Source: Minisyncoccia bacterium (GTDB lineage Bacteria; Patescibacteriota; Minisyncoccia; Phycocordibacterales; Phycocordibacteraceae). From it: DNA of 44,923 bases. Positions 1-44,923 of this stretch are shown here, piece after piece. Numbering within the stretch: the stretch's first letter is position 1; each line of letters opens with the position of its first letter. Where the stretch lies: the NCBI GenBank assembly GCA_038228545.1, contig JBBRPE010000001.1, positions 1-44,923 of the forward strand, given 5' to 3'. The position numbers were made by a program, and so were the translations under genes. The notes below the pieces were generated by a model. That model did no database searches. It saw nothing but the letters and a program-made list of their open reading frames with translations, and was not told the DNA's origin.

Positions 1-59
1 ATCCTAAATTTGTTTTGCGCGGGATTTTTTTTGAATTGAATGGGCGATGGGATTCGGGC
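1..59. repeat. Left copy of a perfect 59-bp inverted repeat (truncated by window edge)
   Basis: 1-59 is the exact reverse complement of 4547-4605. Confidence 0.95.
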
Positions 60-152
60 GGGTTTCTCCTTTGAAGGGAGAAACTGACGGAATTCTTAGT
101 GCAAATTCAAAATGCAATGTGTTGCCTCTTACATTCTATCATTTTGCGTCTG

Positions 153-551
153 ACTACGGAGTCCATCCTCGGCATCCGCCTCGGACATTTCCGCTAGGGC
201 TACTCGCGCCTAGATGTCTAGGTTTCCTGCTTATCCTCGCCATTTCCGCTCTGCGGAGCGGTGGCGAGGGCAGGAGACTGTTTGGGGGAAGGAAGGAATC
301 CTTCCCCCAGCTTCGCCTCGTCTCGGCAGGGCTCGACCAACCGGCTCAGCCAACCCCCAACCTCGTTTTCATATCCGAGTATTTCTCAAGATTATTTACT
401 TTTTCTTGCTTATTACGGCGGCGCTCATCCGTGAGTCAGGACGCCCTAGCGGAAATGTCCGAGGCTCAAATGCAAATGCGCTTGCCCCACCCACCGTGCG
501 CGCGCAAGCCCGCTCGCGAAGGAGGAGAGGATGCGAGCGGGACTCCCTAGT
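153..551. repeat. GC-rich nested fold-back element (~400 nt)
   Basis: 178-200 and 443-465 are perfect 23-bp reverse complements; 153-164 and 540-551 pair with 1 mismatch; several internal hairpins. Confidence 0.7.
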
Positions 552-933
552 ACATACTCTAGAAAAGATATTTTATATTTGGAATCAAGTCGTTGTATCT
601 ATTAATTATAAGGTTCACTCAAATATTCTGATTATCCAATACAGATTATATCCTTATTTATATTAGTATAATAGCATAAATTAAAATAATATCTTATTGA
701 CTAAGAACTTAATAACAGATAGTAGTAATAATCGTGTACTAAATATAAAATATCTTTTCTAGAAATTATTTCAAGTAAATTACTATTCTTGGCTATATTA
801 CCACCTAAAGTGGATCAAAATTCTGCTTTAATTTACTAACTCAAAAAATCTATCATCTTGACAGATTTACCCTGAAGTTCTGTAACTTATTTAGTTCTTG
901 CAAAATAACGGAGTATCTGATATGATTCCTTTT

Positions 934-1332
934 ATGAAAACTAAAGACGAAAAAGACCCGTTAGCCGTGCTCATTGGGAGTGGTAAGGAAAATGAACGAC
1001 AAAAATTGGCTGAGCTTTTAGCTCCTTTCGTCATTATCGATGAAGATTCAAAAGAGTTTTACTTTAAGGATGCCTTCACGCAGACAGATAATAACGCCTT
1101 AAAAATCGAACTTCTTCTCGCTGCGGCCAGAGCACGCTCTCTTTATTTTAATGAACAGGACGGATTAACCGCTCAAGAGATAATTATACTCTCAATAATG
1201 CCGGAAGGTAGTGTTAAGACAACTTTACGGAAACTCTTCTCAATCGAGCATAAAATTAAACAGAGCGGAAAGAGATATCTCCTCCCTTCTTATCGAATAC
1301 AAGAAATTATTAAAAATTTAACTGAAAAATAA
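934..1332 (+). CDS. Hypothetical protein, C-terminal winged-helix-like domain
   Basis: ORF 898..1332; ATG 934 preferred (TATGAT 7 nt upstream); GLTAQEII...SVKTTLRKL...KRYLL has a wHTH pattern. Confidence 0.7.
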   Translation: MKTKDEKDPLAVLIGSGKENERQKLAELLAPFVIIDEDSKEFYFKDAFTQTDNNALKIELLLAAARARSLYFNEQDGLTAQEIIILSIMPEGSVKTTLRKLFSIEHKIKQSGKRYLLPSYRIQEIIKNLTEK

Positions 1333-1333
1333 A

Positions 1334-1744
1334 ATGACACAAGACAATACAAAAGAAAAAATCGTAGAGCTTGAGACACGAATTAAAAAACTCGAGGATA
1401 CTCTGTTCTCCGCCGATGGTGTGAAAACTCCCGCAGGTGGAAAGAAAATATCTGCAAATGAATTTTTGAGAACTAAGGAAATCGAGACTGTCACACAAAA
1501 AGTTCTGGTACTGGGTTATTACCTTGAAAAAAAAGAAGGCATGTCCTCCTTTAATGTAACAGATATTGAGGCCATATTTAGATCAGCTAAGGAGAAGCTC
1601 CCAGCAAATATAAACGATTTGGTTAATAGTAATGTGAAGAGAGCTTTTATGGATGAAGCGAAGGAAAAAAGGGACGGCAAAAAAGCTTGGTATCTTACTT
1701 CAACCGGCGAAAACTATGTTGAGCAAGAGCTTAAAAGAAATTAA
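1334..1744 (+). CDS. Hypothetical protein, N-terminal coiled coil plus winged-helix-like domain
   Basis: 136 aa; KIVELETRIKKLED coiled coil; FNVTDIEAIF...AWYLTSTGENYVE is a typical wHTH wing; 1 nt after previous stop. Confidence 0.75.
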   Translation: MTQDNTKEKIVELETRIKKLEDTLFSADGVKTPAGGKKISANEFLRTKEIETVTQKVLVLGYYLEKKEGMSSFNVTDIEAIFRSAKEKLPANINDLVNSNVKRAFMDEAKEKRDGKKAWYLTSTGENYVEQELKRN

Positions 1745-1749
1745 ACAAC

Positions 1750-1965
1750 ATGAAAGCCAAAACACAAAAAACAAGTCTGGCGGAAACTTTGATGAAGGTA
1801 ATGAACTCAAGCCCGAGAATAGCCGAAGAGATAGGGAAAGATCTCAAAGATAATTTTGGATATCGTGTGCAGTTACAGGATATAAGGGTTAATCTACTTT
1901 ATCTGCTGAGACGCGAGAAAATAAAACGAAAGAAGGATGGTGGTAAGTATAAATATTTTATCTAG
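1750..1965 (+). CDS. Small winged-helix-like protein
   Basis: 71 aa; RIAEEIGKDL...DIRVNLLYLLRREKIKR..GKYKY; 5-nt spacing within operon. Confidence 0.7.
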   Translation: MKAKTQKTSLAETLMKVMNSSPRIAEEIGKDLKDNFGYRVQLQDIRVNLLYLLRREKIKRKKDGGKYKYFI

Positions 1966-1971
1966 AAATCT

Positions 1972-2640
1972 ATGACCCCATCAGTTCCAAAGCCAATAAA
2001 CGCATTCGTTTGCACAGAATTACTTTGGAATAAAGGGTTCTTTAAAGATGGGCGTACTCTGAATGAGGTTTCTGGCGAAATAACGAGTCAATTTGAAAAT
2101 AATTTTGGTTCTGTCGAAGTCAGTAAGGCTTTAGGGAAGGCTTCATTTTTAAGATGCACTGGGAAACGAGGCTCTTTTAGGTATATTCAGAGAACCAGTC
2201 CCGTTAACAAACAAATCCAGACTGTGGAGGAAAATTTATTTTCTGAAGAACTTCTGAAAAAATTAGGAAAGTCTTTTGAAACCGAAATTAACGACCTTCG
2301 ATGGAATTTCAATCATAGTGGAACTTGTACCGCTTTTTTGTTACGAAAAATTTTAGAAAAGCTAATTTTCAAAACTTTTGCAAAAAATAGCATGTCGCAA
2401 AAATTAAAAGACCCAAGAGGAAGAGAAGTCGGTCTTGAAACAATGGTAAATATTGCCTGCTCGGAAAAAATTGCCGGCGTACCATTTCTTATTCCTAAAA
2501 CAGGAGAGAAAATCAAGGGAATTAAATTTTTAGGAGATGTTTCGGCTCATAACCCGCTAACTAATGTTGATATGGAAACGATAATACCCCAGATGCCATA
2601 TATCATTACTGCATATAAAGAATTGGCTGAAAAGTTATAA
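1972..2640 (+). CDS. wHTH-like N-terminus plus DUF4145/HEPN-like C-terminal domain
   Basis: 222 aa; AFLLRKILEKLI and KFLGDVSAHN resemble the DUF4145/HEPN helix and R-x-x-G-N-x-x-A-H motifs. Confidence 0.65.
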   Translation: MTPSVPKPINAFVCTELLWNKGFFKDGRTLNEVSGEITSQFENNFGSVEVSKALGKASFLRCTGKRGSFRYIQRTSPVNKQIQTVEENLFSEELLKKLGKSFETEINDLRWNFNHSGTCTAFLLRKILEKLIFKTFAKNSMSQKLKDPRGREVGLETMVNIACSEKIAGVPFLIPKTGEKIKGIKFLGDVSAHNPLTNVDMETIIPQMPYIITAYKELAEKL

Positions 2641-2652
2641 TAGGAGCTACTG

Positions 2653-3408
2653 TTATTTTTTTGATACATAATCAATAATTTTTTCCCAATCAAGATTGTC
2701 TTTAGTATAGAAAAGATCAATGACATCCTTTGTCATTTCGTTTATTTTCTTTACATACAGTTCCTTAAAAGTGTCATCTCGTTTTTTTGCTTCCTTATCG
2801 AGTGGTTGAATGATTTTCTTATACAACTGATCGTCTCCAGAGATAAGTTCCCAAAAAGATTGCCCACAAATTTTATAGTAGCTAAGATCAGGGTCTTTGT
2901 TTACTTTATGCGGAACATTGTCTCGTCCGTAAATACAGCCATTAACGGAAACTATATTCTTCTTTAGCCCTGCGCGAAGAAACTTCTTTGCGATTTTTAA
3001 ATTTCTTTTCATTGTGTTTACCTGATCAGAATTGCCCCAGTTTGGCCCGGACTTAATGCCGACAATATAGGTTTTGTTATCACGTTCGAATATCAGATCG
3101 ACACTACGATACTTTCCTTCCTCTGCTTTCTCGCCTTTAAATACATCATGGCAAACATGTATAGCAAGATTTTCCATAAGATCGCCGAAAATTGTTTCTT
3201 CTTGCGAAGACAAAAAGGCATCAAGAATACTTTTTGCTAAATCTCCGGCAGTTTCAATATTTTTTGCTTTGAACAGATATGGATTTTTTCGTTTTGAGAT
3301 ATAGGAAAGTTTTGCGGATTCAAGCCGGGCAAGCCGTATTTCATAGAACGGCTTGATGACATCGGAGGCGATAAACGCATTCAGTTTTTCATAGTTTAGT
3401 TTTTTCAT
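2653..3408 (-). CDS. Type II restriction endonuclease (PmeII/EcoO109I-like, PD-(D/E)xK)
   Basis: KRKNPYLF, SSQEETIFG, VDLIFE..IVGIKSGPNWGNS motifs; directly downstream of a DNA methyltransferase. Confidence 0.8.
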   Translation of the reverse strand: MKKLNYEKLNAFIASDVIKPFYEIRLARLESAKLSYISKRKNPYLFKAKNIETAGDLAKSILDAFLSSQEETIFGDLMENLAIHVCHDVFKGEKAEEGKYRSVDLIFERDNKTYIVGIKSGPNWGNSDQVNTMKRNLKIAKKFLRAGLKKNIVSVNGCIYGRDNVPHKVNKDPDLSYYKICGQSFWELISGDDQLYKKIIQPLDKEAKKRDDTFKELYVKKINEMTKDVIDLFYTKDNLDWEKIIDYVSKK

Positions 3409-3409
3409 G

Positions 3410-4276
3410 TTATTTCGTTTGCTCGTTAATGTTCTCGACAGCTAGTTTATGATATTCCTCCTGTATTTCAATTCCTATAGAATTGCGGTCAAGTTGAAAT
3501 GCGGCAATTGAGGTCGTGCCAGAACCCAAAAATGGATCGAGGACGACATCTCCATGCTTGGTAAAGAGCTTTATAAACCAACTTGGTAATTCTTTTGGAA
3601 AAACTGCACTGTGTTTTTTGTTAGAACTTTCCGTTGCCATTGAAAGCACATTTGTAGGATAAGCTAATTCGCGACCTACCCAATTAGATACGTTCTTTCC
3701 AAAACCACTGCCAACTTTTGAATTGTCTCTTTTCTTGTCGGTCTCGCTAAGATTTTTTAGACGGGTTTTTGCCCAATCGCCCATAGGAACTCTTACCTCA
3801 TCTTGGTACATATTAAAATCCTTTGCTTTGTTAAATTGCAAAAGTCGCTCCCACGAATCGCGAAATCGGTTAGGCCACTTGCCTGGGAAGCAATTTTTTT
3901 TGTGCCAGATAAATTCTTCTGTCCAAAGCCAGCCCTGTTTTCTCATTGCAATAATTAACTCCATGACATAAGTATGACGCTCGCCGTCCGCAACTTTCTC
4001 TTTAATATTTAAAATAAATGTTCCTTTTGGATGTAGAACACGCAATAACTCTGCCGTCATTGGCAAAAACCACTCAACATATTTGTCCGGACTAATTCCA
4101 CCGTAAGTGCTTTTCCTTTGGTCTGCGTAAGGTGGTGATGTGACAATTAGATCAATGGAATTGTCCGGCAAATTTTTCAACACATCAAGACAATCACCAA
4201 GAATAACATCGGCCTTTACTTTGGCTTTTGTCTTCGCATTGAACAAATCAATTTTTTCTATAGTTTCGATTGTCAT
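3410..4276 (-). CDS. Site-specific DNA methyltransferase, beta class, probably N4-cytosine
   Basis: Catalytic TSPPY near N-terminus; HSAVFP and SAM-binding VLDPFLGSGTT near C-terminus. Confidence 0.93.
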   Translation of the reverse strand: MTIETIEKIDLFNAKTKAKVKADVILGDCLDVLKNLPDNSIDLIVTSPPYADQRKSTYGGISPDKYVEWFLPMTAELLRVLHPKGTFILNIKEKVADGERHTYVMELIIAMRKQGWLWTEEFIWHKKNCFPGKWPNRFRDSWERLLQFNKAKDFNMYQDEVRVPMGDWAKTRLKNLSETDKKRDNSKVGSGFGKNVSNWVGRELAYPTNVLSMATESSNKKHSAVFPKELPSWFIKLFTKHGDVVLDPFLGSGTTSIAAFQLDRNSIGIEIQEEYHKLAVENINEQTK

Positions 4277-4280
4277 AAAA

Positions 4281-4487
4281 TTATTTCAGTAATTCATCTG
4301 TTGAAACACTAAGTGCTTTTGCAATATTGGAAATGGTCGAAAGTGTTGGGTTTGTCTTTCCATTTTCAATATTACTCACAAAGCTTCGACTAAAGCCCAA
4401 TGATCGAACAATATCACCCTGCGTGATACCTTTTTCAGTTCTAATGCGTTTTAGGTTCTTGCCTAATTTTGCGGATTCGCTTTTCAT
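4281..4487 (-). CDS. XRE-family HTH regulator, probable R-M controller (C) protein
   Basis: 68 aa from ATG 4487; LGKNLKRIRTEKGITQ...SNIENGKTNPTL HTH_3 pattern; first gene of the C-M-R operon. Confidence 0.88.
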   Translation of the reverse strand: MKSESAKLGKNLKRIRTEKGITQGDIVRSLGFSRSFVSNIENGKTNPTLSTISNIAKALSVSTDELLK

Positions 4488-4509
4488 AATCCACAGTATA
4501 GCATTATTG

Positions 4510-4545
4510 ATTACATTATACACCAATATTATAGTATAATGTAAT
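4510..4545. promoter_or_regulatory. Palindromic operator (C-box-like) upstream of the controller gene
   Basis: ATTACATTATAC-N12-GTATAATGTAAT perfect 12-bp inverted repeat just upstream of TATACT and ATG 4487. Confidence 0.65.
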
Positions 4546-4546
4546 A

Positions 4547-4605
4547 GCCCGAATCCCATCGCCCATTCAATTCAAAAAAAATCCCGCGCAAAACAAATTT
4601 AGGAT
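4547..4605. repeat. Right copy of the 59-bp inverted repeat
   Basis: Exact reverse complement of 1-59; also pairs locally with 4611-4628. Confidence 0.95.
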
Positions 4606-4836
4606 GGGAAGCGATGGGGATGAGGGCGGACACAGAACAGCAGAAGCGGAGAGACACTGTATCCAGTGTCTCGGAGTGGATGCTGGGCTGTGACGGAATT
4701 CGTCGTGGAGCGTACGATTTAATTTAGAGCCACCACGCACACGGGGCGTGCCACATTAGCTCTCGAAAAAAGTTCGTGCAAAGGTTACAATTAGATCACC
4801 AATGCAAACCGCCAGAAGGCGGCTTTTGCATTGGTG

Positions 4837-4971
4837 ACCCAACGCAGGCTGTGGGACATCCTGCGTTGGGGAATCGAAGATGCTACGAGCGTTTTGTGAG
4901 TCTGCGAGCAAAACCCGTAGCGTGTACAGCTCCTGTAAGGAGCGATAGCGTACTCGCGTTCCCCGTTGGGT
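4837..4971. repeat. Fold-back repeat element, copy E
   Basis: Shares GGxATCGAAGA...GCxTTTTG...CAAAA...hairpin(YGTAR loop) core with copies at 28266, 29514, 30353 and 32537; outer stem ACCCAACG/CGTTGGGT. Confidence 0.8.
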
Positions 4972-5019
4972 TCGATGCATTGAGTGGAGCGAAGCGGAAC
5001 TTTCCCATCAATTCGTCAC

Positions 5020-6306
5020 CTACCTCCTCTTCCACTCTTTATCCTGTCGCACCAAAAGCGATGTATCTGCAGGATTTGCAAGTAATGCCTCGACGATTCT
5101 TTCCATACGCATGGATTGAGAACCTTTAATAAGTAGTGTGTCTCGTGGCTGTAGCATGTCCTTGAGCGCCCGTGCTGCGTCTATAGCGTTGTCAAACGCG
5201 TGTATACAGTCTTCCTGCATACCAGCTGCAAGCGCGGCCGGCATCATTGCCCGTGAGCGAATTCCAACCGCAATCAGTATGTCCGCATCTTTCGCCGCGA
5301 GAGCTCCGATACGCTCATGCTCTTCGAGAGAATAGCGACCGAGTTCAAGCATGTCACCCAGTACGGCAATGTGCCGAGTGTTCTTCGGTAAAAGCGTGAG
5401 AGTTTCAAGTGCCTCCTCCATCGCAGCCGGTGATGCGTTATAGGTGTCATCGATAATAAGTGAGTTATGTAACCCCCTGATTATACGAGCACGTCCTGGT
5501 GGTGGCAGATACTGCTCGAGGCCTGCAAGTGCATCCTTAGGAGCTATACCAAGCGCGTAGGTGAGCGCGAACGCAGCGGCAGGTGCTAGGACTTGCGGTC
5601 TTCCTAAAGCACCCTTGGCATGTAAGACAAACGACCTACCGTCTACGGTCGCTGTAGTTTTCATACCGACTGGTACACCTTCTTCAAGCACTACTTCTGG
5701 TTGCGTTATATGAATAGCGGCTTCTGGAGAGAAGCCGAAAAGAGTTATGTTTGCTTGTGTGTTCTTAGCCATTCCGACTGCATACGTATCAAGTGAGGAA
5801 AGAATGAGTGGGGCTCCGGTAGATAGTGCATAGGCTGGAGCAAATTCTTCCTCGCGTACGGCGGCGGGAGTAGTGTACGCCTCCACATGCACTGGCACTT
5901 CCGGAAGACGCGTCACAATGACCGCATCAGGCGCCACGATGCGCAAAATACGTGCGAGGTCTCCCGGTCTATCTGCACCCACCTCAAGCACCAGCGTCTT
6001 CGGATAGTGATTCGGAAGAAAGATAAGAGCGAGTGCCTCACCAAACACCTGAAGCCAGGCAAACATGCTTGTCCATGGATTCTTTGCGCCAATAATTGTC
6101 AGCGGTACGCCGAATTCGCTGTTGTAGCTTTTTTCGCTTGCCCGCACAAAGGTTGTCTTCGAAAGCGCTGCATACGTAGCGTCTTTTGTTGATGTCTTGC
6201 CCACGCTACCGGTAATCATTATGACCTGCGGTTTGTACTTACGAAGTATCATCCGCGCGCACATAGCGAGGAGTAGGGCGATCGGAATGCGGAATACTTG
6301 TTTCAT
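5020..6306 (-). CDS. murF: UDP-N-acetylmuramoyl-tripeptide--D-alanyl-D-alanine ligase
   Basis: ITGSVGKTSTKD, SYNSEFGVP, DDTYNASP, LGDMLELG, LIKGSQ motifs. Confidence 0.93.
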   Translation of the reverse strand: MKQVFRIPIALLLAMCARMILRKYKPQVIMITGSVGKTSTKDATYAALSKTTFVRASEKSYNSEFGVPLTIIGAKNPWTSMFAWLQVFGEALALIFLPNHYPKTLVLEVGADRPGDLARILRIVAPDAVIVTRLPEVPVHVEAYTTPAAVREEEFAPAYALSTGAPLILSSLDTYAVGMAKNTQANITLFGFSPEAAIHITQPEVVLEEGVPVGMKTTATVDGRSFVLHAKGALGRPQVLAPAAAFALTYALGIAPKDALAGLEQYLPPPGRARIIRGLHNSLIIDDTYNASPAAMEEALETLTLLPKNTRHIAVLGDMLELGRYSLEEHERIGALAAKDADILIAVGIRSRAMMPAALAAGMQEDCIHAFDNAIDAARALKDMLQPRDTLLIKGSQSMRMERIVEALLANPADTSLLVRQDKEWKRR

Positions 6307-6307
6307 A

Positions 6308-8041
6308 CTAGTAGGCAGGGAATCCCTTTCTATCGGGAGGAACAGTGTAATAGTTTATCAAGAAATGGGTCAGCTCAAAAAATGGTGCAGTCAGGGTCTC
6401 AGATGCGTACTGTACACCCTTTGGCTCCTTCGTGTAGAGCAAGATAATGTATTTCGGGTCAGATGCCGGAAAGTAGCCGAAGAACGAGTGGAAATACAGC
6501 CCAGGAGCATACTTCCCTCCCGGACCTGCAATCTGCGCCGTACCAGTCTTTGCCGCAATGCTCATAGTCGGTATGGCAGCTTTACCGTTTGCAAGCTTTG
6601 TATCAACCACTTTAATAAGCATAGTGCTTGTTTGCGTGACTGCAGTTGGAGAATACACCTGCTCAGGTTTACCCCACGTAAGTGACTTCGTTACTCCATT
6701 TTGAAGTCGAATGGCACTCACTAAATGAGGCGTCACGACGGAACCCGCATCAGCAAGTGCACCGAGGGCCTTAATCATCTGCACCGGTGTTTCAGCTATA
6801 CCTTGTCCAAAGGAAGCGGTGTCGTACTCAATATCACGCGGGCTTGTTTTAATATTTTGAATATTACCCGCAACCTCGCTCGGTAAATCGATGCCGGTCT
6901 CCGTTCCAAAACCAAGATGTTCAAAATAAGAACGGAAGCGTTCATGCCCAAGGCGTGTTGCAAGATACGCTGCACCGACGTTAAGTGACTGCGACAAAAT
7001 CTCCTGCATAGGAGTGTTCGGGCCACGTGCTTTCAAGTCATAGTTACAAAATGTCTGCTTATTCACCGTGACACAACCCGTGTCGTTATAGGTTGATGTC
7101 GGGGTAATGACGCCTGCATCAAGCGCAGCTGTCATAGTAAGCGGCTTCATGATGGAACCAAATTCGTACTGGTGCTCCACAAGAGGATTACCGAAGTGCG
7201 CCGGATCGCCGTGAGCGAAATCATTCAGGTCAAATGACGGATACGAATCAAGTGCAATAATTTCACCTGTCTTTGGGTCCATAATAATGGCGCCTGTTTC
7301 AGCACTGGAGTAGCGAGCATTTGTTGCCGCAATCACCTGGTCAAGTTTCTCCTGTACGACTGGGTCTATCGTGGTAATGAGGTCGCCCTGGCGTGAAGCG
7401 CGCGCATTAACGACCACGTTATCAAGATTGGCAAACAGCTCAGCAAAGAAGTTACCAAAAAGGCCAACGGAATCACGATCAAGCACGTCGTTGTAGTAGC
7501 GCTCAAGTCCAAAACGTCCAGCGAGCGAGTTGTCATTATCAAACGCAACAAACCCAATGGATTGGGCAGCCTCAGTACCTGCCGGATACGTGCGCCATCG
7601 CTCGCGCGTTACGGTCACACCAGGTAGCTTCGCGGTACTGATGGCTGCACCAGCGTTCTCCGGTACACGGTGCGCGAGTACTTCATAGGGGTCAGTTGTT
7701 TTAGCTACGGATGTGGTAAAGGTACTTTGTTCAATCGGTGTAATCGCGTTGAGCGTACTGTAGGTCCCCGTTGCATTCTTTATCTGAGATGGATTTATAG
7801 AAACAGTGAATCCCGTACCAAGAGTTGCAGCTGAAAGAACCGTTTTGTCTTTACGAGTAAAGTAGATGCTTCCGCGGTCATATAACTCCTGGCTCGAACT
7901 TATGTATTGGCGATCAGCACGCAATGAGAAATCTCGACCGTGTACTATCTGAACAAAATACAGACGCACAAAAAGCAGTAGCGAAATGGCGAGAAGGATT
8001 CCCGAAAGAATACGAAGCCTGAGCCTGACCTCGCGTCGCAT
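6308..8041 (-). CDS. ftsI: Class B penicillin-binding protein (division transpeptidase)
   Basis: N-terminal TM; SIMK, SLN and KTG motifs; position after mraZ-rsmH-ftsL. Confidence 0.88.
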   Translation of the reverse strand: MRREVRLRLRILSGILLAISLLLFVRLYFVQIVHGRDFSLRADRQYISSSQELYDRGSIYFTRKDKTVLSAATLGTGFTVSINPSQIKNATGTYSTLNAITPIEQSTFTTSVAKTTDPYEVLAHRVPENAGAAISTAKLPGVTVTRERWRTYPAGTEAAQSIGFVAFDNDNSLAGRFGLERYYNDVLDRDSVGLFGNFFAELFANLDNVVVNARASRQGDLITTIDPVVQEKLDQVIAATNARYSSAETGAIIMDPKTGEIIALDSYPSFDLNDFAHGDPAHFGNPLVEHQYEFGSIMKPLTMTAALDAGVITPTSTYNDTGCVTVNKQTFCNYDLKARGPNTPMQEILSQSLNVGAAYLATRLGHERFRSYFEHLGFGTETGIDLPSEVAGNIQNIKTSPRDIEYDTASFGQGIAETPVQMIKALGALADAGSVVTPHLVSAIRLQNGVTKSLTWGKPEQVYSPTAVTQTSTMLIKVVDTKLANGKAAIPTMSIAAKTGTAQIAGPGGKYAPGLYFHSFFGYFPASDPKYIILLYTKEPKGVQYASETLTAPFFELTHFLINYYTVPPDRKGFPAY

Positions 8042-8048
8042 AGTCTAG

Positions 8049-8393
8049 CTAGCGACCAACGAACGAAAGTCCTTGCGCGGGTTTCGCGACAGCATATTCC
8101 ACATCAACCGGTGCCACGAGTCCTGCGCTTGCCGGACTACTGGCATTGTCTTTTGTAATGGAAGCGTAGTAGGTCGTCTCAAGTTGAGCGATAGAACCTT
8201 CTGTTGAGCGGACCGATGAAGCAAGTGAAGTCTGCACTGTTGCAAACGTGATGGTGACGATAACAAGCACGATGTAGAGCGCGAAGATGGCGGCGGCAGT
8301 AAACGAGAGTACGGTAATCGTTCTATCCGGCATGTCTGGCAGCGCCAGCACCCTTCCCTTACCACTGCGTACTTTTTTGGTGATGTTAGACAT
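8049..8393 (-). CDS. FtsL-like bitopic membrane protein
   Basis: 114 aa from ATG 8393; one TM then a coiled coil; canonical position between rsmH and ftsI. Confidence 0.6.
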   Translation of the reverse strand: MSNITKKVRSGKGRVLALPDMPDRTITVLSFTAAAIFALYIVLVIVTITFATVQTSLASSVRSTEGSIAQLETTYYASITKDNASSPASAGLVAPVDVEYAVAKPAQGLSFVGR

Positions 8394-9336
8394 ACTGATG
8401 AACGTTAGTTTCTTTGGTAATGCACACGCCCTCGCCGTTACAACGCTCAAACACACGCAACTTGGCACTGCGGGCGCGGGGGTTAGCAACAAGCTCCTCC
8501 GCGCTCGGTACAACCGGTTTACGCGTAATAACGGTGCCTTGGCCCGCGTACGCAGCGTCCTTGAGCACTGATTTCACAATCCGGTCCTCGATGCTGTGGA
8601 AGGTAATGACAGCGACACGTCCGCCCTGGGTAAGTCGTTCCATCGCCGCTGCAAGTCCTTCACGGAGTGCACCGAGCTCGTCATTAGTCGCAATACGGAG
8701 CGCCTGGAACGTCTTGGTAGCCGGGTGCAGACGACGATTACCGTACCAGCCCGGCGTACCACGCTCCACTGCCTCAGCGAGCACTTGAGTCGTAAGGATG
8801 CGAGTGTGTTTGCGAGTCTCTACAATCGAGCGCGCAATGCCGCGTGAGAAGCGTTCTTCTCCATAGGTATAAATCAGGTCAGCAAGTTCTTCCTCCGGAA
8901 GTGAATTCACGAGATCTGCCGCTGTCTTCCCTTGCTCTGGCTCGCCATAGGTCATGAGAAGTGGCTCATCAGCACGGAAGGAAAAGCCACGACCCGCAGA
9001 CAGTTGAAAACCATTCCAGCCAAGATCGAACAGTGCACGGTCGAGGCACGTGATATGCAACTCATCGAGAATAGTTCCTAAATTTCGGAAATTGTCCTTT
9101 ACCAAATGAAGTGTTGGGCCCGTACCTGCAAACTCTTCCACTACTTTCTGCGCACGTTCTATAGAAGCCTGATCGGCATCAATGCCAACGAGTGTTCCCT
9201 CTTTTCCGAGTGCGATAGCCATCTCGCGAAAATGGCCAGCAGCACCAAGCGTGCCATCTACAGCAACATCACCCGGACGTATGCCGAGTGCTTCGACAGC
9301 TTCATGGAGGAGGACAGTGTCGTGACGCGGTTCCAT
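8386..9336 (-). CDS. rsmH: 16S rRNA m4C1402 methyltransferase
   Basis: HDTVLLHE, DGTLGAAGH, HPATKTFQALRI, ITFHSIEDRIVK, NPRARSAKLR. Confidence 0.97.
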   Translation of the reverse strand: MEPRHDTVLLHEAVEALGIRPGDVAVDGTLGAAGHFREMAIALGKEGTLVGIDADQASIERAQKVVEEFAGTGPTLHLVKDNFRNLGTILDELHITCLDRALFDLGWNGFQLSAGRGFSFRADEPLLMTYGEPEQGKTAADLVNSLPEEELADLIYTYGEERFSRGIARSIVETRKHTRILTTQVLAEAVERGTPGWYGNRRLHPATKTFQALRIATNDELGALREGLAAAMERLTQGGRVAVITFHSIEDRIVKSVLKDAAYAGQGTVITRKPVVPSAEELVANPRARSAKLRVFERCNGEGVCITKETNVHQYV

Positions 9337-9341
9337 ATCTG

Positions 9342-9776
9342 TTACAGGGCGCCAGCTGTGCCGAGGCTCTCAGCAAATTCGTCAGCATCACGCTCCATGG
9401 CCTTCGTATACGTCATCCATGCTTTCTCGTCCCAGATTTCTACACGGTCATTCACACCCACAACAGCAGACTTTATGTTGAGACCTGCATAGCCCTTCAA
9501 GTAATCAGGAACGAGAATGCGTCCTGCGCTATCTACATCAGCTTCAGCGGCTCCCGAAAGCGAAAGACGCGACAATGCGCGTCCTGCTCTAGTACCGCTT
9601 GAATGGGCTGCCATGAGTTCGGCATGCTTCTTCCAAGCGGCCTTCGAAAATACGAAGAGACATCGGTCGAGACCACGCGTAACGACAACGTTTCCACCAA
9701 GCTCTTTGCGGAACTTGGAAGGAAGTGAGATGCGATTTTTTGTGTCGAATGTGTGGCGGTATTCTCCGATGAACAT
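9342..9776 (-). CDS. mraZ: Division/cell-wall cluster transcriptional regulator MraZ
   Basis: MFIGEYRHTFDTKNRISLP and DSAGRILVP AbrB-like repeats; start at ATG 9776. Confidence 0.96.
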   Translation of the reverse strand: MFIGEYRHTFDTKNRISLPSKFRKELGGNVVVTRGLDRCLFVFSKAAWKKHAELMAAHSSGTRAGRALSRLSLSGAAEADVDSAGRILVPDYLKGYAGLNIKSAVVGVNDRVEIWDEKAWMTYTKAMERDADEFAESLGTAGAL

Positions 9777-9827
9777 AGAAATTGAGTGAGGAGTAGGAAG
9801 TGCCGGCAAAGAAGAAAAACGACTCTT

Positions 9828-9872
9828 CCCACTTCATCCCACTGTATGGAATTATATGACACTTCACCCCAC
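9828..9872 (-). promoter_or_regulatory. MraZ-binding repeats
   Basis: GTGGG on minus strand at 9828-9832, 9838-9842 and 9868-9872 (GTGTC at 9858-9862), 10-bp periodicity upstream of mraZ. Confidence 0.75.
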
Positions 9873-9909
9873 CATCATACTGGTTATCCCCAGCAACTAT
9901 CTGTCTCTT

Positions 9910-9937
9910 TTGACAGTTCCAGCTGAATTCGTATACT
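9910..9937 (+). promoter_or_regulatory. Sigma70-type promoter
   Basis: TTGACA-N16-TATACT. Confidence 0.6.
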
Positions 9938-10165
9938 GAAACGGTAATGACTCAAGTAGTACACAACCTCAATTCTTGGATCCTAGCGATCTTCGTCTAC
10001 GTCGGCCTAGTTAGGCCGGTCGGGGTTTCGCTTGAGGTTTCCAAATAAGTAGAAAGAATTTGGAACTTGAAGGAAGACCCTGACCGAAAACGTCAGGGTC
10101 TTCTTCCGTATAGGAAACTGAGCCACGTTCTTTCAACCAAGGCCGTAGGGCCGCAACTCATAGGG

Positions 10166-10669
10166 ATGACGATGCTTACGCACACAACTACGATCTTTAC
10201 TGCTCATGAAATCAACAAGGCCGGAATACACGCGCTCAGCATCCTCGACAACCGGTACGCGCGGAAAACCGTACGCCTCCGGGGCGAAAACTTTTGCGCT
10301 CCCCAGAATTGCGTAGCGTTCGTAACGAGCGATCAGGTGCACTTTCCAAGTCGCTATATCCGCATACTGCCTCGGAGCGCCGTCGAAGGTACGAAGGCGC
10401 ACGAAGAACGTGCTCGACTTATGGACGCTATGCCATGGTTGCGAGTAACTGAATGTATCGTGGCCATCAATCCGTCACGGCTTACCGAAGGAGTGTGCAT
10501 GGACATAGGTTCCTCCTTGCATCTCACCGGCTTCACGAATGCTCTGGAACAATTGTGCGGATTCCGTCGTAACCGACTTTCAGATTCTTCCCGCACACCC
10601 GACCAGAAACGTGCGGCACGGATTAGGGCCACGCGGAATGCACGACGCGAGGAATTCCTCGAATCCTGA
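10166..10669 (+). CDS. Hypothetical protein
   Basis: ORF 10067..10669, ATG 10166 preferred; own promoter and terminator; no recognisable motif. Confidence 0.55.
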   Translation: MTMLTHTTTIFTAHEINKAGIHALSILDNRYARKTVRLRGENFCAPQNCVAFVTSDQVHFPSRYIRILPRSAVEGTKAHEERARLMDAMPWLRVTECIVAINPSRLTEGVCMDIGSSLHLTGFTNALEQLCGFRRNRLSDSSRTPDQKRAARIRATRNARREEFLES

Positions 10670-10696
10670 ACCAAACGGTCGGCAACCGAAAATGCC

Positions 10697-10725
10697 AAAG
10701 GGCGGTCCTCACGGACCGCCCTTTT
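10697..10725. terminator. Intrinsic terminator, probably bidirectional
   Basis: AAAGGGCGGTCC-TCAC-GGACCGCCCTTTT between convergent genes. Confidence 0.85.
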
Positions 10726-10748
10726 AGCTAACTTTTTTCGACGCTCGA

Positions 10749-11219
10749 CTAAGCAACTTTTTCAATCGTGTACGTCTGCTTCCCGTTAGGAGTTTCGAAG
10801 GTGAACACGTCTCCTTTCTTTTTTCCCATGATGGCCGCGCCGAGTGGCGAGACGTGCGAAAGCTTATGTGCTCGCATGTCTGCTTCCTCGCTTCCGACGA
10901 TGGTGTACTCGTGGATATCACCCCCACTATCCTTCTTGATAGCGACGGACGAACCGAATCCAACGATATCTTTCTTCTTACCATCCGTCATGATGTGCGC
11001 ACGCTTCACGAGCTCCTCGAGCTTGCGGATACGCTCCTCGGTTGCAGCCTGAAGGTCACGTGCCTCTTGGTATTCTGCATTCTCGGAAAGATCTCCCAGG
11101 CTGCGGGCATATTCGAGATTCTTTGCAATCTCAGTGCGGCGCACGGTCTTGAGTGTCTCGAGTTCTCCGAGCATCTCGTCGAACTTTTCTTGGCTCACTA
11201 CTGTATCCTGGTCGGTCAT
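10749..11219 (-). CDS. greA: Transcription elongation factor GreA
   Basis: GDLSENAEYQEAR and SPLGAAIMGKKKGD; start MTDQD at 11219. Confidence 0.96.
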   Translation of the reverse strand: MTDQDTVVSQEKFDEMLGELETLKTVRRTEIAKNLEYARSLGDLSENAEYQEARDLQAATEERIRKLEELVKRAHIMTDGKKKDIVGFGSSVAIKKDSGGDIHEYTIVGSEEADMRAHKLSHVSPLGAAIMGKKKGDVFTFETPNGKQTYTIEKVA

Positions 11220-11312
11220 GTGAAATAACGTTGTAACTAATGCGTAAGGGTATTGTACGGGAGCGCCACCGCGCGTCAACAATGGGGACAATTGCGTATG
11301 TTGTACGGCCTA

Positions 11313-12983
11313 CTATTGAAAGTACTCAGGCGCCGTCTGGTGCAGTTCTTCTAGAGCTTGATGCACCGCATAGATGCCTCCTAACAGGTTGCCTGATGGG
11401 CCGTGTTCCATTACGACGACATAGACATACTTCGGATGCTCGTAGGGAAAGAAACCAACTGCCCAGGAGTTATAAAATTCATTATGAAAACCAAGCTGAG
11501 CGGTACCGGTCTTGCCGGCAACATGTACAAAGGAAAGATCTGAGAGACCGACAGACGTACCTTCGGTTGCTCCCATACGCATTCCTTCACGCACCACCTG
11601 AAGTGCTTCAGGAGAAACGGCAATCGATTCTCCCTGTGGGGCCTGCCCAGTAAGAATCGTCGGCTTTATAAGTTTGCCACCGTTAGCAACCGCTGCGATA
11701 GCACGCGCAGCTTCCAGTGGCGTCACTTGTACCGCATACTGCCCGATTGCCGTATGGTACGTGTCGCCAATGCGCCACGGCTCGCCGAGTGTTTTCTGTT
11801 TCCATGCAGGAGTTGGAAGGAATCCGGATGCTTCACGCGGAAGCTCAATTCCCGTTGGTTTTTCAAACCCATAGGTGCGAAACCAGTAGTCGAGCCTATC
11901 GATACCAAGACCTTTCTGGCCACCGAATCCCCCACCGACGGTATAGAAGTAGACGTCGGATGAGTAGGCAATTGCACGTCGCAAATCCTCAACACCGAGC
12001 GCTTTCCAGTCTTTGAAAATAGACGGATGTGCCGGGTCATAGACATTGGGGACCGAAATCGAGCCTGTGTCATTAATGGTAAAGGACGGCGTGATAATGC
12101 CATCTGTGAGCGCTCCAGAGGCTTCCAGTGGCTTCACGATGGAACCTGGTGTGTAGAGACCGGATACGGCACGGTCGAGGTAGGGCTGACGAGAATCAGT
12201 CGAGTAGCCGGCAATTACATCCGACGGCCCTCCTGAGGAGAGTACATTTGGGTCATATTCGGGATAGGAAACGAGTGCGCGCACTTCCCCGGTCTGCACA
12301 TCCATGAGAATGCCCGAACCCCCCTGGAATGGAATCTTGTCGGCAAGTTGTGAAATGGCATGATAGAAGGCAAGTTGCGCATGCTCGTCAATTGAGAGCG
12401 TGAGATTCTGACCGTTCTCGGGGGGAGCAACCGTTCCTTCTGAATGAGTCTTGCCGAGTGCATCTTCCTCAACGAGCAGTGTTCCGTTCTTTCCAGCGAG
12501 CGTGCTGTTGAACGCAGCTTCAAGACCGGCAAGTCCCGTAATATCCGTATCATAGTAGTGACCGGACTTATCTTTCTTTGGGTACGATACGTAGCCGAGC
12601 AAGTGTGCAAAACCCGGTGTCTTATACATGCGCTTCACGAAACCGTTTTCCCCTGCTTCATTCGATACGAGCGGCAGACCATTTCTATCGAGAATTGCGC
12701 CGCGCTCAGCAAAGAGCACGCCAGGACGAAGGCGATTCTTTTCGCTTTGCTGCGCATAACTCGAACCTTTCAGTACTTCGAGGTTTGCTGCTTGCGCAAC
12801 GAGTGCAAAAAATATAAGTACGGTTACGACACCAATACCAAAAAGTGTTTTTTCAGAGATTGGCTTCTCGAGCCTTCCTTCAAGTCGGTTCTTATCGAAA
12901 TCGGGAAGGTTCGACGAATCCAGAAAGATTTCGTCCGGATTGAGGTCTGGCTTCTGTCGTTTTCGTCGTTTCCCGAAGAGCAT
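11313..12983 (-). CDS. mrdA: Penicillin-binding protein 2 (elongation)
   Basis: SIVK, SSD and KTG motifs; follows mreBC(D). Confidence 0.9.
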   Translation of the reverse strand: MLFGKRRKRQKPDLNPDEIFLDSSNLPDFDKNRLEGRLEKPISEKTLFGIGVVTVLIFFALVAQAANLEVLKGSSYAQQSEKNRLRPGVLFAERGAILDRNGLPLVSNEAGENGFVKRMYKTPGFAHLLGYVSYPKKDKSGHYYDTDITGLAGLEAAFNSTLAGKNGTLLVEEDALGKTHSEGTVAPPENGQNLTLSIDEHAQLAFYHAISQLADKIPFQGGSGILMDVQTGEVRALVSYPEYDPNVLSSGGPSDVIAGYSTDSRQPYLDRAVSGLYTPGSIVKPLEASGALTDGIITPSFTINDTGSISVPNVYDPAHPSIFKDWKALGVEDLRRAIAYSSDVYFYTVGGGFGGQKGLGIDRLDYWFRTYGFEKPTGIELPREASGFLPTPAWKQKTLGEPWRIGDTYHTAIGQYAVQVTPLEAARAIAAVANGGKLIKPTILTGQAPQGESIAVSPEALQVVREGMRMGATEGTSVGLSDLSFVHVAGKTGTAQLGFHNEFYNSWAVGFFPYEHPKYVYVVVMEHGPSGNLLGGIYAVHQALEELHQTAPEYFQ

Positions 12984-13237
12984 TACTCCATAATACGCGT
13001 TTTGATGAACTGGTGCACCACGTAGCCAATTCCGCTTACGAGTGCCCCAATAATCGTGGCGTACGGTATGCCGGTAGCAGGTGAATTATAGAGAATATCC
13101 ATCATAATTCCGACCACAATTCCGAGCGGAGGAAACACGACAGAAGCGAGCGCGGCAGTGACAAGCGTAACCACCCACGGAAACACAAACGGAGAAATAA
13201 GCGCAAGTATCGTAGCCAGTATACGACTGTACGACAT
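12983..13237 (-). CDS. Small membrane protein, MreD-like
   Basis: 84 aa, hydrophobic, GIMMD motif; lies between mreC and mrdA. Confidence 0.55.
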   Translation of the reverse strand: MSYSRILATILALISPFVFPWVVTLVTAALASVVFPPLGIVVGIMMDILYNSPATGIPYATIIGALVSGIGYVVHQFIKTRIME

Positions 13238-13239
13238 AG

Positions 13240-14034
13240 CTAGGGAGCAATCTCAACCCAGGTAAGTGAAAAGAGATTTGCGTAGGGCGCGATATGAATG
13301 ATGTCGCGAGGCGATGACGGATTCGAATCGATACGCACCACCGTACCAATAGGAAGCGCACCTGGGCCCGGTACGTACACGACCGCATTCAGCGCAACAC
13401 CACTGTCGCGTGGAAGTGTCGCTTCGAACACTCCTGCTCCTTTCCCCGTTAGCGTTATCGGTACCCGCGTGTCCCCCACCCAACCTTCCGTCGTACGACC
13501 ACCTGTGGAAAAAAGTTCAATCCGCGCGGAAACATCGGTGACGTTTGCCATGGTCCCAAGCGGCACACCGCCCGGACCAAACGCAATCGCTCCCACATGT
13601 ACACCTTTCGTACTTCCTGCATCAACGATTATGGTGTCATACGGTGAGACAGGTGGACGTGCCAGTACTCCGGCAAGAATACGGCGCGACGTTTCCGGTG
13701 TTGTGCCAATAAGTCGCTTCAAATCATCGATTTGTGCGGCGAGTGTTCGATTCTCTTCATGGAGAGCCAGATTCTCATCCGCGTACTGGTTGCGCTCGCG
13801 TGTTAATTCGGATGAATTGCCAAAGAGAGATGTTGCACCCAGAGTTGCTCCCGTAAGACCGTTACCCAGCATCCAGAACGGAGACGCACTTCGAGCGACA
13901 AAGCCAGGTACGACAAATTGCAGAACTACCAGCAAAAGTGCAAAAAAAAGAATGACGCCACTACCAAGGAATACCCCTGGCGGGATAAGGGAGTTACGCC
14001 TTCGGTATGAATTATCGTTCCGAAACAATGGCAT
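13240..14034 (-). CDS. mreC: Rod shape-determining protein MreC
   Basis: TM, coiled coil, then IIVDAGSTKGV beta domain; follows mreB. Confidence 0.88.
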   Translation of the reverse strand: MPLFRNDNSYRRRNSLIPPGVFLGSGVILFFALLLVVLQFVVPGFVARSASPFWMLGNGLTGATLGATSLFGNSSELTRERNQYADENLALHEENRTLAAQIDDLKRLIGTTPETSRRILAGVLARPPVSPYDTIIVDAGSTKGVHVGAIAFGPGGVPLGTMANVTDVSARIELFSTGGRTTEGWVGDTRVPITLTGKGAGVFEATLPRDSGVALNAVVYVPGPGALPIGTVVRIDSNPSSPRDIIHIAPYANLFSLTWVEIAP

Positions 14035-15070
14035 CTTCGTGCATAAAAGCTTCTGACCACGGGCGAGGGTCTTCCGTCACAATACCGGTACCCCGTACGA
14101 CCGCAGTAAGAGGGTCAGGCGCAACGTGCACCGGCACACCGAGCATCTTTGCAAGAAGCTCCGGCAACCCGCGCAAGAGGGCTCCTCCGCCAAAGACAGT
14201 GACACCACGTTCAAGAACGTCGGAAAGAAGTTCGGGAGGTGTGTTTTCAATCACCTCCTTCATTGCTTCCATAAGACTGTCGAGAGACGGAGCGAGCGCT
14301 TCGCGAATGTGTGAATCCGTAAGAATAATCTCGCGTGGGAGTCCTGTTGCAAGGTCGCGACCGCGGACAGCACGCTCAAGTGGTTCATCGAGTTCCAACA
14401 CAGCACCAATACCTATCTTCGTATCCTCCGCCGTCTTCTCGCCTATGGCGAGCTGAAACTCGCTCCGTACGTAGTCGATAATATTTTCATTGAAACGGTC
14501 GCCAGCTACATGCGAGGACTTGCTTGCAACCGTGCCACCGAGAGACAGGACAGCGATGTCAGTTGTACCACCACCGATATCGAGCACCATAGTGCCTATT
14601 GCCTCCGTGATAGGTAGCTTTGCACCGATAGCTCCTGCCATAGGCTCTTCCATGATATACACCTCGCGTGCTCCTGCGGTGAGCGCTGCATCGCGCACAG
14701 CTCTGCTTTCAACGTTGGTAACACCGGTTGGTACGCCAATCACGACACGCGGTCCCAGAAGTCGGGAATGGCCTCCCTGTGCCTTATTAATCAAGTACGC
14801 CAGCAATTCTTCTGTCACCTCAAAATCTGAAATGACTCCATGCGATAGCGGACGCACGGCACGGATGTGCGGGGGCGTTTTTCCGAGCATGACTTTTGCT
14901 TCCTTACCGACAGCGACCACCTGTCCTGTTTTTTCATTCAGTGTGACAACTGAAGGCTCATCAATAACAATGCCTCGACCACGAACATACACCAGCGTAT
15001 TGGCGGTACCGAGATCAATACCGATATCGCTCGAGAAGAGCGAATTACGAGAAAAACGTTTCTTAGCCAT
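14012..15070 (-). CDS. mreB: Rod shape-determining protein MreB
   Basis: GIDLGTANT, EEPMAGAIGA, DIGGGTTD, GGGALL. Confidence 0.96.
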   Translation of the reverse strand: MAKKRFSRNSLFSSDIGIDLGTANTLVYVRGRGIVIDEPSVVTLNEKTGQVVAVGKEAKVMLGKTPPHIRAVRPLSHGVISDFEVTEELLAYLINKAQGGHSRLLGPRVVIGVPTGVTNVESRAVRDAALTAGAREVYIMEEPMAGAIGAKLPITEAIGTMVLDIGGGTTDIAVLSLGGTVASKSSHVAGDRFNENIIDYVRSEFQLAIGEKTAEDTKIGIGAVLELDEPLERAVRGRDLATGLPREIILTDSHIREALAPSLDSLMEAMKEVIENTPPELLSDVLERGVTVFGGGALLRGLPELLAKMLGVPVHVAPDPLTAVVRGTGIVTEDPRPWSEAFMHEDAIVSER

Positions 15071-15071
15071 A

Positions 15072-16307
15072 CTAGAGTGCGAGGACTTCTTCGCGAGAAA
15101 TCTTTTTCACCTCACCGGTTGCGCGGTGCACGAGCTCGACCGTGCCCTCTTTTAACGTGTCTCTTCCGACAATGAGACGCCACGGAATGCCAATGAGGTC
15201 GGAGTCGTTAAACTTTTCTCCAGCACGCGCATCACGGTCGTCATAGAGAACGTTGGATTCACCCAAATCCGTATACAGACTGTCGGCGCACGCGACCACC
15301 TCAGCATCTGTAGAAAGTGAGAGTAAATGGAATTTGAACGGTGCAACTGATTCTGGCCACACCATGCCTTTATCGTCTGCAAAGATTTCTACGATAGTAC
15401 CCATGAGACGTGTAATACCGATACCGTACGAGCCAAGATGCACGGGAATCTCCTCCCCCGCTTCGTTCGTGTAAAAAAGTCCGAGGTCCTTTGACTTCAT
15501 GCCACCAAAGTTGAAGATGTTGCCTACTTCAATGGTCTTTACTTCTTCGAGCTCATCGCGAGAGACGCCAAGTAGGGTCATCACTTCCTCTGTAAGCACC
15601 TCCTTATTGATGGCTATCTTCTTTGCACGGTTGATATAGACCAAATCCTCGCCTACGTCAGACTCTGTCTGGAATTCGTGAGAAAACTGCGTAAACGCGC
15701 CGCCGGACGCAAACGTCACAAAGGTCTTATCGCCCAGGCCCACGCGATTAAATACGCGCATGTACGCTTCAATAGTCGCATTGTAAAAGGCGGTGTGTGT
15801 CGCTTCGTCAGTGTTGTAGGAATACATATCCTTCATAACGAATTCGCGTCCGCGCATGATGCCGGACTTTGAACGAAGCTCGTTACGGAACTTTGTCTGG
15901 AATTGATATACGTATGCAGGAAGGTCGCGATAGCTGTGCACGAACTGCTTCATCATGTCGGTGATAGGTTCTTCATGTGACCACCCAAACCCGAGCTCTG
16001 CACCATTCTTAAGTGCAGACTTAAACCACACATCGACGTTCTTATCGTCCCAACGGTCGGTTACCTCCCAAAGTTCTTTGCGCTGGAGCGCGGTCATGAT
16101 GAGCTCTTGCCCACCGACGCCATCCATTTCCTCACGGACGATGGATTTAATATTCTCGAGTACTTTTATGCCGAGCGGCAGATACGCATACACGCCAGCC
16201 ATTTCTTTGTGTACAAAGCCAGCACGAATGAGAAGCTGCGCATTCTTCGCTTCTTCATCTTTTGGCGCTTCACGCCTGGTCTTCGTAAATAGCTTGCTCT
16301 GTCTCAT
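15072..16307 (-). CDS. proS: Proline--tRNA ligase (short form without editing insertion)
   Basis: MRQSKLF, QTKFRNELR..GIMRGREFVMKDMYS, GSYGIGITR, anticodon-binding DLIGIP; 411 aa. Confidence 0.93.
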   Translation of the reverse strand: MRQSKLFTKTRREAPKDEEAKNAQLLIRAGFVHKEMAGVYAYLPLGIKVLENIKSIVREEMDGVGGQELIMTALQRKELWEVTDRWDDKNVDVWFKSALKNGAELGFGWSHEEPITDMMKQFVHSYRDLPAYVYQFQTKFRNELRSKSGIMRGREFVMKDMYSYNTDEATHTAFYNATIEAYMRVFNRVGLGDKTFVTFASGGAFTQFSHEFQTESDVGEDLVYINRAKKIAINKEVLTEEVMTLLGVSRDELEEVKTIEVGNIFNFGGMKSKDLGLFYTNEAGEEIPVHLGSYGIGITRLMGTIVEIFADDKGMVWPESVAPFKFHLLSLSTDAEVVACADSLYTDLGESNVLYDDRDARAGEKFNDSDLIGIPWRLIVGRDTLKEGTVELVHRATGEVKKISREEVLAL

Positions 16308-16351
16308 ATCGTCACACCAGTATACGACTCATCTGGGTGCGGTCAAAAAAC

Positions 16352-17461
16352 CTAGTGAGGCAAGTATTTGATAAGATCGTGCCCGGTCACCACGACCATA
16401 AGTAGGATAAGAAGTCCGAACCCAATCATATTTACCGTCCGTGCGGCTGCGGCAGGAAGGGGCCGTCGGATAACTACTTCAATAAGAACAAAAAGTAGAC
16501 GTCCGCCATCAAGCGCTGGAAACGGCAGGATGTTTATAAGCGCCAAGTTTATAGAAATAATAGCCGTGAGCGAAAGAAGCGCTGCGAGGCCGTGCGCAGA
16601 TGCATTCCCCACTGCCCCCGCAATACCAATAGGGCCCGAGACTTGCGAGAGGTCCGCCGAGAATGTCGCAAGACCGTAGAAGAAGTGGACAAGACCCTGG
16701 GCAGTTTCTTTCGTTAATTCCCACGTTATTTTGGCACCCTCCCATGGAGCCTCGAGGAGCGGAACGGGAATGACGCCAGTAAGCGCGACAGCTACACCAA
16801 GCGCCGGTCGAGATACATCGGTGGTAATAATGCCCACACGCGGGGTTGTCGTTATAGACACCTCCTTATCGCCACGGCCAACCTTGAGCGTGATTGACTC
16901 TCCGCTCGTATCCTTCGCAACGAAAGCAGTGAACTCACTCGGGCTACTCCCACTCCACTGTTCTGTACCAAAAGAAGCACTGCGAATGGCGTCGCCTGCG
17001 GCAAGTCCCGCGTCGGCAGCAGGTGAGCCAGGAAGAACGTCTGCAACAAGGAGCGAGACGTTTTGTGCTGAGGCTATTTCGGAAGGGTCAATAGCGCGGG
17101 CAGTACCGAGCGCGAGCGTCGCGGAAAGTAGCACCCACGCGAAGACCAGATTCATCGCGATGCCGGCAATGAGGACAAGTATCTGTAGCGGCACCGGACG
17201 GGACGCAAACGAGCGCTTACTGTCTGCAGTTGCAGCCACCCTATCTTCCTCATCTTCTCCGTAGATACGCACAAAACCGCCGAATGGAAGCCAGTTCAGG
17301 GTGTATTCCGTCTCCCCTTTTTTAAAACCCCATGCGCGCGGCGGATAGCCAATACCAAACTCGTCCACGCGCATCCCCGAAAGTTTTGCGACGATGAAAT
17401 GACCAAGTTCGTGCACAACAATGAGTGCAACCAAAACTAGAATAAAGAGGAGTAGTGTCAT
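16352..17461 (-). CDS. rseP: Site-2 protease RseP with PDZ domain
   Basis: HELGH, LPFGGFV, GSPAADAGL, NILPFPALDGG. Confidence 0.94.
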   Translation of the reverse strand: MTLLLFILVLVALIVVHELGHFIVAKLSGMRVDEFGIGYPPRAWGFKKGETEYTLNWLPFGGFVRIYGEDEEDRVAATADSKRSFASRPVPLQILVLIAGIAMNLVFAWVLLSATLALGTARAIDPSEIASAQNVSLLVADVLPGSPAADAGLAAGDAIRSASFGTEQWSGSSPSEFTAFVAKDTSGESITLKVGRGDKEVSITTTPRVGIITTDVSRPALGVAVALTGVIPVPLLEAPWEGAKITWELTKETAQGLVHFFYGLATFSADLSQVSGPIGIAGAVGNASAHGLAALLSLTAIISINLALINILPFPALDGGRLLFVLIEVVIRRPLPAAAARTVNMIGFGLLILLMVVVTGHDLIKYLPH

Positions 17462-17487
17462 GTGTTGATGAGTGTACTACAGGCGAA

Positions 17488-17588
17488 GCAATGAATGCGA
17501 TTTTTAGGGCTCTCGGAGTGCGACGGCGCGAGAGCGAGCTGATTTCTCAGCAGAGAAATACAGCGTACCTAAAAATCGCATTGATTGC
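17488..17588. repeat. 101-bp palindromic intergenic element
   Basis: 21-bp terminal inverted repeats (17488-17508 / 17568-17588, 1 mismatch) enclosing two hairpins. Confidence 0.8.
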
Positions 17589-17594
17589 GGAGTC

Positions 17595-18146
17595 CTAATT
17601 AGCTATCTCAGCTTCCTTTTTCTTACCAAGTGCATCAAGCGCTTCGTTCGCTTTGTCGATAAGTTTCTGAAGTTCTTCCTTGTAACGAGCGAGATCATCC
17701 TTACCCATACCACCTTCTTTCTCGCTTGCTTCAAGCTCCTTCATTGCGTCCGTACGGTGACCACGTAGCGTCACACGAGCCTGTTCGTGTTTATCCTTTG
17801 CCATTTTTTGTAGCATGACGCGTCGTTCGCTCGTAAGTTCCGGAAACGTAACACGCACCCCTTGGTCGTCCGCGCCCACGCCGATACCGAGATTCGCGTC
17901 TGTAATAGCTTTTTCTATCGACTTGATGACACTCTTGTCCCACGGAATAACGCGGAGCGAGCGAGCGTCCTCGACCGTAATAGAACCCATCTGAGATACT
18001 GGCGTCGAGACGCCGTACGCATCCGCCCGAACGTTATCGAGAATAGACGCTGACGCTCGTCCGGTACGAATGGTCGCGAACTCGCGTCCGAGCCATTCTT
18101 CAGTTTCCTTTATATGTGCGCTGAGATCTTTAAAGTCGTAAGCCAT
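17595..18146 (-). CDS. frr: Ribosome recycling factor
   Basis: IRTGRAS, IEKAITDANLG, PELTSERR. Confidence 0.96.
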   Translation of the reverse strand: MAYDFKDLSAHIKETEEWLGREFATIRTGRASASILDNVRADAYGVSTPVSQMGSITVEDARSLRVIPWDKSVIKSIEKAITDANLGIGVGADDQGVRVTFPELTSERRVMLQKMAKDKHEQARVTLRGHRTDAMKELEASEKEGGMGKDDLARYKEELQKLIDKANEALDALGKKKEAEIAN

Positions 18147-18157
18147 AGTGTATGTAC

Positions 18158-18841
18158 CTATCGTACCAAATCTTTAGGAATAATGAGTGAAAGGTGTTCG
18201 AAAATGAGCTTAAGTGGTGCTGAGCGCTCATGGAGGACAGGAATAAGCCTAGTAGCATCTCGGAGGAATTCCTGGTATTCAATCGCTCCCGTTTTACTCC
18301 ACTGTTCGTATACGGCTGTAGTGAGTCCCTCGACAAGACGCAGTGCTTCCCCGCGCGCTGTCTGCTTCTCTTCGTCTTTATCCGACTTCGTGCGGTCGAG
18401 TAGCTTGGAAATATATTTCTCGCGTTCGCTAGCTTTGAGAGAAAGATACTGTTCGGCTTCGCTACTGATATGCATCGTGCCGTGCGCGAGTGGAAGCATA
18501 CGCGAGCGAAGAGTCTTGAGAAGAATTCCAGCAGAAGGAACAATCAGAATGAGTGTGGTCCCTGGTGGTGGCTCTTCGAACAGTTTGAGGAGTGCGTTCT
18601 GCGCTTCATGAAAAAGGCGTTCCGCGGCTAGTACCAGTACCTTGGCATCTCCTCCCACAGCACGCTGATCGGCCAGTCGAATCACTCGACGCGCATCGTC
18701 AACAGAAAAAAGACCGTAACGAAAAATAATGAGGTCGGGATTATTCCCGCTACTCAGTCCCATGACATCGTGCGCATAATCGGTCGCTTTCGCTATACCA
18801 GCCTCGCGCTCGCCTGCGTAAAAATATGCATGATGACTCAT
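18158..18841 (-). CDS. holB: DNA polymerase III delta-prime-like clamp-loader subunit
   Basis: AQNALLKLFEEPP and TLRSR; degenerate Walker A; start MSHHAY at 18841. Confidence 0.75.
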   Translation of the reverse strand: MSHHAYFYAGEREAGIAKATDYAHDVMGLSSGNNPDLIIFRYGLFSVDDARRVIRLADQRAVGGDAKVLVLAAERLFHEAQNALLKLFEEPPPGTTLILIVPSAGILLKTLRSRMLPLAHGTMHISSEAEQYLSLKASEREKYISKLLDRTKSDKDEEKQTARGEALRLVEGLTTAVYEQWSKTGAIEYQEFLRDATRLIPVLHERSAPLKLIFEHLSLIIPKDLVR

Positions 18842-18868
18842 TGCTCTAGAATAAACCATGAAATAGGA

Positions 18869-18899
18869 AAGGGCCCGACGCTTGCGCAATCGGGCCCTT
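18869..18899 (-). terminator. Intrinsic terminator of the beta-barrel-like gene
   Basis: AAGGGCCCGA...TCGGGCCCTT hairpin. Confidence 0.7.
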
Positions 18900-18918
18900 A
18901 ACAGACATCTCACCCTCC

Positions 18919-19569
18919 CTACCAGAAACGACGACTGGCGGAAACGCCGAAGCCGTGGCCGGCGCCTATGAAACCGCTGAATCCGATGGTGACGGGACGC
19001 TCGGAGTGACCGAGCGGCACCGACACCATAGCGTACGTCGGCTCCAGACGTTGGCGCGGATTCCAGGCGTGACCGATGGTCACCGTAGCGACCCCGACGG
19101 CGTGCGAGACGTCCACGCTGTAGAATTCGGAATCGAATCCGCCGCGGTAGACCTGCGCATCGGCACTGGCGATGAAGCCGTGGCCGAGCGGCACAGAGAC
19201 GCCGACCGCGACCGTACCCACCGGGATGGACGAGCCGTTCGGGTACAGGTAAATCGCTGCCTCACTGTGCACGTTCACGCCGTTGGCGAGTGTGTGCGAG
19301 AAAGACTCGCCCACATCGACTTCGACCGCATCGTAGTCGCCGATCTGTCCCCAGACGTAGCCTGAGAAGTCGGTGCTCTGGTTCCAGGTGACGGTCGCGT
19401 TGACGACCGGATTCCTGGAGACCACGATGGCTTGTTTCGGGAAGATGTAGTTTGTGGCCACGCTCCCTTCAACGACGACAGTTGCCGGTCGGTCGGTTTC
19501 GCCTTCAGCACGCGCCGCTAGCGGCACAAGCAAGGGAGCGAGAGATGAGAAAAGAAGAACTTTCTTCAC
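18919..19569 (-). CDS. Secreted beta-strand-rich protein resembling TorF/Gcw_chp putative porins
   Basis: Signal peptide (..LAARA); SVATNYIF, FSGYVWG, EVDVG; alternating strands; C-terminal aromatic (SASRRFW); higher GC. Confidence 0.6.
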   Translation of the reverse strand: MKKVLLFSSLAPLLVPLAARAEGETDRPATVVVEGSVATNYIFPKQAIVVSRNPVVNATVTWNQSTDFSGYVWGQIGDYDAVEVDVGESFSHTLANGVNVHSEAAIYLYPNGSSIPVGTVAVGVSVPLGHGFIASADAQVYRGGFDSEFYSVDVSHAVGVATVTIGHAWNPRQRLEPTYAMVSVPLGHSERPVTIGFSGFIGAGHGFGVSASRRFW

Positions 19570-19606
19570 GAGCTACCCCTTTCAGGTACGGAGAAGAGTT
19601 AGAGCT

Positions 19607-19635
19607 ACTATACACCAATTTTTATTAAATGTCAA
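19607..19635 (-). promoter_or_regulatory. Sigma70 promoter of the 19569 gene
   Basis: TTGACA-N17-TATAGT on minus strand. Confidence 0.7.
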
Positions 19636-19637
19636 TA

Positions 19638-20651
19638 TTACCGCTTTGAGACAATGCTCTTTTTATACGTATCCAAATGTGCGAGTGCTATACCGGTACC
19701 GCGCGCAACGCAGTAGTAGGCGTCGTCTGCGAGCTTCGCATTTACTCCTGTCCGACGTAGAACTAGTTCCGGCAAGTGACGAAGCTGCGACGTTCCACCG
19801 GTAAGGATGATGCCGTTATCAATGATGTCGGAAGCAAGTTCTGGTGGCGTCTCCTGAAGTACCTTACGTACAGCTCCCATCATCTCGCGCAATTCCCTAT
19901 TCATTGCCTGCACGATTTCGTTGGTCTTGAGCTCTATAGTGCGTGGTAGTCCCGTCACGAGGTCACGACCCTTCACTGCCATGGAAAGTTCCTCGGTAAC
20001 TGGCACAGCGGAGCCTATCGTTATCTTCACTTCCTCTGCGGTCTTGTCGCCAATTGCGAGATTGTACTGCTTCTTTACATGGTCGATGATAGCGCGGTCG
20101 AGTTTGTTGCCAGCACATTTTACGGACGTCGACGCGACGATGCCGCCAAGCGATATCACAGCCACGTCGATAGTGCCGCCACCAAGATCAGCAACCATGC
20201 GTCCGAGTGCTTCCTGAATCGGAATGCCGGCGCCGATAGCAGCAAGAATAGGTTCCTTCACCACATACGCATCTTTCGCTCCCGCTTTCACAGCGGCTTC
20301 GATGACGGCGCGCTTTTCTGTTGAGGTCACGCCGGCAGGCACGGACACAAGAACGATAGGCTTAAAGAAATTCCATTTGCCGAGCGCCTTCCGCATGAAG
20401 TAACGAAGCATTGCTTCCGTGACGCGATAGTCCGCAATAACACCGTCCTTCATCGGACGATAGGCTGTTATGCCGTCAGGCGTACGACCTATCATCTGCT
20501 TCGCTGCCGCTCCTATAGCAAGAACTTTATTGTTTTCGCTTGAGACAGCGACGACCGAGGGCTCATTTAGCACTACACCTTTTTCCGGGAGATACACCAG
20601 CACATTCGTGGTGCCGAGGTCGATGCCTAGTTTAGGTGAAAAAAATCCCAT
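19638..20651 (-). CDS. mreB: Second MreB-family actin (MreB/Mbl paralog)
   Basis: GIDLGTTN, RPMKDGVIADY, EPILAAIGAG, DLGGGTID. Confidence 0.93.
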   Translation of the reverse strand: MGFFSPKLGIDLGTTNVLVYLPEKGVVLNEPSVVAVSSENNKVLAIGAAAKQMIGRTPDGITAYRPMKDGVIADYRVTEAMLRYFMRKALGKWNFFKPIVLVSVPAGVTSTEKRAVIEAAVKAGAKDAYVVKEPILAAIGAGIPIQEALGRMVADLGGGTIDVAVISLGGIVASTSVKCAGNKLDRAIIDHVKKQYNLAIGDKTAEEVKITIGSAVPVTEELSMAVKGRDLVTGLPRTIELKTNEIVQAMNRELREMMGAVRKVLQETPPELASDIIDNGIILTGGTSQLRHLPELVLRRTGVNAKLADDAYYCVARGTGIALAHLDTYKKSIVSKR

Positions 20652-20733
20652 ACCGTGGGCGTACTATACCGCGAGACGGGAAGTGAGGCCAAATCTGTGG
20701 GTAATCGAGCGCCTCTGGTATACAATCTTCGCA

Positions 20734-22041
20734 ATGCAAGCCGAGGAAATGAACTTCAAAGTGGAAGGTGGCCACCCGCTCAGGGGCACTATTCTGACTA
20801 ATCGCTCAAAGAATGGTGCCGTTGCGCTTCTCGCCGCTTCTCTCCTTAATAAGGGAATCACAACGCTCAGGAACGTACCAAAGATTGAAGAGGTAAACCG
20901 TCTTCTTGAAGTGCTCGAGTCTATTGGTATGAAGATAGAGCGTGAGGATCACACGGTAAAACTCACACCACCGGAAGTTATTTCACTCGACACGATAGAC
21001 AAGGAAGCTGCCGTGCGTACGCGCAGTATTCTGATGTTCATCGGCCCGCTTCTCCATCAGTTCAAATCATTCGATATCCCGCAATCCGGCGGATGTAATT
21101 TCGGCACACGCAGTGTGCGTCCGCATCTCTGGGCACTTGAACGGTTCGGCGTTTCTATCGAAGCACTCACCGACAGCTTCCACGTCACGCATGACGACCT
21201 CGCGCCTGCGACGGTTGTGCTGTTCGAATCGAGCGACACCGGCACGATTAATTCCCTTCTTGCAGCTGCGCGCATACCGGGCACTTCAGTTATAAAGTAC
21301 GCTTCGGCAAACTATCAAGTGCAGGAAGTGTGTGGGTACCTACGTGCGCTTGGCGTTGAAGTTTCGGGTATTGGTACCACCACCGTCACCATCACCGGAA
21401 AGCCCGACATAGATATGGACGTGGAATACACTGTTGCGGAAGATCCGACGGACGCGATGTTCTTCCTTGCAAGTGGCATCGTCACCAAGTCATCGCTCAC
21501 CATAGCGAAAGCGCCGATTGAATTTCTTGAAATTGAACTCGCTATTTTGGAAAAAATGGGCTTGCAGTTCACCACTACCGACGCGGGTGTTTCTGAAAAC
21601 GGCATTACGAAGTTGGCGGACATACATATCGAGCCATCAAATCTCACAGCCTTTCCTGAAAAGATTCACGCACGTCCCTATCCAGGATTGAACATAGACA
21701 ACCTTCCATTCTTTGCAGTCATAGCAACCGTTACTGAGGGTACGACACTTATCCACGACTGGACCTTTGAGAAGCGTGCGATTTATTACACCGAGCTCGA
21801 CCGCCTCGGTGCAGATACGCATCTCATGGACCCGCATCGTATTCAGATACTCGGTCCGCGTCATTTGCGTGCTGCAGAAATAGTCTGCCCGCCTGCTCTT
21901 CGTCCCGCTACCATTCTTCTTATAGGCATGCTCGCTGCCGAGGGTACATCCATGCTTCGTAACGTCTACTCCATAAATCGTGGTTACGAAGATTTGGTAT
22001 CACGTTTGCAGTCAATTGGCGGCAAGATAGAACAAGCATAA
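20734..22041 (+). CDS. murA: UDP-N-acetylglucosamine 1-carboxyvinyltransferase
   Basis: SKNGAVALLAA, GGCNFGTRSV (active Cys), PYPGLNID, INRGYE; start MQAEEM at 20734. Confidence 0.94.
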   Translation: MQAEEMNFKVEGGHPLRGTILTNRSKNGAVALLAASLLNKGITTLRNVPKIEEVNRLLEVLESIGMKIEREDHTVKLTPPEVISLDTIDKEAAVRTRSILMFIGPLLHQFKSFDIPQSGGCNFGTRSVRPHLWALERFGVSIEALTDSFHVTHDDLAPATVVLFESSDTGTINSLLAAARIPGTSVIKYASANYQVQEVCGYLRALGVEVSGIGTTTVTITGKPDIDMDVEYTVAEDPTDAMFFLASGIVTKSSLTIAKAPIEFLEIELAILEKMGLQFTTTDAGVSENGITKLADIHIEPSNLTAFPEKIHARPYPGLNIDNLPFFAVIATVTEGTTLIHDWTFEKRAIYYTELDRLGADTHLMDPHRIQILGPRHLRAAEIVCPPALRPATILLIGMLAAEGTSMLRNVYSINRGYEDLVSRLQSIGGKIEQA

Positions 22042-22263
22042 AATTCCGCTCGCGCTCGGAGGAAAACACGCAGCTTCGACACTCACCTGTCGCGTTTCGC
22101 ATAGTCGTCTCGTTGCGAAAACTTCCTAAAACGCTCCGCTAGTCGGGAGTTTTCTTCTCGGCTCCTTGCGAAATTGCTCTGTGTTCGGAATAGCGTTTTT
22201 TCTCCAAGCACTCACTCTGGGCTAGAAATACATGCGATTCGCTATATACGGTAAACTGCATCT

Positions 22264-22560
22264 ATGAGACCCATCGGTGATTTTCTTCCTAAGGACCTAG
22301 AGACGAAGAAGAAATCTAAGGCAACCCAGCGTGGTGAGCTCATGCGTTTCTTCCAGCGCCACCTCAATTACACCCGAGCACGCGATGGACTCCCTTTTCT
22401 TACTATGTCCCGCATGGGGAAAATCCTGGAAGGCATCCCGACAGACGACCTTTACTACCTAAAATCGGTCTGTAGCAGGGCCAAGAACTTCAGCAAGAAG
22501 TTCTGGTGGGAAATTGACCCGAAGAAGCATGAGGTAGATTCTAAGAAACAGCCATTTTAG
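22264..22560 (+). CDS. Hypothetical basic protein
   Basis: 98-aa ORF with TAAACT box 6 nt before ATG. Confidence 0.7.
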   Translation: MRPIGDFLPKDLETKKKSKATQRGELMRFFQRHLNYTRARDGLPFLTMSRMGKILEGIPTDDLYYLKSVCSRAKNFSKKFWWEIDPKKHEVDSKKQPF

Positions 22561-22562
22561 TA

Positions 22563-22591
22563 TTGACCTTAGTTTTGAGAAGTGTTATAAA
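22563..22591 (+). promoter_or_regulatory. Sigma70-type promoter overlapped by an inverted repeat
   Basis: TTGACC-N17-TATAAA; CCTTAGTTTT/AAAACTAAGG at 22567-22598. Confidence 0.5.
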
Positions 22592-22599
22592 ACTAAGGA

Positions 22600-22806
22600 A
22601 GTTCTTCGTAGTGCCACATGGCAGGGTCGTTTTGGTCTCCCCCCGACTAATTACCCTGCCAACTCGCGGGCTGTCTGTCCCCCTAGGGTCCGCTGAGTCG
22701 GCCGCCGGTGCACTGAGTGAGAGGCACTATCCCTCCCCCTCTTACCATTGCACCGGCGGATTCGACCCCGTCCCACACCGCCGTCTCTTCTTGGGGCGGC
22801 ATTCTT
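22600..22806 (+). ncRNA. Candidate structured non-coding RNA
   Basis: GC-rich intergenic with stems GGCAGGGT/ACCCTGCC and CCGCCGGTGCA/TGCACCGGCGG, a promoter upstream and a terminal hairpin. Confidence 0.4.
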
Positions 22807-22825
22807 GTTATAGTTTTCCTACACC

Positions 22826-23371
22826 ATGCTTACTCTACGCGAAACAGACGACCCTATTCTCCGCAAAACGGCACTAGCCGTGCCTACGGAGCTTTTTGAT
22901 ACTCCGGAACTGCAAGACATGCTTAACGACATGTCCGAAACTCTTGATGCACAGAAGGATGGTGTGGCACTCGCCGCACCCCAAGTCGGACTTTCCTACC
23001 GGATTTTTATAGTCCGCTATGACCGCATGCAAGACCGAGAGGATGAATCAGCGTCAGAAGGTGCTGCAGAGCTGGGCATATTTATAAATCCGGAAATAAT
23101 TAAATCGTCCCGTAGGCGAGAAGAGATGCAGGAAGGGTGTCTTTCGGTGCGTGGTATATATGGCACGACACTTCGCCACGAACGTGCGACTGTCGTCGCG
23201 TACGATGAGCACGGTACTCGCTTCACTAGAGGTGCTGGTGGCATCCTTGCCCAGGCATTTCAACACGAGACCGACCACCTCGATGGCATGCTTTTTATAG
23301 ACCACGCTCAAGAATTGCATGAGCAGGGCCAGACAGACGAGCACCAAGAGGACGAAGATGAACATGAATAG
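22826..23371 (+). CDS. def: Peptide deformylase
   Basis: GVALAAPQVG, EGCLS, QHETDHLDG. Confidence 0.97.
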   Translation: MLTLRETDDPILRKTALAVPTELFDTPELQDMLNDMSETLDAQKDGVALAAPQVGLSYRIFIVRYDRMQDREDESASEGAAELGIFINPEIIKSSRRREEMQEGCLSVRGIYGTTLRHERATVVAYDEHGTRFTRGAGGILAQAFQHETDHLDGMLFIDHAQELHEQGQTDEHQEDEDEHE

Positions 23372-24227
23372 CGGTACTTTTTTGTTCTTCGGTACTCCCT
23401 ACGTAGCCCGCGATACGCTTTCTGCGCTCGTCCATGCAGGGTATGTGCCAGCTGCGGTCGTTACCTCACCGGACGCTCCGCAAGGCCGAGGTATGACGCA
23501 CACACCAACACCTACCAAAACGTGGGCGCTGGAACACGAACTGGAAGTACTGACTCCAGAAAAACTCACCAGTGACGTAATTGAGTCTCTCAAGAAGTAC
23601 GGAGCTGACTACGCGATAGTCGTGGCCTACGGGAAAATCCTTCCCGAGTCACTTATCCACGCCTTTCCAAAAGGAGTCCTTAATATTCATTACTCCCTTC
23701 TTCCCAAATATCGCGGTGCCTCCCCCGTAGAAAGCGCGTTACTCGCTGGAGACTCAGTAACAGGAGTCGCTGTGCAGAAGATGGTAAAGGAGCTCGACGC
23801 GGGAGATATAGTCTCCCTACGCGAAGTAGCAATTACTGAAACTGACACAACACGGGAACTTCGTCCACGGCTCATCACTGCCGGTAGTGAACTCCTTATC
23901 GAGACGCTTCCTGACTTTCTTTCTGGAGCTATCACACCCACACCCCAGGACGCTTTACACGCCACCAAGTGCGGAAAGATTGATAAATCCGAAGGCGAGC
24001 TCGACCTTGCAGGTAACGCACAGACAAATTGGAACAAGTACCGTGCCTATGCGGAGTCGCCGGGAACATATTTTTTCATCGAAAAGAATGGCAAGAAAAT
24101 GCGCATCAAGATAAAGACTGCACACTTTGCTGACGGAGTTTTTACGCCACTACGAGTCGTTCCTGAAGGAAAGAACGAGACGGACTACGCTGCACTTCTT
24201 ACTTCAGCAAAGCCCAAGGGGCAATAA
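23364..24227 (+). CDS. fmt: Methionyl-tRNA formyltransferase
   Basis: FFGTP, VVAYGKIL, NIHYSLLPKYRGASP, ELDAGDI; follows def; start could be 23358. Confidence 0.96.
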   Translation: MNSGTFLFFGTPYVARDTLSALVHAGYVPAAVVTSPDAPQGRGMTHTPTPTKTWALEHELEVLTPEKLTSDVIESLKKYGADYAIVVAYGKILPESLIHAFPKGVLNIHYSLLPKYRGASPVESALLAGDSVTGVAVQKMVKELDAGDIVSLREVAITETDTTRELRPRLITAGSELLIETLPDFLSGAITPTPQDALHATKCGKIDKSEGELDLAGNAQTNWNKYRAYAESPGTYFFIEKNGKKMRIKIKTAHFADGVFTPLRVVPEGKNETDYAALLTSAKPKGQ

Positions 24228-24232
24228 GTCAC

Positions 24233-24263
24233 AGAAGGGCCGCGCTTGCACGCGACCCCTTCT
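24233..24263. terminator. Terminator-like hairpin after fmt
   Basis: AGAAGGG.CGCG...CGCG.CCCTTCT. Confidence 0.6.
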
Positions 24264-24554
24264 CCTTTGTTACTACAGACGCAAAAACGGATTGAACCGA
24301 ATCTGCTTCCAGCTATTGGTTGCGATGTCGAAGCCCACCACGCATCCGGGCATTGCCTGTGGCTTTTGAGGCAGACTCAATGGCTCGCGTCGTGTGCCAT
24401 GACGTGAGCTCGTAGAGCCGCTGTATATAGTCTTCAGCGGCAACCGACTGCCTTCGCGCTCAATGTCGGTCTTGCATGCGTTCCTTTTTCTCATGGCACA
24501 TTCCTTTCGTGTCCTGCTGCCGGAACACACAGTACCGTATCGACAACAATAGTG

Positions 24555-24917
24555 CTACACACCAAATCGGAATAGATTTTTAAATCGATTACCCTCTTTC
24601 CGCAATATACTCTCGCGTTTTTTCTTTGCTACACGGAGTTCGCGATTAAGTTCTCCGATCATTGTGTCTACAGCCGTGCGAATGGAGTCGGATTCAGCCT
24701 TCGCGTAATGGCTTATACCATCTACGGTGAGATGAATGTCCGCATACCAAACGTTCCCGTTTACGTGCGCCTGTGTGATTTTACCGAGATCTACATACGC
24801 AAGTGCAGGCGTATCACGCTTGCCCAGGAATTTCTGTAACGACTCAAGTTTCCGTGTCGTTATTTTCTGTATGTCGGGAGTGATTTCATAATTGGTACCT
24901 TTGAATTGTATGTTCAT
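24555..24917 (-). CDS. hpf: Ribosome hibernation factor (HPF/RaiA family)
   Basis: MNIQFKGTNYEITPDI...AKAESDSIRTAVD...KLES pattern of the S30AE family. Confidence 0.85.
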   Translation of the reverse strand: MNIQFKGTNYEITPDIQKITTRKLESLQKFLGKRDTPALAYVDLGKITQAHVNGNVWYADIHLTVDGISHYAKAESDSIRTAVDTMIGELNRELRVAKKKRESILRKEGNRFKNLFRFGV

Positions 24918-24965
24918 GTGAAATCGATTAGCTCCTAAGACTCATTCCACTATAGCGTACTCCCC

Positions 24966-25205
24966 TTACCCGTATTTCTCGTGAAGATAGGCCATTATGT
25001 CGTCTGATTCATACATAGACACGTCGGTCTCATCGTCCACCATATAGGGCATCTGCTTCTTTCCGCCAAACTCCACAAGTTCTGCCGCAAACACCGGGTC
25101 GTGAACATCTTTGAGCACCAGCGGCTGTCCTGTACCTCGGGCGGCTTCGACGGTCTTTATACAAAAGGGGCACTCAGGATTGATATAGAGCGTAATCATA
25201 TTCAT
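24966..25205 (-). CDS. Glutaredoxin / GST-N-like protein
   Basis: CPFC motif; GGKKQMPYMVD; MYESDDI. Confidence 0.88.
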   Translation of the reverse strand: MNMITLYINPECPFCIKTVEAARGTGQPLVLKDVHDPVFAAELVEFGGKKQMPYMVDDETDVSMYESDDIMAYLHEKYG

Positions 25206-25281
25206 GTAGTATACCCGTTGCCGATTCGGTGATTTCCGCTAGAATACGACAGTCCTCCTACGAGGACATATCTCTACCTAT

Positions 25282-25353
25282 TCCGCGGTAGCTCAGCGGT
25301 AGAGCGGTCGACTGTTAATCGATTGGTCGCAGGTTCGATCCCTGCCCGCGGAG
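25282..25353 (+). tRNA. tRNA-Asn (GTT)
   Basis: Acceptor TCCGCGG/CCGCGGA, D-arm GCTCAGCGGTAGAGC, anticodon arm GTCGA-CTGTTAA-TCGAT, T-loop GGTTCGATCC; CCA not encoded. Confidence 0.97.
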
Positions 25354-25359
25354 CATCAA

Positions 25360-25388
25360 GAAAGAGCCATGTAATACATGGCTCTTTC
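25360..25388 (+). terminator. Terminator hairpin after tRNA-Asn
   Basis: GAAAGAGCCATGTA-A-TACATGGCTCTTTC; near-copy at 28398-28426. Confidence 0.85.
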
Positions 25389-25415
25389 GCGTTGGGGGGA
25401 GAACAGGAATATTAC

Positions 25416-26423
25416 TTATGGCGATTCAAATAAAGAAGGTAGCTGAACCAAATAGTCTTGGAGCTTTTTAACGTCCTCAAATCGATTTGTTTCGTGCCAG
25501 TACCGTAATTTCATGTAGGCGTTCACTACCACTGCGGCCTTGAGCAGATTCTCATCGTATTTTTCATCTCCAAAATAGCCCTCCACTATTTGCCTACCTG
25601 GTTCATTCAATCCACTCCTTACTGCTAAGACTAGCGTTCTAGCCAAGTCCATATAAGGGTGGTTTAGAAATGGAATCGGATCAAACACCGTAAGAGGGTC
25701 AGTTGCAAAGATGTTCGCTATAGAAAAATCACTGTGGCCATACACAGTACTCGAGTCAGAGCCTATTTCTCTAAAGAGAACCTCTTGTGCCTCTGGTAAT
25801 GAACCATGTGCCTCATCTTTCAAAAGTTCATGCTCCTTCACGTATAAGAATTTATCTTGCAAAGAAGACCTGTCTAACCAAGTTTTAATATCCGGGAATT
25901 CAGGCTGGCCGTTTATTATGGATCCATAGCCGTTAGCTGTTGCCGTATGCATCTTCCTTAAGACTACGCCCATTTCTACATATAATTTTTTTCCTATAAG
26001 TTGCTCTACGGTATGCGCATGACGTAACGGGAGAGCATCAATATATTCCATCAGTATATAAGGGTGACCGACTATCTCTCCGGCTTCGATAACGTGAGGG
26101 ACACTCACTCCAACCTGTTCCCAAGCCTTAAGGAAGACCGCTTCGTTTCGTGAGAATTCTTTTTTAAGAGGAATCTTTAAAACATATTTCTCATGTCCAG
26201 TGTCCAGAATACTAACCAGCGATGATATGCCGCTGTGCGAGAAAGTAACCTCTATCGGTTTTCCGTTAAATAGTTTGTGTTCAGCAATGAAACTTGCTAT
26301 CTCGCGAGCGAGCAGTTTTCTCTTTTCGTCAAACTCCTTATCGATCTCATACCCGGTAAGTCGAGGTTCGTTTAAAAAGACTATCGATTCGGTATTTCTT
26401 GTGGCTTCGGGTTCCATGGGCAA
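25416..26423 (-). CDS. Aminoglycoside phosphotransferase (APH)-like kinase
   Basis: YVLKIP, VSVPHV, YILMEYI, HSDFSIANI and VFDP kinase motifs. Confidence 0.85.
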   Translation of the reverse strand: MPMEPEATRNTESIVFLNEPRLTGYEIDKEFDEKRKLLAREIASFIAEHKLFNGKPIEVTFSHSGISSLVSILDTGHEKYVLKIPLKKEFSRNEAVFLKAWEQVGVSVPHVIEAGEIVGHPYILMEYIDALPLRHAHTVEQLIGKKLYVEMGVVLRKMHTATANGYGSIINGQPEFPDIKTWLDRSSLQDKFLYVKEHELLKDEAHGSLPEAQEVLFREIGSDSSTVYGHSDFSIANIFATDPLTVFDPIPFLNHPYMDLARTLVLAVRSGLNEPGRQIVEGYFGDEKYDENLLKAAVVVNAYMKLRYWHETNRFEDVKKLQDYLVQLPSLFESP

Positions 26424-26444
26424 ATTATACCAGTGAGGCTTATC

Positions 26445-26552
26445 CTATACTGCCGTACTTTCCATCAGCCTAATCATATAGAGCCGCTGGGCCATCTGAT
26501 TTATGTATTCTCTATTGAACAGCAGCGGTATATTTGCGTGATGGTCTGGGAA
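26445..26552 (-). repeat. Type I junction tail copy 1 (start-less 35-codon frame)
   Basis: Translates FPDHHANIPLLFNREYINQMAQRLYMIRLMESTAV*. Confidence 0.85.
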
Positions 26553-26672
26553 AATTGCGTCTCGCCGTCGAGTCCCACTTCCCTGTCGGGTGGGTGCTTA
26601 GTAGTACTGATGCTCTGTGGGTTGCACGGGAGTAGGAGTAGAACCTTTGGTGTATGGGACGATACTGGAACT

Positions 26673-27173
26673 TTACTTAATTCTCTGCCATACAGACAAA
26701 AAGTATATTAAAAGAGCAAAAGAAAAAAAAGCAAGTGCATAAATCCATGGAATAAGATTGAAAGTAACTAGACCTATGTGAACAAATGCTATCCAAAAAT
26801 TCAAGGAGAATTCAAAGACAGAAGGCCATCCCACAATTTTAACTACAGAGGCATATGAACCTGCTGGCCATGCAGTACATAGAGCTACAAAGAATAATCC
26901 TACAAAAGACAGAACTTTTTTGTGCAAAAGAAAATAACCACTGCTAGCAATTAAAAATGCTCCTATGATTTCGAGAAGCCATGGGAGAATATGCATGAAT
27001 ATCCCAAACACTGCATACCCACGTATCTGAGGATAAGTCTTTATAAATGGGAAGATGATTGAAAACACTACAAAATTAAGACTAGCGGCACTTAAGAAGC
27101 TTATTACTAACGCGAGTGCAAAAAACAATAGTCCTTTCATGGGTTTAGGTTTTGTTATAAGTATAACAAACAA
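26673..27173 (-). CDS. Hypothetical integral membrane protein
   Basis: 166 aa, ~4 TM segments, AT-rich; start may be the internal ATG (MKGLL). Confidence 0.65.
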   Translation of the reverse strand: MFVILITKPKPMKGLLFFALALVISFLSAASLNFVVFSIIFPFIKTYPQIRGYAVFGIFMHILPWLLEIIGAFLIASSGYFLLHKKVLSFVGLFFVALCTAWPAGSYASVVKIVGWPSVFEFSLNFWIAFVHIGLVTFNLIPWIYALAFFSFALLIYFLSVWQRIK

Positions 27174-27187
27174 GTCTTGCTGGAAGA

Positions 27188-27295
27188 CTAGGTATCAAGC
27201 CTCTCCATCGCTCTGATGAGATACAACTGTTGAGCCATTCCGCTCATGTACTCCCTATTAAATAGAAGTCGTATATTAACGTGATGTTCGGGGAA
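27188..27295 (-). repeat. Type I junction tail copy 2
   Basis: Translates FPEHHVNIRLLFNREYMSGMAQQLYLIRAMERLDT*. Confidence 0.85.
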
Positions 27296-27458
27296 AATTC
27301 CCTTCCCGTGTCGAGTCCTGCCCCCCCTGCCTTGTGTTCACTTGCTCGAACTAAACACGTAGAGCTAAGACCCAAGCGGGAATAGAACCTTGAAGTCTAT
27401 GCCAGGCAGACTGGGACGATGCTGGAACCTTTTTGAGGTTCGCTTATAGTAATAGACA

Positions 27459-27992
27459 ATGAAATCACTCTTCCTCATCCTTGTCGACGGCCCAATGGGC
27501 TCCGGCAAAACGACTACCACAAAACTACTCAGTCAGAAGCTGCCTGACGCAGCCCGAATTGCGTTTCCCGACATCAAACGCCTTATACCGAATTATAAAG
27601 AGAACGAGAAAACTCTTCCTGTAATCCGAGAGGTAATGAAGGTAATGATTGATAAGTATCTAGAACTTGATACAAGCGTAATCGTTGAACAAATAGCAAA
27701 AGCCGATGGTATTGAGATACTCAAAGGTATTGCCGCAAGACATGGAGCTAAATTCTTTGCTTACAGGCTAAGCGCACCTAAGGAAGTTCGAATGGAACGG
27801 GTGAAAGAAAGAACTCGTGGAATGATGGAGATTCCAGAATTACCTGAATCAAAAGTCTTAGAATTGAAAAGTTACTTTGGGCCAAATGACGAGTTTTATA
27901 TAATTAATCCATCAAACCTAGTTTCAATTATTGATACTCAAGAACTTGGTCCAGAACAGGTTGTGGATGTCATAATCAATAACATTTCCTGA
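27459..27992 (+). CDS. P-loop small-molecule/nucleotide kinase (AAA_33-like)
   Basis: Walker A GPMGSGKTT; lid motif ERVKER. Confidence 0.85.
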   Translation: MKSLFLILVDGPMGSGKTTTTKLLSQKLPDAARIAFPDIKRLIPNYKENEKTLPVIREVMKVMIDKYLELDTSVIVEQIAKADGIEILKGIAARHGAKFFAYRLSAPKEVRMERVKERTRGMMEIPELPESKVLELKSYFGPNDEFYIINPSNLVSIIDTQELGPEQVVDVIINNIS

Positions 27993-28024
27993 AAAGTGCC
28001 GGTAGTCTGAGTATTGAATCTCAA

Positions 28025-28054
28025 ACAGGTTCGAACTTCCTCCAGCCAGTGGAG
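28025..28054 (-). repeat. Type II junction copy 1
   Basis: ACAGGTTCGAACTTCCTCCAGCCAGTGGAG; minus strand reads LHWLEEVRTC. Confidence 0.8.
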
Positions 28055-28122
28055 TAAAATATTAGACTGTCGCCACTTGCAAATACTCCCAAAAACACCT
28101 CAAATTCAATACTGCTGGCAAA

Positions 28123-28230
28123 CTAAGTGCCGGATTTCTCCATAATCCTAATCAAATAGAGCTGTTGAGCTAACTGATTCATATATTCCCTATTGAACAG
28201 CATCGGTATATTAATCTGATGTTCCGGGAG
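28123..28230 (-). repeat. Type I junction tail copy 3
   Basis: Translates LPEHQINIPMLFNREYMNQLAQQLYLIRIMEKSGT*; abuts CCGGGAGCA and a hairpin. Confidence 0.85.
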
Positions 28231-28265
28231 CAAATAGAAACCCCCGAAAGGGGGCTTTTCTATTT

Positions 28266-28392
28266 CTCCGCGGAGTGAGCCTGGGAGGCTCTCGTGTAGG
28301 ATTCGAAGAAACTTATGCGAGCATTTTGTGATTCATAGAGCAGAATCCGCAAAGTGGACAGCGAGTGTAGCTCGAGTGTCCTACCCGCGGAG
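28266..28392. repeat. Fold-back repeat element, copy A
   Basis: CTCCGCGG...CCGCGGAG outer stem matching the tRNA-Asn 3' end; conserved core. Confidence 0.88.
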
Positions 28393-28495
28393 CATTCAAA
28401 AGAACCACGTAATGCGTGGCTCTTTTGCGTTAGATGCTATCGCGAATATAACTTTCTCAGTTTAGAACGCTTTCTTCACTGCTATACTCCGTCTC

Positions 28496-29035
28496 ATGAG
28501 GGAGCGCCCAAAACTTATCATGCTCGGTGGCTTTGCTGCCTCCGGCAAGAGCACTATCGCGGAGCGGTATATTTCAGACCACCCACTTGCGCTTTGCGTC
28601 GAGGGTGACGAGATCATAACCAAACTTGGTCAATGGCGATCGCATATCAAGGAAGCGGTGGAATCCAAATTCTCACTGACAGCATGCATGGCCACGACTC
28701 ATCTGCGTGTTGGATATGACGTGATACTTCCTTTTCTTCTCGGAAATGAAAGTCATGCAGAAATGTATGAGAATCTTGCAACCGAAGCAGGTGCTGATTT
28801 CTTCGAGTTTTACATCTACGATAAGAAGGACGAGGCGATTAAACGTCTGCTTGCACGTGGTTCATGGGGCGAGACAGGACTTCCTCCAATAACCCAAGAG
28901 GACCTTCCGAGAATCGAGCGTTTATATGAGGAGATGATTGAAGCAGTCGCTAAGCGTCCGAATATGATTACGATCGAATCTACAGAGGGTGATATCGAAG
29001 GAACATACAAGGCTCTAATCACGGGACTACCCTAA
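28496..29035 (+). CDS. P-loop small-molecule/nucleotide kinase (AAA_33-like)
   Basis: Walker A GFAASGKST; KRLLAR lid. Confidence 0.85.
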   Translation: MRERPKLIMLGGFAASGKSTIAERYISDHPLALCVEGDEIITKLGQWRSHIKEAVESKFSLTACMATTHLRVGYDVILPFLLGNESHAEMYENLATEAGADFFEFYIYDKKDEAIKRLLARGSWGETGLPPITQEDLPRIERLYEEMIEAVAKRPNMITIESTEGDIEGTYKALITGLP

Positions 29036-29142
29036 ACGGCAGCAACTTTTTCCATCAACCTAATCAAATACAACTGTTGAGCCATCTGTTTCATGTACTC
29101 TCGGTTGAATAGCAAGGGTATATTAATGTGATGTTCTGGGAG
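29032..29142 (-). repeat. Type I junction tail copy 4
   Basis: Translates LPEHHINIPLLFNREYMKQMAQQLYLIRLMEKVAAV*; abuts GGGAGCCA. Confidence 0.85.
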
Positions 29143-29215
29143 CCAAGATTTATTTGGACAAGTTTCATTCGTAATGTAATCTTTATTTACGTCATTTTGA
29201 CGAAGGAGATTACAG

Positions 29216-29371
29216 ATGGGCACTGACCCAAATGTCAGAGGAAAACTCCAGGCTGACTTAGCTCGGGGAATCACAGAGGCCTTACGCCTATATGCTAAAG
29301 AGAATGGGTTTTCCGAAGAGTTTATCATGCAGCAAGCGCGTGACTTGCTTGTTGTGAAGCCTCCGACTTGA
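29216..29371 (+). CDS. Small hypothetical protein (51 aa, not in ORF track)
   Basis: MGTDPNVRGKLQADLARGITEALRLYAKENGFSEEFIMQQARDLLVVKPPT*; AAGGAG RBS; terminator at 29403-29432. Confidence 0.6.
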   Translation: MGTDPNVRGKLQADLARGITEALRLYAKENGFSEEFIMQQARDLLVVKPPT

Positions 29372-29437
29372 TCAACGATGATGTGTCGTGATTTCGTCAC
29401 AAGAGCCCCGCGCCAGCAACGGTCGCGGGGCTACTTT

Positions 29438-29476
29438 TTATACAAAACAGGTTCGAACATCCTCCACCCAGCGGAG
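29438..29476 (-). repeat. Type II junction copy 2
   Basis: Minus strand reads LRWVEDVRTCFV*. Confidence 0.85.
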
Positions 29477-29513
29477 TAAATGAAATCAGCACCCTTGTGG
29501 TGCTTTTTCGTTT

Positions 29514-29642
29514 GCTCCGCGGAGTACGCCTGGGAGACGTACGTGCAGGGATCGAAGAAACTTATGCGAGCATTTTGTGATTCTAAGAACAAAATCCGCA
29601 AAGTAGATAGCGACCGTAGGTCGAGTTCCCTGCCCGCGGAGC
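29514..29642. repeat. Fold-back repeat element, copy B
   Basis: GCTCCGCGG..GCAGGGATCGAA (antisense tRNA 3' end)...TCCCTGCCCGCGGAGC (sense tRNA 3' end). Confidence 0.9.
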
Positions 29643-29648
29643 TAATAT

Positions 29649-29677
29649 TTGACAGATTTAGATAAATGTGATATATA
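29649..29677 (+). promoter_or_regulatory. Sigma70 promoter directly after element B
   Basis: TTGACA-N17-TATATA with TG extension. Confidence 0.7.
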
Positions 29678-29739
29678 GAAAATAGCACGAGCTCTTAAAG
29701 TTCGTTTGTCCTACTCAATTTAATCAAGGGAACGGAAAC

Positions 29740-30207
29740 ATGTGCATCGAAAAATACGAGGCATTCATGACGCGACAGCTCGCGCAAACATCGCCGATTC
29801 GAGCAGCGTTTGAGGGCATGTCGATCGGCAACGATATGGTTGTCGAAGTTGGCGATCTTGTGTGGTGGCCGTGTCGCGGCGAAACTATCCTCCTCGGCGC
29901 AGTTAAGCTTAGAAGCGGAAAATGCCTCGCGCTCGGGTATGAGAACGGTACATTCATGGTGCCGCTCGACTCACGAGAATCGTGGGTACTTAACAGTCTT
30001 CAAGAACTACCACGTCTCGAACTCGAAGACGACCACATCGCAGTCTATTTCACCAACGAACGCTACCTGATGGCAATGCACGCTCGTGAATACGGCACCC
30101 TGGCGCCGCCGTGCTCATGGCGCTATTCGGGAATCGGGTCTGGAGGTTTAACGGCTCTCCGGCAGTTCGAGAAGCATGACATGACCCTAACAGTCGAACA
30201 CGACTAG
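29740..30207 (+). CDS. Hypothetical protein
   Basis: 155 aa; own promoter and terminator (30250-30282). Confidence 0.65.
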   Translation: MCIEKYEAFMTRQLAQTSPIRAAFEGMSIGNDMVVEVGDLVWWPCRGETILLGAVKLRSGKCLALGYENGTFMVPLDSRESWVLNSLQELPRLELEDDHIAVYFTNERYLMAMHAREYGTLAPPCSWRYSGIGSGGLTALRQFEKHDMTLTVEHD

Positions 30208-30285
30208 TCGCTCGAAGAAGCCCGGAGGAATTACTTCCCCGCCGATCTTCCGATGGCCGCTCTCCCCGAGAGCGGCCATCTTCTT

Positions 30286-30320
30286 TTATACAAAAGTCAA
30301 ACATCCTCCACCCAGCGGAG
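30286..30320 (-). repeat. Type II junction copy 3 (degenerate)
   Basis: ACATCCTCCACCCAGCGGAG; minus strand LRWVEDV*. Confidence 0.8.
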
Positions 30321-30352
30321 CCGGTTAGCCCAATCGCCCTTCGTGGCGATTT

Positions 30353-30462
30353 TGCGTTACATGTTCGCGAGTAGGATTCGAAAAATTTCTGCGCGCTTTT
30401 TGCAATGCAAAAATTGCAAAGTGGACAGCGAGTGTAGCTTGAGAATCCTATTTCATTACGCA
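30353..30462. repeat. Fold-back repeat element, copy C (divergent)
   Basis: TAGGATTC/GAATCCTA stem, TTTTTGCA/TGCAAAAA, AAAGTGGACAGCGAGTGTAGCT identical to copy A. Confidence 0.8.
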
Positions 30463-30521
30463 TTTATGACCTTGACGCTCACCCTTTATTTAGGGTAAGC
30501 ACTTACTGATCGCAAATCTTT

Positions 30522-31649
30522 TTACCAACCAGGTGGAAGTTCCGTCCCCCCACCGGTCATAAAGATACTTTTTGAAAGATCAAGGCAATTAGGAATTGAG
30601 GCTTTGAAATAATCATCGTGACCTACATCGAGAACAAGTCCTGGGTACTTCCATGACTCAGCACCTGCGTACATAAGATCCGAAGGACTATCCGAAACAT
30701 GACCGCGCAACGTTTGATGCGGAGAGCAAGTCGGTACGAATCCAAGAGTATGCATCGTTTCATGCAACATATCAAAATCAAGATACCCAGGATTTGTAGC
30801 AGAAGATGCAAGAAAATTAGATTCACATGGAGCGGCTACAGGATTGCCACCTTGCATATATTCTGCCGCTACGTGCCCCTTCAGATTGGGTGGCCATGCT
30901 CCACCTCCACAACTCGTATTACTATGACCATCGTAGTAAACCGCGTACAATTTGTGCGGATCAATAAATCCTAATTCCCGTAAATGTTTTTCTAGGTCGT
31001 CTCGTACATAGGGGTTTGAACTTGCGCTCGTGCTCCACGGTAAATCGGAGCCTTCTTTAACTGTTTTATCAGTTTGATTCAAGCGAACGAAGGTGACGTC
31101 AAGTGCTCCGTTATGAGTGTCTACCTTCATACCCTGACCTCCGGTCTGCGTACAAAGCCAATCTTCCCAGGAAGATACTGATGTTGCGATGGCACCATTC
31201 GTGTCGTATGCGTGATCAGTCCCATCGCTCGGAAGGACATAGACGATATGAACTTGGTAGCCGGACTGATCGTCAGTTTGGTCAATTGCTGAACGACTTA
31301 CCGGGATTTTAAGTGAAGTTATGCAGGGGTTTATCTCCTTTGTAGAAACTGCTTCAGTTTTAGTGCTTGGTACTGTTGGAATCACAGGCTGGACAGGATT
31401 CTCGACGGGAGGAGATAGTGGAGTCTTTGGGAGAGGTTGAGTTTGTGACGGATAAATAGAATTTGAAACCCCTGTGGTTTTAGGAGACGGAGAGGTGCTT
31501 GCCTGATTATTAATTCGAGTTTGAACTACAGTAACTTCACTGTTCGCCGGAGTTTTTGCAATCCCTAAAAGGGGTACAGGGAAAACAGAATTGATAAACG
31601 AATTTATACCGAGGAACACTATCACTAAGGCATTCTGAATAAATTGCAT
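30522..31649 (-). CDS. Secreted/surface zinc metallopeptidase-like protein
   Basis: N-terminal hydrophobic signal, P/T/S-rich linker, HETMHTLG (HExxH) and SDLMY Met-turn-like motif. Confidence 0.75.
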   Translation of the reverse strand: MQFIQNALVIVFLGINSFINSVFPVPLLGIAKTPANSEVTVVQTRINNQASTSPSPKTTGVSNSIYPSQTQPLPKTPLSPPVENPVQPVIPTVPSTKTEAVSTKEINPCITSLKIPVSRSAIDQTDDQSGYQVHIVYVLPSDGTDHAYDTNGAIATSVSSWEDWLCTQTGGQGMKVDTHNGALDVTFVRLNQTDKTVKEGSDLPWSTSASSNPYVRDDLEKHLRELGFIDPHKLYAVYYDGHSNTSCGGGAWPPNLKGHVAAEYMQGGNPVAAPCESNFLASSATNPGYLDFDMLHETMHTLGFVPTCSPHQTLRGHVSDSPSDLMYAGAESWKYPGLVLDVGHDDYFKASIPNCLDLSKSIFMTGGGTELPPGW

Positions 31650-31844
31650 TTGCTTTAAGTATAACGCTACACAGGGTTTTTCTTCCGTGCCGACTAGTAT
31701 GGAAAGGTGTGGATGGGCACCATGAATGATTTAGGCTGAAACTCTTCAAGTTAGTTCGTGTGCACTAATTCCGACAGAGAGTCGGCATTGTAGTAGATTA
31801 GCGCCGCAAGACGAGGTTCCATTCCCCACTTCTGCGTTTTTCTT

Positions 31845-31880
31845 TTATATACAGGTTCGAACATCCTCCAGCCAGCGGAG
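31845..31880 (-). repeat. Type II junction copy 4
   Basis: Minus strand reads LRWLEDVRTCI*; followed by hairpin 31881-31916. Confidence 0.85.
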
Positions 31881-31933
31881 TAAATGAAAAAAGCGCCAAT
31901 GGCGCTTTTTTCATTTCAGCAGTTGAGAAACGT

Positions 31934-32281
31934 CTATGAGCCAAGCTTCGCGGCCGCTTCAGGGGTTGAGACGGTCTTGCTCATTAAGAAAATCCGGATA
32001 ATCCCCCACGCCACCAGTAGATATACCAGCATGGCAAGAACGGTCGTCCATTCAAATACCGAGCCAGCAACATACGTTCTTGGAAACACCGTGAGGAATG
32101 GCTGAGCGAATGGCCACGTTACTGTGTAAATAAAACTGGCAAACCCGGAGCCTGCATTTGCAGCGGTCATCTTCAATACAAAACGAAAGGCCAGAAGTAT
32201 TTCGATTACGGCTAATATATACCAAACGATCTGAGTCCCACGAAAAATAGGTTTGGTGGTCGGTGAATTGTATGAGTCCAT
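31934..32281 (-). CDS. YggT-like membrane protein
   Basis: IEILLAFRFVLK...FIYTVTWPFAQPF...LAMLVY pattern. Confidence 0.75.
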   Translation of the reverse strand: MDSYNSPTTKPIFRGTQIVWYILAVIEILLAFRFVLKMTAANAGSGFASFIYTVTWPFAQPFLTVFPRTYVAGSVFEWTTVLAMLVYLLVAWGIIRIFLMSKTVSTPEAAAKLGS

Positions 32282-32293
32282 AGGTATATAAGG

Positions 32294-32425
32294 TTAAGTT
32301 AGCAGGCGCACGACAACAATAATCACAACTAAAACGAGAAGCGTATGGATAAGATTACCTCCCAAATGGAAGCTGAATCCTAGTAACCATAGTACGAAGA
32401 CGATGACAGCAATGGTCCACAACAT
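32294..32425 (-). CDS. Lmo0937-family small membrane protein
   Basis: MLWTIAVIVFVLWLLGF...GGNLIHTLLVL, 43 aa. Confidence 0.8.
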   Translation of the reverse strand: MLWTIAVIVFVLWLLGFSFHLGGNLIHTLLVLVVIIVVVRLLT

Positions 32426-32536
32426 AGTGAGAAGGGATTTAGGAGAGTAAGTGACCGGCGTGACATTCGCTGAGCGCATCGACACTAGGAAACAAATGTA
32501 TATCAAAAGTATACACCCCGATTAGGATACCTATTT

Positions 32537-32652
32537 CTCCGCGGAGTACGTCTGGGAGACGTACGTGCAGGGATCGAAGATGTTGCGTGCATTTTGTGAA
32601 GCAAAATCCTCAACATGTACGTTCCCGTAGGGAAAAGTCCCTACCCCCGGAA
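32537..32652. repeat. Fold-back repeat element, copy D
   Basis: CTCCGCGGAGTACGTCTGGGAGACGTACGTGCAGGGATCGAAGA nearly identical to the 5' part of copy B. Confidence 0.88.
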
Positions 32653-32658
32653 CAAGAC

Positions 32659-32686
32659 TTGACAAAAACAGTGAGAGTGCTAAAAT
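32659..32686 (+). promoter_or_regulatory. Sigma70 promoter directly after element D
   Basis: TTGACA-N16-TAAAAT with TG extension. Confidence 0.7.
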
Positions 32687-32723
32687 TTATATTCTGCTCT
32701 TTACATGAAATTAGGAGAATACA

Positions 32724-33368
32724 GTGAGCACACACGGAAATCGAAAAACGCCCGAAAATGTTTCGGTCGAGACTCCGGGCGGCTACAAACTCGCTTCAAC
32801 CTTCCTGGGTCGTGATTTCGTCACGCCCGAGGAAGTGATGCGTGCGCGGCGCGGTGTCGTCTACACCGACGAGCAACTCGCCCACTTCGTCGAGACCATT
32901 CCGACGGAAGACGTCCTTCGGTGGTGTCAGGAAAACAACTTCGTTCTGATGCCTCTGCCGCCCCTACCGTTGTCTCTCCTCGAGGTGCGCGGACTCAACC
33001 TCAGCCTGTTCTTCTCGAAGATTGGCGGCTGGTACGCCGACCACGCCGAGAAGTTTTCGACGGTGACAAAGACCGGCAGTGGCTGGCTCCTGGTCGGCAA
33101 GCAACAACTTCCAAAGCCCGTCACGAATATGTGGGACGAAGTGCGTCCCACATGGGCGTACGTGCCAAGCGCGGTCGAGATGTGCTGGATGCTGACCACC
33201 TTCTACGAGGTCTATGGGATCCGCCTCTACGGCAGCACCTACGTCAGGACTTCGAGCGTGGCCACGCACGGTAAGGTCCGGCTTGGCGGATTCCAGCCGC
33301 AAGGCATCGGTATTCACTTCACGAACGAATCCTTCGATATGCCTTTCGCTTGGGCGAGAACGCCCTGA
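32724..33368 (+). CDS. Hypothetical protein
   Basis: 214 aa, GTG start with AGGAG RBS, GC-rich; long terminator hairpin 33404-33458. Confidence 0.75.
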   Translation: MSTHGNRKTPENVSVETPGGYKLASTFLGRDFVTPEEVMRARRGVVYTDEQLAHFVETIPTEDVLRWCQENNFVLMPLPPLPLSLLEVRGLNLSLFFSKIGGWYADHAEKFSTVTKTGSGWLLVGKQQLPKPVTNMWDEVRPTWAYVPSAVEMCWMLTTFYEVYGIRLYGSTYVRTSSVATHGKVRLGGFQPQGIGIHFTNESFDMPFAWARTP

Positions 33369-33461
33369 TCGAAAAGCACGCCGACTCTTCTGAGAACGGC
33401 TTACCGCCCCACGTCGAAACGAAGCCTAACCCCTTCGTTTCGACGGAGGGGCGGTTTTCTT

Positions 33462-33500
33462 TTACACTAAACAGGTTTTAACATCCTCTAGCTAGCCAAG
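33462..33500 (-). repeat. Type II junction copy 5 (degenerate)
   Basis: ACAGGTTTTAACATCCTCTAGCTAGCCAAG; minus strand LG*LEDVKTCLV*. Confidence 0.7.
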
Positions 33501-33572
33501 TCAGACTTTTAATCTAAGTAATGACTCATTTTTAAATGTTAAGATTACTTAACATTACTAAAGATACACTTT

Positions 33573-34067
33573 ATGCACATAAAATTTATCATTGGAGGAA
33601 TTATTGGAATAGCAGTACTTGGATTTGGGTACTACGCTATTTCCCCTGTTTTTAATAAAGTCAAAGTTAACGACGAGCTTCCCGTAAGTACTGCCGGAAA
33701 CACCAGTGTGCCTAGTGCAAACGGCACGACCTCACCCACGAATGAGCCGGCAATGAAAGGTACTGCATCTGCAGAAGTTATGGGAACGCTCGGTCACCCA
33801 GCTTCAGGTACTGTGCGCATCGTGACGGTAAACGATAAAAAATATATTCGTTATGAAAACTTCAAGACAATAAACGGTCCAGATATCTATGTATATCTAT
33901 CCAAGGATCTTGGTGCAAAAGAGTATGTCAGCCTCGGTAAGGTAACCGCAACCGAAGGAAACATAAATTACGAAATTCCTGCCACTGTTAATCCGAACGA
34001 CTACAAATATGTGCTTACGTGGTGCAAGACATTTGGGGTTTTATTCAATTCAGGACAACTCAATTAA
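33573..34067 (+). CDS. DM13 domain-containing membrane-anchored protein
   Basis: HPASGTV, NGPDIYVYLS, GNINYEIP, VLTWCKTFGVLF. Confidence 0.88.
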   Translation: MHIKFIIGGIIGIAVLGFGYYAISPVFNKVKVNDELPVSTAGNTSVPSANGTTSPTNEPAMKGTASAEVMGTLGHPASGTVRIVTVNDKKYIRYENFKTINGPDIYVYLSKDLGAKEYVSLGKVTATEGNINYEIPATVNPNDYKYVLTWCKTFGVLFNSGQLN

Positions 34068-34108
34068 AAAAGGGCTTGTATAACTTGTTGTACTCGGGAA
34101 GCGACTGT

Positions 34109-34170
34109 ACTACCGTCCAGTCACCAGAGCAAATGAACGCACCCCTTCCGGGGTGTTGTTCATTTACTTC
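34109..34170. repeat. Type III junction copy 1 with hairpin
   Basis: ACTACCGTCCAG shared with 37702-37713, then GAGCAAATGAAC...GTTCATTTACTTC. Confidence 0.6.
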
Positions 34171-34218
34171 ACCAAGAACGCCACTGGAACCTTCTCGTAC
34201 TTTCTATAGAATGAACGC

Positions 34219-34785
34219 ATGAGTTTGACCGACCAACAGGCAGTAGAAGCGACCCTACGAGATCGACATGCGTTTTCAATACTTGTTGAGCGATATCAGG
34301 CGCCATTACTTCGATACATTCAGCGTCTCGGAACGCTCGACGCTGACGTGGCTAAAGATATTCTCCAAGAGACGTTCATCAAGGTGTACTTAAATTTAAA
34401 CGATTATAATCCGACGCACCCTTTTAGCTCGTGGGCATACCGAATTGCGCATAACGAAACAATGATACACTTCCGGCGACAAAAGCACCGTCCAGTAGTG
34501 CTCGACCCGGAACAGTACACGACGTTGTTCGAATCCATTCCGGATGAACTGGATATAGAGAAAGAAATTGATGTGGGGCGTACAAGTGTCGATGTTGGTC
34601 AAGCCATCGCAAAACTAAAACCTGTGTATAGAGACATTCTCGTTCTCCGTTTCTTCGAGAATAAAAGTTACGACGAAATTTCATATATTCTTGAAATTCC
34701 GAACGGTACTGTGGCGACAAACCTTGCTCGAGGCAAGAAAGCATTGGCGCTCGAGCTCAAAAATAAGTACATAACTGACATATAA
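34219..34785 (+). CDS. ECF RNA polymerase sigma factor
   Basis: DILQETFIKVY, FSSWAYRIAHN, SYDEISYILEIPNGTVATNLARGK. Confidence 0.93.
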   Translation: MSLTDQQAVEATLRDRHAFSILVERYQAPLLRYIQRLGTLDADVAKDILQETFIKVYLNLNDYNPTHPFSSWAYRIAHNETMIHFRRQKHRPVVLDPEQYTTLFESIPDELDIEKEIDVGRTSVDVGQAIAKLKPVYRDILVLRFFENKSYDEISYILEIPNGTVATNLARGKKALALELKNKYITDI

Positions 34786-34786
34786 T

Positions 34787-35275
34787 ATGGAAACGATGGA
34801 TACATTTTCGGAACAAGTAGAAAAAGAAATCGTGGCACGGGGTGTAACGCCACTTCCCCGCTGGCATTTCCTTGTACGCCGATCAGTATTCTGGACGCTT
34901 GCGGTCTTTTCAATAATCGTCGGAACCATTGCGTTCTCGGCAGCTGACTATGTGTTTTTTGATAATGAAGGAATGAGCGCAGCAACTATTCTTGAGTCTC
35001 CTATTGAGGTAATTGTGCAGACAGTTCCGTTTGTATGGCTTATTGTCTTTGGTCTCTTCGTAGCAAGTGCGTATTTGGGTCTGCGTAAAACCCGTAGTGG
35101 CTATAAATATCGGGCCCTGCTTGCGGTATCCGGCGTCATTGTTGTAACCATTGCTTTGGGAATGCTCCTAAATCTTTTCGATTTCGGGCAGACGGTACAC
35201 TATTACCTCCTCCACCACACAACATTCTATAACGCCCTCATACATTCTAGTGATGACGTACAAGTTCCTTTTTGA
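34787..35275 (+). CDS. Membrane protein, probable anti-sigma partner
   Basis: 3 TM segments; coupled 1 nt after the ECF sigma. Confidence 0.65.
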   Translation: METMDTFSEQVEKEIVARGVTPLPRWHFLVRRSVFWTLAVFSIIVGTIAFSAADYVFFDNEGMSAATILESPIEVIVQTVPFVWLIVFGLFVASAYLGLRKTRSGYKYRALLAVSGVIVVTIALGMLLNLFDFGQTVHYYLLHHTTFYNALIHSSDDVQVPF

Positions 35276-35340
35276 AAGAAAGTTGAGGTGAGGTGCATAC
35301 TACAGATGAGGGTAATACAGCCTTCTTAAGACACAGCCGT

Positions 35341-35625
35341 ATGAAGAATCAAACCAAGCTATTTGCTTTAGCGGGCATACCAGTGGCAATTATCGGGCTC
35401 ACGGCTGCAAGCATTGCATTTGCTGACTCTACAGTCCCGAGTGCGCCTGCTGCCCCCACCCAAGTAACGTCTACAGTTTCAAATTCGACAGACACTGACA
35501 CCGAGACAAACGATGATGCAAAAGTCTCAACTAGTGCATCGTCCTCGGAATCGGATTCTGACGTAGAGACCAATGGCGACGCTACTGGAGCTCAGGAAGC
35601 ACCCGGTACAGAACAGGCAGATTAA
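35341..35625 (+). CDS. Secreted acidic low-complexity protein
   Basis: Signal peptide ending AFA; repeated D.ETN.DA motif. Confidence 0.65.
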   Translation: MKNQTKLFALAGIPVAIIGLTAASIAFADSTVPSAPAAPTQVTSTVSNSTDTDTETNDDAKVSTSASSSESDSDVETNGDATGAQEAPGTEQAD

Positions 35626-35681
35626 TTACCGAACTAACCACGCCAGCGTTGCTGGCGTGGTTAGTTATAACTATTTTAAAC

Positions 35682-36917
35682 ATGCCCGCACTCATTTCAG
35701 AAGGAAGCCCAGCTACGCTTGAAAAGCTTTGGAGTAAAGTACCTGAAGTTACCCTTTTCTTCTGGATTATCAAGGTACTTTGTACCACGGTCGGTGAAAC
35801 TGCTGCTGATTTCTTGAATGTGAACCTGAATCTCGGGCTTACTGTTACTTCGGTAATTATGGGTGTGCTAACGATTGCCGCACTTTTCGTACAGTTTAAG
35901 ACGAAGAAATATACTCCCGTAGTCTATTGGTTTGCGGTGATGCTCATCAGCGTCTTCGGTACCCTCGTTACCGACAACATGAGCGACAACCTCCATATCC
36001 CACTTGAATACAGCACTATCTTCTTCACTATTTGTCTCGCGATCACCTTTGCGGTCTGGTATGCGAAGGAAAAAACACTCTCCATACACTCCATATTCAC
36101 ACGCAGACGAGAAGGATTTTACTGGCTCGCCATTCTCTTTACGTTCGCTCTTGGTACAGCGTCAGGAGACCTGATGGCAGAAAGTCTTGGATTTGGCTAC
36201 CTTACGACGGGCATTATCATCGCATCAACCATTGCTCTCTTTGCGGTGGGATGGCGACTTGGACTGAACGCTATTCTTTCGTTTTGGTTTATCTATATTC
36301 TCACTCGTCCGCTTGGAGCATCTATCGGCGACTTACTATCCCAGTCGAGCGCAAACGGTGGACTTGGTCTTGGTCCGACCACTACTACGATTATCTTCGT
36401 TGCTGGAATTATTTTCGCGGTGACCTATCTCTCCCTCAGTCAGAAAGACGTTGTGCAAAACCCTCAAGCTGAGGAAAAGCCGGACGAGAAGAAGTCGAAG
36501 AGCGCCTTTATACAACTCGCGGTAGTCATTACGCTAGTACTTATAGTTTCAGTTGGTGGATACTTCTGGCGTCACCAACAATTACAGAACGCTGTTCCGG
36601 TAACGAATACAACGGGAACGTCCACGACTATTCAAATCTCTCCTCTTGGTGACCTCTCGAACTTCGTCACCCTGTCTCAAGCAACCCTTACCGCAGTGAA
36701 TGCGAACGACTGGTCGACAGCAAACAGTCGCGTGAACGATATTGAGTCTGCGTGGGATAACGCCCAGGCTCGGTTAAAGCCGATGAACCACGCCAAGTGG
36801 ACGGAGATAGATGGCGCGCTCGATACAGTGTTCCGTGAAATACGTGCTGTACATCCGAATCAGCAAAGCTCAGCGGCAGCTCTTCAAACACTTCTAAAGA
36901 CCCTCACCACGCCATAA
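35682..36917 (+). CDS. COG4705/DUF347-repeat membrane protein with C-terminal helical domain
   Basis: SKVPEVTLFFWIIKVLCTTVGETAAD, TFALGTASGD, TRPLGASIGD. Confidence 0.88.
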   Translation: MPALISEGSPATLEKLWSKVPEVTLFFWIIKVLCTTVGETAADFLNVNLNLGLTVTSVIMGVLTIAALFVQFKTKKYTPVVYWFAVMLISVFGTLVTDNMSDNLHIPLEYSTIFFTICLAITFAVWYAKEKTLSIHSIFTRRREGFYWLAILFTFALGTASGDLMAESLGFGYLTTGIIIASTIALFAVGWRLGLNAILSFWFIYILTRPLGASIGDLLSQSSANGGLGLGPTTTTIIFVAGIIFAVTYLSLSQKDVVQNPQAEEKPDEKKSKSAFIQLAVVITLVLIVSVGGYFWRHQQLQNAVPVTNTTGTSTTIQISPLGDLSNFVTLSQATLTAVNANDWSTANSRVNDIESAWDNAQARLKPMNHAKWTEIDGALDTVFREIRAVHPNQQSSAAALQTLLKTLTTP

Positions 36918-36934
36918 TCACGTAAGATAGGTAC

Positions 36935-37690
36935 ATGCAACGAAGACACCCGTTAGCGAAGGTGCCGGAAATTACCCTGTATTTCTGGATAATTAAAATT
37001 CTCACTACAGGGATGGGTGAAACGACTTCGGATTTTCTTGCTCATGCTCTCAATCCGATAGTCGCAGTGCTTATCGGCGCTTGCGGACTCGTTGTCGCTC
37101 TTATTCTTCAGTTCGGCGTTCGGCGCTATGTGCCCTGGGTGTACTGGCTCGCGGTTGTTATGGTCAGTATCTTCGGCACTATGGCTGCAGACATTCTGCA
37201 TGTGGGCTTCGGGATTCCGTACCTCGTTTCAAGTATTTTCTATGGAATCGTACTCGGAATCATATTCTTATTTTGGTATCTTCGAGAGAAGACTCTTTCG
37301 ATTCACAGTATCTACACCAAACATCGTGAGGCCTTTTATTGGGCGACTGTACTAGCAACATTTGCACTTGGCACTGCCGTTGGTGACATGACAGCCGTCA
37401 CACTTCATCTTGGGTATCTTGCATCGGGTGTACTATTTGCAATCGTATTTATCGTGCCACTCATCGCATATCTACGTTTTGGTGTAAACGAGGTCTTCAC
37501 TTTTTGGGTAGCCTATATAGCCACACGTCCTCTAGGAGCTTCTTTTGCCGACTGGATGGGTGTGTCCGCTGCACGCGGTGGGCTTGGCTGGGGTACAGGG
37601 CCTGTGAGTATTGCTTTAGCAGTAGTGATCGCCGCTTTCGTAGCGTATTTGATGGTCACGCGAAAAGATGTTGAGCGACTCAGGACTTAG
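36935..37690 (+). CDS. COG4705/DUF347-repeat membrane protein (paralog)
   Basis: KVPEITLYFWIIKILTTGMGETTSD, TFALGTAVGD, TRPLGASFAD. Confidence 0.88.
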   Translation: MQRRHPLAKVPEITLYFWIIKILTTGMGETTSDFLAHALNPIVAVLIGACGLVVALILQFGVRRYVPWVYWLAVVMVSIFGTMAADILHVGFGIPYLVSSIFYGIVLGIIFLFWYLREKTLSIHSIYTKHREAFYWATVLATFALGTAVGDMTAVTLHLGYLASGVLFAIVFIVPLIAYLRFGVNEVFTFWVAYIATRPLGASFADWMGVSAARGGLGWGTGPVSIALAVVIAAFVAYLMVTRKDVERLRT

Positions 37691-37701
37691 GAGTAGTCAC
37701 C

Positions 37702-37758
37702 ACTACCGTCCAGCAAGTGGAGCACGAAGAAAGCCTTCTGTAAGACTCTTTCTTCGTG
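37702..37758. repeat. Type III junction copy 2 with hairpin
   Basis: ACTACCGTCCAGCAAGTGGAGCA then CACGAAGAAAG...CTTTCTTCGTG; minus strand LHLLDGSGDYS*. Confidence 0.6.
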
Positions 37759-37780
37759 AGCCATACGGTTTGAGTAGGAA

Positions 37781-38500
37781 TTATTTTCCCATACGCTGTG
37801 CACGTTCTTGAAGTGCGTCCTCGATCGCCTTCTCAGTTTCCGCATAACCTCCCTCCCCTATCTGATCGTGTGTGATATATCCATCGATATTTATTACGTA
37901 CGTGTGTGGCCAGAATTGATTAGCATATGCATTCCAGGTCTGGTACTCATTGTCTTGTACCACCGGATATTCAATGCCGTATTTTTTGAGTGCGTCTGCG
38001 ACATTTGCAGTCACATGCTCATAGGAGAACTCAGGAGTATGCACCCCGATAACCACAAGTCCCTGGTCCTTATATTTTGCATACCAGGAAGTTACATAGG
38101 GAAGCGTACGCTCACAATTTATACAGCTGTACGTCCAGAACTCGAGCACGACAACGTTGTGGCCACGATACTGCGCAAGTGTTATGGCCTTTCCGTCTGT
38201 ATTGAGGTACCCATCGGGCGACACGAACTCGTGTGCCAACTTATACGTAGTTGTCTTTTGTACTGACACGCTTGTTGGTGTGGTCGCTACAGTAGCTACT
38301 CGTGCTACCGGCTTTTGCTCAATTTCGGGCTTGGTAGATGAAGATGTGGTCATGGCATCTTCACTAACCTCAGAAATTGTCTTGGCAGGTGGAGACTGTG
38401 TAATAGGATTCGCGGTCGCGGGTCTGGCACGACTATACATATAGAATCCCGCAACAATGAGCACCCCTAAGACGATTAAAAGTACTGGTAGTAGTTTCAT
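37781..38500 (-). CDS. Membrane-anchored thioredoxin-like (DipZ-type redoxin) protein
   Basis: EFWTYSCINC, GVHTPEF, NQFWP, IGEGGY. Confidence 0.9.
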   Translation of the reverse strand: MKLLPVLLIVLGVLIVAGFYMYSRARPATANPITQSPPAKTISEVSEDAMTTSSSTKPEIEQKPVARVATVATTPTSVSVQKTTTYKLAHEFVSPDGYLNTDGKAITLAQYRGHNVVVLEFWTYSCINCERTLPYVTSWYAKYKDQGLVVIGVHTPEFSYEHVTANVADALKKYGIEYPVVQDNEYQTWNAYANQFWPHTYVINIDGYITHDQIGEGGYAETEKAIEDALQERAQRMGK

Positions 38501-38618
38501 AGAGAGTTAAGTACTGTATCGAGTGTATTCGGCTATGTGTACAATGTAAAGTACTCTTTACATTGTAGGTGGGGAGAATCAAACCTGTCTTGGCGTGTTG
38601 ATTGCTCTCTGATTACCG

Positions 38619-39179
38619 TTAGACAACCTCAGAAAAGGAATGAACAACTGGCCATCGACCAAGACCCGGATTACCGTCACGACGCATTTCTATGATGCGC
38701 ATGGAAGGACACCACTCCGCAACCGATTCAAGCTGGAAATGCGCGTCGTCCACAAAGGTGCAGTCATCCTTCGACTCCTGACATAATCGTCGTATAGTCC
38801 TACCCTTCTTGCGACTGGTGTACTCAATATGCAAATTAGGAAATGCCGAGAGTGCTGAAACAACCTTTGCAGTAATGAACGCACGGACTCCATAGGTAAC
38901 GATAGTGCAGTCGTGTGTCTGTAAAAATACAACCGCATCCGGATATAAGAATTCTTGTAATTCTTCGGGCGTAAATGCAAAGCGACCATGACTGAGGAAT
39001 GTGCCCCACGTGCGCATGAAGTGACGACGACGCGACGTATCGGTACTAGGACGAAAGAACTCAACGAGTGCATCCTTGAGTTGACCAATAACAATAAGCA
39101 CGGGCGGTCGCTTTGCGACCGCTTTCTTAAAAGCCACAGTGTCAAACACCGTTCTATCGAAATCAAGAAAGTATTTCAT
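38619..39179 (-). CDS. HAD-superfamily hydrolase
   Basis: FLDFDRTVFDT motif I, IVTYG, FVDD motif IV. Confidence 0.8.
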   Translation of the reverse strand: MKYFLDFDRTVFDTVAFKKAVAKRPPVLIVIGQLKDALVEFFRPSTDTSRRRHFMRTWGTFLSHGRFAFTPEELQEFLYPDAVVFLQTHDCTIVTYGVRAFITAKVVSALSAFPNLHIEYTSRKKGRTIRRLCQESKDDCTFVDDAHFQLESVAEWCPSMRIIEMRRDGNPGLGRWPVVHSFSEVV

Positions 39180-40068
39180 CAGGAAGAGGCACGAGCACTC
39201 TAAACGCATCAGTAATGAAAGAGACTTTTGCTTTTCTCCCTACACTAACGCTTTCACCGTCAAGAATAAGTGGAATCGCGTGGTTGGCTGATACGGTCAC
39301 ATGGTCGGTGCGCACCACAGCGACATTTTTATTCTCTTGCCATGCCCCGAAGGCCGCTGCGCTAGCGAGACCGAGCAACTCTCCCGCATGATCGACGTCT
39401 ATTATTGCGGCTTCAAAGACAGTCCTATTTTCTTCGAGACTGCGTGAGACGAGTGGACAGGTAACAATAAGCACTTCAGTCATACCGGCATGCATCTCAT
39501 TGAACGTGTACCGAATTTTATTGGCGAACATATGCCCGAGAGCTTTCTTGGCGTTCTTGAATGCATCACTCACATTCAAGTGTCGTAACGACTCGCGCAC
39601 ATCTGCCCAAAGTGCGGGAGAACCGAAAATCCCGGAGATGAAGAAGCGTTCACCATTAACCTCCCCGCCTGAAACTGATTTTTCATGTGGGCGTGTAAGA
39701 GTTGCTCGCAGAGCATCTTTCCAATCCAACTCACCATACAGAGCCTTTGGTAGTACATTCATAGTCCCCCCGGGAAGTGGTATGAGAAGCGGACTAGTAG
39801 CTCGTGCTCTGCTTGCTGCGGTGCGTATTGTTCCGTCGCCCCCAAGCACAATGAGGACATCCAGAGATTTCGTATCCGATTCCTTGAATGCTTCTTCAAT
39901 ACCTGAGGAATCTATGCACCAGAGATGCACAGGTGTAATGCCGAATTCAGCCAGCACTGCAGTCATCTCCCCTGCCGAGCTTTCTGTACTGCTACCGCTT
40001 GCTGTATTTATAAGTACACCGACATCCCAGTCGACTTTCTTCCCGGGTGGTGTAGCGGCGTCTTGCAT
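39163..40068 (-). CDS. Diacylglycerol/lipid kinase family protein
   Basis: NTASG, LGGDGT, LPGGTMN, LDGE. Confidence 0.9.
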   Translation of the reverse strand: MQDAATPPGKKVDWDVGVLINTASGSSTESSAGEMTAVLAEFGITPVHLWCIDSSGIEEAFKESDTKSLDVLIVLGGDGTIRTAASRARATSPLLIPLPGGTMNVLPKALYGELDWKDALRATLTRPHEKSVSGGEVNGERFFISGIFGSPALWADVRESLRHLNVSDAFKNAKKALGHMFANKIRYTFNEMHAGMTEVLIVTCPLVSRSLEENRTVFEAAIIDVDHAGELLGLASAAAFGAWQENKNVAVVRTDHVTVSANHAIPLILDGESVSVGRKAKVSFITDAFRVLVPLPDEILS

Positions 40069-40173
40069 GTCGCCTTACCCTACCATCTTTACCTGAAGAA
40101 ATTCTGAAGCACCCTGCACCAAGCATTTTCTGCAGATGCGTAGTATTCTATACACACCTACTAACACAGACAT

Positions 40174-40287
40174 ATGGTAAAGAATGGACATGGAGTAAGT
40201 TCGAAGAACCGCCCGAAATCACCCCCAAAGACGAAGAAGCGCCTTGCGGTAAAGAAAGCGGCGCAAGCAGCCCGCGCCAAGAAATAG
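40174..40287 (+). CDS. Small very basic protein (37 aa, not in ORF track)
   Basis: MVKNGHGVSSKNRPKSPPKTKKRLAVKKAAQAARAKK*; strong terminator follows. Confidence 0.5.
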   Translation: MVKNGHGVSSKNRPKSPPKTKKRLAVKKAAQAARAKK

Positions 40288-40296
40288 CTGACCACA

Positions 40297-40337
40297 AACT
40301 GAAAGCCCGCCTTACAAAAAGGCGGGCTTTCAGTTTG
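40297..40337 (+). terminator. Intrinsic terminator
   Basis: AAACTGAAAGCCCGCCTT...AAGGCGGGCTTTCAGTTT. Confidence 0.85.
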
Positions 40338-40415
40338 TATGAAGGATTCATTTTTCTATTGCGATTCACGCCACTTGTAGTAGTCTTCGTCACGAGCACA
40401 GCACAGGAGGAGCTC

Positions 40416-40991
40416 ATGATCTACCAAGAGATGATTGACTTCCTCCGAGAGGGGGGAATAGACACGGAAACGTTCGACAACCGAGGAGCCAAGACACTCA
40501 AAGACCTGTTCATCGAAATACAGAGTCGAGAAGTTGACCTTATGCTGCGACTACATGAACAAAAGATGCGTCCGGCTCGATTCGCAAAGAGCAGCAAGGT
40601 GTTGATTCGAACCAAAGCGGAATGCTTGGTGGAGACTCATCGAATATACCCAAACGGTCTACGTGTGGAGAAAACAATTGGCGGGACAAATGGTTCCCTC
40701 CCCTCACGGTGGACCGTGAGCGAAACCGCGACGAAGGACGAGACACCGCTTCAAACTATCCTTCGGGGCTTGTGGCAGGAGTTGAAGTTTGATTTGATGT
40801 CTCCGAAAGAACTTCTTCGAGTTCCTCCACACACCCTGTTCGATGTTCACGAATCGAGCGTCTATCCGGGACTACTTACGGTGAATCTTACGACCTGGTT
40901 CGAATGGCTCATCAAAGAACGTTTCGGAGATGACACTATGGTCATTGAGGACTATGGAGTCTTCAATCACCTGGCGTGGATACCCTACTGA
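40416..40991 (+). CDS. Hypothetical protein with degenerate Nudix-like box
   Basis: AGGAGG RBS before ATG 40416; DETPLQTILRGLWQEL resembles the Nudix helix. Confidence 0.6.
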   Translation: MIYQEMIDFLREGGIDTETFDNRGAKTLKDLFIEIQSREVDLMLRLHEQKMRPARFAKSSKVLIRTKAECLVETHRIYPNGLRVEKTIGGTNGSLPSRWTVSETATKDETPLQTILRGLWQELKFDLMSPKELLRVPPHTLFDVHESSVYPGLLTVNLTTWFEWLIKERFGDDTMVIEDYGVFNHLAWIPY

Positions 40992-41098
40992 CAGCGGCAG
41001 ACCCCCACCAGGGCCTGCCGCTTCTGCTGTATGGCGTCGTGTCGAGCTATTCATGTGCGCTTCATGTAGGAATGATACTGTTCGTCATATAAAGACAT

Positions 41099-43165
41099 AT
41101 GTCTGATTACCTTGCTAAGCCCACCCTCACTTTCCCTTTTCCTTTATCCAAACGACAGTGGTGGGTTTTGGGAATTGTGTTTATCTCGTATTCGACCGTC
41201 ATGTTTTTTTCCACGACGTTCGTGCCGACTCCAAGCCTCCTCTTTCCAGCTGAGGCGATTGCTATTGCCGCTCTATTTCTTGAGGGTTTATGGCTGTGGC
41301 CGATTATAGTTGTAGCTTCTTTTGTCGGAGGCCTCGTCGCGCACGTCTCGCCAATATCCTTATCTCTACTACCTCTTGCGGACGCGCTACAAGCACTAGT
41401 CGCCGCCTACCTATTGAAGAAGGTGAAAGTTGACCCTCTTTTTCGAAGAGCGTACGACATTTTCTGGCTGTTCGGCATCATCTTTGCTGTATCCATTATC
41501 GTCCCCACTGTCCGAACCATATCTTATGCATTCACTACCACGCTTTCGGAAGTCCCTGTCCCTGCGATATCCTGGGGCGCTCAGTACACAGCGAATGTCT
41601 TCTGCCTACTTATTTTCCTTCCTTTTCTTTTGCGCTGGCTCAGCAAGGTACGTTTCCGCAGGTCTATTCCTGAGATTGCGGAACTATTCCTTATATTCGC
41701 TCTTCTTACCTGGATTGATTACAGTGTTTTTATTGCTGGAATAGTGGCTCTTGGTCCGATTCCGATGGTCTACATACTACTGTTTCCGCTATTTTGGATT
41801 GCACTTAGATTGCGTCCACGTTTTGTGACACTGGCCCTCGTCATAACTTCCCTATTCGGAATAGCGAGTCTATTTGAACGTGACACAGTTACGCCAACTG
41901 TCTTTAGTGCACACCTTTTTGAGATGCAGGTATTCCTCTCATCACTGGCTTTCATTTTTTTTATCATCGCTTCACTTGAGGAAAGTCGTCGTCTTAGTGC
42001 AAATCTTCTTCGTATGCAAGTCGCAACTCTCGAGAATGCCGTTACCCGAGTCTCGCAAGAGGCTAAGGCGAAGAATGATTTCATCGCAGTCCTTGCACAC
42101 GAGCTTCGCAATCCACTTGCGCCAATTGCAAGCGCCATAGATTTACTTCGCCTCACACCGGATAGAAAAAAAGACGAAATGGAGACACTCGAAATGATGG
42201 AAGACCGCATGCACAGCATACGTAGAATTCTCGACGACCTTCTCGATGTCTCAAGAATTACGGAGGGAAAGATCACACTTCGGAAAGAAGCAGTGGACCT
42301 TAAGACGACGATTCGAAATGCGGTCGTTTCAACGGAACATCATTTTACAGAACGGCACCAACCCCTAACGGCAAACGTTCCCGGAAAGCCGGTCGTCGTA
42401 ACGGGGGATCGCGTTAGACTCGAACAAATCATATGTAATCTTCTTACGAACGCATCTAAATATTCTGACCCCGGAGATAGAGTGTTTTTAAAACTTACGA
42501 CCGATGCCGACTATGCAACTCTGCAGGTACAAGACGAGGGATTGGGTATTGCGTCGGAAAATCTGGAAGAGATTTTCGTGCCCTTTCATCAAATAGATAA
42601 CGGCGCCCGAAGTAGACGCGGTATCGGTATCGGACTTTCACTTGTACGAAACTTTGTGGAACTGCATGGAGGTACGGTCAAAGCGGAAAGTAAGGGACCA
42701 GGTCACGGTAGTATACTCACCGTTGTTCTCCCGCTTTCCTCTGACCAGCACTCGGCAGTAGTGGGGCGAGCAATGCCCTCGTTGAAGAGCCAGAAGCGCA
42801 GTGCAGATGTCGGTCCGACAGTACTTGTTGTTGATGACAACGACGCTGCCGCGTGGGGAATCGGTAAACTGCTTGAAGTACGGGGATGCGTCGTTGACTA
42901 TGCTTATAGCGCTCAACAAGCGATAGAGTGTGCGATTCGACTTTCTCCTGATGTCATTTTACTGGACCTCGGTCTTCCCGATCTTGACGGGTACGCAACA
43001 GCCAAAACAATGCGTGCCCGCGGCTATCGGGGAAAATTGGTAGCGCTCACCGGATGGAGCGGAGAGGAGTCCCGATTGAAGGTGCGCGAGTCGGGGTTTG
43101 AAGGCTATATCGTCAAGCCCGCAGGTCTCGCTGATTTGAAGCGAGTAATTCCTGAAATTGCGTAG
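41099..43165 (+). CDS. Hybrid sensor histidine kinase (MASE1-like TM domain, HisKA, HATPase, receiver)
   Basis: LAHELRNPL, NLLTNASKY, DEGLGI, GIGIGL, VLVVDD, LLDLGLP, IVKP. Confidence 0.93.
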   Translation: MSDYLAKPTLTFPFPLSKRQWWVLGIVFISYSTVMFFSTTFVPTPSLLFPAEAIAIAALFLEGLWLWPIIVVASFVGGLVAHVSPISLSLLPLADALQALVAAYLLKKVKVDPLFRRAYDIFWLFGIIFAVSIIVPTVRTISYAFTTTLSEVPVPAISWGAQYTANVFCLLIFLPFLLRWLSKVRFRRSIPEIAELFLIFALLTWIDYSVFIAGIVALGPIPMVYILLFPLFWIALRLRPRFVTLALVITSLFGIASLFERDTVTPTVFSAHLFEMQVFLSSLAFIFFIIASLEESRRLSANLLRMQVATLENAVTRVSQEAKAKNDFIAVLAHELRNPLAPIASAIDLLRLTPDRKKDEMETLEMMEDRMHSIRRILDDLLDVSRITEGKITLRKEAVDLKTTIRNAVVSTEHHFTERHQPLTANVPGKPVVVTGDRVRLEQIICNLLTNASKYSDPGDRVFLKLTTDADYATLQVQDEGLGIASENLEEIFVPFHQIDNGARSRRGIGIGLSLVRNFVELHGGTVKAESKGPGHGSILTVVLPLSSDQHSAVVGRAMPSLKSQKRSADVGPTVLVVDDNDAAAWGIGKLLEVRGCVVDYAYSAQQAIECAIRLSPDVILLDLGLPDLDGYATAKTMRARGYRGKLVALTGWSGEESRLKVRESGFEGYIVKPAGLADLKRVIPEIA

Positions 43166-43225
43166 CATGAACTCGACAATGCCCTTCATACAAATCCTCA
43201 TACCTATTCGTTACACTATGTATCT

Positions 43226-43603
43226 ATGGATGCTCCTCCGTTACTCAAACGAATAGTAGTCACAGACGATAACCGCCCTGCCGCCGACGGGATGGTACGA
43301 CTTTTGAATGCTCTCGGATTTGATGCTCGGCCGGTGTATTCAGGAAACGATCTTCTTTCCACGCTTGCGCTCGGAGGCACAGATTTGGCATTGATAGATA
43401 TTGGTATGCCGGAAATGGACGGCTATGAAGTCGCGCGAGAAATCAGGAAACGTGGCTATATGTTGCCTATCATTGCGCTCACTGGCTATGGATTGCCGGA
43501 AGATAAGGAAAAAGCTGAAAAAGCAGGTTTTACACGCCATCTTACAAAACCAGCGGGGGCGAGTGATTTACGCACCGCACTCGAGGAACTTTTATCTAAT
43601 TAA
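43226..43603 (+). CDS. Single-domain response regulator
   Basis: VVTDDN, LIDIGMPEMDG, ALTG, LTKP. Confidence 0.93.
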   Translation: MDAPPLLKRIVVTDDNRPAADGMVRLLNALGFDARPVYSGNDLLSTLALGGTDLALIDIGMPEMDGYEVAREIRKRGYMLPIIALTGYGLPEDKEKAEKAGFTRHLTKPAGASDLRTALEELLSN

Positions 43604-43648
43604 CAGGTTCGCTTCTTCCCTATCCGCTTCTGGGCCATACTAAGGGAA

Positions 43649-44923
43649 ATGGCATACGACTCTGAACCTGAGAAAGAGCAGTTACGTAAAGAGGCTGAGC
43701 GCGATACACAGAAAGCGCTTGAGCGGGAAGAACGTCAGAAAAAGGAACGCGAGGAACAGCACAAAGAAACGTTACGACGGAAACTTCGGACGGTTCAGGA
43801 TTTGCTTTCGAGTAAAAAACGAGAGCTAGGAGCCATAGAGCTTGAGAGCGATTCTCTCGAGCACATCATACGAGCTGCGCGAATATCTCCTATGCGGGCA
43901 GGAACCAGCACGTCTCGTCAAGCAGAAACAAAAGTACATGAGCTTATCGCTCAATTAGATGAGGTGCGCAGTAGGGTTCGTGCAGCTACCTCTGAAGTAG
44001 AAGAGCATAAGCGAGCCAGCGAAGTATCAAGCAGAGAAGCGGCACGGGGGACGGAAGGAACCTTGGTCGTACAACTTGAGCGTGAGGTTGAACGTGGAAA
44101 ATCTGAAGAACAGACACTTAGTCAGCGCCTTGTCGAACTCGCCCGTTTACTTACCGGCCAGTCGCGTAAGAGTTCCTATGCTCCACCGGACCTCGAAGTT
44201 GCGGCCGAAGAGCGGATAACACGTGATTTACGGACAAAGCTTGCTGGTTCTTTGGCAGAGCTGGAACACGTCTCCGGACTTCTGAGGGATGCACGTGAAC
44301 ATCTCGAAGACGACAAAAGTGCGGAAGGACGCACACGTACCAAAGTCGGACCAGATGACGGCTCGAGTAGAGAAATAGAACGCTCTCTGCGTGAGAAACA
44401 AGCGAGTCTTGAAAAGGTACGTCGTGAATTAACTACTGAAAAAGCAGAGCTCGCCGCGCTTGAAAAAAAGATTGCGGAGCACGAGACACTTTTGGCTTCC
44501 CTCACCCGCGATCTTGATGGCATGAAGCATCAGCTGACTGTTAAAAAATCCGCGGTGGTAAGAGGAGACCCAAGCTTTGCGCATAAAATCGATGCTGAAG
44601 AGCAGGACGTAAAAACGAATACGGAAAAGATTGAGCGACTGGAGCGCACCGTAAACGAAACAAAGATGGAACTTGAAAAGCACAAGAGACTGCTTGAAAT
44701 TCGTAAGCGAGACGTTGAGAGTAAAATAACCGCTCACGAGAATGATACAAAGGTGCTTGAAGAGGAGCGTGACGCGAAACTTCTCGCACAGAAGACACTC
44801 CAAGCCCAGATAGCAGAGGGTGAGCGAAAACTCAGAGAAGCGAAGCGAAAAACCGAACAAGCGGGTGTAAAAAAGGGCGAAGCAACAGAGGAAGAACGTG
44901 AGGCAAAGAAAAGCGAACAGAAC
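43649..44923 (+). CDS. Long coiled-coil protein, 3'-truncated by window end (not in ORF track)
   Basis: ATG 43649 (MAYDSEPEKEQLRKEAE...) open for 425 codons to the end; E/K/R-rich heptads; CATACT box upstream. Confidence 0.85.
   Translation, partial: MAYDSEPEKEQLRKEAERDTQKALEREERQKKEREEQHKETLRRKLRTVQDLLSSKKRELGAIELESDSLEHIIRAARISPMRAGTSTSRQAETKVHELIAQLDEVRSRVRAATSEVEEHKRASEVSSREAARGTEGTLVVQLEREVERGKSEEQTLSQRLVELARLLTGQSRKSSYAPPDLEVAAEERITRDLRTKLAGSLAELEHVSGLLRDAREHLEDDKSAEGRTRTKVGPDDGSSREIERSLREKQASLEKVRRELTTEKAELAALEKKIAEHETLLASLTRDLDGMKHQLTVKKSAVVRGDPSFAHKIDAEEQDVKTNTEKIERLERTVNETKMELEKHKRLLEIRKRDVESKITAHENDTKVLEEERDAKLLAQKTLQAQIAEGERKLREAKRKTEQAGVKKGEATEEEREAKKSEQN

Follow-up and report, generated by a model that had tools for sequence, protein, structure and literature searches.

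The question raised by this locus, in a Minisyncoccia genome, is how the 12.4 kb between a tRNA-Asn gene and a redoxin gene came to hold a row of unrelated genes separated by similar junctions (Table 1; the window is the whole stretch analysed, 44,923 nucleotides of contig JBBRPE010000001.1). We consider it probable that the region is an integration hotspot, into which elements of a large serine recombinase (LSR) with an intragenic attP inserted repeatedly, leaving 11 attR scars and losing their recombinase-proximal parts. The first-pass annotation had described 11 junctions past the tRNA, and all were recovered, in one orientation and matching repeat families: A1-A4 at 26445, 27188, 28123 and 29032, and B1-B5 at 28025, 29438, 30286, 31845 and 33462. 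These nine are solid, whereas those at 34109 and 37702 are weak, having only ~15 nt in common and loosely resembling a third kind of tail; the former (junction 10) is possibly a decayed tail start. The redoxin gene begins at 37781, right after junction 11.

Table 1. Features of the array, with positions in the window
Feature	Position	Strand	Basis or remark
tRNA-Asn (GTT)	25282-25354	+	anchor of array, present attB (tRNA 3' end + terminator); ARAGORN; Rfam tRNA, 70.9 bits
Terminator hairpin T_a, 3' of tRNA-Asn	25361-25393	+	further copies at 28399-28431, ~30325-30363
APH-family kinase-like gene, 335 aa	25416-26423	-	PF01636, 9.4e-12; below NCBIfam cut-offs
Scar A1, LSR C-terminal tail (..IFPDHHANIPLLFNREYINQMAQRLYMIRLMESTAV, stop)	26448-26570	-	T-loop-like remnant GTCGAGTCCC next, at 26569
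Membrane-like protein, 166 aa	26673-27173	-	no family match
Scar A2, LSR C-terminal tail (..IFPEHHVNIRLLFNREYMSGMAQQLYLIRAMERLDT, stop)	27191-27313	-	then GTCGAGTCCTGCC
P-loop kinase (AAA_33 / Zeta_toxin-like), 177 aa	27459-27992	+	Pfam
Scar B1, tail of the short type (LHWLEEVRTC.. in the minus frame)	28025-28058	-	ends in GTGGAG, then flank
Scar A3, LSR tail (LLPEHQINIPMLFNREYMNQLAQQLYLIRIMEKSGT, stop)	28126-28239	-	junction ..CCGGGAGC / AAATAGAAA
Terminator hairpin T0 (AAATAGAAACCCCCGAAAGGGGGCTTTTCTATTT)	28232-28262	.	sequence that once followed a tRNA end
C1, palindromic tRNA-end look-alike element	28263-28393 (repeat copy 28256-28393)	+	repeat and structure analysis
Second P-loop kinase (AAA_33), 179 aa	28496-29035	+	Pfam
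Scar A4, LSR tail (WLPEHHINIPLLFNREYMKQMAQQLYLIRLMEKVAAV, stop)	29035-29154	-	junction ..CTGGGAGCC / AAGATT
51-aa ORF	29216-29371	+	own terminator 29408-29436
Scar B2 (LRWVEDVRTCFV, stop) + terminator hairpin	29447-29504	-	repeat, tail comparison, terminator scan
C2 element	29512-29642 (repeat copy 29505-29642)	+	repeat and structure analysis
155-aa ORF	29740-30207	+	no family match; terminator 30252-30280
Scar B3 (LRWVEDV, stop) + T_a-like hairpin	30291-30355	-	repeat family, chance control
C3', partial, degenerate C element	30359-30450	+	repeat family
375-aa ORF	30522-31649	-	no family match
Scar B4 (LRWLEDVRTCI, stop) + perfect 17-bp hairpin	31851-31916	-	repeat family, chance control
YGGT-like (115 aa) + DUF5670 (70 aa)	31934-32506	-	Pfam; between B4 hairpin and C4
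C4 element	32534-32653	+	repeat and structure analysis
214-aa ORF, GC about 0.6	32724-33368	+	best promoter-like site just 5', 32659-32686
Scar B5, degenerate B copy, in-frame stop codons	33471-33501	-	repeat family
DM13-domain protein	33573-34067	+	Pfam
Junction 10, ..CTACCGTCCAGTCACCAGAGC + hairpin	34100-34165	-	weak
ECF sigma factor + two small ORFs + two DUF347 membrane proteins	34219-37690	+	Pfam
Junction 11, ..CTACCGTCCAGCAAGTGGAGC + hairpin	37695-37755	-	weak; right edge of variable region

The solid motifs do not recur elsewhere in the 736-kb genome. In a chance control over all 736,223 bp and both strands, a family A 35-mer (up to 9 mismatches) and a family B 26-mer (up to 5) gave four matches each, 4/4 within the array in both cases, and BLAST confined A and B to the array, family C having one extra copy, on contig C3 beside a tRNA-Trp. 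A hairpin follows most junctions, as the first reading had it; a scan returned 22 terminator-like sites (including 28241-54, 28405-19, 29488-504 and 34139-56) against 13.2 +/- 3.6 in shuffles. T_a is homologous to the region downstream of tRNA-Asn in same-genus genomes, and a T0-type hairpin also occurs in genomes G340 and G348. GC varies along the locus from 0.37 to 0.60, and the cargo, 0.1-3.5 kb between scars, is unrelated and includes no recombinase body. Its proposed names (APH, two AAA_33/Zeta_toxin-like kinases, YGGT, DUF5670, DM13, ECF sigma factor, two DUF347) agree with Pfam, except that the 375-aa 'peptidase' has no family match in Pfam or NCBIfam. Profile searches found no recombinase in the array, as had been claimed, and no integron integrase (IntI) in the genome, where PF00589 has a single match (contig C2) and PF00239 two (contigs C6 and C4). 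Neither a body nor a fragment of the LSR family that donated the tails was found in the array or the whole genome.

The four minus-strand coding tails of family A, ~100 nt each, are, judged by sequence homology, the final ~35 codons of an LSR. The A4 tail matches the C-terminus of an intact 522-aa metagenome LSR, P0004 (PF00239, PF07508, PF13408), as well as the orphan ORFs P0001 and P0003, both of which break at the same point, directly before LPEHH. Where the two align (63% of residues 430-522), P0005 shares 97% identity with P0004; it ends in ..QPIGLRG, the final ..GLRG being antisense tRNA-Asn. Antisense-tRNA codons form the C-terminal end in most homologues, and P0004 alone among 68 covers residues 430-522 fully; the intact A-type gene is known at the protein level, from one protein cluster only. 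Six A tails compared had 68-82% nucleotide identity, with pS of 0.43-0.91 and pN of 0.08-0.20. They have diverged as coding sequence, reflecting separate insertions from diverged lineages, not in-place duplicates. The earlier reading of the minus-strand tails as recombinase C-termini is therefore upheld, the enzyme being an LSR with attP in its own 3' end. The five B junctions (family B, ACAGGTTCGAACATCCTCCAGCCAGCGGAG, with a degenerate fifth copy at 33471) read LRW(L/V)EDVRTC and a stop, and resemble, over ~10 residues and with one database protein, another kind of tail within this LSR family. P0030 ends in ..GLRWVDQVRTAAA, and its tail gave a 9-residue local match to B2 that is not significant (E=0.55).

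In relatives the LSR 3' end is antisense to a tRNA at 11 of the first 17 loci of the order (9 Asn, 1 Ser, 1 His) and at 40/80 metagenome loci (29 Asn, 5 Gln, 3 His, 2 Asp, 1 Ser). Of the 25 metagenome loci whose flank is long enough, 13 have a third type of tail (LPLLDTFRTLNW..) 9.1-10.7 kb upstream of the LSR and on its strand; in 11/80 loci this tail directly follows the LSR body. Complete split elements (n=13) measure 6.8-12.4 kb with their own recombinase aboard; their distal junctions read ..GGGAGC and then flank, and the recombinase-side arm at attL is ..ATAGGTTGAGTAGA... Since the LSR body abuts the tRNA and its missing tail lies 6.8-12.4 kb off on the same strand, attP lies within the recombinase ORF.

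We propose that such elements would insert site-specifically and repeatedly into the tRNA-Asn 3' end or into tRNA-end look-alikes within the island. The crossover site would lie 10-40 codons ahead of the recombinase stop, in a short stretch that exactly matches the acceptor end of the tRNA (GGAGC(C)). After integration the ~487-aa body would abut the tRNA in antisense, its ORF ending in tRNA codons (..WLRG or ..GLPG, then stop), and the original tail would be left at the far end (attR) beside the former tRNA-downstream sequence, usually a terminator hairpin; both arrangements are seen in relatives. The four long A-type, five short B-type and two doubtful scars would then record successive insertions, those nearer the tRNA presumably being newer. 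An occupied attL is not an expected LSR target, so repeated insertion would need attB to be regenerated every time. The recombinase-proximal parts would have been lost and the distal cargo retained, most likely through recombination or deletion between repeated 'tRNA end + terminator' modules, partly supplied by interleaved C elements. Counting against this model, A1 and A2 lack the GGAGC core, the A-type tail stands without an LSR body in 6/6 clear cases, and, had 11 elements decayed at random, some recombinase fragments would be expected to survive. A search of relatives and metagenomes for a complete element with an A-type tail found none.

Throughout the genus the gene order fmt, two small genes, tRNA-Asn is conserved. 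What lies from tRNA-Asn to the redoxin gene differed in every species examined (21 loci; a species-level comparison, the nearest species having 69% identity in Fmt). A and B scars occur at the same locus in G340, G020, G335 and G357, and in G357 and G359 the right-flank genes are found again at a distance of 11-18 kb. Serial stacking at the tRNA, as first proposed, is supported by the diverged tail lineages and the variable downstream content.

The mechanism first proposed for the stacking was another one: small non-autonomous circles (terminator, cargo, tail), inserted serially at the tRNA by a serine recombinase acting in trans, would form a gene-capture counterpart of the integron. It would explain why 0/11 units, only 0.1-3.5 kb long, carry a recombinase body, and why five A-tail units share their ends (T_a hairpin and ~25 nt on the left, tail on the right) around unrelated cargo: the APH unit, the kinase unit after C1, and those of G340, G020 and G021 (the last with a degenerate tail). 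A variant joint in run X1 also fits, 29145 being joined to 29429, beginning exactly at the A4 core and omitting the 51-aa ORF unit; the joint is weak, with a shorter side of 28 nt in one contig at 90% likeness (X1 probably being from the source sample itself), and the only sequencing run containing the locus yielded no circle junction. However, T_a and the next 25 nt resemble the sequence that natively flanks tRNA-Asn in the genus, so that the common left end may be host sequence. Furthermore, a circle closed by tail and terminator carries an attR-like, not an attP-like, site; the units do not have the recombinase-side attL arm (ATAGGTTGAGTAGA); cargo lies on either strand, frequently with its own terminators; and the genome's two LSRs, at tRNA-Tyr and tRNA-Ser, are 23-30% identical to the family, whose complete elements carry their own recombinase. 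We regard mobilization of mini-circles in trans as unlikely.

Within each junction as first delimited, one part belongs to a distinct element with a palindromic structure (family C), which the first-pass annotation missed. Full copies are 120-138 nt; C1 is built from three parts: an inverted 3' end of tRNA-Asn with a small hairpin whose loop is TGGGA, a core, and a tRNA 3' end in direct orientation. The ends copy the 3' end of the adjacent tRNA (Asn, an Asn variant in G227, or Trp), and the family was found only downstream of tRNAs. Inside the contig C3 copy is a gene for a Y1 (IS200-like) transposase (PF01797, 1.5e-18), with its own 19-bp inverted repeats and C sequence locally duplicated around it, which suggests insertion of the gene into a C element rather than a role as its mover. 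Conceivably, all junction repeats are REP/MITE-like miniature elements, moved by Y1, that invaded a native gene row, the 'tails' being merely repeat parts. The palindromic structure of family C, its compensatory base changes (11/40 pairs, 4 copies) and the Y1-bearing copy agree with this, but the A tails are homologous to the LSR C-terminus with a coding substitution pattern, A and B are restricted to one locus and a single orientation, flanking genes vary between species, and the Y1 gene looks secondary, all of which makes it very improbable. A single ancestral unit of junction and gene might instead have been duplicated locally in tandem and have diverged, as the two AAA_33-type kinases and the uniform repeat orientation could hint; this is scarcely credible, because the other cargo families are unrelated, with GC from 0.37 to 0.60, and the tails are near-saturated at synonymous sites with the protein kept, not expected of a non-coding duplicate.

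Repeated LSR insertion, our preferred reading, can be set beside known systems. Phage-type large serine integrases (phiC31, Bxb1, A118) belong to the same family by Pfam domains and, like the family here, use short att sites with one crossover within a short common core. Their attP is located next to the integrase gene rather than within it, and their targets are usually protein genes, unlike the tRNA 3' ends targeted here in antisense overlap. As in integrons, small unrelated gene units with recombination-site remnants between them share one chromosomal anchor; unlike integrons, the array has no IntI, its cassette orientation is mixed and its junctions are recombinase-gene tails and tRNA-end remnants, not attC. 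REPIN/RAYT elements and IS200/IS605 miniature derivatives are short, palindromic and structured, as is family C with its one Y1-bearing copy, but the latter copies the adjacent tRNA, is confined to tRNA downstream regions and appears to have acquired Y1 secondarily.

The array is related to known tRNA-anchored islands and to archaeal 'suicidal' integrases. According to the available text on Prochlorococcus tycheposons (10.1101/2020.12.28.424599), their islands also grow by serial integration at one tRNA, with older elements pushed inward, and are hypervariable, with scattered partial tRNA copies and degenerate remnants. There, 910/937 elements have tyrosine recombinases, fragmented integrases stay visible, in contrast to zero fragments among 11 scars in 12 kb here, and an intragenic attP is not described in that text. 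In SSV-type tyrosine integrases (SSV1, pTN3, pT26-2), stated in the available part of PMC8371274 to be exclusive to Archaea, the recombination site likewise sits within the gene for the recombinase itself, that gene is split between the element ends when the element integrates into a tRNA gene, and stranded gene fragments mark captured elements. Here, by contrast, the enzyme belongs to the serine recombinases (PF00239/PF07508/PF13408), its hosts are CPR/Patescibacteria-type bacteria, and only a non-catalytic tail of 10-40 aa is detached while the body remains an open frame, so that the LSR is probably not inactivated by integration. As far as that text goes, a recombinase gene that is cut near its own end at each integration has until now been described for archaeal tyrosine integrases; here the footprints of such a gene, that of a serine recombinase, are found in a tiny, uncultured CPR-type bacterium.

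The source genome, that of a CPR/Patescibacteria-type bacterium, comprises 736 kb in 13 contigs, and its contig C1 begins with the window. Downstream of tRNA-Asn(GTT), unrelated genes alternate with members of three repeat families, and GC content along the locus runs from 0.37 to 0.60. The first-pass annotation had described an array of 11 junctions here, and that observation is confirmed: four copies of family A (~100 nt each), four good copies and one decayed copy of family B, and two weak look-alikes coincide exactly with them, the look-alikes (34109 and 37702) being doubtful as scars. A hairpin comes after most junctions, and the tRNA-Asn 3′ end is copied at 28378, 29627 and 32638. The junction motifs are local. 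A 26-mer of family B (up to 5 mismatches) and a 35-mer of family A (up to 9 mismatches), searched on both strands of the whole genome, each gave four matches, all within the locus, and BLAST of both families across the genome found no copy outside the array. Family C has one further copy outside the array by whole-genome BLAST, on contig C3.

Read on the minus strand, the A copies encode ..(L/F)PEHH(I/V/A)NIPLLFNREYM..MAQQLYLIRLME.. up to a stop codon. Comparison of the tail of copy A4 with longer proteins gave four matches. Two of them, P0001 and P0003, are orphan ORFs, short and with the tail and break point as in A4; P0002 is a piece from the C-terminal end of a serine recombinase; and P0004 is an intact large serine recombinase (LSR) of 522 aa (Resolvase, Recombinase and Zn_ribbon_recom domains), ending in ..STQPIG followed by LPEHHINIPLLFNRELMSGLAQQLYLIRVMERVDA. 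The A-type tail matches P0004 with an E-value of 1.4e-8 and 80% identity across 88% of the tail, so that the short minus-strand frames, taken from the outset for recombinase C-termini, do correspond to the end of an intact LSR. A query of P0004 residues 430-522 retrieved 68 homologues, among which P0004 alone covers the tail; the others end at about residue 490. The break point lies where integrated homologues change over to antisense tRNA codons, as seen from P0005, which is 97% identical to P0004 across the aligned part and has the C-terminus ..STQPIGLRG: where P0004 passes from ..QPIG to LPEHH.., P0005 passes from ..QPIG to LRG. C-termini across the homologue set are mostly antisense tRNA codons (for example, ..WLRG, ..GLPG and ..WLREQGSNLRPIA), and a minority are real tails of few types. 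The six A tails of the genus differ at 18-32% of bases, with pS of 0.43-0.91 and pN of 0.08-0.20, indicating that the tails diverged while translated and entered separately.

An A junction consists of the tail, GGGAGC(C) and the former tRNA flank, a layout clearest in A3 (..CCGGGAGC joined to AAATAGAAACCCCCGAAAGGGGG..). Copies A1 and A2 are without the GGAGC core, and a T-loop-like remnant follows; their crossover or target may have differed from that of the other A scars. A short repeat, GGGACGAT[A/G]CTGGAAC.., is present after A1 (26640-26665) and A2 (27405-27435) and also at G000:C3:50328-50353 of the source genome and in genome G020 (locus L138, reverse complement 121-151), with ~90-96% identity over 26-31 nt. 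The B sites read LRW(L/V)EDVRTC(I/FV) and a stop codon up to GCGGAG, and then a hairpin. Because the C-terminus of P0030, a member of the LSR family, resembles them (..GLRWVDQVRTAAA; the likeness spans 9-10 residues only), B is probably a short tail type of the P0004-like LSR family.

Counting all LSR families, 201 of the 301 genomes searched from the order (including the unpublished genome G273) have a match. In the best 17 loci the match extends over residues 1 to ~487 of P0004 only, and in 11 of the 17 a tRNA gene lies on the opposite strand at the end of the LSR ORF (9 Asn, 1 Ser, 1 His); at tRNA-Asn the ORFs end in ..NWLRG or ..WLPG before the stop codon (loci including L017-L028). An antisense tRNA was likewise found at the LSR end in 40 of 80 metagenome loci (29 Asn, 5 Gln, 3 His, 2 Asp and 1 Ser). 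A search of the source genome for a recombinase reading into an antisense tRNA end, as the first-pass annotation had advised, revealed two resident LSRs (see the table), which are 23-30% identical to P0004 and represent families other than its own. No recombinase body was detected at the array by tblastn of P0004 against the genome, which returned the four tails and these distant LSRs on contigs C6 and C4 only. A phmmer search with P0004 against PDB sequences gave no match at E <= 0.001.

Coordinates of tRNA-Asn genes in the window and in same-genus genomes, and of LSR genes resident in the source genome (G000)
Feature	Location	Remark
tRNA-Asn(GTT)	window 25282-25354	
Resident LSR	G000:C6:35596-37500	antisense into tRNA-Tyr; at contig end
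Resident LSR	G000:C4:62344-63930	antisense into tRNA-Ser; at contig end
Interrupted tRNA-Asn, G348	L147:16696-16947	
Interrupted tRNA-Asn, G020	L138 reverse complement 7751/8310	
Interrupted tRNA-Asn, G327	L148 2324/2647	

In 11 of the 80 metagenome loci a third tail type (LPLLDTFRTLNWTSIKSELQ.., LPLLDTFRT..) directly follows the recombinase body, that is, the genes are intact. The same tail type lies 9.1-10.7 kb upstream, on the strand of the LSR, in 13 of the 25 metagenome loci that have at least 8.4 kb of upstream flank. Genomes and metagenomes together yielded 13 complete elements of 6.8-12.4 kb, in which the body adjoins the tRNA and the tail, in all 13 of the third type, occupies the far end, where the junction reads ..GGGAGC followed by flank, often then with a hairpin. 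No complete element with an A or B tail was among those found. A-type tails were absent from the 17 order loci with their flanks and from the 80 metagenome loci, and among ~185,000 species genomes they occurred at two loci, in G340 and G020. The location of the tail, next to the body in intact genes and at the far end in complete elements, places the attP of this LSR family inside its own ORF. On integration, a few tRNA-encoded codons replace the final 10-40 codons of the gene, and the tail is left behind at attR. Since GGAGC(C) is common to both junctions, we infer that the crossover would occur at this motif, in the acceptor end of the tRNA. Direct tRNA-end repeats, tried as element borders, were uninformative, the common core being only ~6-9 nt, and an automated search for inverted tRNA ends past the far junctions missed copies visible by eye, owing to an inserted hairpin.

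One complete element of 9.3 kb (L071:2137-11530) carries a type III restriction-modification pair (N6_N4_Mtase and ResIII) and four ORFs without a family, with no recognisable replication gene; its cargo indicates that these LSR elements can move defence genes. An intact, tail-bearing LSR gene was also seen on a 59.8-kb metagenome contig (L088:6252-20060), where its neighbours are glycosyltransferases, a second serine recombinase, a C5 DNA methylase and two TraG/VirD4-like coupling-protein genes.

The genus shares a syntenic block of fmt, two small genes and tRNA-Asn. Beyond this block, the cargo of the window is absent from the 21 loci compared, except for YGGT-like genes in 2, the nearest species having only 69% identity in Fmt. 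In G357 and G359 the right-flank genes (redoxin, HAD-like and DAGK-like) are found again, at 11-18 kb from fmt. A different LSR adjoins tRNA-Asn in 5 of the 21 loci; 2 (G340 and G020) have an A tail but no recombinase body, and 2 (G335 and G357) have the B motif. The terminator hairpin T_a, with ~25 nt after the tRNA, is repeated after the first family C copy of the window and after B3, and matches the native flank in G021, G340 and G020. Recombination between repeated 'tRNA end + terminator' modules fits these repeats, and so do mini-elements with conserved ends. Among three sequencing runs, the locus was present only in X1 (probably the source sample), as contigs at ~7x depth, in which no circle junctions were found. 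One X1 contig joins 29145 to 29429, skipping 283 nt (the unit with the 51-aa ORF) and starting at the A4 core; with a shorter side of 28 nt, this join is unreliable. In three genomes of the same genus tRNA-Asn is broken just after the anticodon by 320-565 nt and is missed by ARAGORN; Rfam identifies the insert in G348 as a group I intron (RF00028; 71 bits, gathering score 50). The tRNA-Asn of the window is uninterrupted.

Family C is built of an inverted tRNA 3′ end, a small hairpin (loop TGGGA, co-varying stem), a core and a direct tRNA 3′ end. Four copies fold alike, with compensatory change in 11 of 40 pairs, and the ends copy the adjoining tRNA, which is Asn in the window, G340 and G348; in G227 they copy an Asn variant and on contig C3 they copy Trp. 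An arrangement of scar, then hairpin, then C occurs three times in the window and, by eye, also in G340, G283, G300 and G227; in G348, C directly follows the tRNA. An E-value-mode search of Rfam over 24000-39000 returned the tRNA only, leaving family C without a match. On contig C3 of the source genome (L001:2257-3450), tRNA-Trp is followed by a hairpin, a C element with ends copying tRNA-Trp, and then a decayed second C copy. The former is split by a gene for a 225-aa Y1 (IS200-like) transposase, probably a later insertion because it has its own 19-bp inverted repeats. Family C may represent a gene for a small RNA, a hairpin element recognised by a protein, or a module restoring the 'tRNA end + terminator' target.

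The cargo genes lie on both strands, several with their own terminators. Most of the names first given to them were borne out by Pfam (APH, two AAA_33/Zeta_toxin-like kinases, YGGT, DUF5670, DM13, an ECF sigma factor and two DUF347 proteins); for the 'peptidase', no family was found. The APH-like and kinase genes score far under the NCBIfam cut-offs, and we therefore make no claim of a resistance role. Modularity of the YGGT cassette was also considered and rejected, the YGGT homologue of G021 having no B or C junctions around it. The best sigma-70-like promoter of the region (window 32659-32686; TTGACA, 16 nt, TAAAAT; 11/12 matches, with TG) is situated directly past the right end of family C copy C4, upstream of a GC-rich 214-aa ORF.

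Among known systems, the array shares serial tRNA integrations and partial tRNA copies with the tycheposon islands of Prochlorococcus, in which, according to a preprint, elements integrate one after another at tRNAs and leave remnants (10.1101/2020.12.28.424599). Elements of the tycheposon type, however, carry an integrase and a replication module, and neither is in the window. The 'suicidal' integrases of the SSV type resemble the P0004 family in having the att site in the recombinase gene, which is split on integration. [quoted passage not shown] In an integron, cassettes are co-oriented behind one promoter, in contrast to the cargo on both strands here. A PF00589 search upheld the lack of a local integrase: no IntI-type tyrosine recombinase adjoins the array, and the sole match in the genome is at C2:61612-62142. 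REPIN/RAYT and IS200/IS605 miniature elements depend on a Y1 transposase recognising their hairpins; one C copy, that on contig C3, contains a Y1 gene, which has 19-bp inverted repeats of its own. A literature search, largely of text outside subscription journals, found no serine recombinase with an intragenic attP and no such CPR islands.

Two parts of the first-pass reading are thus supported, the recombinase tails and the serial stacking at the tRNA, the latter by the 11 scars and the partial copies of the tRNA-Asn 3′ end. The array junctions are explained by LSR tails and tRNA-end copies, in place of attC, and the integron analogy is unproven. A far-reaching scheme, which we consider improbable, is that CPR bacteria harbour a widespread serine integrase family with attP in its own frame, whose integration and excision swap the C-terminal tail and so act as a built-in, DNA-encoded switch of state or directionality. 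The stranded tail and terminator end would then make mini-cassettes, shuffled at tRNA-Asn by resident or visiting recombinases as in a serine-recombinase analogue of the integron, and the family C mimic of the tRNA end would restore the target after each insertion.

CPR genomes are small and, to our knowledge, contain few recognised mobile elements, their gene exchange being little known. The array points to LSR integration into tRNA 3′ ends as a concrete and common route of gene flow in these bacteria, and illustrates how this route builds a hypervariable island. The self-splitting of a bacterial serine recombinase, in which a short and strongly conserved tail is shed, constitutes a natural experiment on the role of that tail, which may influence whether the enzyme integrates or excises. 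Genome engineering uses serine integrases as tools, and an LSR family that has a defined tRNA target and whose C-terminus depends on its state may be a useful one. Were the units shown to be mobile, the locus would represent a second, unrelated solution to cassette capture.

Follow-up and report, generated by a model that had tools for sequence, protein, structure and literature searches.

Probable detached C-terminal tails of large serine recombinases downstream of a tRNA-Asn gene in a Minisyncoccia bacterium: candidate scars of small integrative elements

The locus downstream of tRNA-Asn and its four open frames

The window analyzed in this work (the whole stretch of 44,923 nucleotides of contig JBBRPE010000001.1, assembly GCA_038228545.1) contains a tRNA-Asn gene, and stacked within 4 kb downstream of it are four copies of a short repeat, R1-R4, with one cargo gene beside each of them (Table 1). 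The repeat search in the window delineated a four-copy family of 100 nt (26457-26556, 27200-27299, 28135-28234 and 29047-29146), in which the copies exhibit 67-81% identity to the reference copy. Each copy contains, on the minus strand, an open frame of about 105 nt (35 codons) that ends with TAG, and the translations are exactly the four peptides quoted in an earlier note on this DNA. In the bacterium's own genome (736,223 bases in 13 contigs) only these four copies are present.

Table 1. Features of the region between tRNA-Asn and the fourth tail; a slash marks a junction
Feature	Position	Strand	Remarks
tRNA-Asn (GTT)	25282..25354	+	ARAGORN; Rfam tRNA 70.9 bits
Terminator hairpin directly 3' of tRNA-Asn	25355..25393	+	repeat families D5/D7, inverted repeat I1
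Cargo, APH-family phosphotransferase, 335 aa	25416..26423	-	Pfam PF01636 E=9.4e-12; co-directional with R1
Tail R1	26445..26552	-	FPDHHANIPLLFNREYINQMAQRLYMIRLMESTAV, stop
Flank E1, preceding R1 on the minus strand	26553..26672		homologous to E2; contains GTCGAGTCC
Cargo ORF, 166 aa	26673..27173	-	no Pfam match; co-directional with R2
Tail R2	27188..27295	-	FPEHHVNIRLLFNREYMSGMAQQLYLIRAMERLDT, stop
Flank E2, homologous to E1	27296..27445		alignment
Cargo, P-loop kinase-like (AAA_33 / Zeta_toxin)	27459..27992	+	Pfam PF13671 E=7.8e-11; convergent with R3
Tail R3	28123..28230	-	LPEHQINIPMLFNREYMNQLAQQLYLIRIMEKSGT, stop
Terminator-like hairpin preceding R3 on the minus strand	28231..28255		inverted repeat I2; junction alignment
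Cargo, second P-loop kinase-like (AAA_33)	28496..29035	+	Pfam PF13671 E=4.6e-07; convergent with R4, stops overlap
Tail R4	29032..29142	-	LPEHHINIPLLFNREYMKQMAQQLYLIRLMEKVAAV, stop
3' end remnant (P' arm) of a large serine recombinase, fused to R4	29143..29166	-	..CPNKSWL/PEHH; cf. recombinase ends ..CPNWL, ..SPNWL

The tRNA-Asn gene ends with ...CCGCGGAG, which would be the attB core; its antisense reads CTC CGC GGG ... GAT TAA, i.e. LRGQGSNLRPID followed by a stop. The junction at its 3' end is GGAG/CATCAAGAAAGAGCC, as compared to GGAG/CC(C)AG..GGACAG beside the large serine recombinases (LSRs) discussed below, and because the flank is of the B' type and lacks the P' arm of an LSR, the site looks unoccupied (attB-like). 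The flanks E1 and E2 align with a mean column identity of 76%, calculated on a consensus that favors identity, and GTCGAGTCC in E1 is possibly a degenerate fragment of a tRNA T-arm. The hairpin that precedes R3 may represent a B' arm of the attR type, and the order of tail, hairpin and repeat D2 found at R3 recurs in the relative G237.

The four frames bear the signature of protein-coding sequences. The variable columns among R1-R4 are distributed over the codon positions 1/2/3 as 9/6/24, of 31 columns each (chi-square p=0.0008), and in five copies (the four of the window and one from the relative G020) the tail frame is the sole stop-free frame of six, the other five containing 3-16 stops each. 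Among nine intact copies (four from the window and five from relatives) pN is lower than pS in 36 of 36 pairs, with a mean pN of 0.18 and a mean pS of 0.67, which corroborates the constraint at the protein level claimed in the earlier note. Conservation caused by RNA structure found no support, since neither strand gives a folding signal (z-scores from -0.92 to +1.42) and the structures differ from copy to copy; the Rfam search of positions 24000-32500 at E<=1 reported only the tRNA and one chance-level match, and none for the repeats. The frames were also rightly described as start-less: no in-frame ATG, GTG or TTG is found ahead of the conserved part of R1 and R2, the sole candidate start of R3 is a TTG at codon -1, and R4 has candidate starts only 27 to 86 codons upstream of the tail, within an open frame overlapping a plus-strand ORF. 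The claim that the copies are intergenic is true in general; the exception is R4, which shares a few bases at its stop with the stop of the convergent plus-strand gene 28496-29035 and is thus not strictly intergenic.

The homology among the copies begins abruptly, as had been noticed, at a core that resembles the end of a tRNA, (C/T)TCC, with R1 and R2 starting with TTC. In codons 1-9 the pairs of copies with the same residue use the identical codon in 181 of 236 cases, as compared to 220 of 478 in codons 10-31; such extra conservation of the first nine codons at the DNA level is what would be expected of an att half-site. The conserved core is an internal, amphipathic-looking stretch, NREYMxQMAQQLYLIRLME, and the extreme C-termini differ (VAAV, SGT, LDT and TAV).

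Two further candidates were considered and rejected. The 375-aa ORF at 30522-31649 contains no recombinase domain but an HExxH motif, and hence is not an LSR body, and the "type II tails" (D4 repeats), initially taken for a second family of protein tails, are now read as antisense translations of displaced 3' fragments of tRNA-Asn.

Tails and large serine recombinases in related genomes

The search of 1.84 billion representative proteins with the tail profile yielded 22 matches, all of 36-160 aa, in nearly all of which the motif is located at or near the C-terminus (in the exception, P0022, the match is in the middle of the protein). Five independent natural sequences, namely P0017, P0020, P0028, P0007/P0029 and G099:C9 (4957-5439), carry the tail in frame after the last 12-125 residues of an LSR. 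These fused forms, which originate from Saccharibacteria-like genomes and metagenomes, read ...SPNWL/PEHHINIPLLFNRE..., and one of them, P0028, is seen on 14 contigs. Residues 1 to ~92 of P0017 match LSR ORFs of 508-558 aa from the relatives, and the match ends where the tail begins; residues 53-92 of P0028 match positions 29041-29160 of the window, i.e. six residues past the junction of R4.

LSRs of the same family that are located beside tRNA-Asn lose their homology at the same Leu codon and continue with L(R/P)GQGSNLRPID and a stop, encoded by the antisense strand of the tRNA. Among eight LSR ORFs in the fetched loci, six run into the antisense tRNA-Asn (e.g. ..CPSGL/PGQGSNLRPID), one possesses a short "VRT" end, and one (in G099) carries a tail that is attached yet divergent. 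The register of copies 3 and 4 with the antisense frame CTC CGC ... TAA, stated in the earlier note, is confirmed, and it is this frame that the LSRs beside tRNA-Asn use. Since the tail-LSR fusions and the LSRs on the tRNA-Asn side share a single Leu breakpoint, the LSR gene itself seems to contain attP. The coincidence of the LSR/tRNA and flank/tail junctions, together with the attached forms, would suggest a recombination site within the recombinase's own gene, and the breakpoint would be the LSR's own crossover.

The domain organization of these LSRs is illustrated by L067, which comprises Resolvase (PF00239, 1.5e-20), Recombinase (PF07508, 5.7e-11) and Zn_ribbon_recom (PF13408, 3.6e-09) domains and a coiled-coil region. 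With the family profile, matches were obtained to the catalytic domain of TP901-1 and, over profile positions 181-476, to the solved C-terminal domains of the A118 integrase (4kis, 6dnw), which places the tail after the end of the zinc-ribbon domain. All Pfam domains of the LSR are upstream of the break, and Pfam gives no match in the attached fragments themselves. The predicted complex of the L067 LSR body (residues 7-498) with the R4 tail scored 0.16 and 0.02, below the mark of 0.32 and with no controls, and speaks neither for nor against binding.

The proposal of the earlier note that the tails are C-termini of recombinases, joined to them in another configuration of the DNA, is thus borne out by the five in-frame fusions, but no cognate LSR body was found in the window or in the genome. 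In the window, tblastn with four full-length LSRs of the family matched only the residues encoded by the antisense tRNA; in the whole genome P0017 matched only the four tails, and the two LSRs present there belong to other clades and are located at tRNA-Tyr and tRNA-Ser. As a consequence, the four tails of the window are orphans that at present have nothing to join. The expectation that a protein search would find the motif at the extreme C-termini of LSRs held only in part: the tail does follow C-terminal LSR sequence, but in all attached forms the LSR is a remnant that lacks its 5' part, and a full-length LSR with the tail was not found anywhere. Homologs of P0003 of similar or greater length, and longer homologs of residues 70-125 of P0017, were absent from 5.8 billion clusters in a word-based search, and the viral contig collection contained no relative of P0017 or P0028. 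The scan of genome contigs with the tail alignment returned three loci, two of which are the same contig ranges as in G237 and G020, while the order-level search gave only weak matches, in 5 of 400 other genomes and all in short open frames.

The arrangement in the relatives is informative about the two ends. A tRNA-Asn next to the LSR was detected in five of the six genome loci scanned (L044-L047, L049 and L056) and also in three of the metagenome loci scanned. In six genomes the tail is found in antisense orientation at a distance of 1.1-7.7 kb from tRNA-Asn, on its 3' side. G167 is the only genome in which both halves occur together, with the tail, 7.5 kb of cargo and an internally deleted LSR abutting tRNA-Asn arranged on one strand; its APH cargo gene and that of the window proved unrelated on comparison. 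A terminator hairpin resembling the one after the window's tRNA-Asn precedes the tail in R3, G237, G208, G167 and G154, as would be expected of an attR junction. In G167, G155, G003 and G004 the tail is broken by a truncation, an insertion or a stop, which would fit scars decaying in place. Tails of this type (type I) were absent from all 52 metagenome loci that contain an LSR of this family, with flanks of up to 10 kb covered, and also from G062, a genome of 100% completeness whose LSR at tRNA-Asn is intact; hence, most members of the family must have other ends.

Origin of the tails and alternative explanations

We consider it likely that R1-R4 represent the final 35 codons, now detached, of LSR genes from small integrative elements that insert at the 3' end of tRNA-Asn, and that the LSR bodies have been lost, with the tails left as attR-side scars beside the cargo. 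The hosts of such elements would be Saccharibacteria-like (CPR) bacteria, and their target the very 3' end of tRNA-Asn. In the excised, presumably circular element, the full-length LSR would exist with its tail, its frame running ...(W/G)-L-P-E-H-H-I-N-I-P-L-L-F-N-R-E-Y-M... to the stop, and the attP crossover would take place at the Leu codon (C/T)TCC, which is the antisense of the terminal GGAG of the tRNA. With the crossover inside the LSR frame, integration would cut the LSR gene: the body would come to lie beside the tRNA and end with ~11 antisense-tRNA residues and a stop in the anticodon loop, while the 35-codon tail would be transferred to the opposite end of the element, with the cargo genes after it and the former tRNA-downstream sequence before it. 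The tails would resemble coding DNA since, each time the element is excised, they are translated and come under selection within the LSR, and the saturated synonymous divergence among them would be due to their descent from different lineages. In the window the LSR bodies would be gone and four attR-side scars would remain, each composed of a tail and one cargo gene and, by now, inert.

This model leaves one point unexplained, namely why the four tails of the window stayed while the LSR-side ends vanished so cleanly that the tRNA-Asn junction looks like an empty attB. It is also somewhat unexpected that all four are intact over 35 codons, if they are old scars without selection, and R1 and R2 appear to fit less well, with their TTC start and with an E repeat ahead of them instead of a terminator. 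It is tempting, if rather doubtful, to consider the LSR gene that straddles its own attP as a switch, where the topology of the DNA determines one of two isoforms, with the 35-aa helical tail in the excised state and the 11-aa tRNA-antisense end in the integrated state. The swap could then act in cis on directionality or stability, as a substitute for the recombination directionality factor (RDF) or as its modulator, and the orphan tails might be alternative excision partners for the capture of cassettes.

A related alternative, in essence the interpretation of the earlier note, is that the orphan tails are working attR sites with interchangeable tails, so that an element at tRNA-Asn may pair with one of them on excision, capture the intervening cassettes and gain that tail as its C-terminus. 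The intactness of the four tails with the conserved first 27 nt, as for an att half-site, the array-like layout with a single cargo gene per tail, and the attP-like junction of R4, with the LSR remnant fused to the tail, are in agreement with this idea. Of the 11 tails checked, 8 are closely followed by a co-directional ORF (the gaps are 21, 14 and 9 nt for R1, R2 and R4, and 0-142 nt in five of the seven loci of relatives), but only seven of these ORFs are credible cargo genes, as the one downstream of R4 was not called as a gene and is a frame of 68 aa on the strand opposite to the AAA_33 gene; no co-directional ORF was obtained for R3 and for the locus of one relative. Nonetheless, we regard this explanation as unlikely. 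The genome lacks a cognate LSR, the tails of the relatives decay, and known LSRs, as far as they are covered by the literature at hand, act only on attP/attB pairs, or on attL/attR pairs if an RDF is present. Moreover, neither polymorphism nor a circle junction was found, the single public run with the locus containing contigs only and being probably the source sample.

The remaining explanations dispense with the recombinase altogether. Elements inserting in icd of E. coli supply a replacement 3' end of the gene, and tandem, start-less fragments conserved at the protein level are what such displacement would produce from a chromosomal gene other than a recombinase. However, this origin of the tails is highly improbable, as the motif occurs in no protein longer than 160 aa among the 1.84 billion representatives, nor in the 5.8 billion clusters (word-based search), the upstream homology, where present, is to LSRs, and no full-length gene is found upstream of any copy in 259 genomes of the family. 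It is just as hard to believe that the frames encode independent small proteins of ~35 aa translated from non-canonical starts. They are open and under purifying selection, and R3 has its TTG one codon before the conserved part, but R1 and R2 have no in-frame start before their conserved N-terminal half, the sequences upstream of the copies are unrelated to each other, and the conservation starts at one fixed codon, the very breakpoint between LSR and tRNA. Finally, ~100-nt repeats between single genes resemble a cassette array and could be DNA or RNA structures (integron attC-like sites, REP elements or sRNAs) in which the open frame is incidental. This can scarcely be credited in view of the predominance of third-position variation, the single stop-free frame of six, the lack of a fold common to the copies on either strand, and the negative result of the Rfam search.

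Comparison with known systems

The putative self-splitting LSR is reminiscent of the archaeal "suicidal" tyrosine integrases (SSV1, pTN3, pT26-2), in which att lies inside the integrase's own gene, integration partitions this gene, and the fragments are placed at the opposite ends of the integrated element by a tRNA gene, where they persist as scars (PMC8371274). The same review describes such integrases as exclusively archaeal and their split as one that parts Int(N) from the catalytic Int(C), producing two inactive pseudogenes; our literature search for "suicidal integrase" and serine recombinases in bacteria retrieved nothing beyond this review, as far as the accessible text goes. Both systems would share the site in the own gene, the fragments at opposite ends beside a tRNA and the scars, but here, in contrast to the SSV/pTN3/pT26-2 clade, the enzyme would be a serine recombinase of a CPR bacterium with all its domains upstream of the break, and only the last 35 residues would be lost, in exchange for ~11 residues encoded by the tRNA. 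Because the exchange is limited to these post-domain residues, the integrated LSR probably stays whole. Recombinase genes cut by integration have so far been described, according to that review, as a peculiarity of archaeal tyrosine recombinases. If our reading is true, the CPR serine version would provide a natural experiment on how the direction of integrase action is influenced by the C-terminus adjoining the zinc-ribbon and coiled-coil region, a question of practical interest, since serine integrases are reported to be used as genome-engineering tools.

C-terminal extensions of large serine integrases have been proposed to block the RDF-binding site and thereby to alter directionality (in the sections of PMC12286644 concerned with them). 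The tail is similar to them in that it attaches right after the zinc-ribbon domain (DBD2); those extensions are fixed, whereas here the extension would exist only in the excised element. A dependence of the C-terminus on the integration state is known from the mycobacteriophages BPs and Brujita, in which attP is located in the 3' part of a phage gene, and the C-terminus differs between the free and integrated forms and serves as a switch (as summarized in PMC3694055). There, however, it is the repressor gene that is split, the integrase being of the tyrosine type, and the piece that is removed has been demonstrated, according to the same source, to be a C-terminal degradation tag; in our case the split gene would be that of the recombinase itself. 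The filamentous Ralstonia phage phiRSM resembles our system in the use of a serine recombinase at the 3' end of a tRNA (tRNA-Ser) in reverse orientation, with attP next to int, but its attP is situated between ORFs, outside int, and its enzyme is small and resolvase-like, while in phiRSS0, likewise filamentous, attP does lie inside a gene, ORF13, and integration causes a 26-aa C-terminal truncation, yet the gene encodes a regulator and the recombination occurs at dif (both phages as presented in the relevant part of PMC3816273).

The layout of the locus also invites comparison with arrays and islands. The attC sites of integron cassette arrays are imperfect palindromes that fold into hairpins and are conserved structurally, unlike the tails, which exhibit codon-type substitutions and no fold. 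In common with the scars of tRNA-targeted islands, the tails lie on the 3' side of the tRNA gene, with a terminator of the tRNA-downstream type at the far junction of R3 and of the tails in G237, G208, G167 and G154; the usual long direct repeats are missing, since the crossover would fall at the outermost end of the tRNA. A lesson for annotation is that integrative elements can leave far-end scars in the form of conserved start-less mini-ORFs beside tRNA genes, and that such ORFs can delimit decayed elements in small, streamlined genomes. Tandem accretion also occurs with ICE/CIME elements. In the tycheposons of Prochlorococcus, newer elements push the older ones deeper, and fragmented integrases, partial tRNAs and cargo-only leftovers pile up by the tRNA (bioRxiv 10.1101/2020.12.28.424599). 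They would share with our locus the repeated integration and decay beside a tRNA; however, their scars are partial tRNAs and integrase fragments, and no conserved coding tail is described in the part of the preprint available to us. Thus, among the systems considered, the self-splitting tyrosine integrases of Archaea and the integration-dependent phage repressors appear to be the closest analogs of the tails described in this work.

Tail frames in the window

The window constitutes contig C1 of a 736-kb genome in 13 contigs (99.99% complete), and a whole-genome search over all 736 kb found R1-R4, the four ~35-codon minus-strand frames that we call tails, to be the sole copies of the tail in it. 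They were recovered by a repeat search as a four-copy family of ~100 nt each, located 3' of the tRNA-Asn (GTT) gene (see table). Their minus-strand translations agree exactly with the four peptides listed in the earlier note, each ending in a TAG stop.

By several measures these frames are coding. Variable columns in the alignment of R1-R4 are distributed as 9/6/24 over codon positions 1/2/3 (31 columns each, chi-square p=0.0008), and among nine intact copies (R1-R4 and five copies from relatives) pN is lower than pS in 36/36 pairs, with means of 0.18 and 0.67, the latter close to saturation; an earlier, smaller set of five copies gave the same coding picture, with no stops in the tail frame vs 3-16 in each of the other five frames. 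The conservation at the protein level claimed in the earlier note is thereby upheld, as the pairwise values are not those of a dN/dS near 1. Its possible explanation by RNA structure finds no support in the folding z-scores (-0.92 to +1.42, both strands), in the predicted structures, which differ from copy to copy, or in Rfam, where the tail repeats have no match. The frames are also start-less, as claimed: R1 and R2 lack an in-frame ATG, GTG or TTG before the conserved half, the only upstream start of R3 is a bare TTG at -1, and for R4 the nearest start is 27 and the farthest 86 codons upstream of the tail, within a frame that overlaps a + strand ORF in antisense. The tails are therefore not translatable on their own. 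The same codon is kept in 181/236 same-residue pairs at codons 1-9 vs 220/478 at codons 10-31 (Met and Trp excluded), which is consistent with an att half-site laid over the coding sequence.

Outward from tRNA-Asn, the first unit consists of an APH gene, R1 and flank E1, and the second of a 166-aa ORF, R2 and flank E2. In the third, an AAA_33 kinase-like gene on the opposite strand is followed by a tRNA-fragment repeat, R3, and a hairpin with the RNA-like repeat D2; in the fourth, a second AAA_33 gene, also on the opposite strand, is followed by R4, which is fused to a 6-7-codon remnant (CPNKSWL, up to the junction) of a large serine recombinase (LSR). Co-directional cargo genes start 14-21 nt after R1 and R2, and in the related genome G237 the TAA of the tail abuts the ATG of the following gene, as would be expected if an LSR with its tail headed a cargo operon in a circular form.

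Coordinates of the features in the window, in other contigs of the same genome and in relatives
Feature	Sequence	Position	Strand	Remark
tRNA-Asn (GTT)	window	25282-25354	+	ARAGORN, Rfam
R1	window	26445-26552	minus	tail
E1	window	26553-26672		before R1
R2	window	27188-27295	minus	tail
E2	window	27296-27445		before R2
R3	window	28123-28230	minus	tail
R4	window	29032-29142	minus	tail
D2 repeat, ~138 nt	window	28256-28394, 29505-29643, about 30342-30450 (partial), 32531-32599 (partial)
D2 repeat	L031 (locus from G237)	10055-10193
D4 repeat, ~36 nt, 4 copies	window	28019-28054, 29441-29476, 30285-30320, 31845-31880	minus
375-aa ORF	window	30522-31649	minus	no Pfam match
LSR	own genome, contig C6 (L038)	787-2355	minus	reads into antisense tRNA-Tyr
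LSR	own genome, contig C4 (L039)	499-2379	minus	ORF runs through antisense tRNA-Ser
Split tRNA-Asn	L030 (locus from G020)	11653-11691 + 12250-12283
Split tRNA-Asn	L035 (locus from G167)	17815-17846 + 18086-18123
Split tRNA-Asn	L084, L098, L099 (other loci)

The recombinase partner and its junction with tRNA-Asn

A profile of the tail was searched against 1.84 billion representative proteins, a library clustered at 50% identity. It yielded 22 matches, all of 36-160 aa, with the motif at or near the C-terminus in nearly all of them (P0022, of 134 aa, carries it at residues 43-75). The part upstream of the tail is unrelated junk in most matches, and in P0017 and P0020 it is a recognisable LSR end, ...EKRAILNFLLQNPTVDGKKLEFTLKKPFDTVLELAHHPTRL/REHYLHIPLLFNREYM... 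(a slash marks the junction point). A cluster look-up yielded a further protein, P0028, which is present on 14 contigs (15.8 kb for the longest); its sequence is ...RAFLNYLLQNPTVNGKELAFTLASPFNLVLDLATSPNWL/PEHHINIPLLFNRELMSGLAQQLYLIRVMERVDA, and its tail is almost the same as those of the window. Residues 1 to ~92 of P0017 match LSR ORFs of 508-558 aa from genomes of the family, and the match ends exactly at the tail start. The family LSRs combine a Resolvase, a Recombinase and a Zn_ribbon_recom domain with a coiled coil. Their profile of 498 positions can be aligned to the solved C-terminal domains of the A118 integrase as far as position 476, which puts the tail behind the end of the zinc-ribbon domain.

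The proposal of the earlier note that the tails are C-termini which join a recombinase is right in kind; as to the window copies, they are most likely orphan scars, since an LSR body is absent from the window (only tRNA-coded residues are matched there when four full-length LSRs of the family are used as tblastn queries). A full-length LSR with a tail was not found in any collection searched, and every attached form is an LSR 3' remnant plus tail. The tailed isoform could be hidden by the 50%-identity clustering of the representative library, and assemblies may seldom contain the excised form; the absence is a real gap all the same. Among 52 metagenome loci that carry an LSR of this family, none has a type I tail in its flanks (0/52), and none was found in the complete genome G062, which has an intact LSR at tRNA-Asn; the tail is therefore that of a sub-lineage, mostly of LSRs ending in ..PNWL.

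In 6/8 LSR ORFs, ...CP(S or T)G-L or ...NPNW-L continues directly into antisense tRNA-Asn, giving protein ends such as L/PGQGSNLRPID and L/REQDSNLQPTP, each followed by a stop, or L/RGQDSNLRPS...; the LSR of G161 has a short 'VEAVRT' end and that of G099 runs on into a divergent attached tail. The tRNA-Asn gene, according to ARAGORN, abuts the LSR in 5/6 such genome loci (L044-L047, L049, L056) and in three metagenome loci. In the DNA, ...TGG/CTCC on the LSR side leads into GCGGGCAGGGATCGAACC, which is tRNA, and the tail side reads flank/CTCCC(N)GAACATCA...; the antisense of the window tRNA-Asn is CTC CGC GGG CAG GGA TCG AAC CTG CGA CCA ATC GAT TAA, with the stop within the anticodon loop. One codon is thus common to three boundaries: the breakpoint of the LSR, that of the tail, and the 3' end of the tRNA. 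We read this shared codon as the crossover of a site-specific recombination between a putative attP in the LSR gene and a putative attB at the tRNA terminal ...GGAG. In G167 the junction codon begins with C next to the LSR and with T next to the tail. This suggests an exchange point within TCC or immediately behind it, and that the flank, not the tail, accounts for Leu in R3/R4 and Phe in R1/R2. The junction at the window tRNA-Asn, GGAG/CATCAAG followed by a terminator, lacks the P' arm present beside LSRs (GGAG/CC(C)AG..GGACAG), and so looks like an empty attB.

The two other LSRs of the same genome lie on other contigs and belong to other clades. They too enter antisense tRNAs, the one on C6 with the protein end ..REGFEPS followed by a stop, so that the layout of an LSR ORF running into a tRNA is general in this organism.

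Neighbouring repeats and other features

E1 and E2 are homologous, with common blocks GTTCCAG.ATCGTCCCA, AAGGTTCTA and GGACTCGAC; their mean column identity of 76% refers to a two-sequence consensus and is overstated, pairwise identity being nearer half of the aligned columns. Both contain GTCGAGTCC, and they may be degenerate tRNA fragments. The ends of D2 pair as a 9-bp stem whose strands, by inspection, look like the 5' and 3' ends of tRNA-Asn (UCCGCGG...CCGCGGAG). RNAalifold on three copies predicts a multi-helix fold in which 9/39 pairs are kept through both-side changes; D2 has no Rfam match, and the terminator behind its first copy shares 85% identity with that of tRNA-Asn. D2 may represent a gene for a tRNA-like RNA, or else a portable mimic of attB. 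D4 resembles the antisense 3' part of tRNA-Asn (CTCCGCTGGGTGGAGGATGTTCGAACC), reads L/RWVEDVRTCFV and stop or similar, and has a terminator hairpin before each copy on the minus strand; one metagenome LSR (locus L070) ends in D4-like sequence on a contig with at least eight D4 copies. Another class of integration events is the probable source of these repeats, whether as displaced 3' pieces of tRNA or as pseudo-attB sites.

The locus occurs in a single sequencing run, one contig of which joins position 29145, at the R4 boundary, directly to 29429. The 283 nt skipped comprise a terminator, a 51-aa ORF and the arm with the LSR remnant; as the join has only 28 nt on its shorter side, at a likeness threshold of 90%, the contig may come from a related organism. 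The 375-aa ORF, with its hydrophobic N-terminus, Pro/Ser/Thr-rich linker and HExxH motif (MLHETMHTLG), may encode a secreted metalloprotease-like protein.

Proposed origin of the tails and related systems

The window and five relatives (G237, G154, G020, G193 and G167) share one geometry, with the tail on the strand opposite to tRNA-Asn and 1.1-7.7 kb away on its 3' side. In G167 the tail, 7.5 kb of cargo (HAD hydrolase, pyrophosphatase-family, Ham1-family and APH-family proteins and unknown ORFs) and an LSR with an internal deletion, abutting tRNA-Asn, follow one another on one strand. A terminator hairpin precedes the tail on its own strand at R3 and in G237, G208, G167 and G154, and a terminator likewise follows the window tRNA-Asn; the junction of hairpin and tail is what would be expected of an attR (P/B'). 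The same geometry recurs beside tRNA-Lys or tRNA-Gly for a divergent subfamily of tails (CPEYEA...) and for some degenerate copies, hence relatives of this system may use other tRNAs. In several relatives tRNA-Asn itself matches in two pieces, ~240-560 nt apart at the anticodon region and missed by ARAGORN, which suggests an intron or insertion.

We propose that the serine integrase gene would span its own attP, so that integration would exchange the C-terminal tail, and that the circular form would carry the tailed LSR at the head of a cargo operon. At least four different elements, as suggested by the saturation of synonymous sites between the tails, would have inserted beside the window tRNA-Asn over time, each decaying to a tail and one retained gene. 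There is some room for the alternative that the window tails still serve as recombination partners, as all four are intact; however, the tails of G167, G155, G003 and G004 have decayed, which favours inert scars. The model of successive insertion and decay gives no account of how the LSR-proximal end was removed to leave a clean, attB-like tRNA-Asn.

Conceptually closest are the 'suicidal' tyrosine integrases of archaea, with the att site within their own gene; a review (PMC8371274) describes such integrases as exclusively archaeal, and our literature search for a bacterial serine-recombinase counterpart yielded only this review. No mention of att sites overlapping the LSR ORF was found in a term search of the LSR discovery paper (PMC10083194). 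Several components have precedents. In the integration-dependent immunity of mycobacteriophages attP lies in the repressor gene and integration removes a C-terminal degradation tag (PMC3694055), and a regulator of phiRSS0 is likewise C-terminally truncated on integration (PMC3816273). The small serine recombinase of phiRSM uses as att site the reverse-oriented 3' end of tRNA-Ser (PMC3816273), and the tycheposons of Prochlorococcus are stacked, decaying elements beside tRNAs (bioRxiv 10.1101/2020.12.28.424599). For serine integrases it has been proposed that extensions of the C-terminus beyond DBD2 obstruct the RDF site (PMC12286644); a topology-dependent tail would by analogy be a plausible directionality device. 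A serine integrase that exchanges its tail on integration would be a variation on known themes.

Follow-up and report, generated by a model that had tools for sequence, protein, structure and literature searches.

The window analysed here, a stretch of 44,923 nucleotides from a Minisyncoccia bacterium, contains a tRNA-Asn gene followed by a row of small gene units, each ending in a short motif (the type II motif) that resembles part of the tRNA gene, and the locus raises the question of what this motif is and how the units came to stand in a row. We propose, from sequence comparison and with a probability of roughly three in four, that the type II motif represents the element-side half (P-arm) of an attachment site, and that large serine recombinases (LSRs) use it to integrate DNA at the 3' terminus of tRNA-Asn.

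Five type II copies, four good and one decayed, are found on the plus strand 3' of tRNA-Asn, with the consensus ACAGGTTCGAACATCCTCCAsCCAGCGGAG (Table 1). A preliminary description of this DNA had listed five copies and all of them are present; the positions that it gave as 29438, 30286, 31845 and 33462 are those of the T-rich leads of the copies. With up to three mismatches allowed, the 22-mer GAACATCCTCCASCCAGCGGAG matched four times in the window and in none of 100 shuffles; a scan of the whole genome (736 kb, same tolerance) yielded four matches, all in the window array, and none with the reversed control. Of the sequence common to the motif and tRNA-Asn, CAGGTTCGA is exact in three of the five copies and in the tRNA gene, and GCGGAG or GTGGAG is found in four of the five. 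In a set of 49 copies the conserved stretch begins at the T-rich lead and breaks off sharply after GCGGAG(C), and further copies look alike. A cargo-gene terminator (hairpin and T-run) stands directly before the motif at three of the five copies in the window, in agreement with the earlier account; the terminators of units C and E were detected by scan and the one at 29403-29436 by eye, since its loop is longer than the scan allows. The units carry their own promoters and terminators, with cargo in both orientations, and unit E is followed by the conserved genes DM13 and sigma-70.

Table 1. The tRNA-Asn gene, type II copies and units of the array, with positions counted from the first nucleotide of the window
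Feature	Position	Strand	Content or remark
tRNA-Asn(GTT)	25282..25354	+	ARAGORN; Rfam tRNA 70.9 bits
Unit A	25355..28054	+	From tRNA-Asn 3' end to type II copy 1; terminator hairpin, APH-like phosphotransferase (-), 166-aa ORF (-), AAA_33/zeta-like kinase (+)
Type II copy 1	28025-28054	+	
Unit B	28055..29476	+	Ends in type II copy 2; D1 repeat, hairpin, type I element (28265-28393), terminator, second AAA_33 kinase, D1 repeat, 51-aa ORF, terminator
Type II copy 2	29447-29476	+	
Unit C	29477..30320	+	Ends in type II copy 3; hairpin (29488-29504), type I element (29514-29642), promoter-like TTGACA, 155-aa ORF, terminator (30252-30280)
Type II copy 3	30291-30320	+	5' third including GGTTCGA lost
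Unit D	30321..31880	+	Ends in type II copy 4; start CCGGTTAGC, hairpin, partial type I element (30367-30449), 375-aa ORF (-)
Type II copy 4	31851-31880	+	
Unit E	31881..33500	+	Ends in type II copy 5; hairpin (31882-31916), YGGT-like ORF, DUF5670 ORF (-), type I element (32536-32653), promoter TTGACA-16-TAAAAT (32659-32686), 214-aa ORF, terminator (33430-33451)
Type II copy 5	33471-33500	+	Decayed

The motif is widespread among relatives. We collected 180 distinct copies at 88 places, in Patescibacteria: the motif turns up in 26 of the 200 further genomes sampled from the same family, often as same-strand clusters (reversed control 0), at 27 loci in a collection of genome contigs, nearly all labelled Patescibacteria and with up to 11 copies in 8 kb, and in 77 stretches from metagenomes. 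One of the 27 loci, on a 2.6-kb contig, is labelled cyanobacterium. Within the DNA retrieved for each place, 16 of the 88 places show a detectable tRNA-Asn gene ahead of the motif in the same orientation, and tRNA genes other than tRNA-Asn number just 6 in these loci, which bears out the tie to tRNA-Asn on which the preliminary description had made its reading depend. A collection of viral contigs contained neither an exact motif nor a relative of P0006, a tRNA-Asn-type LSR.

Comparison of two relatives defines the unit boundaries. In one genome (G084) a histidine-phosphatase unit begins right after the GCGGAGC of tRNA-Asn and ends at the GCGGAGC of its own type II motif; in another (G182) the homologous unit (79% identity over 848 nt) is bounded by a motif on each side and is preceded by an extra 550-nt single-gene unit with a type II motif of its own. 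Homology between the two starts directly behind one GGAGC and runs up to the next, that of the unit's own motif. Small units are thus inserted immediately behind the GCGGAG of the tRNA-Asn 3' end, each having the type II motif as its right-hand boundary, and the motif travels with the unit on its left. When the island was compared by blastn with all loci retrieved from relatives, junction modules only were shared and no cargo; the terminator and type II copy 5 of unit E are 82% identical to the last unit of a relative (G005).

LSR genes are found at the tRNA end of such insertions. In one locus (L037), tRNA-Asn (1402-1474) is adjoined by a gene for an LSR of 533 aa with the tail NPVLLRG* (P0001; Resolvase PF00239, Recombinase PF07508 and Zn_ribbon_recom PF13408), and a single type II motif (8001-8022) follows about 6.5 kb beyond the tRNA, then the conserved core gene TruB. 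In another genome (G201), tRNA-Asn is adjoined by an LSR gene (568 aa, tail QTLLRG*), with the first type II motif 8.3 kb further on and at least 10 more after it. These are the two complete elements seen from LSR to type II motif, their right ends being assigned by position. The site marks the integrase-distal end of the inserted DNA, and the core that it has in common with the target is short, GCGGAG(C) only. In a further genome (G076), a decayed type II-like stretch, a hairpin and a type I element stand at the end of a 20-kb LSR element, and any of them may be its arm; in general, a role of the type I junction as an att arm is doubtful.

The two classes of site differ in spacing. The gap between GGTTCGA and GCGGAG is 9 nt in tRNA-Asn, including that of the window (21 of 23 distinct genes by pattern; the other two, with a variant acceptor missed by the pattern, have the same length by eye), vs 14 nt in every scorable type II copy (116), the remaining 64 of the 180 having no clean anchors. 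If the centre of exchange is placed between the two Gs of GGAG, GGTTCGAAY occupies half-site positions 16-24 in the type II motif and 11-19 in the tRNA; the junction data allow the centre only within the 7-nt GCGGAGC, and the chosen point falls inside it. Rutherford et al. (2013, PMC3783163) place the ZD motif of LI integrase, a 9-bp word read by the zinc-ribbon domain, at positions 16-24 in attP and 11-19 in attB. The 5-bp offset between type II motif and tRNA matches this published attP-attB geometry of serine integrases, and the last 25 nt or so of tRNA-Asn (GGTTCGATCCCTGCCCGCGGAG) would be the host-side (B) half-site. The earlier suggestion of an attP-derived arm thus gains support from the movement of the motif with its left unit, from its place as first site after tRNA-adjacent LSRs and from its attP-type spacing. 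The unit starts, which would be the P' half-sites, are weakly alike (A-rich CARA after GGAG) and no clear dyad symmetry with the motif was seen, so a complete attP is not evident in units without an LSR. In the LSR-side arms a ..GAAC word was noticed by eye, at a different distance.

Constant spacing also bears on another explanation, that the motifs are passive, decayed tRNA-Asn 3' ends, i.e. direct repeats left by tRNA-targeting islands, with the extra bases and the encoded peptide being accidental. The motif does align to the tRNA 3' half if about five inserted bases are allowed, and CAGGTTCGA and GCGGAG are common to both; decay, however, would scatter the lengths, which is contradicted by a 14-nt gap kept constant across many genera, and the inner bases are preserved as a distinct word, ACATCCTCyAnCCA. 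Moreover, the motif belongs to the incoming unit, and exchange at GCGGAG keeps the tRNA's own half, so that no tRNA fragment is displaced. We regard this explanation as improbable. The motif might alternatively be a secondary host-type target (decoy attB) for LSR elements rather than an element-borne arm, since some type II-like sites do have an LSR gene or remnant as their immediate right-hand neighbour, in a register identical to that at the tRNA. Later insertion of a unit between the tRNA and an LSR element would yield that layout as well, and with spacing of the attP type instead of the attB type, in a motif that moves with the unit on its left, a decoy target has little to recommend it.

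The P-arm reading would also account for the peptide encoded by the motif. The minus-strand peptides noted earlier (LHWLEEVRTC.., LRWVEDVRTCFV*, LRWVEDV*, LRWLEDVRTCI* and LG*LEDVKTCLV*; asterisks mark stops) were read again as described, and recombinases with such an end exist. Two loci (L147 and L047) hold C-terminal LSR remnants of 100-140 aa that run in frame through ...SPFNLVLELADNPNW into LRWVEDVRTCSV* (..NPNW followed by LRWVEDVRTCSV*). Of the 120 homologues listed for this remnant, the tail stops at LRG* or similar in 58, continues through the antisense strand of the tRNA (..DSN..) in 36, is of the LRxx[ED]DVRT type in 14 (e.g. LRWVDDVRTSLL and LRTWEDVRTCIL; mostly about 510-540 aa) and is of another kind in 12. 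CTC CGC encodes Leu-Arg in the same frame in both the tRNA and type II contexts, and the difference between DSN and VRT tails is explained by the frame change expected from a 5-bp shift. The LRW tail is realised only where the motif has an LSR gene on its right, and no copy in the window does. LRW-frame ORFs upstream of the motif mostly have fewer than 40 open codons (49, 57 and 106 copies examined), the real LSR remnants among them being those of L147 and L047 only; the longest of those inspected (L018 and L019) appeared by eye to lie antisense to SET-domain-like genes as shadows of them. A search pattern in which LSR-tail DNA follows the motif end was found in 6 of 401 genomes of the order, mostly at genuine tRNA-LSR junctions, and gave no new motif-LSR case. 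The start of unit D, CCGGTTAGC, resembles CCAGTTAGG, which encodes ..PNW at LSR gene ends, and is possibly a scar.

No tRNA-Asn-type LSR was found in the genome of the window, whose two LSRs adjoin tRNA-Tyr and tRNA-Ser; tblastn with LSR queries detected no LSR remnant in the window, and no ORF in this genome ends in EDVRT besides the motif copies themselves. Three other array-bearing genomes (G005, G080 and G084) have no Recombinase-domain match. In the one DNA sequencing run, a set of contigs, the pieces break at repeats and give one weak, untrusted joint (side 28, 90% likeness). No excised circle was seen. The window's own array, without a recombinase, may be static.

The T-arm mimicry claimed for the motif holds in letters (T-loop and 5' stem strand) but not in structure. 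Single-strand folding of two copies on both strands was no better than that of shuffles (z -0.9 to +0.15); the 5-bp stem that would close the 7-nt TTCGAAY loop is absent, with just the loop and 5' stem strand present, and the predicted fold pairs other bases, weakly. The likeness is therefore confined to sequence. Integrons use the tyrosine recombinase IntI, an attI site, attC sites that fold as single strands, and cassettes that lack promoters and are transcribed from Pc, and the arrays share with them a fixed entry point and rows of small units of one or two genes with varied cargo, each with a conserved end site. An integron-like system in which the motif is a folded, attC-like site and tRNA-Asn serves as attI is nevertheless very unlikely: the motif does not fold on either strand, units have their own promoters and terminators and cargo in both orientations, and the junction genes reading into the site encode LSRs and not tyrosine recombinases. 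No Phage_integrase-family gene is present among 141 ORFs of eight arrays, and the single PF00589 match of the genome is on another contig (C2). A tRNA-resembling RNA-level signal for processing or termination at the ends of cassette transcripts is scarcely credible even though many copies lie just 3' of terminators and just 5' of the next promoter, as the motif has no fold, neither it nor the type I element had an Rfam match (24000-35000, E up to 1), most copies are beyond the terminator T-run, and the LSR frame and unit boundaries would be left unexplained.

If the type II motif is the P-arm, insertion could proceed as follows. A circular unit would carry a site made of the type II motif joined to the unit start, and an LSR would pair this site with the tRNA end, strand exchange taking place inside the common GCGGAG, probably at GG. 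The tRNA would be left intact, and the inserted unit would carry the motif at its far (right) end. Each further insertion at the tRNA junction would displace older units outward, giving tRNA-Asn followed by one unit and its motif after another, and units without an LSR gene would be moved in trans. We know of no serine integrase that targets attL again after insertion, and one insertion after another at the tRNA junction would therefore need an extra property of the enzyme. The outer DNA-binding domain of the LSR would read GGTTCGAAY in both partners, 5 bp further from the crossover in the element site, which would explain the T-arm likeness of the motif. LSR genes at the left edge of the element would read outward across the crossover into the site, which would explain the peptide: an LSR abutting the tRNA would end in LRG* or ..QDSNLRP.., and one abutting the type II motif in LRWxEDVRT.., the latter arrangement arising in the excised circle or once a later unit inserts between tRNA and LSR.

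The proposed layout is an integron-like stacking of small units at tRNA-Asn built with a different enzyme, an LSR; our literature search found no paper describing such a system for CPR. The composite SCC and SCCmec islands of staphylococci are likewise inserted by Ccr LSRs at the 3' end of a conserved gene (rlmH/orfX), accrete in tandem and can be moved in trans when lacking an LSR. They are tens of kb in size and have a protein-gene target, no tRNA-like site and no overlap between recombinase tail and site; in the CPR arrays the target is a tRNA and the tail overlaps the site. To our knowledge, phage integrases form no rows of many units at one attB, and their attL is inert without a directionality factor. 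The LI/A118, Bxb1 and phiC31 sites (PMC3783163) are like the CPR sites in having the same word in both partners, 5 bp closer to the crossover in attB, and a short core. In contrast to phage-type sites, the second half-site is not recognisable in the CPR units.

The closest printed parallel is provided by the Dehalococcoides ssrA islands (McMurdie et al. 2011, PMC3146451). There, islands with the CcrB-like LSR DsiB lie in tandem 3' of a tRNA-like gene; the LSR is encoded on the reverse strand beside attL, the 3' end of its gene overlapping the RNA gene or its repeat; its stop codon and C-terminus depend on context (circle or adjacent island); and some islands have no integration module. These islands have a 20-bp ssrA direct repeat as boundary, an insertion point in the T-loop and a size of about 12 kb with a six-gene integration module, whereas the CPR boundary is a distinct, attP-spaced site rather than a tRNA repeat, exchange would be at the very 3' end, and units mostly span 0.5-1.5 kb, hold one or two genes and lack integration genes. 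Prochlorococcus tycheposons (Hackl et al., bioRxiv 10.1101/2020.12.28.424599) use a few tRNA targets, newer elements pushing older ones deeper into variable islands of a streamlined genome with degenerate remnants and partial tRNAs; tyrosine recombinases are present in 910 of 937, boundaries are partial tRNAs and replication modules occur. Cargo at a tRNA and, under the proposed mechanism, outward displacement of older elements are common to both, and the CPR arrays differ in their association with a serine recombinase and in a distinct boundary motif.

A more ambitious joint reading, to which we give a rather low likelihood, is that of a CPR gene-capture platform in which units rebuild the tRNA target and a switch in the LSR tail senses the state of the element. 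The left edge of each unit, with a terminator hairpin and often a tRNA-matched type I element, would imitate the native downstream flank of the tRNA, so that each insertion rebuilds a usable target there and one-gene units are stacked and shed like integron cassettes. The last 3-15 residues of the LSR would switch with position (LRG*, ..DSNLRP.. or LRWxEDVRT..), so that the tail would sense whether the element is integrated, displaced or excised and bias the direction of recombination.

If the P-arm reading is true, the arrays would show in nature, in about 100 independent copies, the 5-bp difference between attP and attB that has been proposed for serine integrases. They would also supply many compact serine integrases directed to tRNA genes, with site pairs that can be read from sequence and may be of use as genome-engineering parts. 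In CPR bacteria (Patescibacteria), whose genomes measure about 0.7 Mb, few ways of gaining genes are recognised, and stacking at tRNA-Asn would explain the strain-variable accessory region in 26 of the 200 sampled genomes of this family and in many other CPR groups.

The type II motif (ACAGGTTCGAACATCCTCCAsCCAGCGGAG) occurs at five places in the window, all downstream of the tRNA-Asn(GTT) gene and on the same strand. When a 22-nt core of the motif was searched with up to three mismatches, four matches were found in the window versus none in 100 shuffles, and no match was found elsewhere in the 736-kb source genome, which has 13 contigs and whose contig C1 begins with the window (44.9 kb). This confirms the motif as first observed in the preliminary description; the minus-strand peptides listed there agree with our translations, and a hairpin plus T-run lies immediately before three copies, as had been stated for three terminators. 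The motif had also been described as a mimic of the tRNA T-arm, which holds for the letters (5' stem strand, TTCGAA loop, and acceptor 3' strand) and fails for the fold: single-strand folding of the motif was no better than that of shuffles, and the T-arm likeness is thus one of letters only. We propose that large serine recombinases (LSRs) insert small gene cassettes (units) at the 3' end of tRNA-Asn, each unit ending in its own type II motif, which would be the element-side (attP-type) half-site. The earlier interpretation of the motif as an attP arm is supported by unit boundaries in two relatives (G084 and G182), whole elements at two further places (L037 and G201), motif spacing (14 versus 9 nt), and LSR tails.

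Among 200 other genomes of the same family, 26 carry the motif, often with 2-5 same-strand copies clustered in a few kb, and a reversed-motif control gave 0 matches across the 200. Genome contigs contained 27 type II loci holding as many as 11 copies per 8 kb, and 77 stretches with the motif came from metagenome contigs; none was found in the viral contigs searched. The related loci are nearly all labeled Patescibacteria/CPR, including Paceibacterota, Parcubacteria, and Nomurabacteria. The collected set comprises 180 distinct copies at 88 places, 16 of which have a same-strand tRNA-Asn gene upstream (many loci have only 1.5-2 kb of flank). The aligned copies are conserved from their T-rich lead up to a sharp edge at the end of AGGTTCGAACATCCTCyAnCCAGCGGAG(C), beyond which comes either a promoter of the TTGACA type or a hairpin resembling a terminator. 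The arrays share one syntenic spot in the order murA, def, fmt, HPF, tRNA-Asn, and array (gene names taken from the Pfam matches EPSP_synthase, Pep_deformylase, Formyl_trans_N, and Ribosomal_S30AE), and their cargo is unrelated between genomes. ARAGORN misses tRNA-Asn in some relatives because a group I intron interrupts the gene (Rfam RF00028, 62 bits, in two relatives). The tRNA-Asn array of another genome (G024) contains two IS200-like Y1 transposase genes of 237 aa.

The limits of a unit were derived from a histidine-phosphatase unit present in two genomes. In G084 its left neighbor is the tRNA end (..GCGGAGC), and a type II motif closes it on the right; the G182 counterpart, 79% identical over 848 nt, has a type II motif on either side and is separated from the tRNA by a 550-nt unit with one reverse-strand gene. 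The homology starts just after GGAGC and reaches as far as the GGAGC in the motif of the histidine-phosphatase unit itself. A unit therefore consists of all DNA after GCGGAG through its own motif; the motif is part of the inserted DNA, and either the tRNA end or a type II motif can be the left neighbor of a unit. The right half-sites, i.e., the unit starts, are poorly conserved.

LSRs are present in 122 of 201 family genomes. At three loci in relatives (L064, L075, and L085) they adjoin tRNA-Asn, and the tail ..LRG before the stop is the antisense of ..CCTACCCGCGGAGC. The last codons of the two LSRs of the source genome, at tRNA-Tyr and tRNA-Ser, are also the antisense of the tRNA 3' end, with VVRREGFEPS as the tail at tRNA-Tyr. 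An attP-type arm predicts whole elements with the recombinase at the tRNA edge and the motif at the far edge, and such elements were found. At L037, a 533-aa LSR with Resolvase, Recombinase, and Zn-ribbon domains comes after tRNA-Asn; 5 kb of cargo separate it from the one type II motif there, past which lie TruB and other core genes. In G201, an LSR of 568 aa follows tRNA-Asn, and the first type II motif is found 8.3 kb on, succeeded by at least ten more. The 20-kb LSR element of G076 holds a decayed type II-like stretch, a hairpin, and a type I element at its far end, which leaves the arm ambiguous. In the two intron-bearing relatives, the LSR gene still overlaps the 3' exon of tRNA-Asn, and one of these LSR elements (in G097) includes a stretch that matches LOOT RNA (Rfam RF03000) with 48.9 bits, above the gathering score.

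The motif and the tRNA differ in spacing. The gap from GGTTCGA to GCGGAG is 14 nt in 116/116 type II copies with both anchors intact (in the other 64 of the 180, an anchor is mismatched) and 9 nt in 21 of 23 distinct tRNA-Asn genes of the collected loci; in the remaining two, a variant acceptor is unmatched by the pattern and the gap is equal in length by eye. For the LI integrase, Rutherford et al. (PMC3783163) showed that the ZD motif, a 9-bp word recognized by the zinc-ribbon domain, occupies half-site positions 16-24 in attP and sits 5 bp closer to the crossover in attB, at 11-19. If the GG of GCGGAG is taken as the crossover, GGTTCGAAY occupies positions 16-24 in type II and 11-19 in the tRNA; this assumed center lies within GCGGAGC, the only 7 nt common to tRNA and motif beside the junction. 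The zinc-ribbon-type domain of the LSR would read the same word in both partners, and the placement of GGTTCGAAC relative to the crossover, with its 5-bp offset, would matter for LSR exchange. The type II motif would then resemble the T-arm because one protein domain reads both.

The peptide LRWxEDVRT can be understood in the same frame. Across GCGGAG, the LSR genes beside tRNA-Asn have the codons CTC CGC (Leu-Arg), and the reported LRW.. frame uses identical codons. An LSR gene with a type II motif on its left would therefore run on as LRWxEDVRT.. and terminate within a few codons. As the preliminary description had supposed, recombinases with this type of tail exist: two loci (L147 and L047) carry LSR C-terminal remnants of 100-140 aa ending in ..SPFNLVLELADNPNW joined to LRWVEDVRTCSV and a stop. 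A homologue search with that remnant gave 252 proteins; most of the 120 listed are full-length LSRs of about 505 aa. After ..NW, 58 of these 120 stop at LRG or similar, 36 read through the tRNA antisense (..QDSNLRPID), 14 have type II-like tails (LRWVDDVRTSLL, LRTWEDVRTCIL, LRIVEDVRTII, LRILDDVRTCC, and others), and 12 have other tails (five LPLVDKFRT-like). DSN and VRT are two frames of one TTCGAA, a difference that the 5-bp offset predicts. The LRWxEDVRT tail would be acquired in an excised circle, or once a later unit separates the LSR from the tRNA; no such circle was observed. McMurdie et al. raised the same context-dependent possibility in their account of DsiB (PMC3146451). The V/I/L/M and E/D pattern in type II is compatible with coding constraint, which is not proof of it.

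Locations of features in the window, the source genome (contigs C2-C9), and related loci (L numbers)
Feature	Location	Strand	Remark
tRNA-Asn(GTT)	25282-25354	+	ARAGORN, Rfam
Type II copy 1	28025-28054	+	
Type II copy 2	29447-29476	+	
Type II copy 3	30291-30320	+	5' part lost
Type II copy 4	31851-31880	+	
Type II copy 5	33471-33500	+	decayed
Unit A	25355-28054		
Unit B	28055-29476		
Unit C	29477-30320		
Unit D	30321-31880		
Unit E	31881-33500		
APH-family phosphotransferase (APH-like)	25416-26423	-	cargo
AAA_33/zeta-toxin-like small kinase	27459-27992	+	cargo
AAA_33/zeta-toxin-like small kinase	28496-29035	+	cargo
100-nt repeat	26457-26556		
100-nt repeat	27200-27299		
100-nt repeat	28135-28234		
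100-nt repeat	29047-29146		
Type I element	4836-4972		matches tRNA-Glu of contig C10
Type I element	28265-28393		
Type I element	29514-29642		
Type I element	30367-30449		partial
Type I element	32536-32653		
Type I element	C2:106517-106638		
Type I element	C3:18390-18481		
Type I element	C3:71372-72251		
Type I element	C4:2-103		
Type I element	C4:2163-2281		
Type I element	C7:5-107		
Type I element	C8:33286-33417		
Type I element	C9:24834-24936		
LSR (L033)	C6:35650-37218		opposite strand to tRNA-Tyr or tRNA-Ser; near contig end
LSR (L034)	C4:62165-64044		opposite strand to tRNA-Tyr or tRNA-Ser; near contig end
Group I intron in tRNA-Asn	L094:10189-10476	-	
Group I intron in tRNA-Asn	L095:10213-10415	+	
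LOOT RNA	L094:6317-6432	-	
Y1 transposase	L026:661-1374		
Y1 transposase	L026:7682-8395		

The island in the window can be read as five units. The cargo of the first units may have a theme of small-molecule or nucleotide phosphorylation; further cargo comprises a YGGT-like protein, a DUF5670 protein, and several ORFs without family. Unit D starts with CCGGTTAGC, which resembles CCAGTTAGG, encoding ..PNW at LSR 3' ends, and may therefore carry a scar. Four copies of a 100-nt repeat are 67-81% identical to the reference copy and contain a short minus-strand ORF (..PEHxINIPxLFNREYMxQxAQQLYLIRxMEK..); two are situated immediately upstream of cargo genes on the minus strand, namely the APH-like gene and a 166-aa ORF, and the repeat could be a leader peptide or a gene-end remnant.

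To our knowledge, serine integrases do not normally reuse attL, and stacking at one tRNA thus needs explanation. The left edge of a unit may imitate the sequence that natively lies downstream of the tRNA. Within the window, TAAA.. comes after three of the four well-preserved type II motifs; at copies 2 and 4 it is succeeded by a hairpin like the tRNA's terminator, and an 85% copy of this terminator comes after the type I element of unit B. Type I elements are about 130 nt long, with about 15 copies in the source genome, several located at a distance of 30-52 nt (Arg, Ser, Ala, and Trp) or 105 nt (Gln) downstream of another tRNA gene. The elements are not simple tRNA fragments: every copy has a conserved core (GGATTCGAA, GTGTAC, and a TGTAAG loop), which is surrounded by the T-stem and the two acceptor strands of the tRNA to which that copy belongs. 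Compensatory changes occur in 13 of 18 predicted pairs. An Rfam search of window positions 24000-35000 gave no match for the element, which may be a structured RNA or DNA site within the native flank of tRNA genes. Contig ends often fall at type I copies. Window positions 1-5000 have a G+C content of 35-43% versus about 50% elsewhere; the boundary coincides with a type I-like element and may therefore mark a further island edge.

The ssrA islands of Dehalococcoides (PMC3146451) are a known case of this kind, in which an LSR stacks islands in tandem at a tRNA-like gene and its own tail overlaps the site; SCCmec and tycheposons are looser parallels. The system proposed here differs from these in the very small size of its units, in a boundary formed by a dedicated attP-type half-site instead of a direct repeat of the target, in exchange at the very 3' end of the tRNA, and in a layout that is widespread in CPR; the titles and abstracts searched gave no description of it for CPR. 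No recombinase gene was found among the 141 ORFs of eight arrays, and no LSR or LSR remnant was detected within the window. The source genome has no LSR from any of the three tRNA-Asn lineages seen in relatives, and its one tyrosine-recombinase match is on a different contig from the window's. The array in the window may be either a fossil or served in trans by incoming elements.
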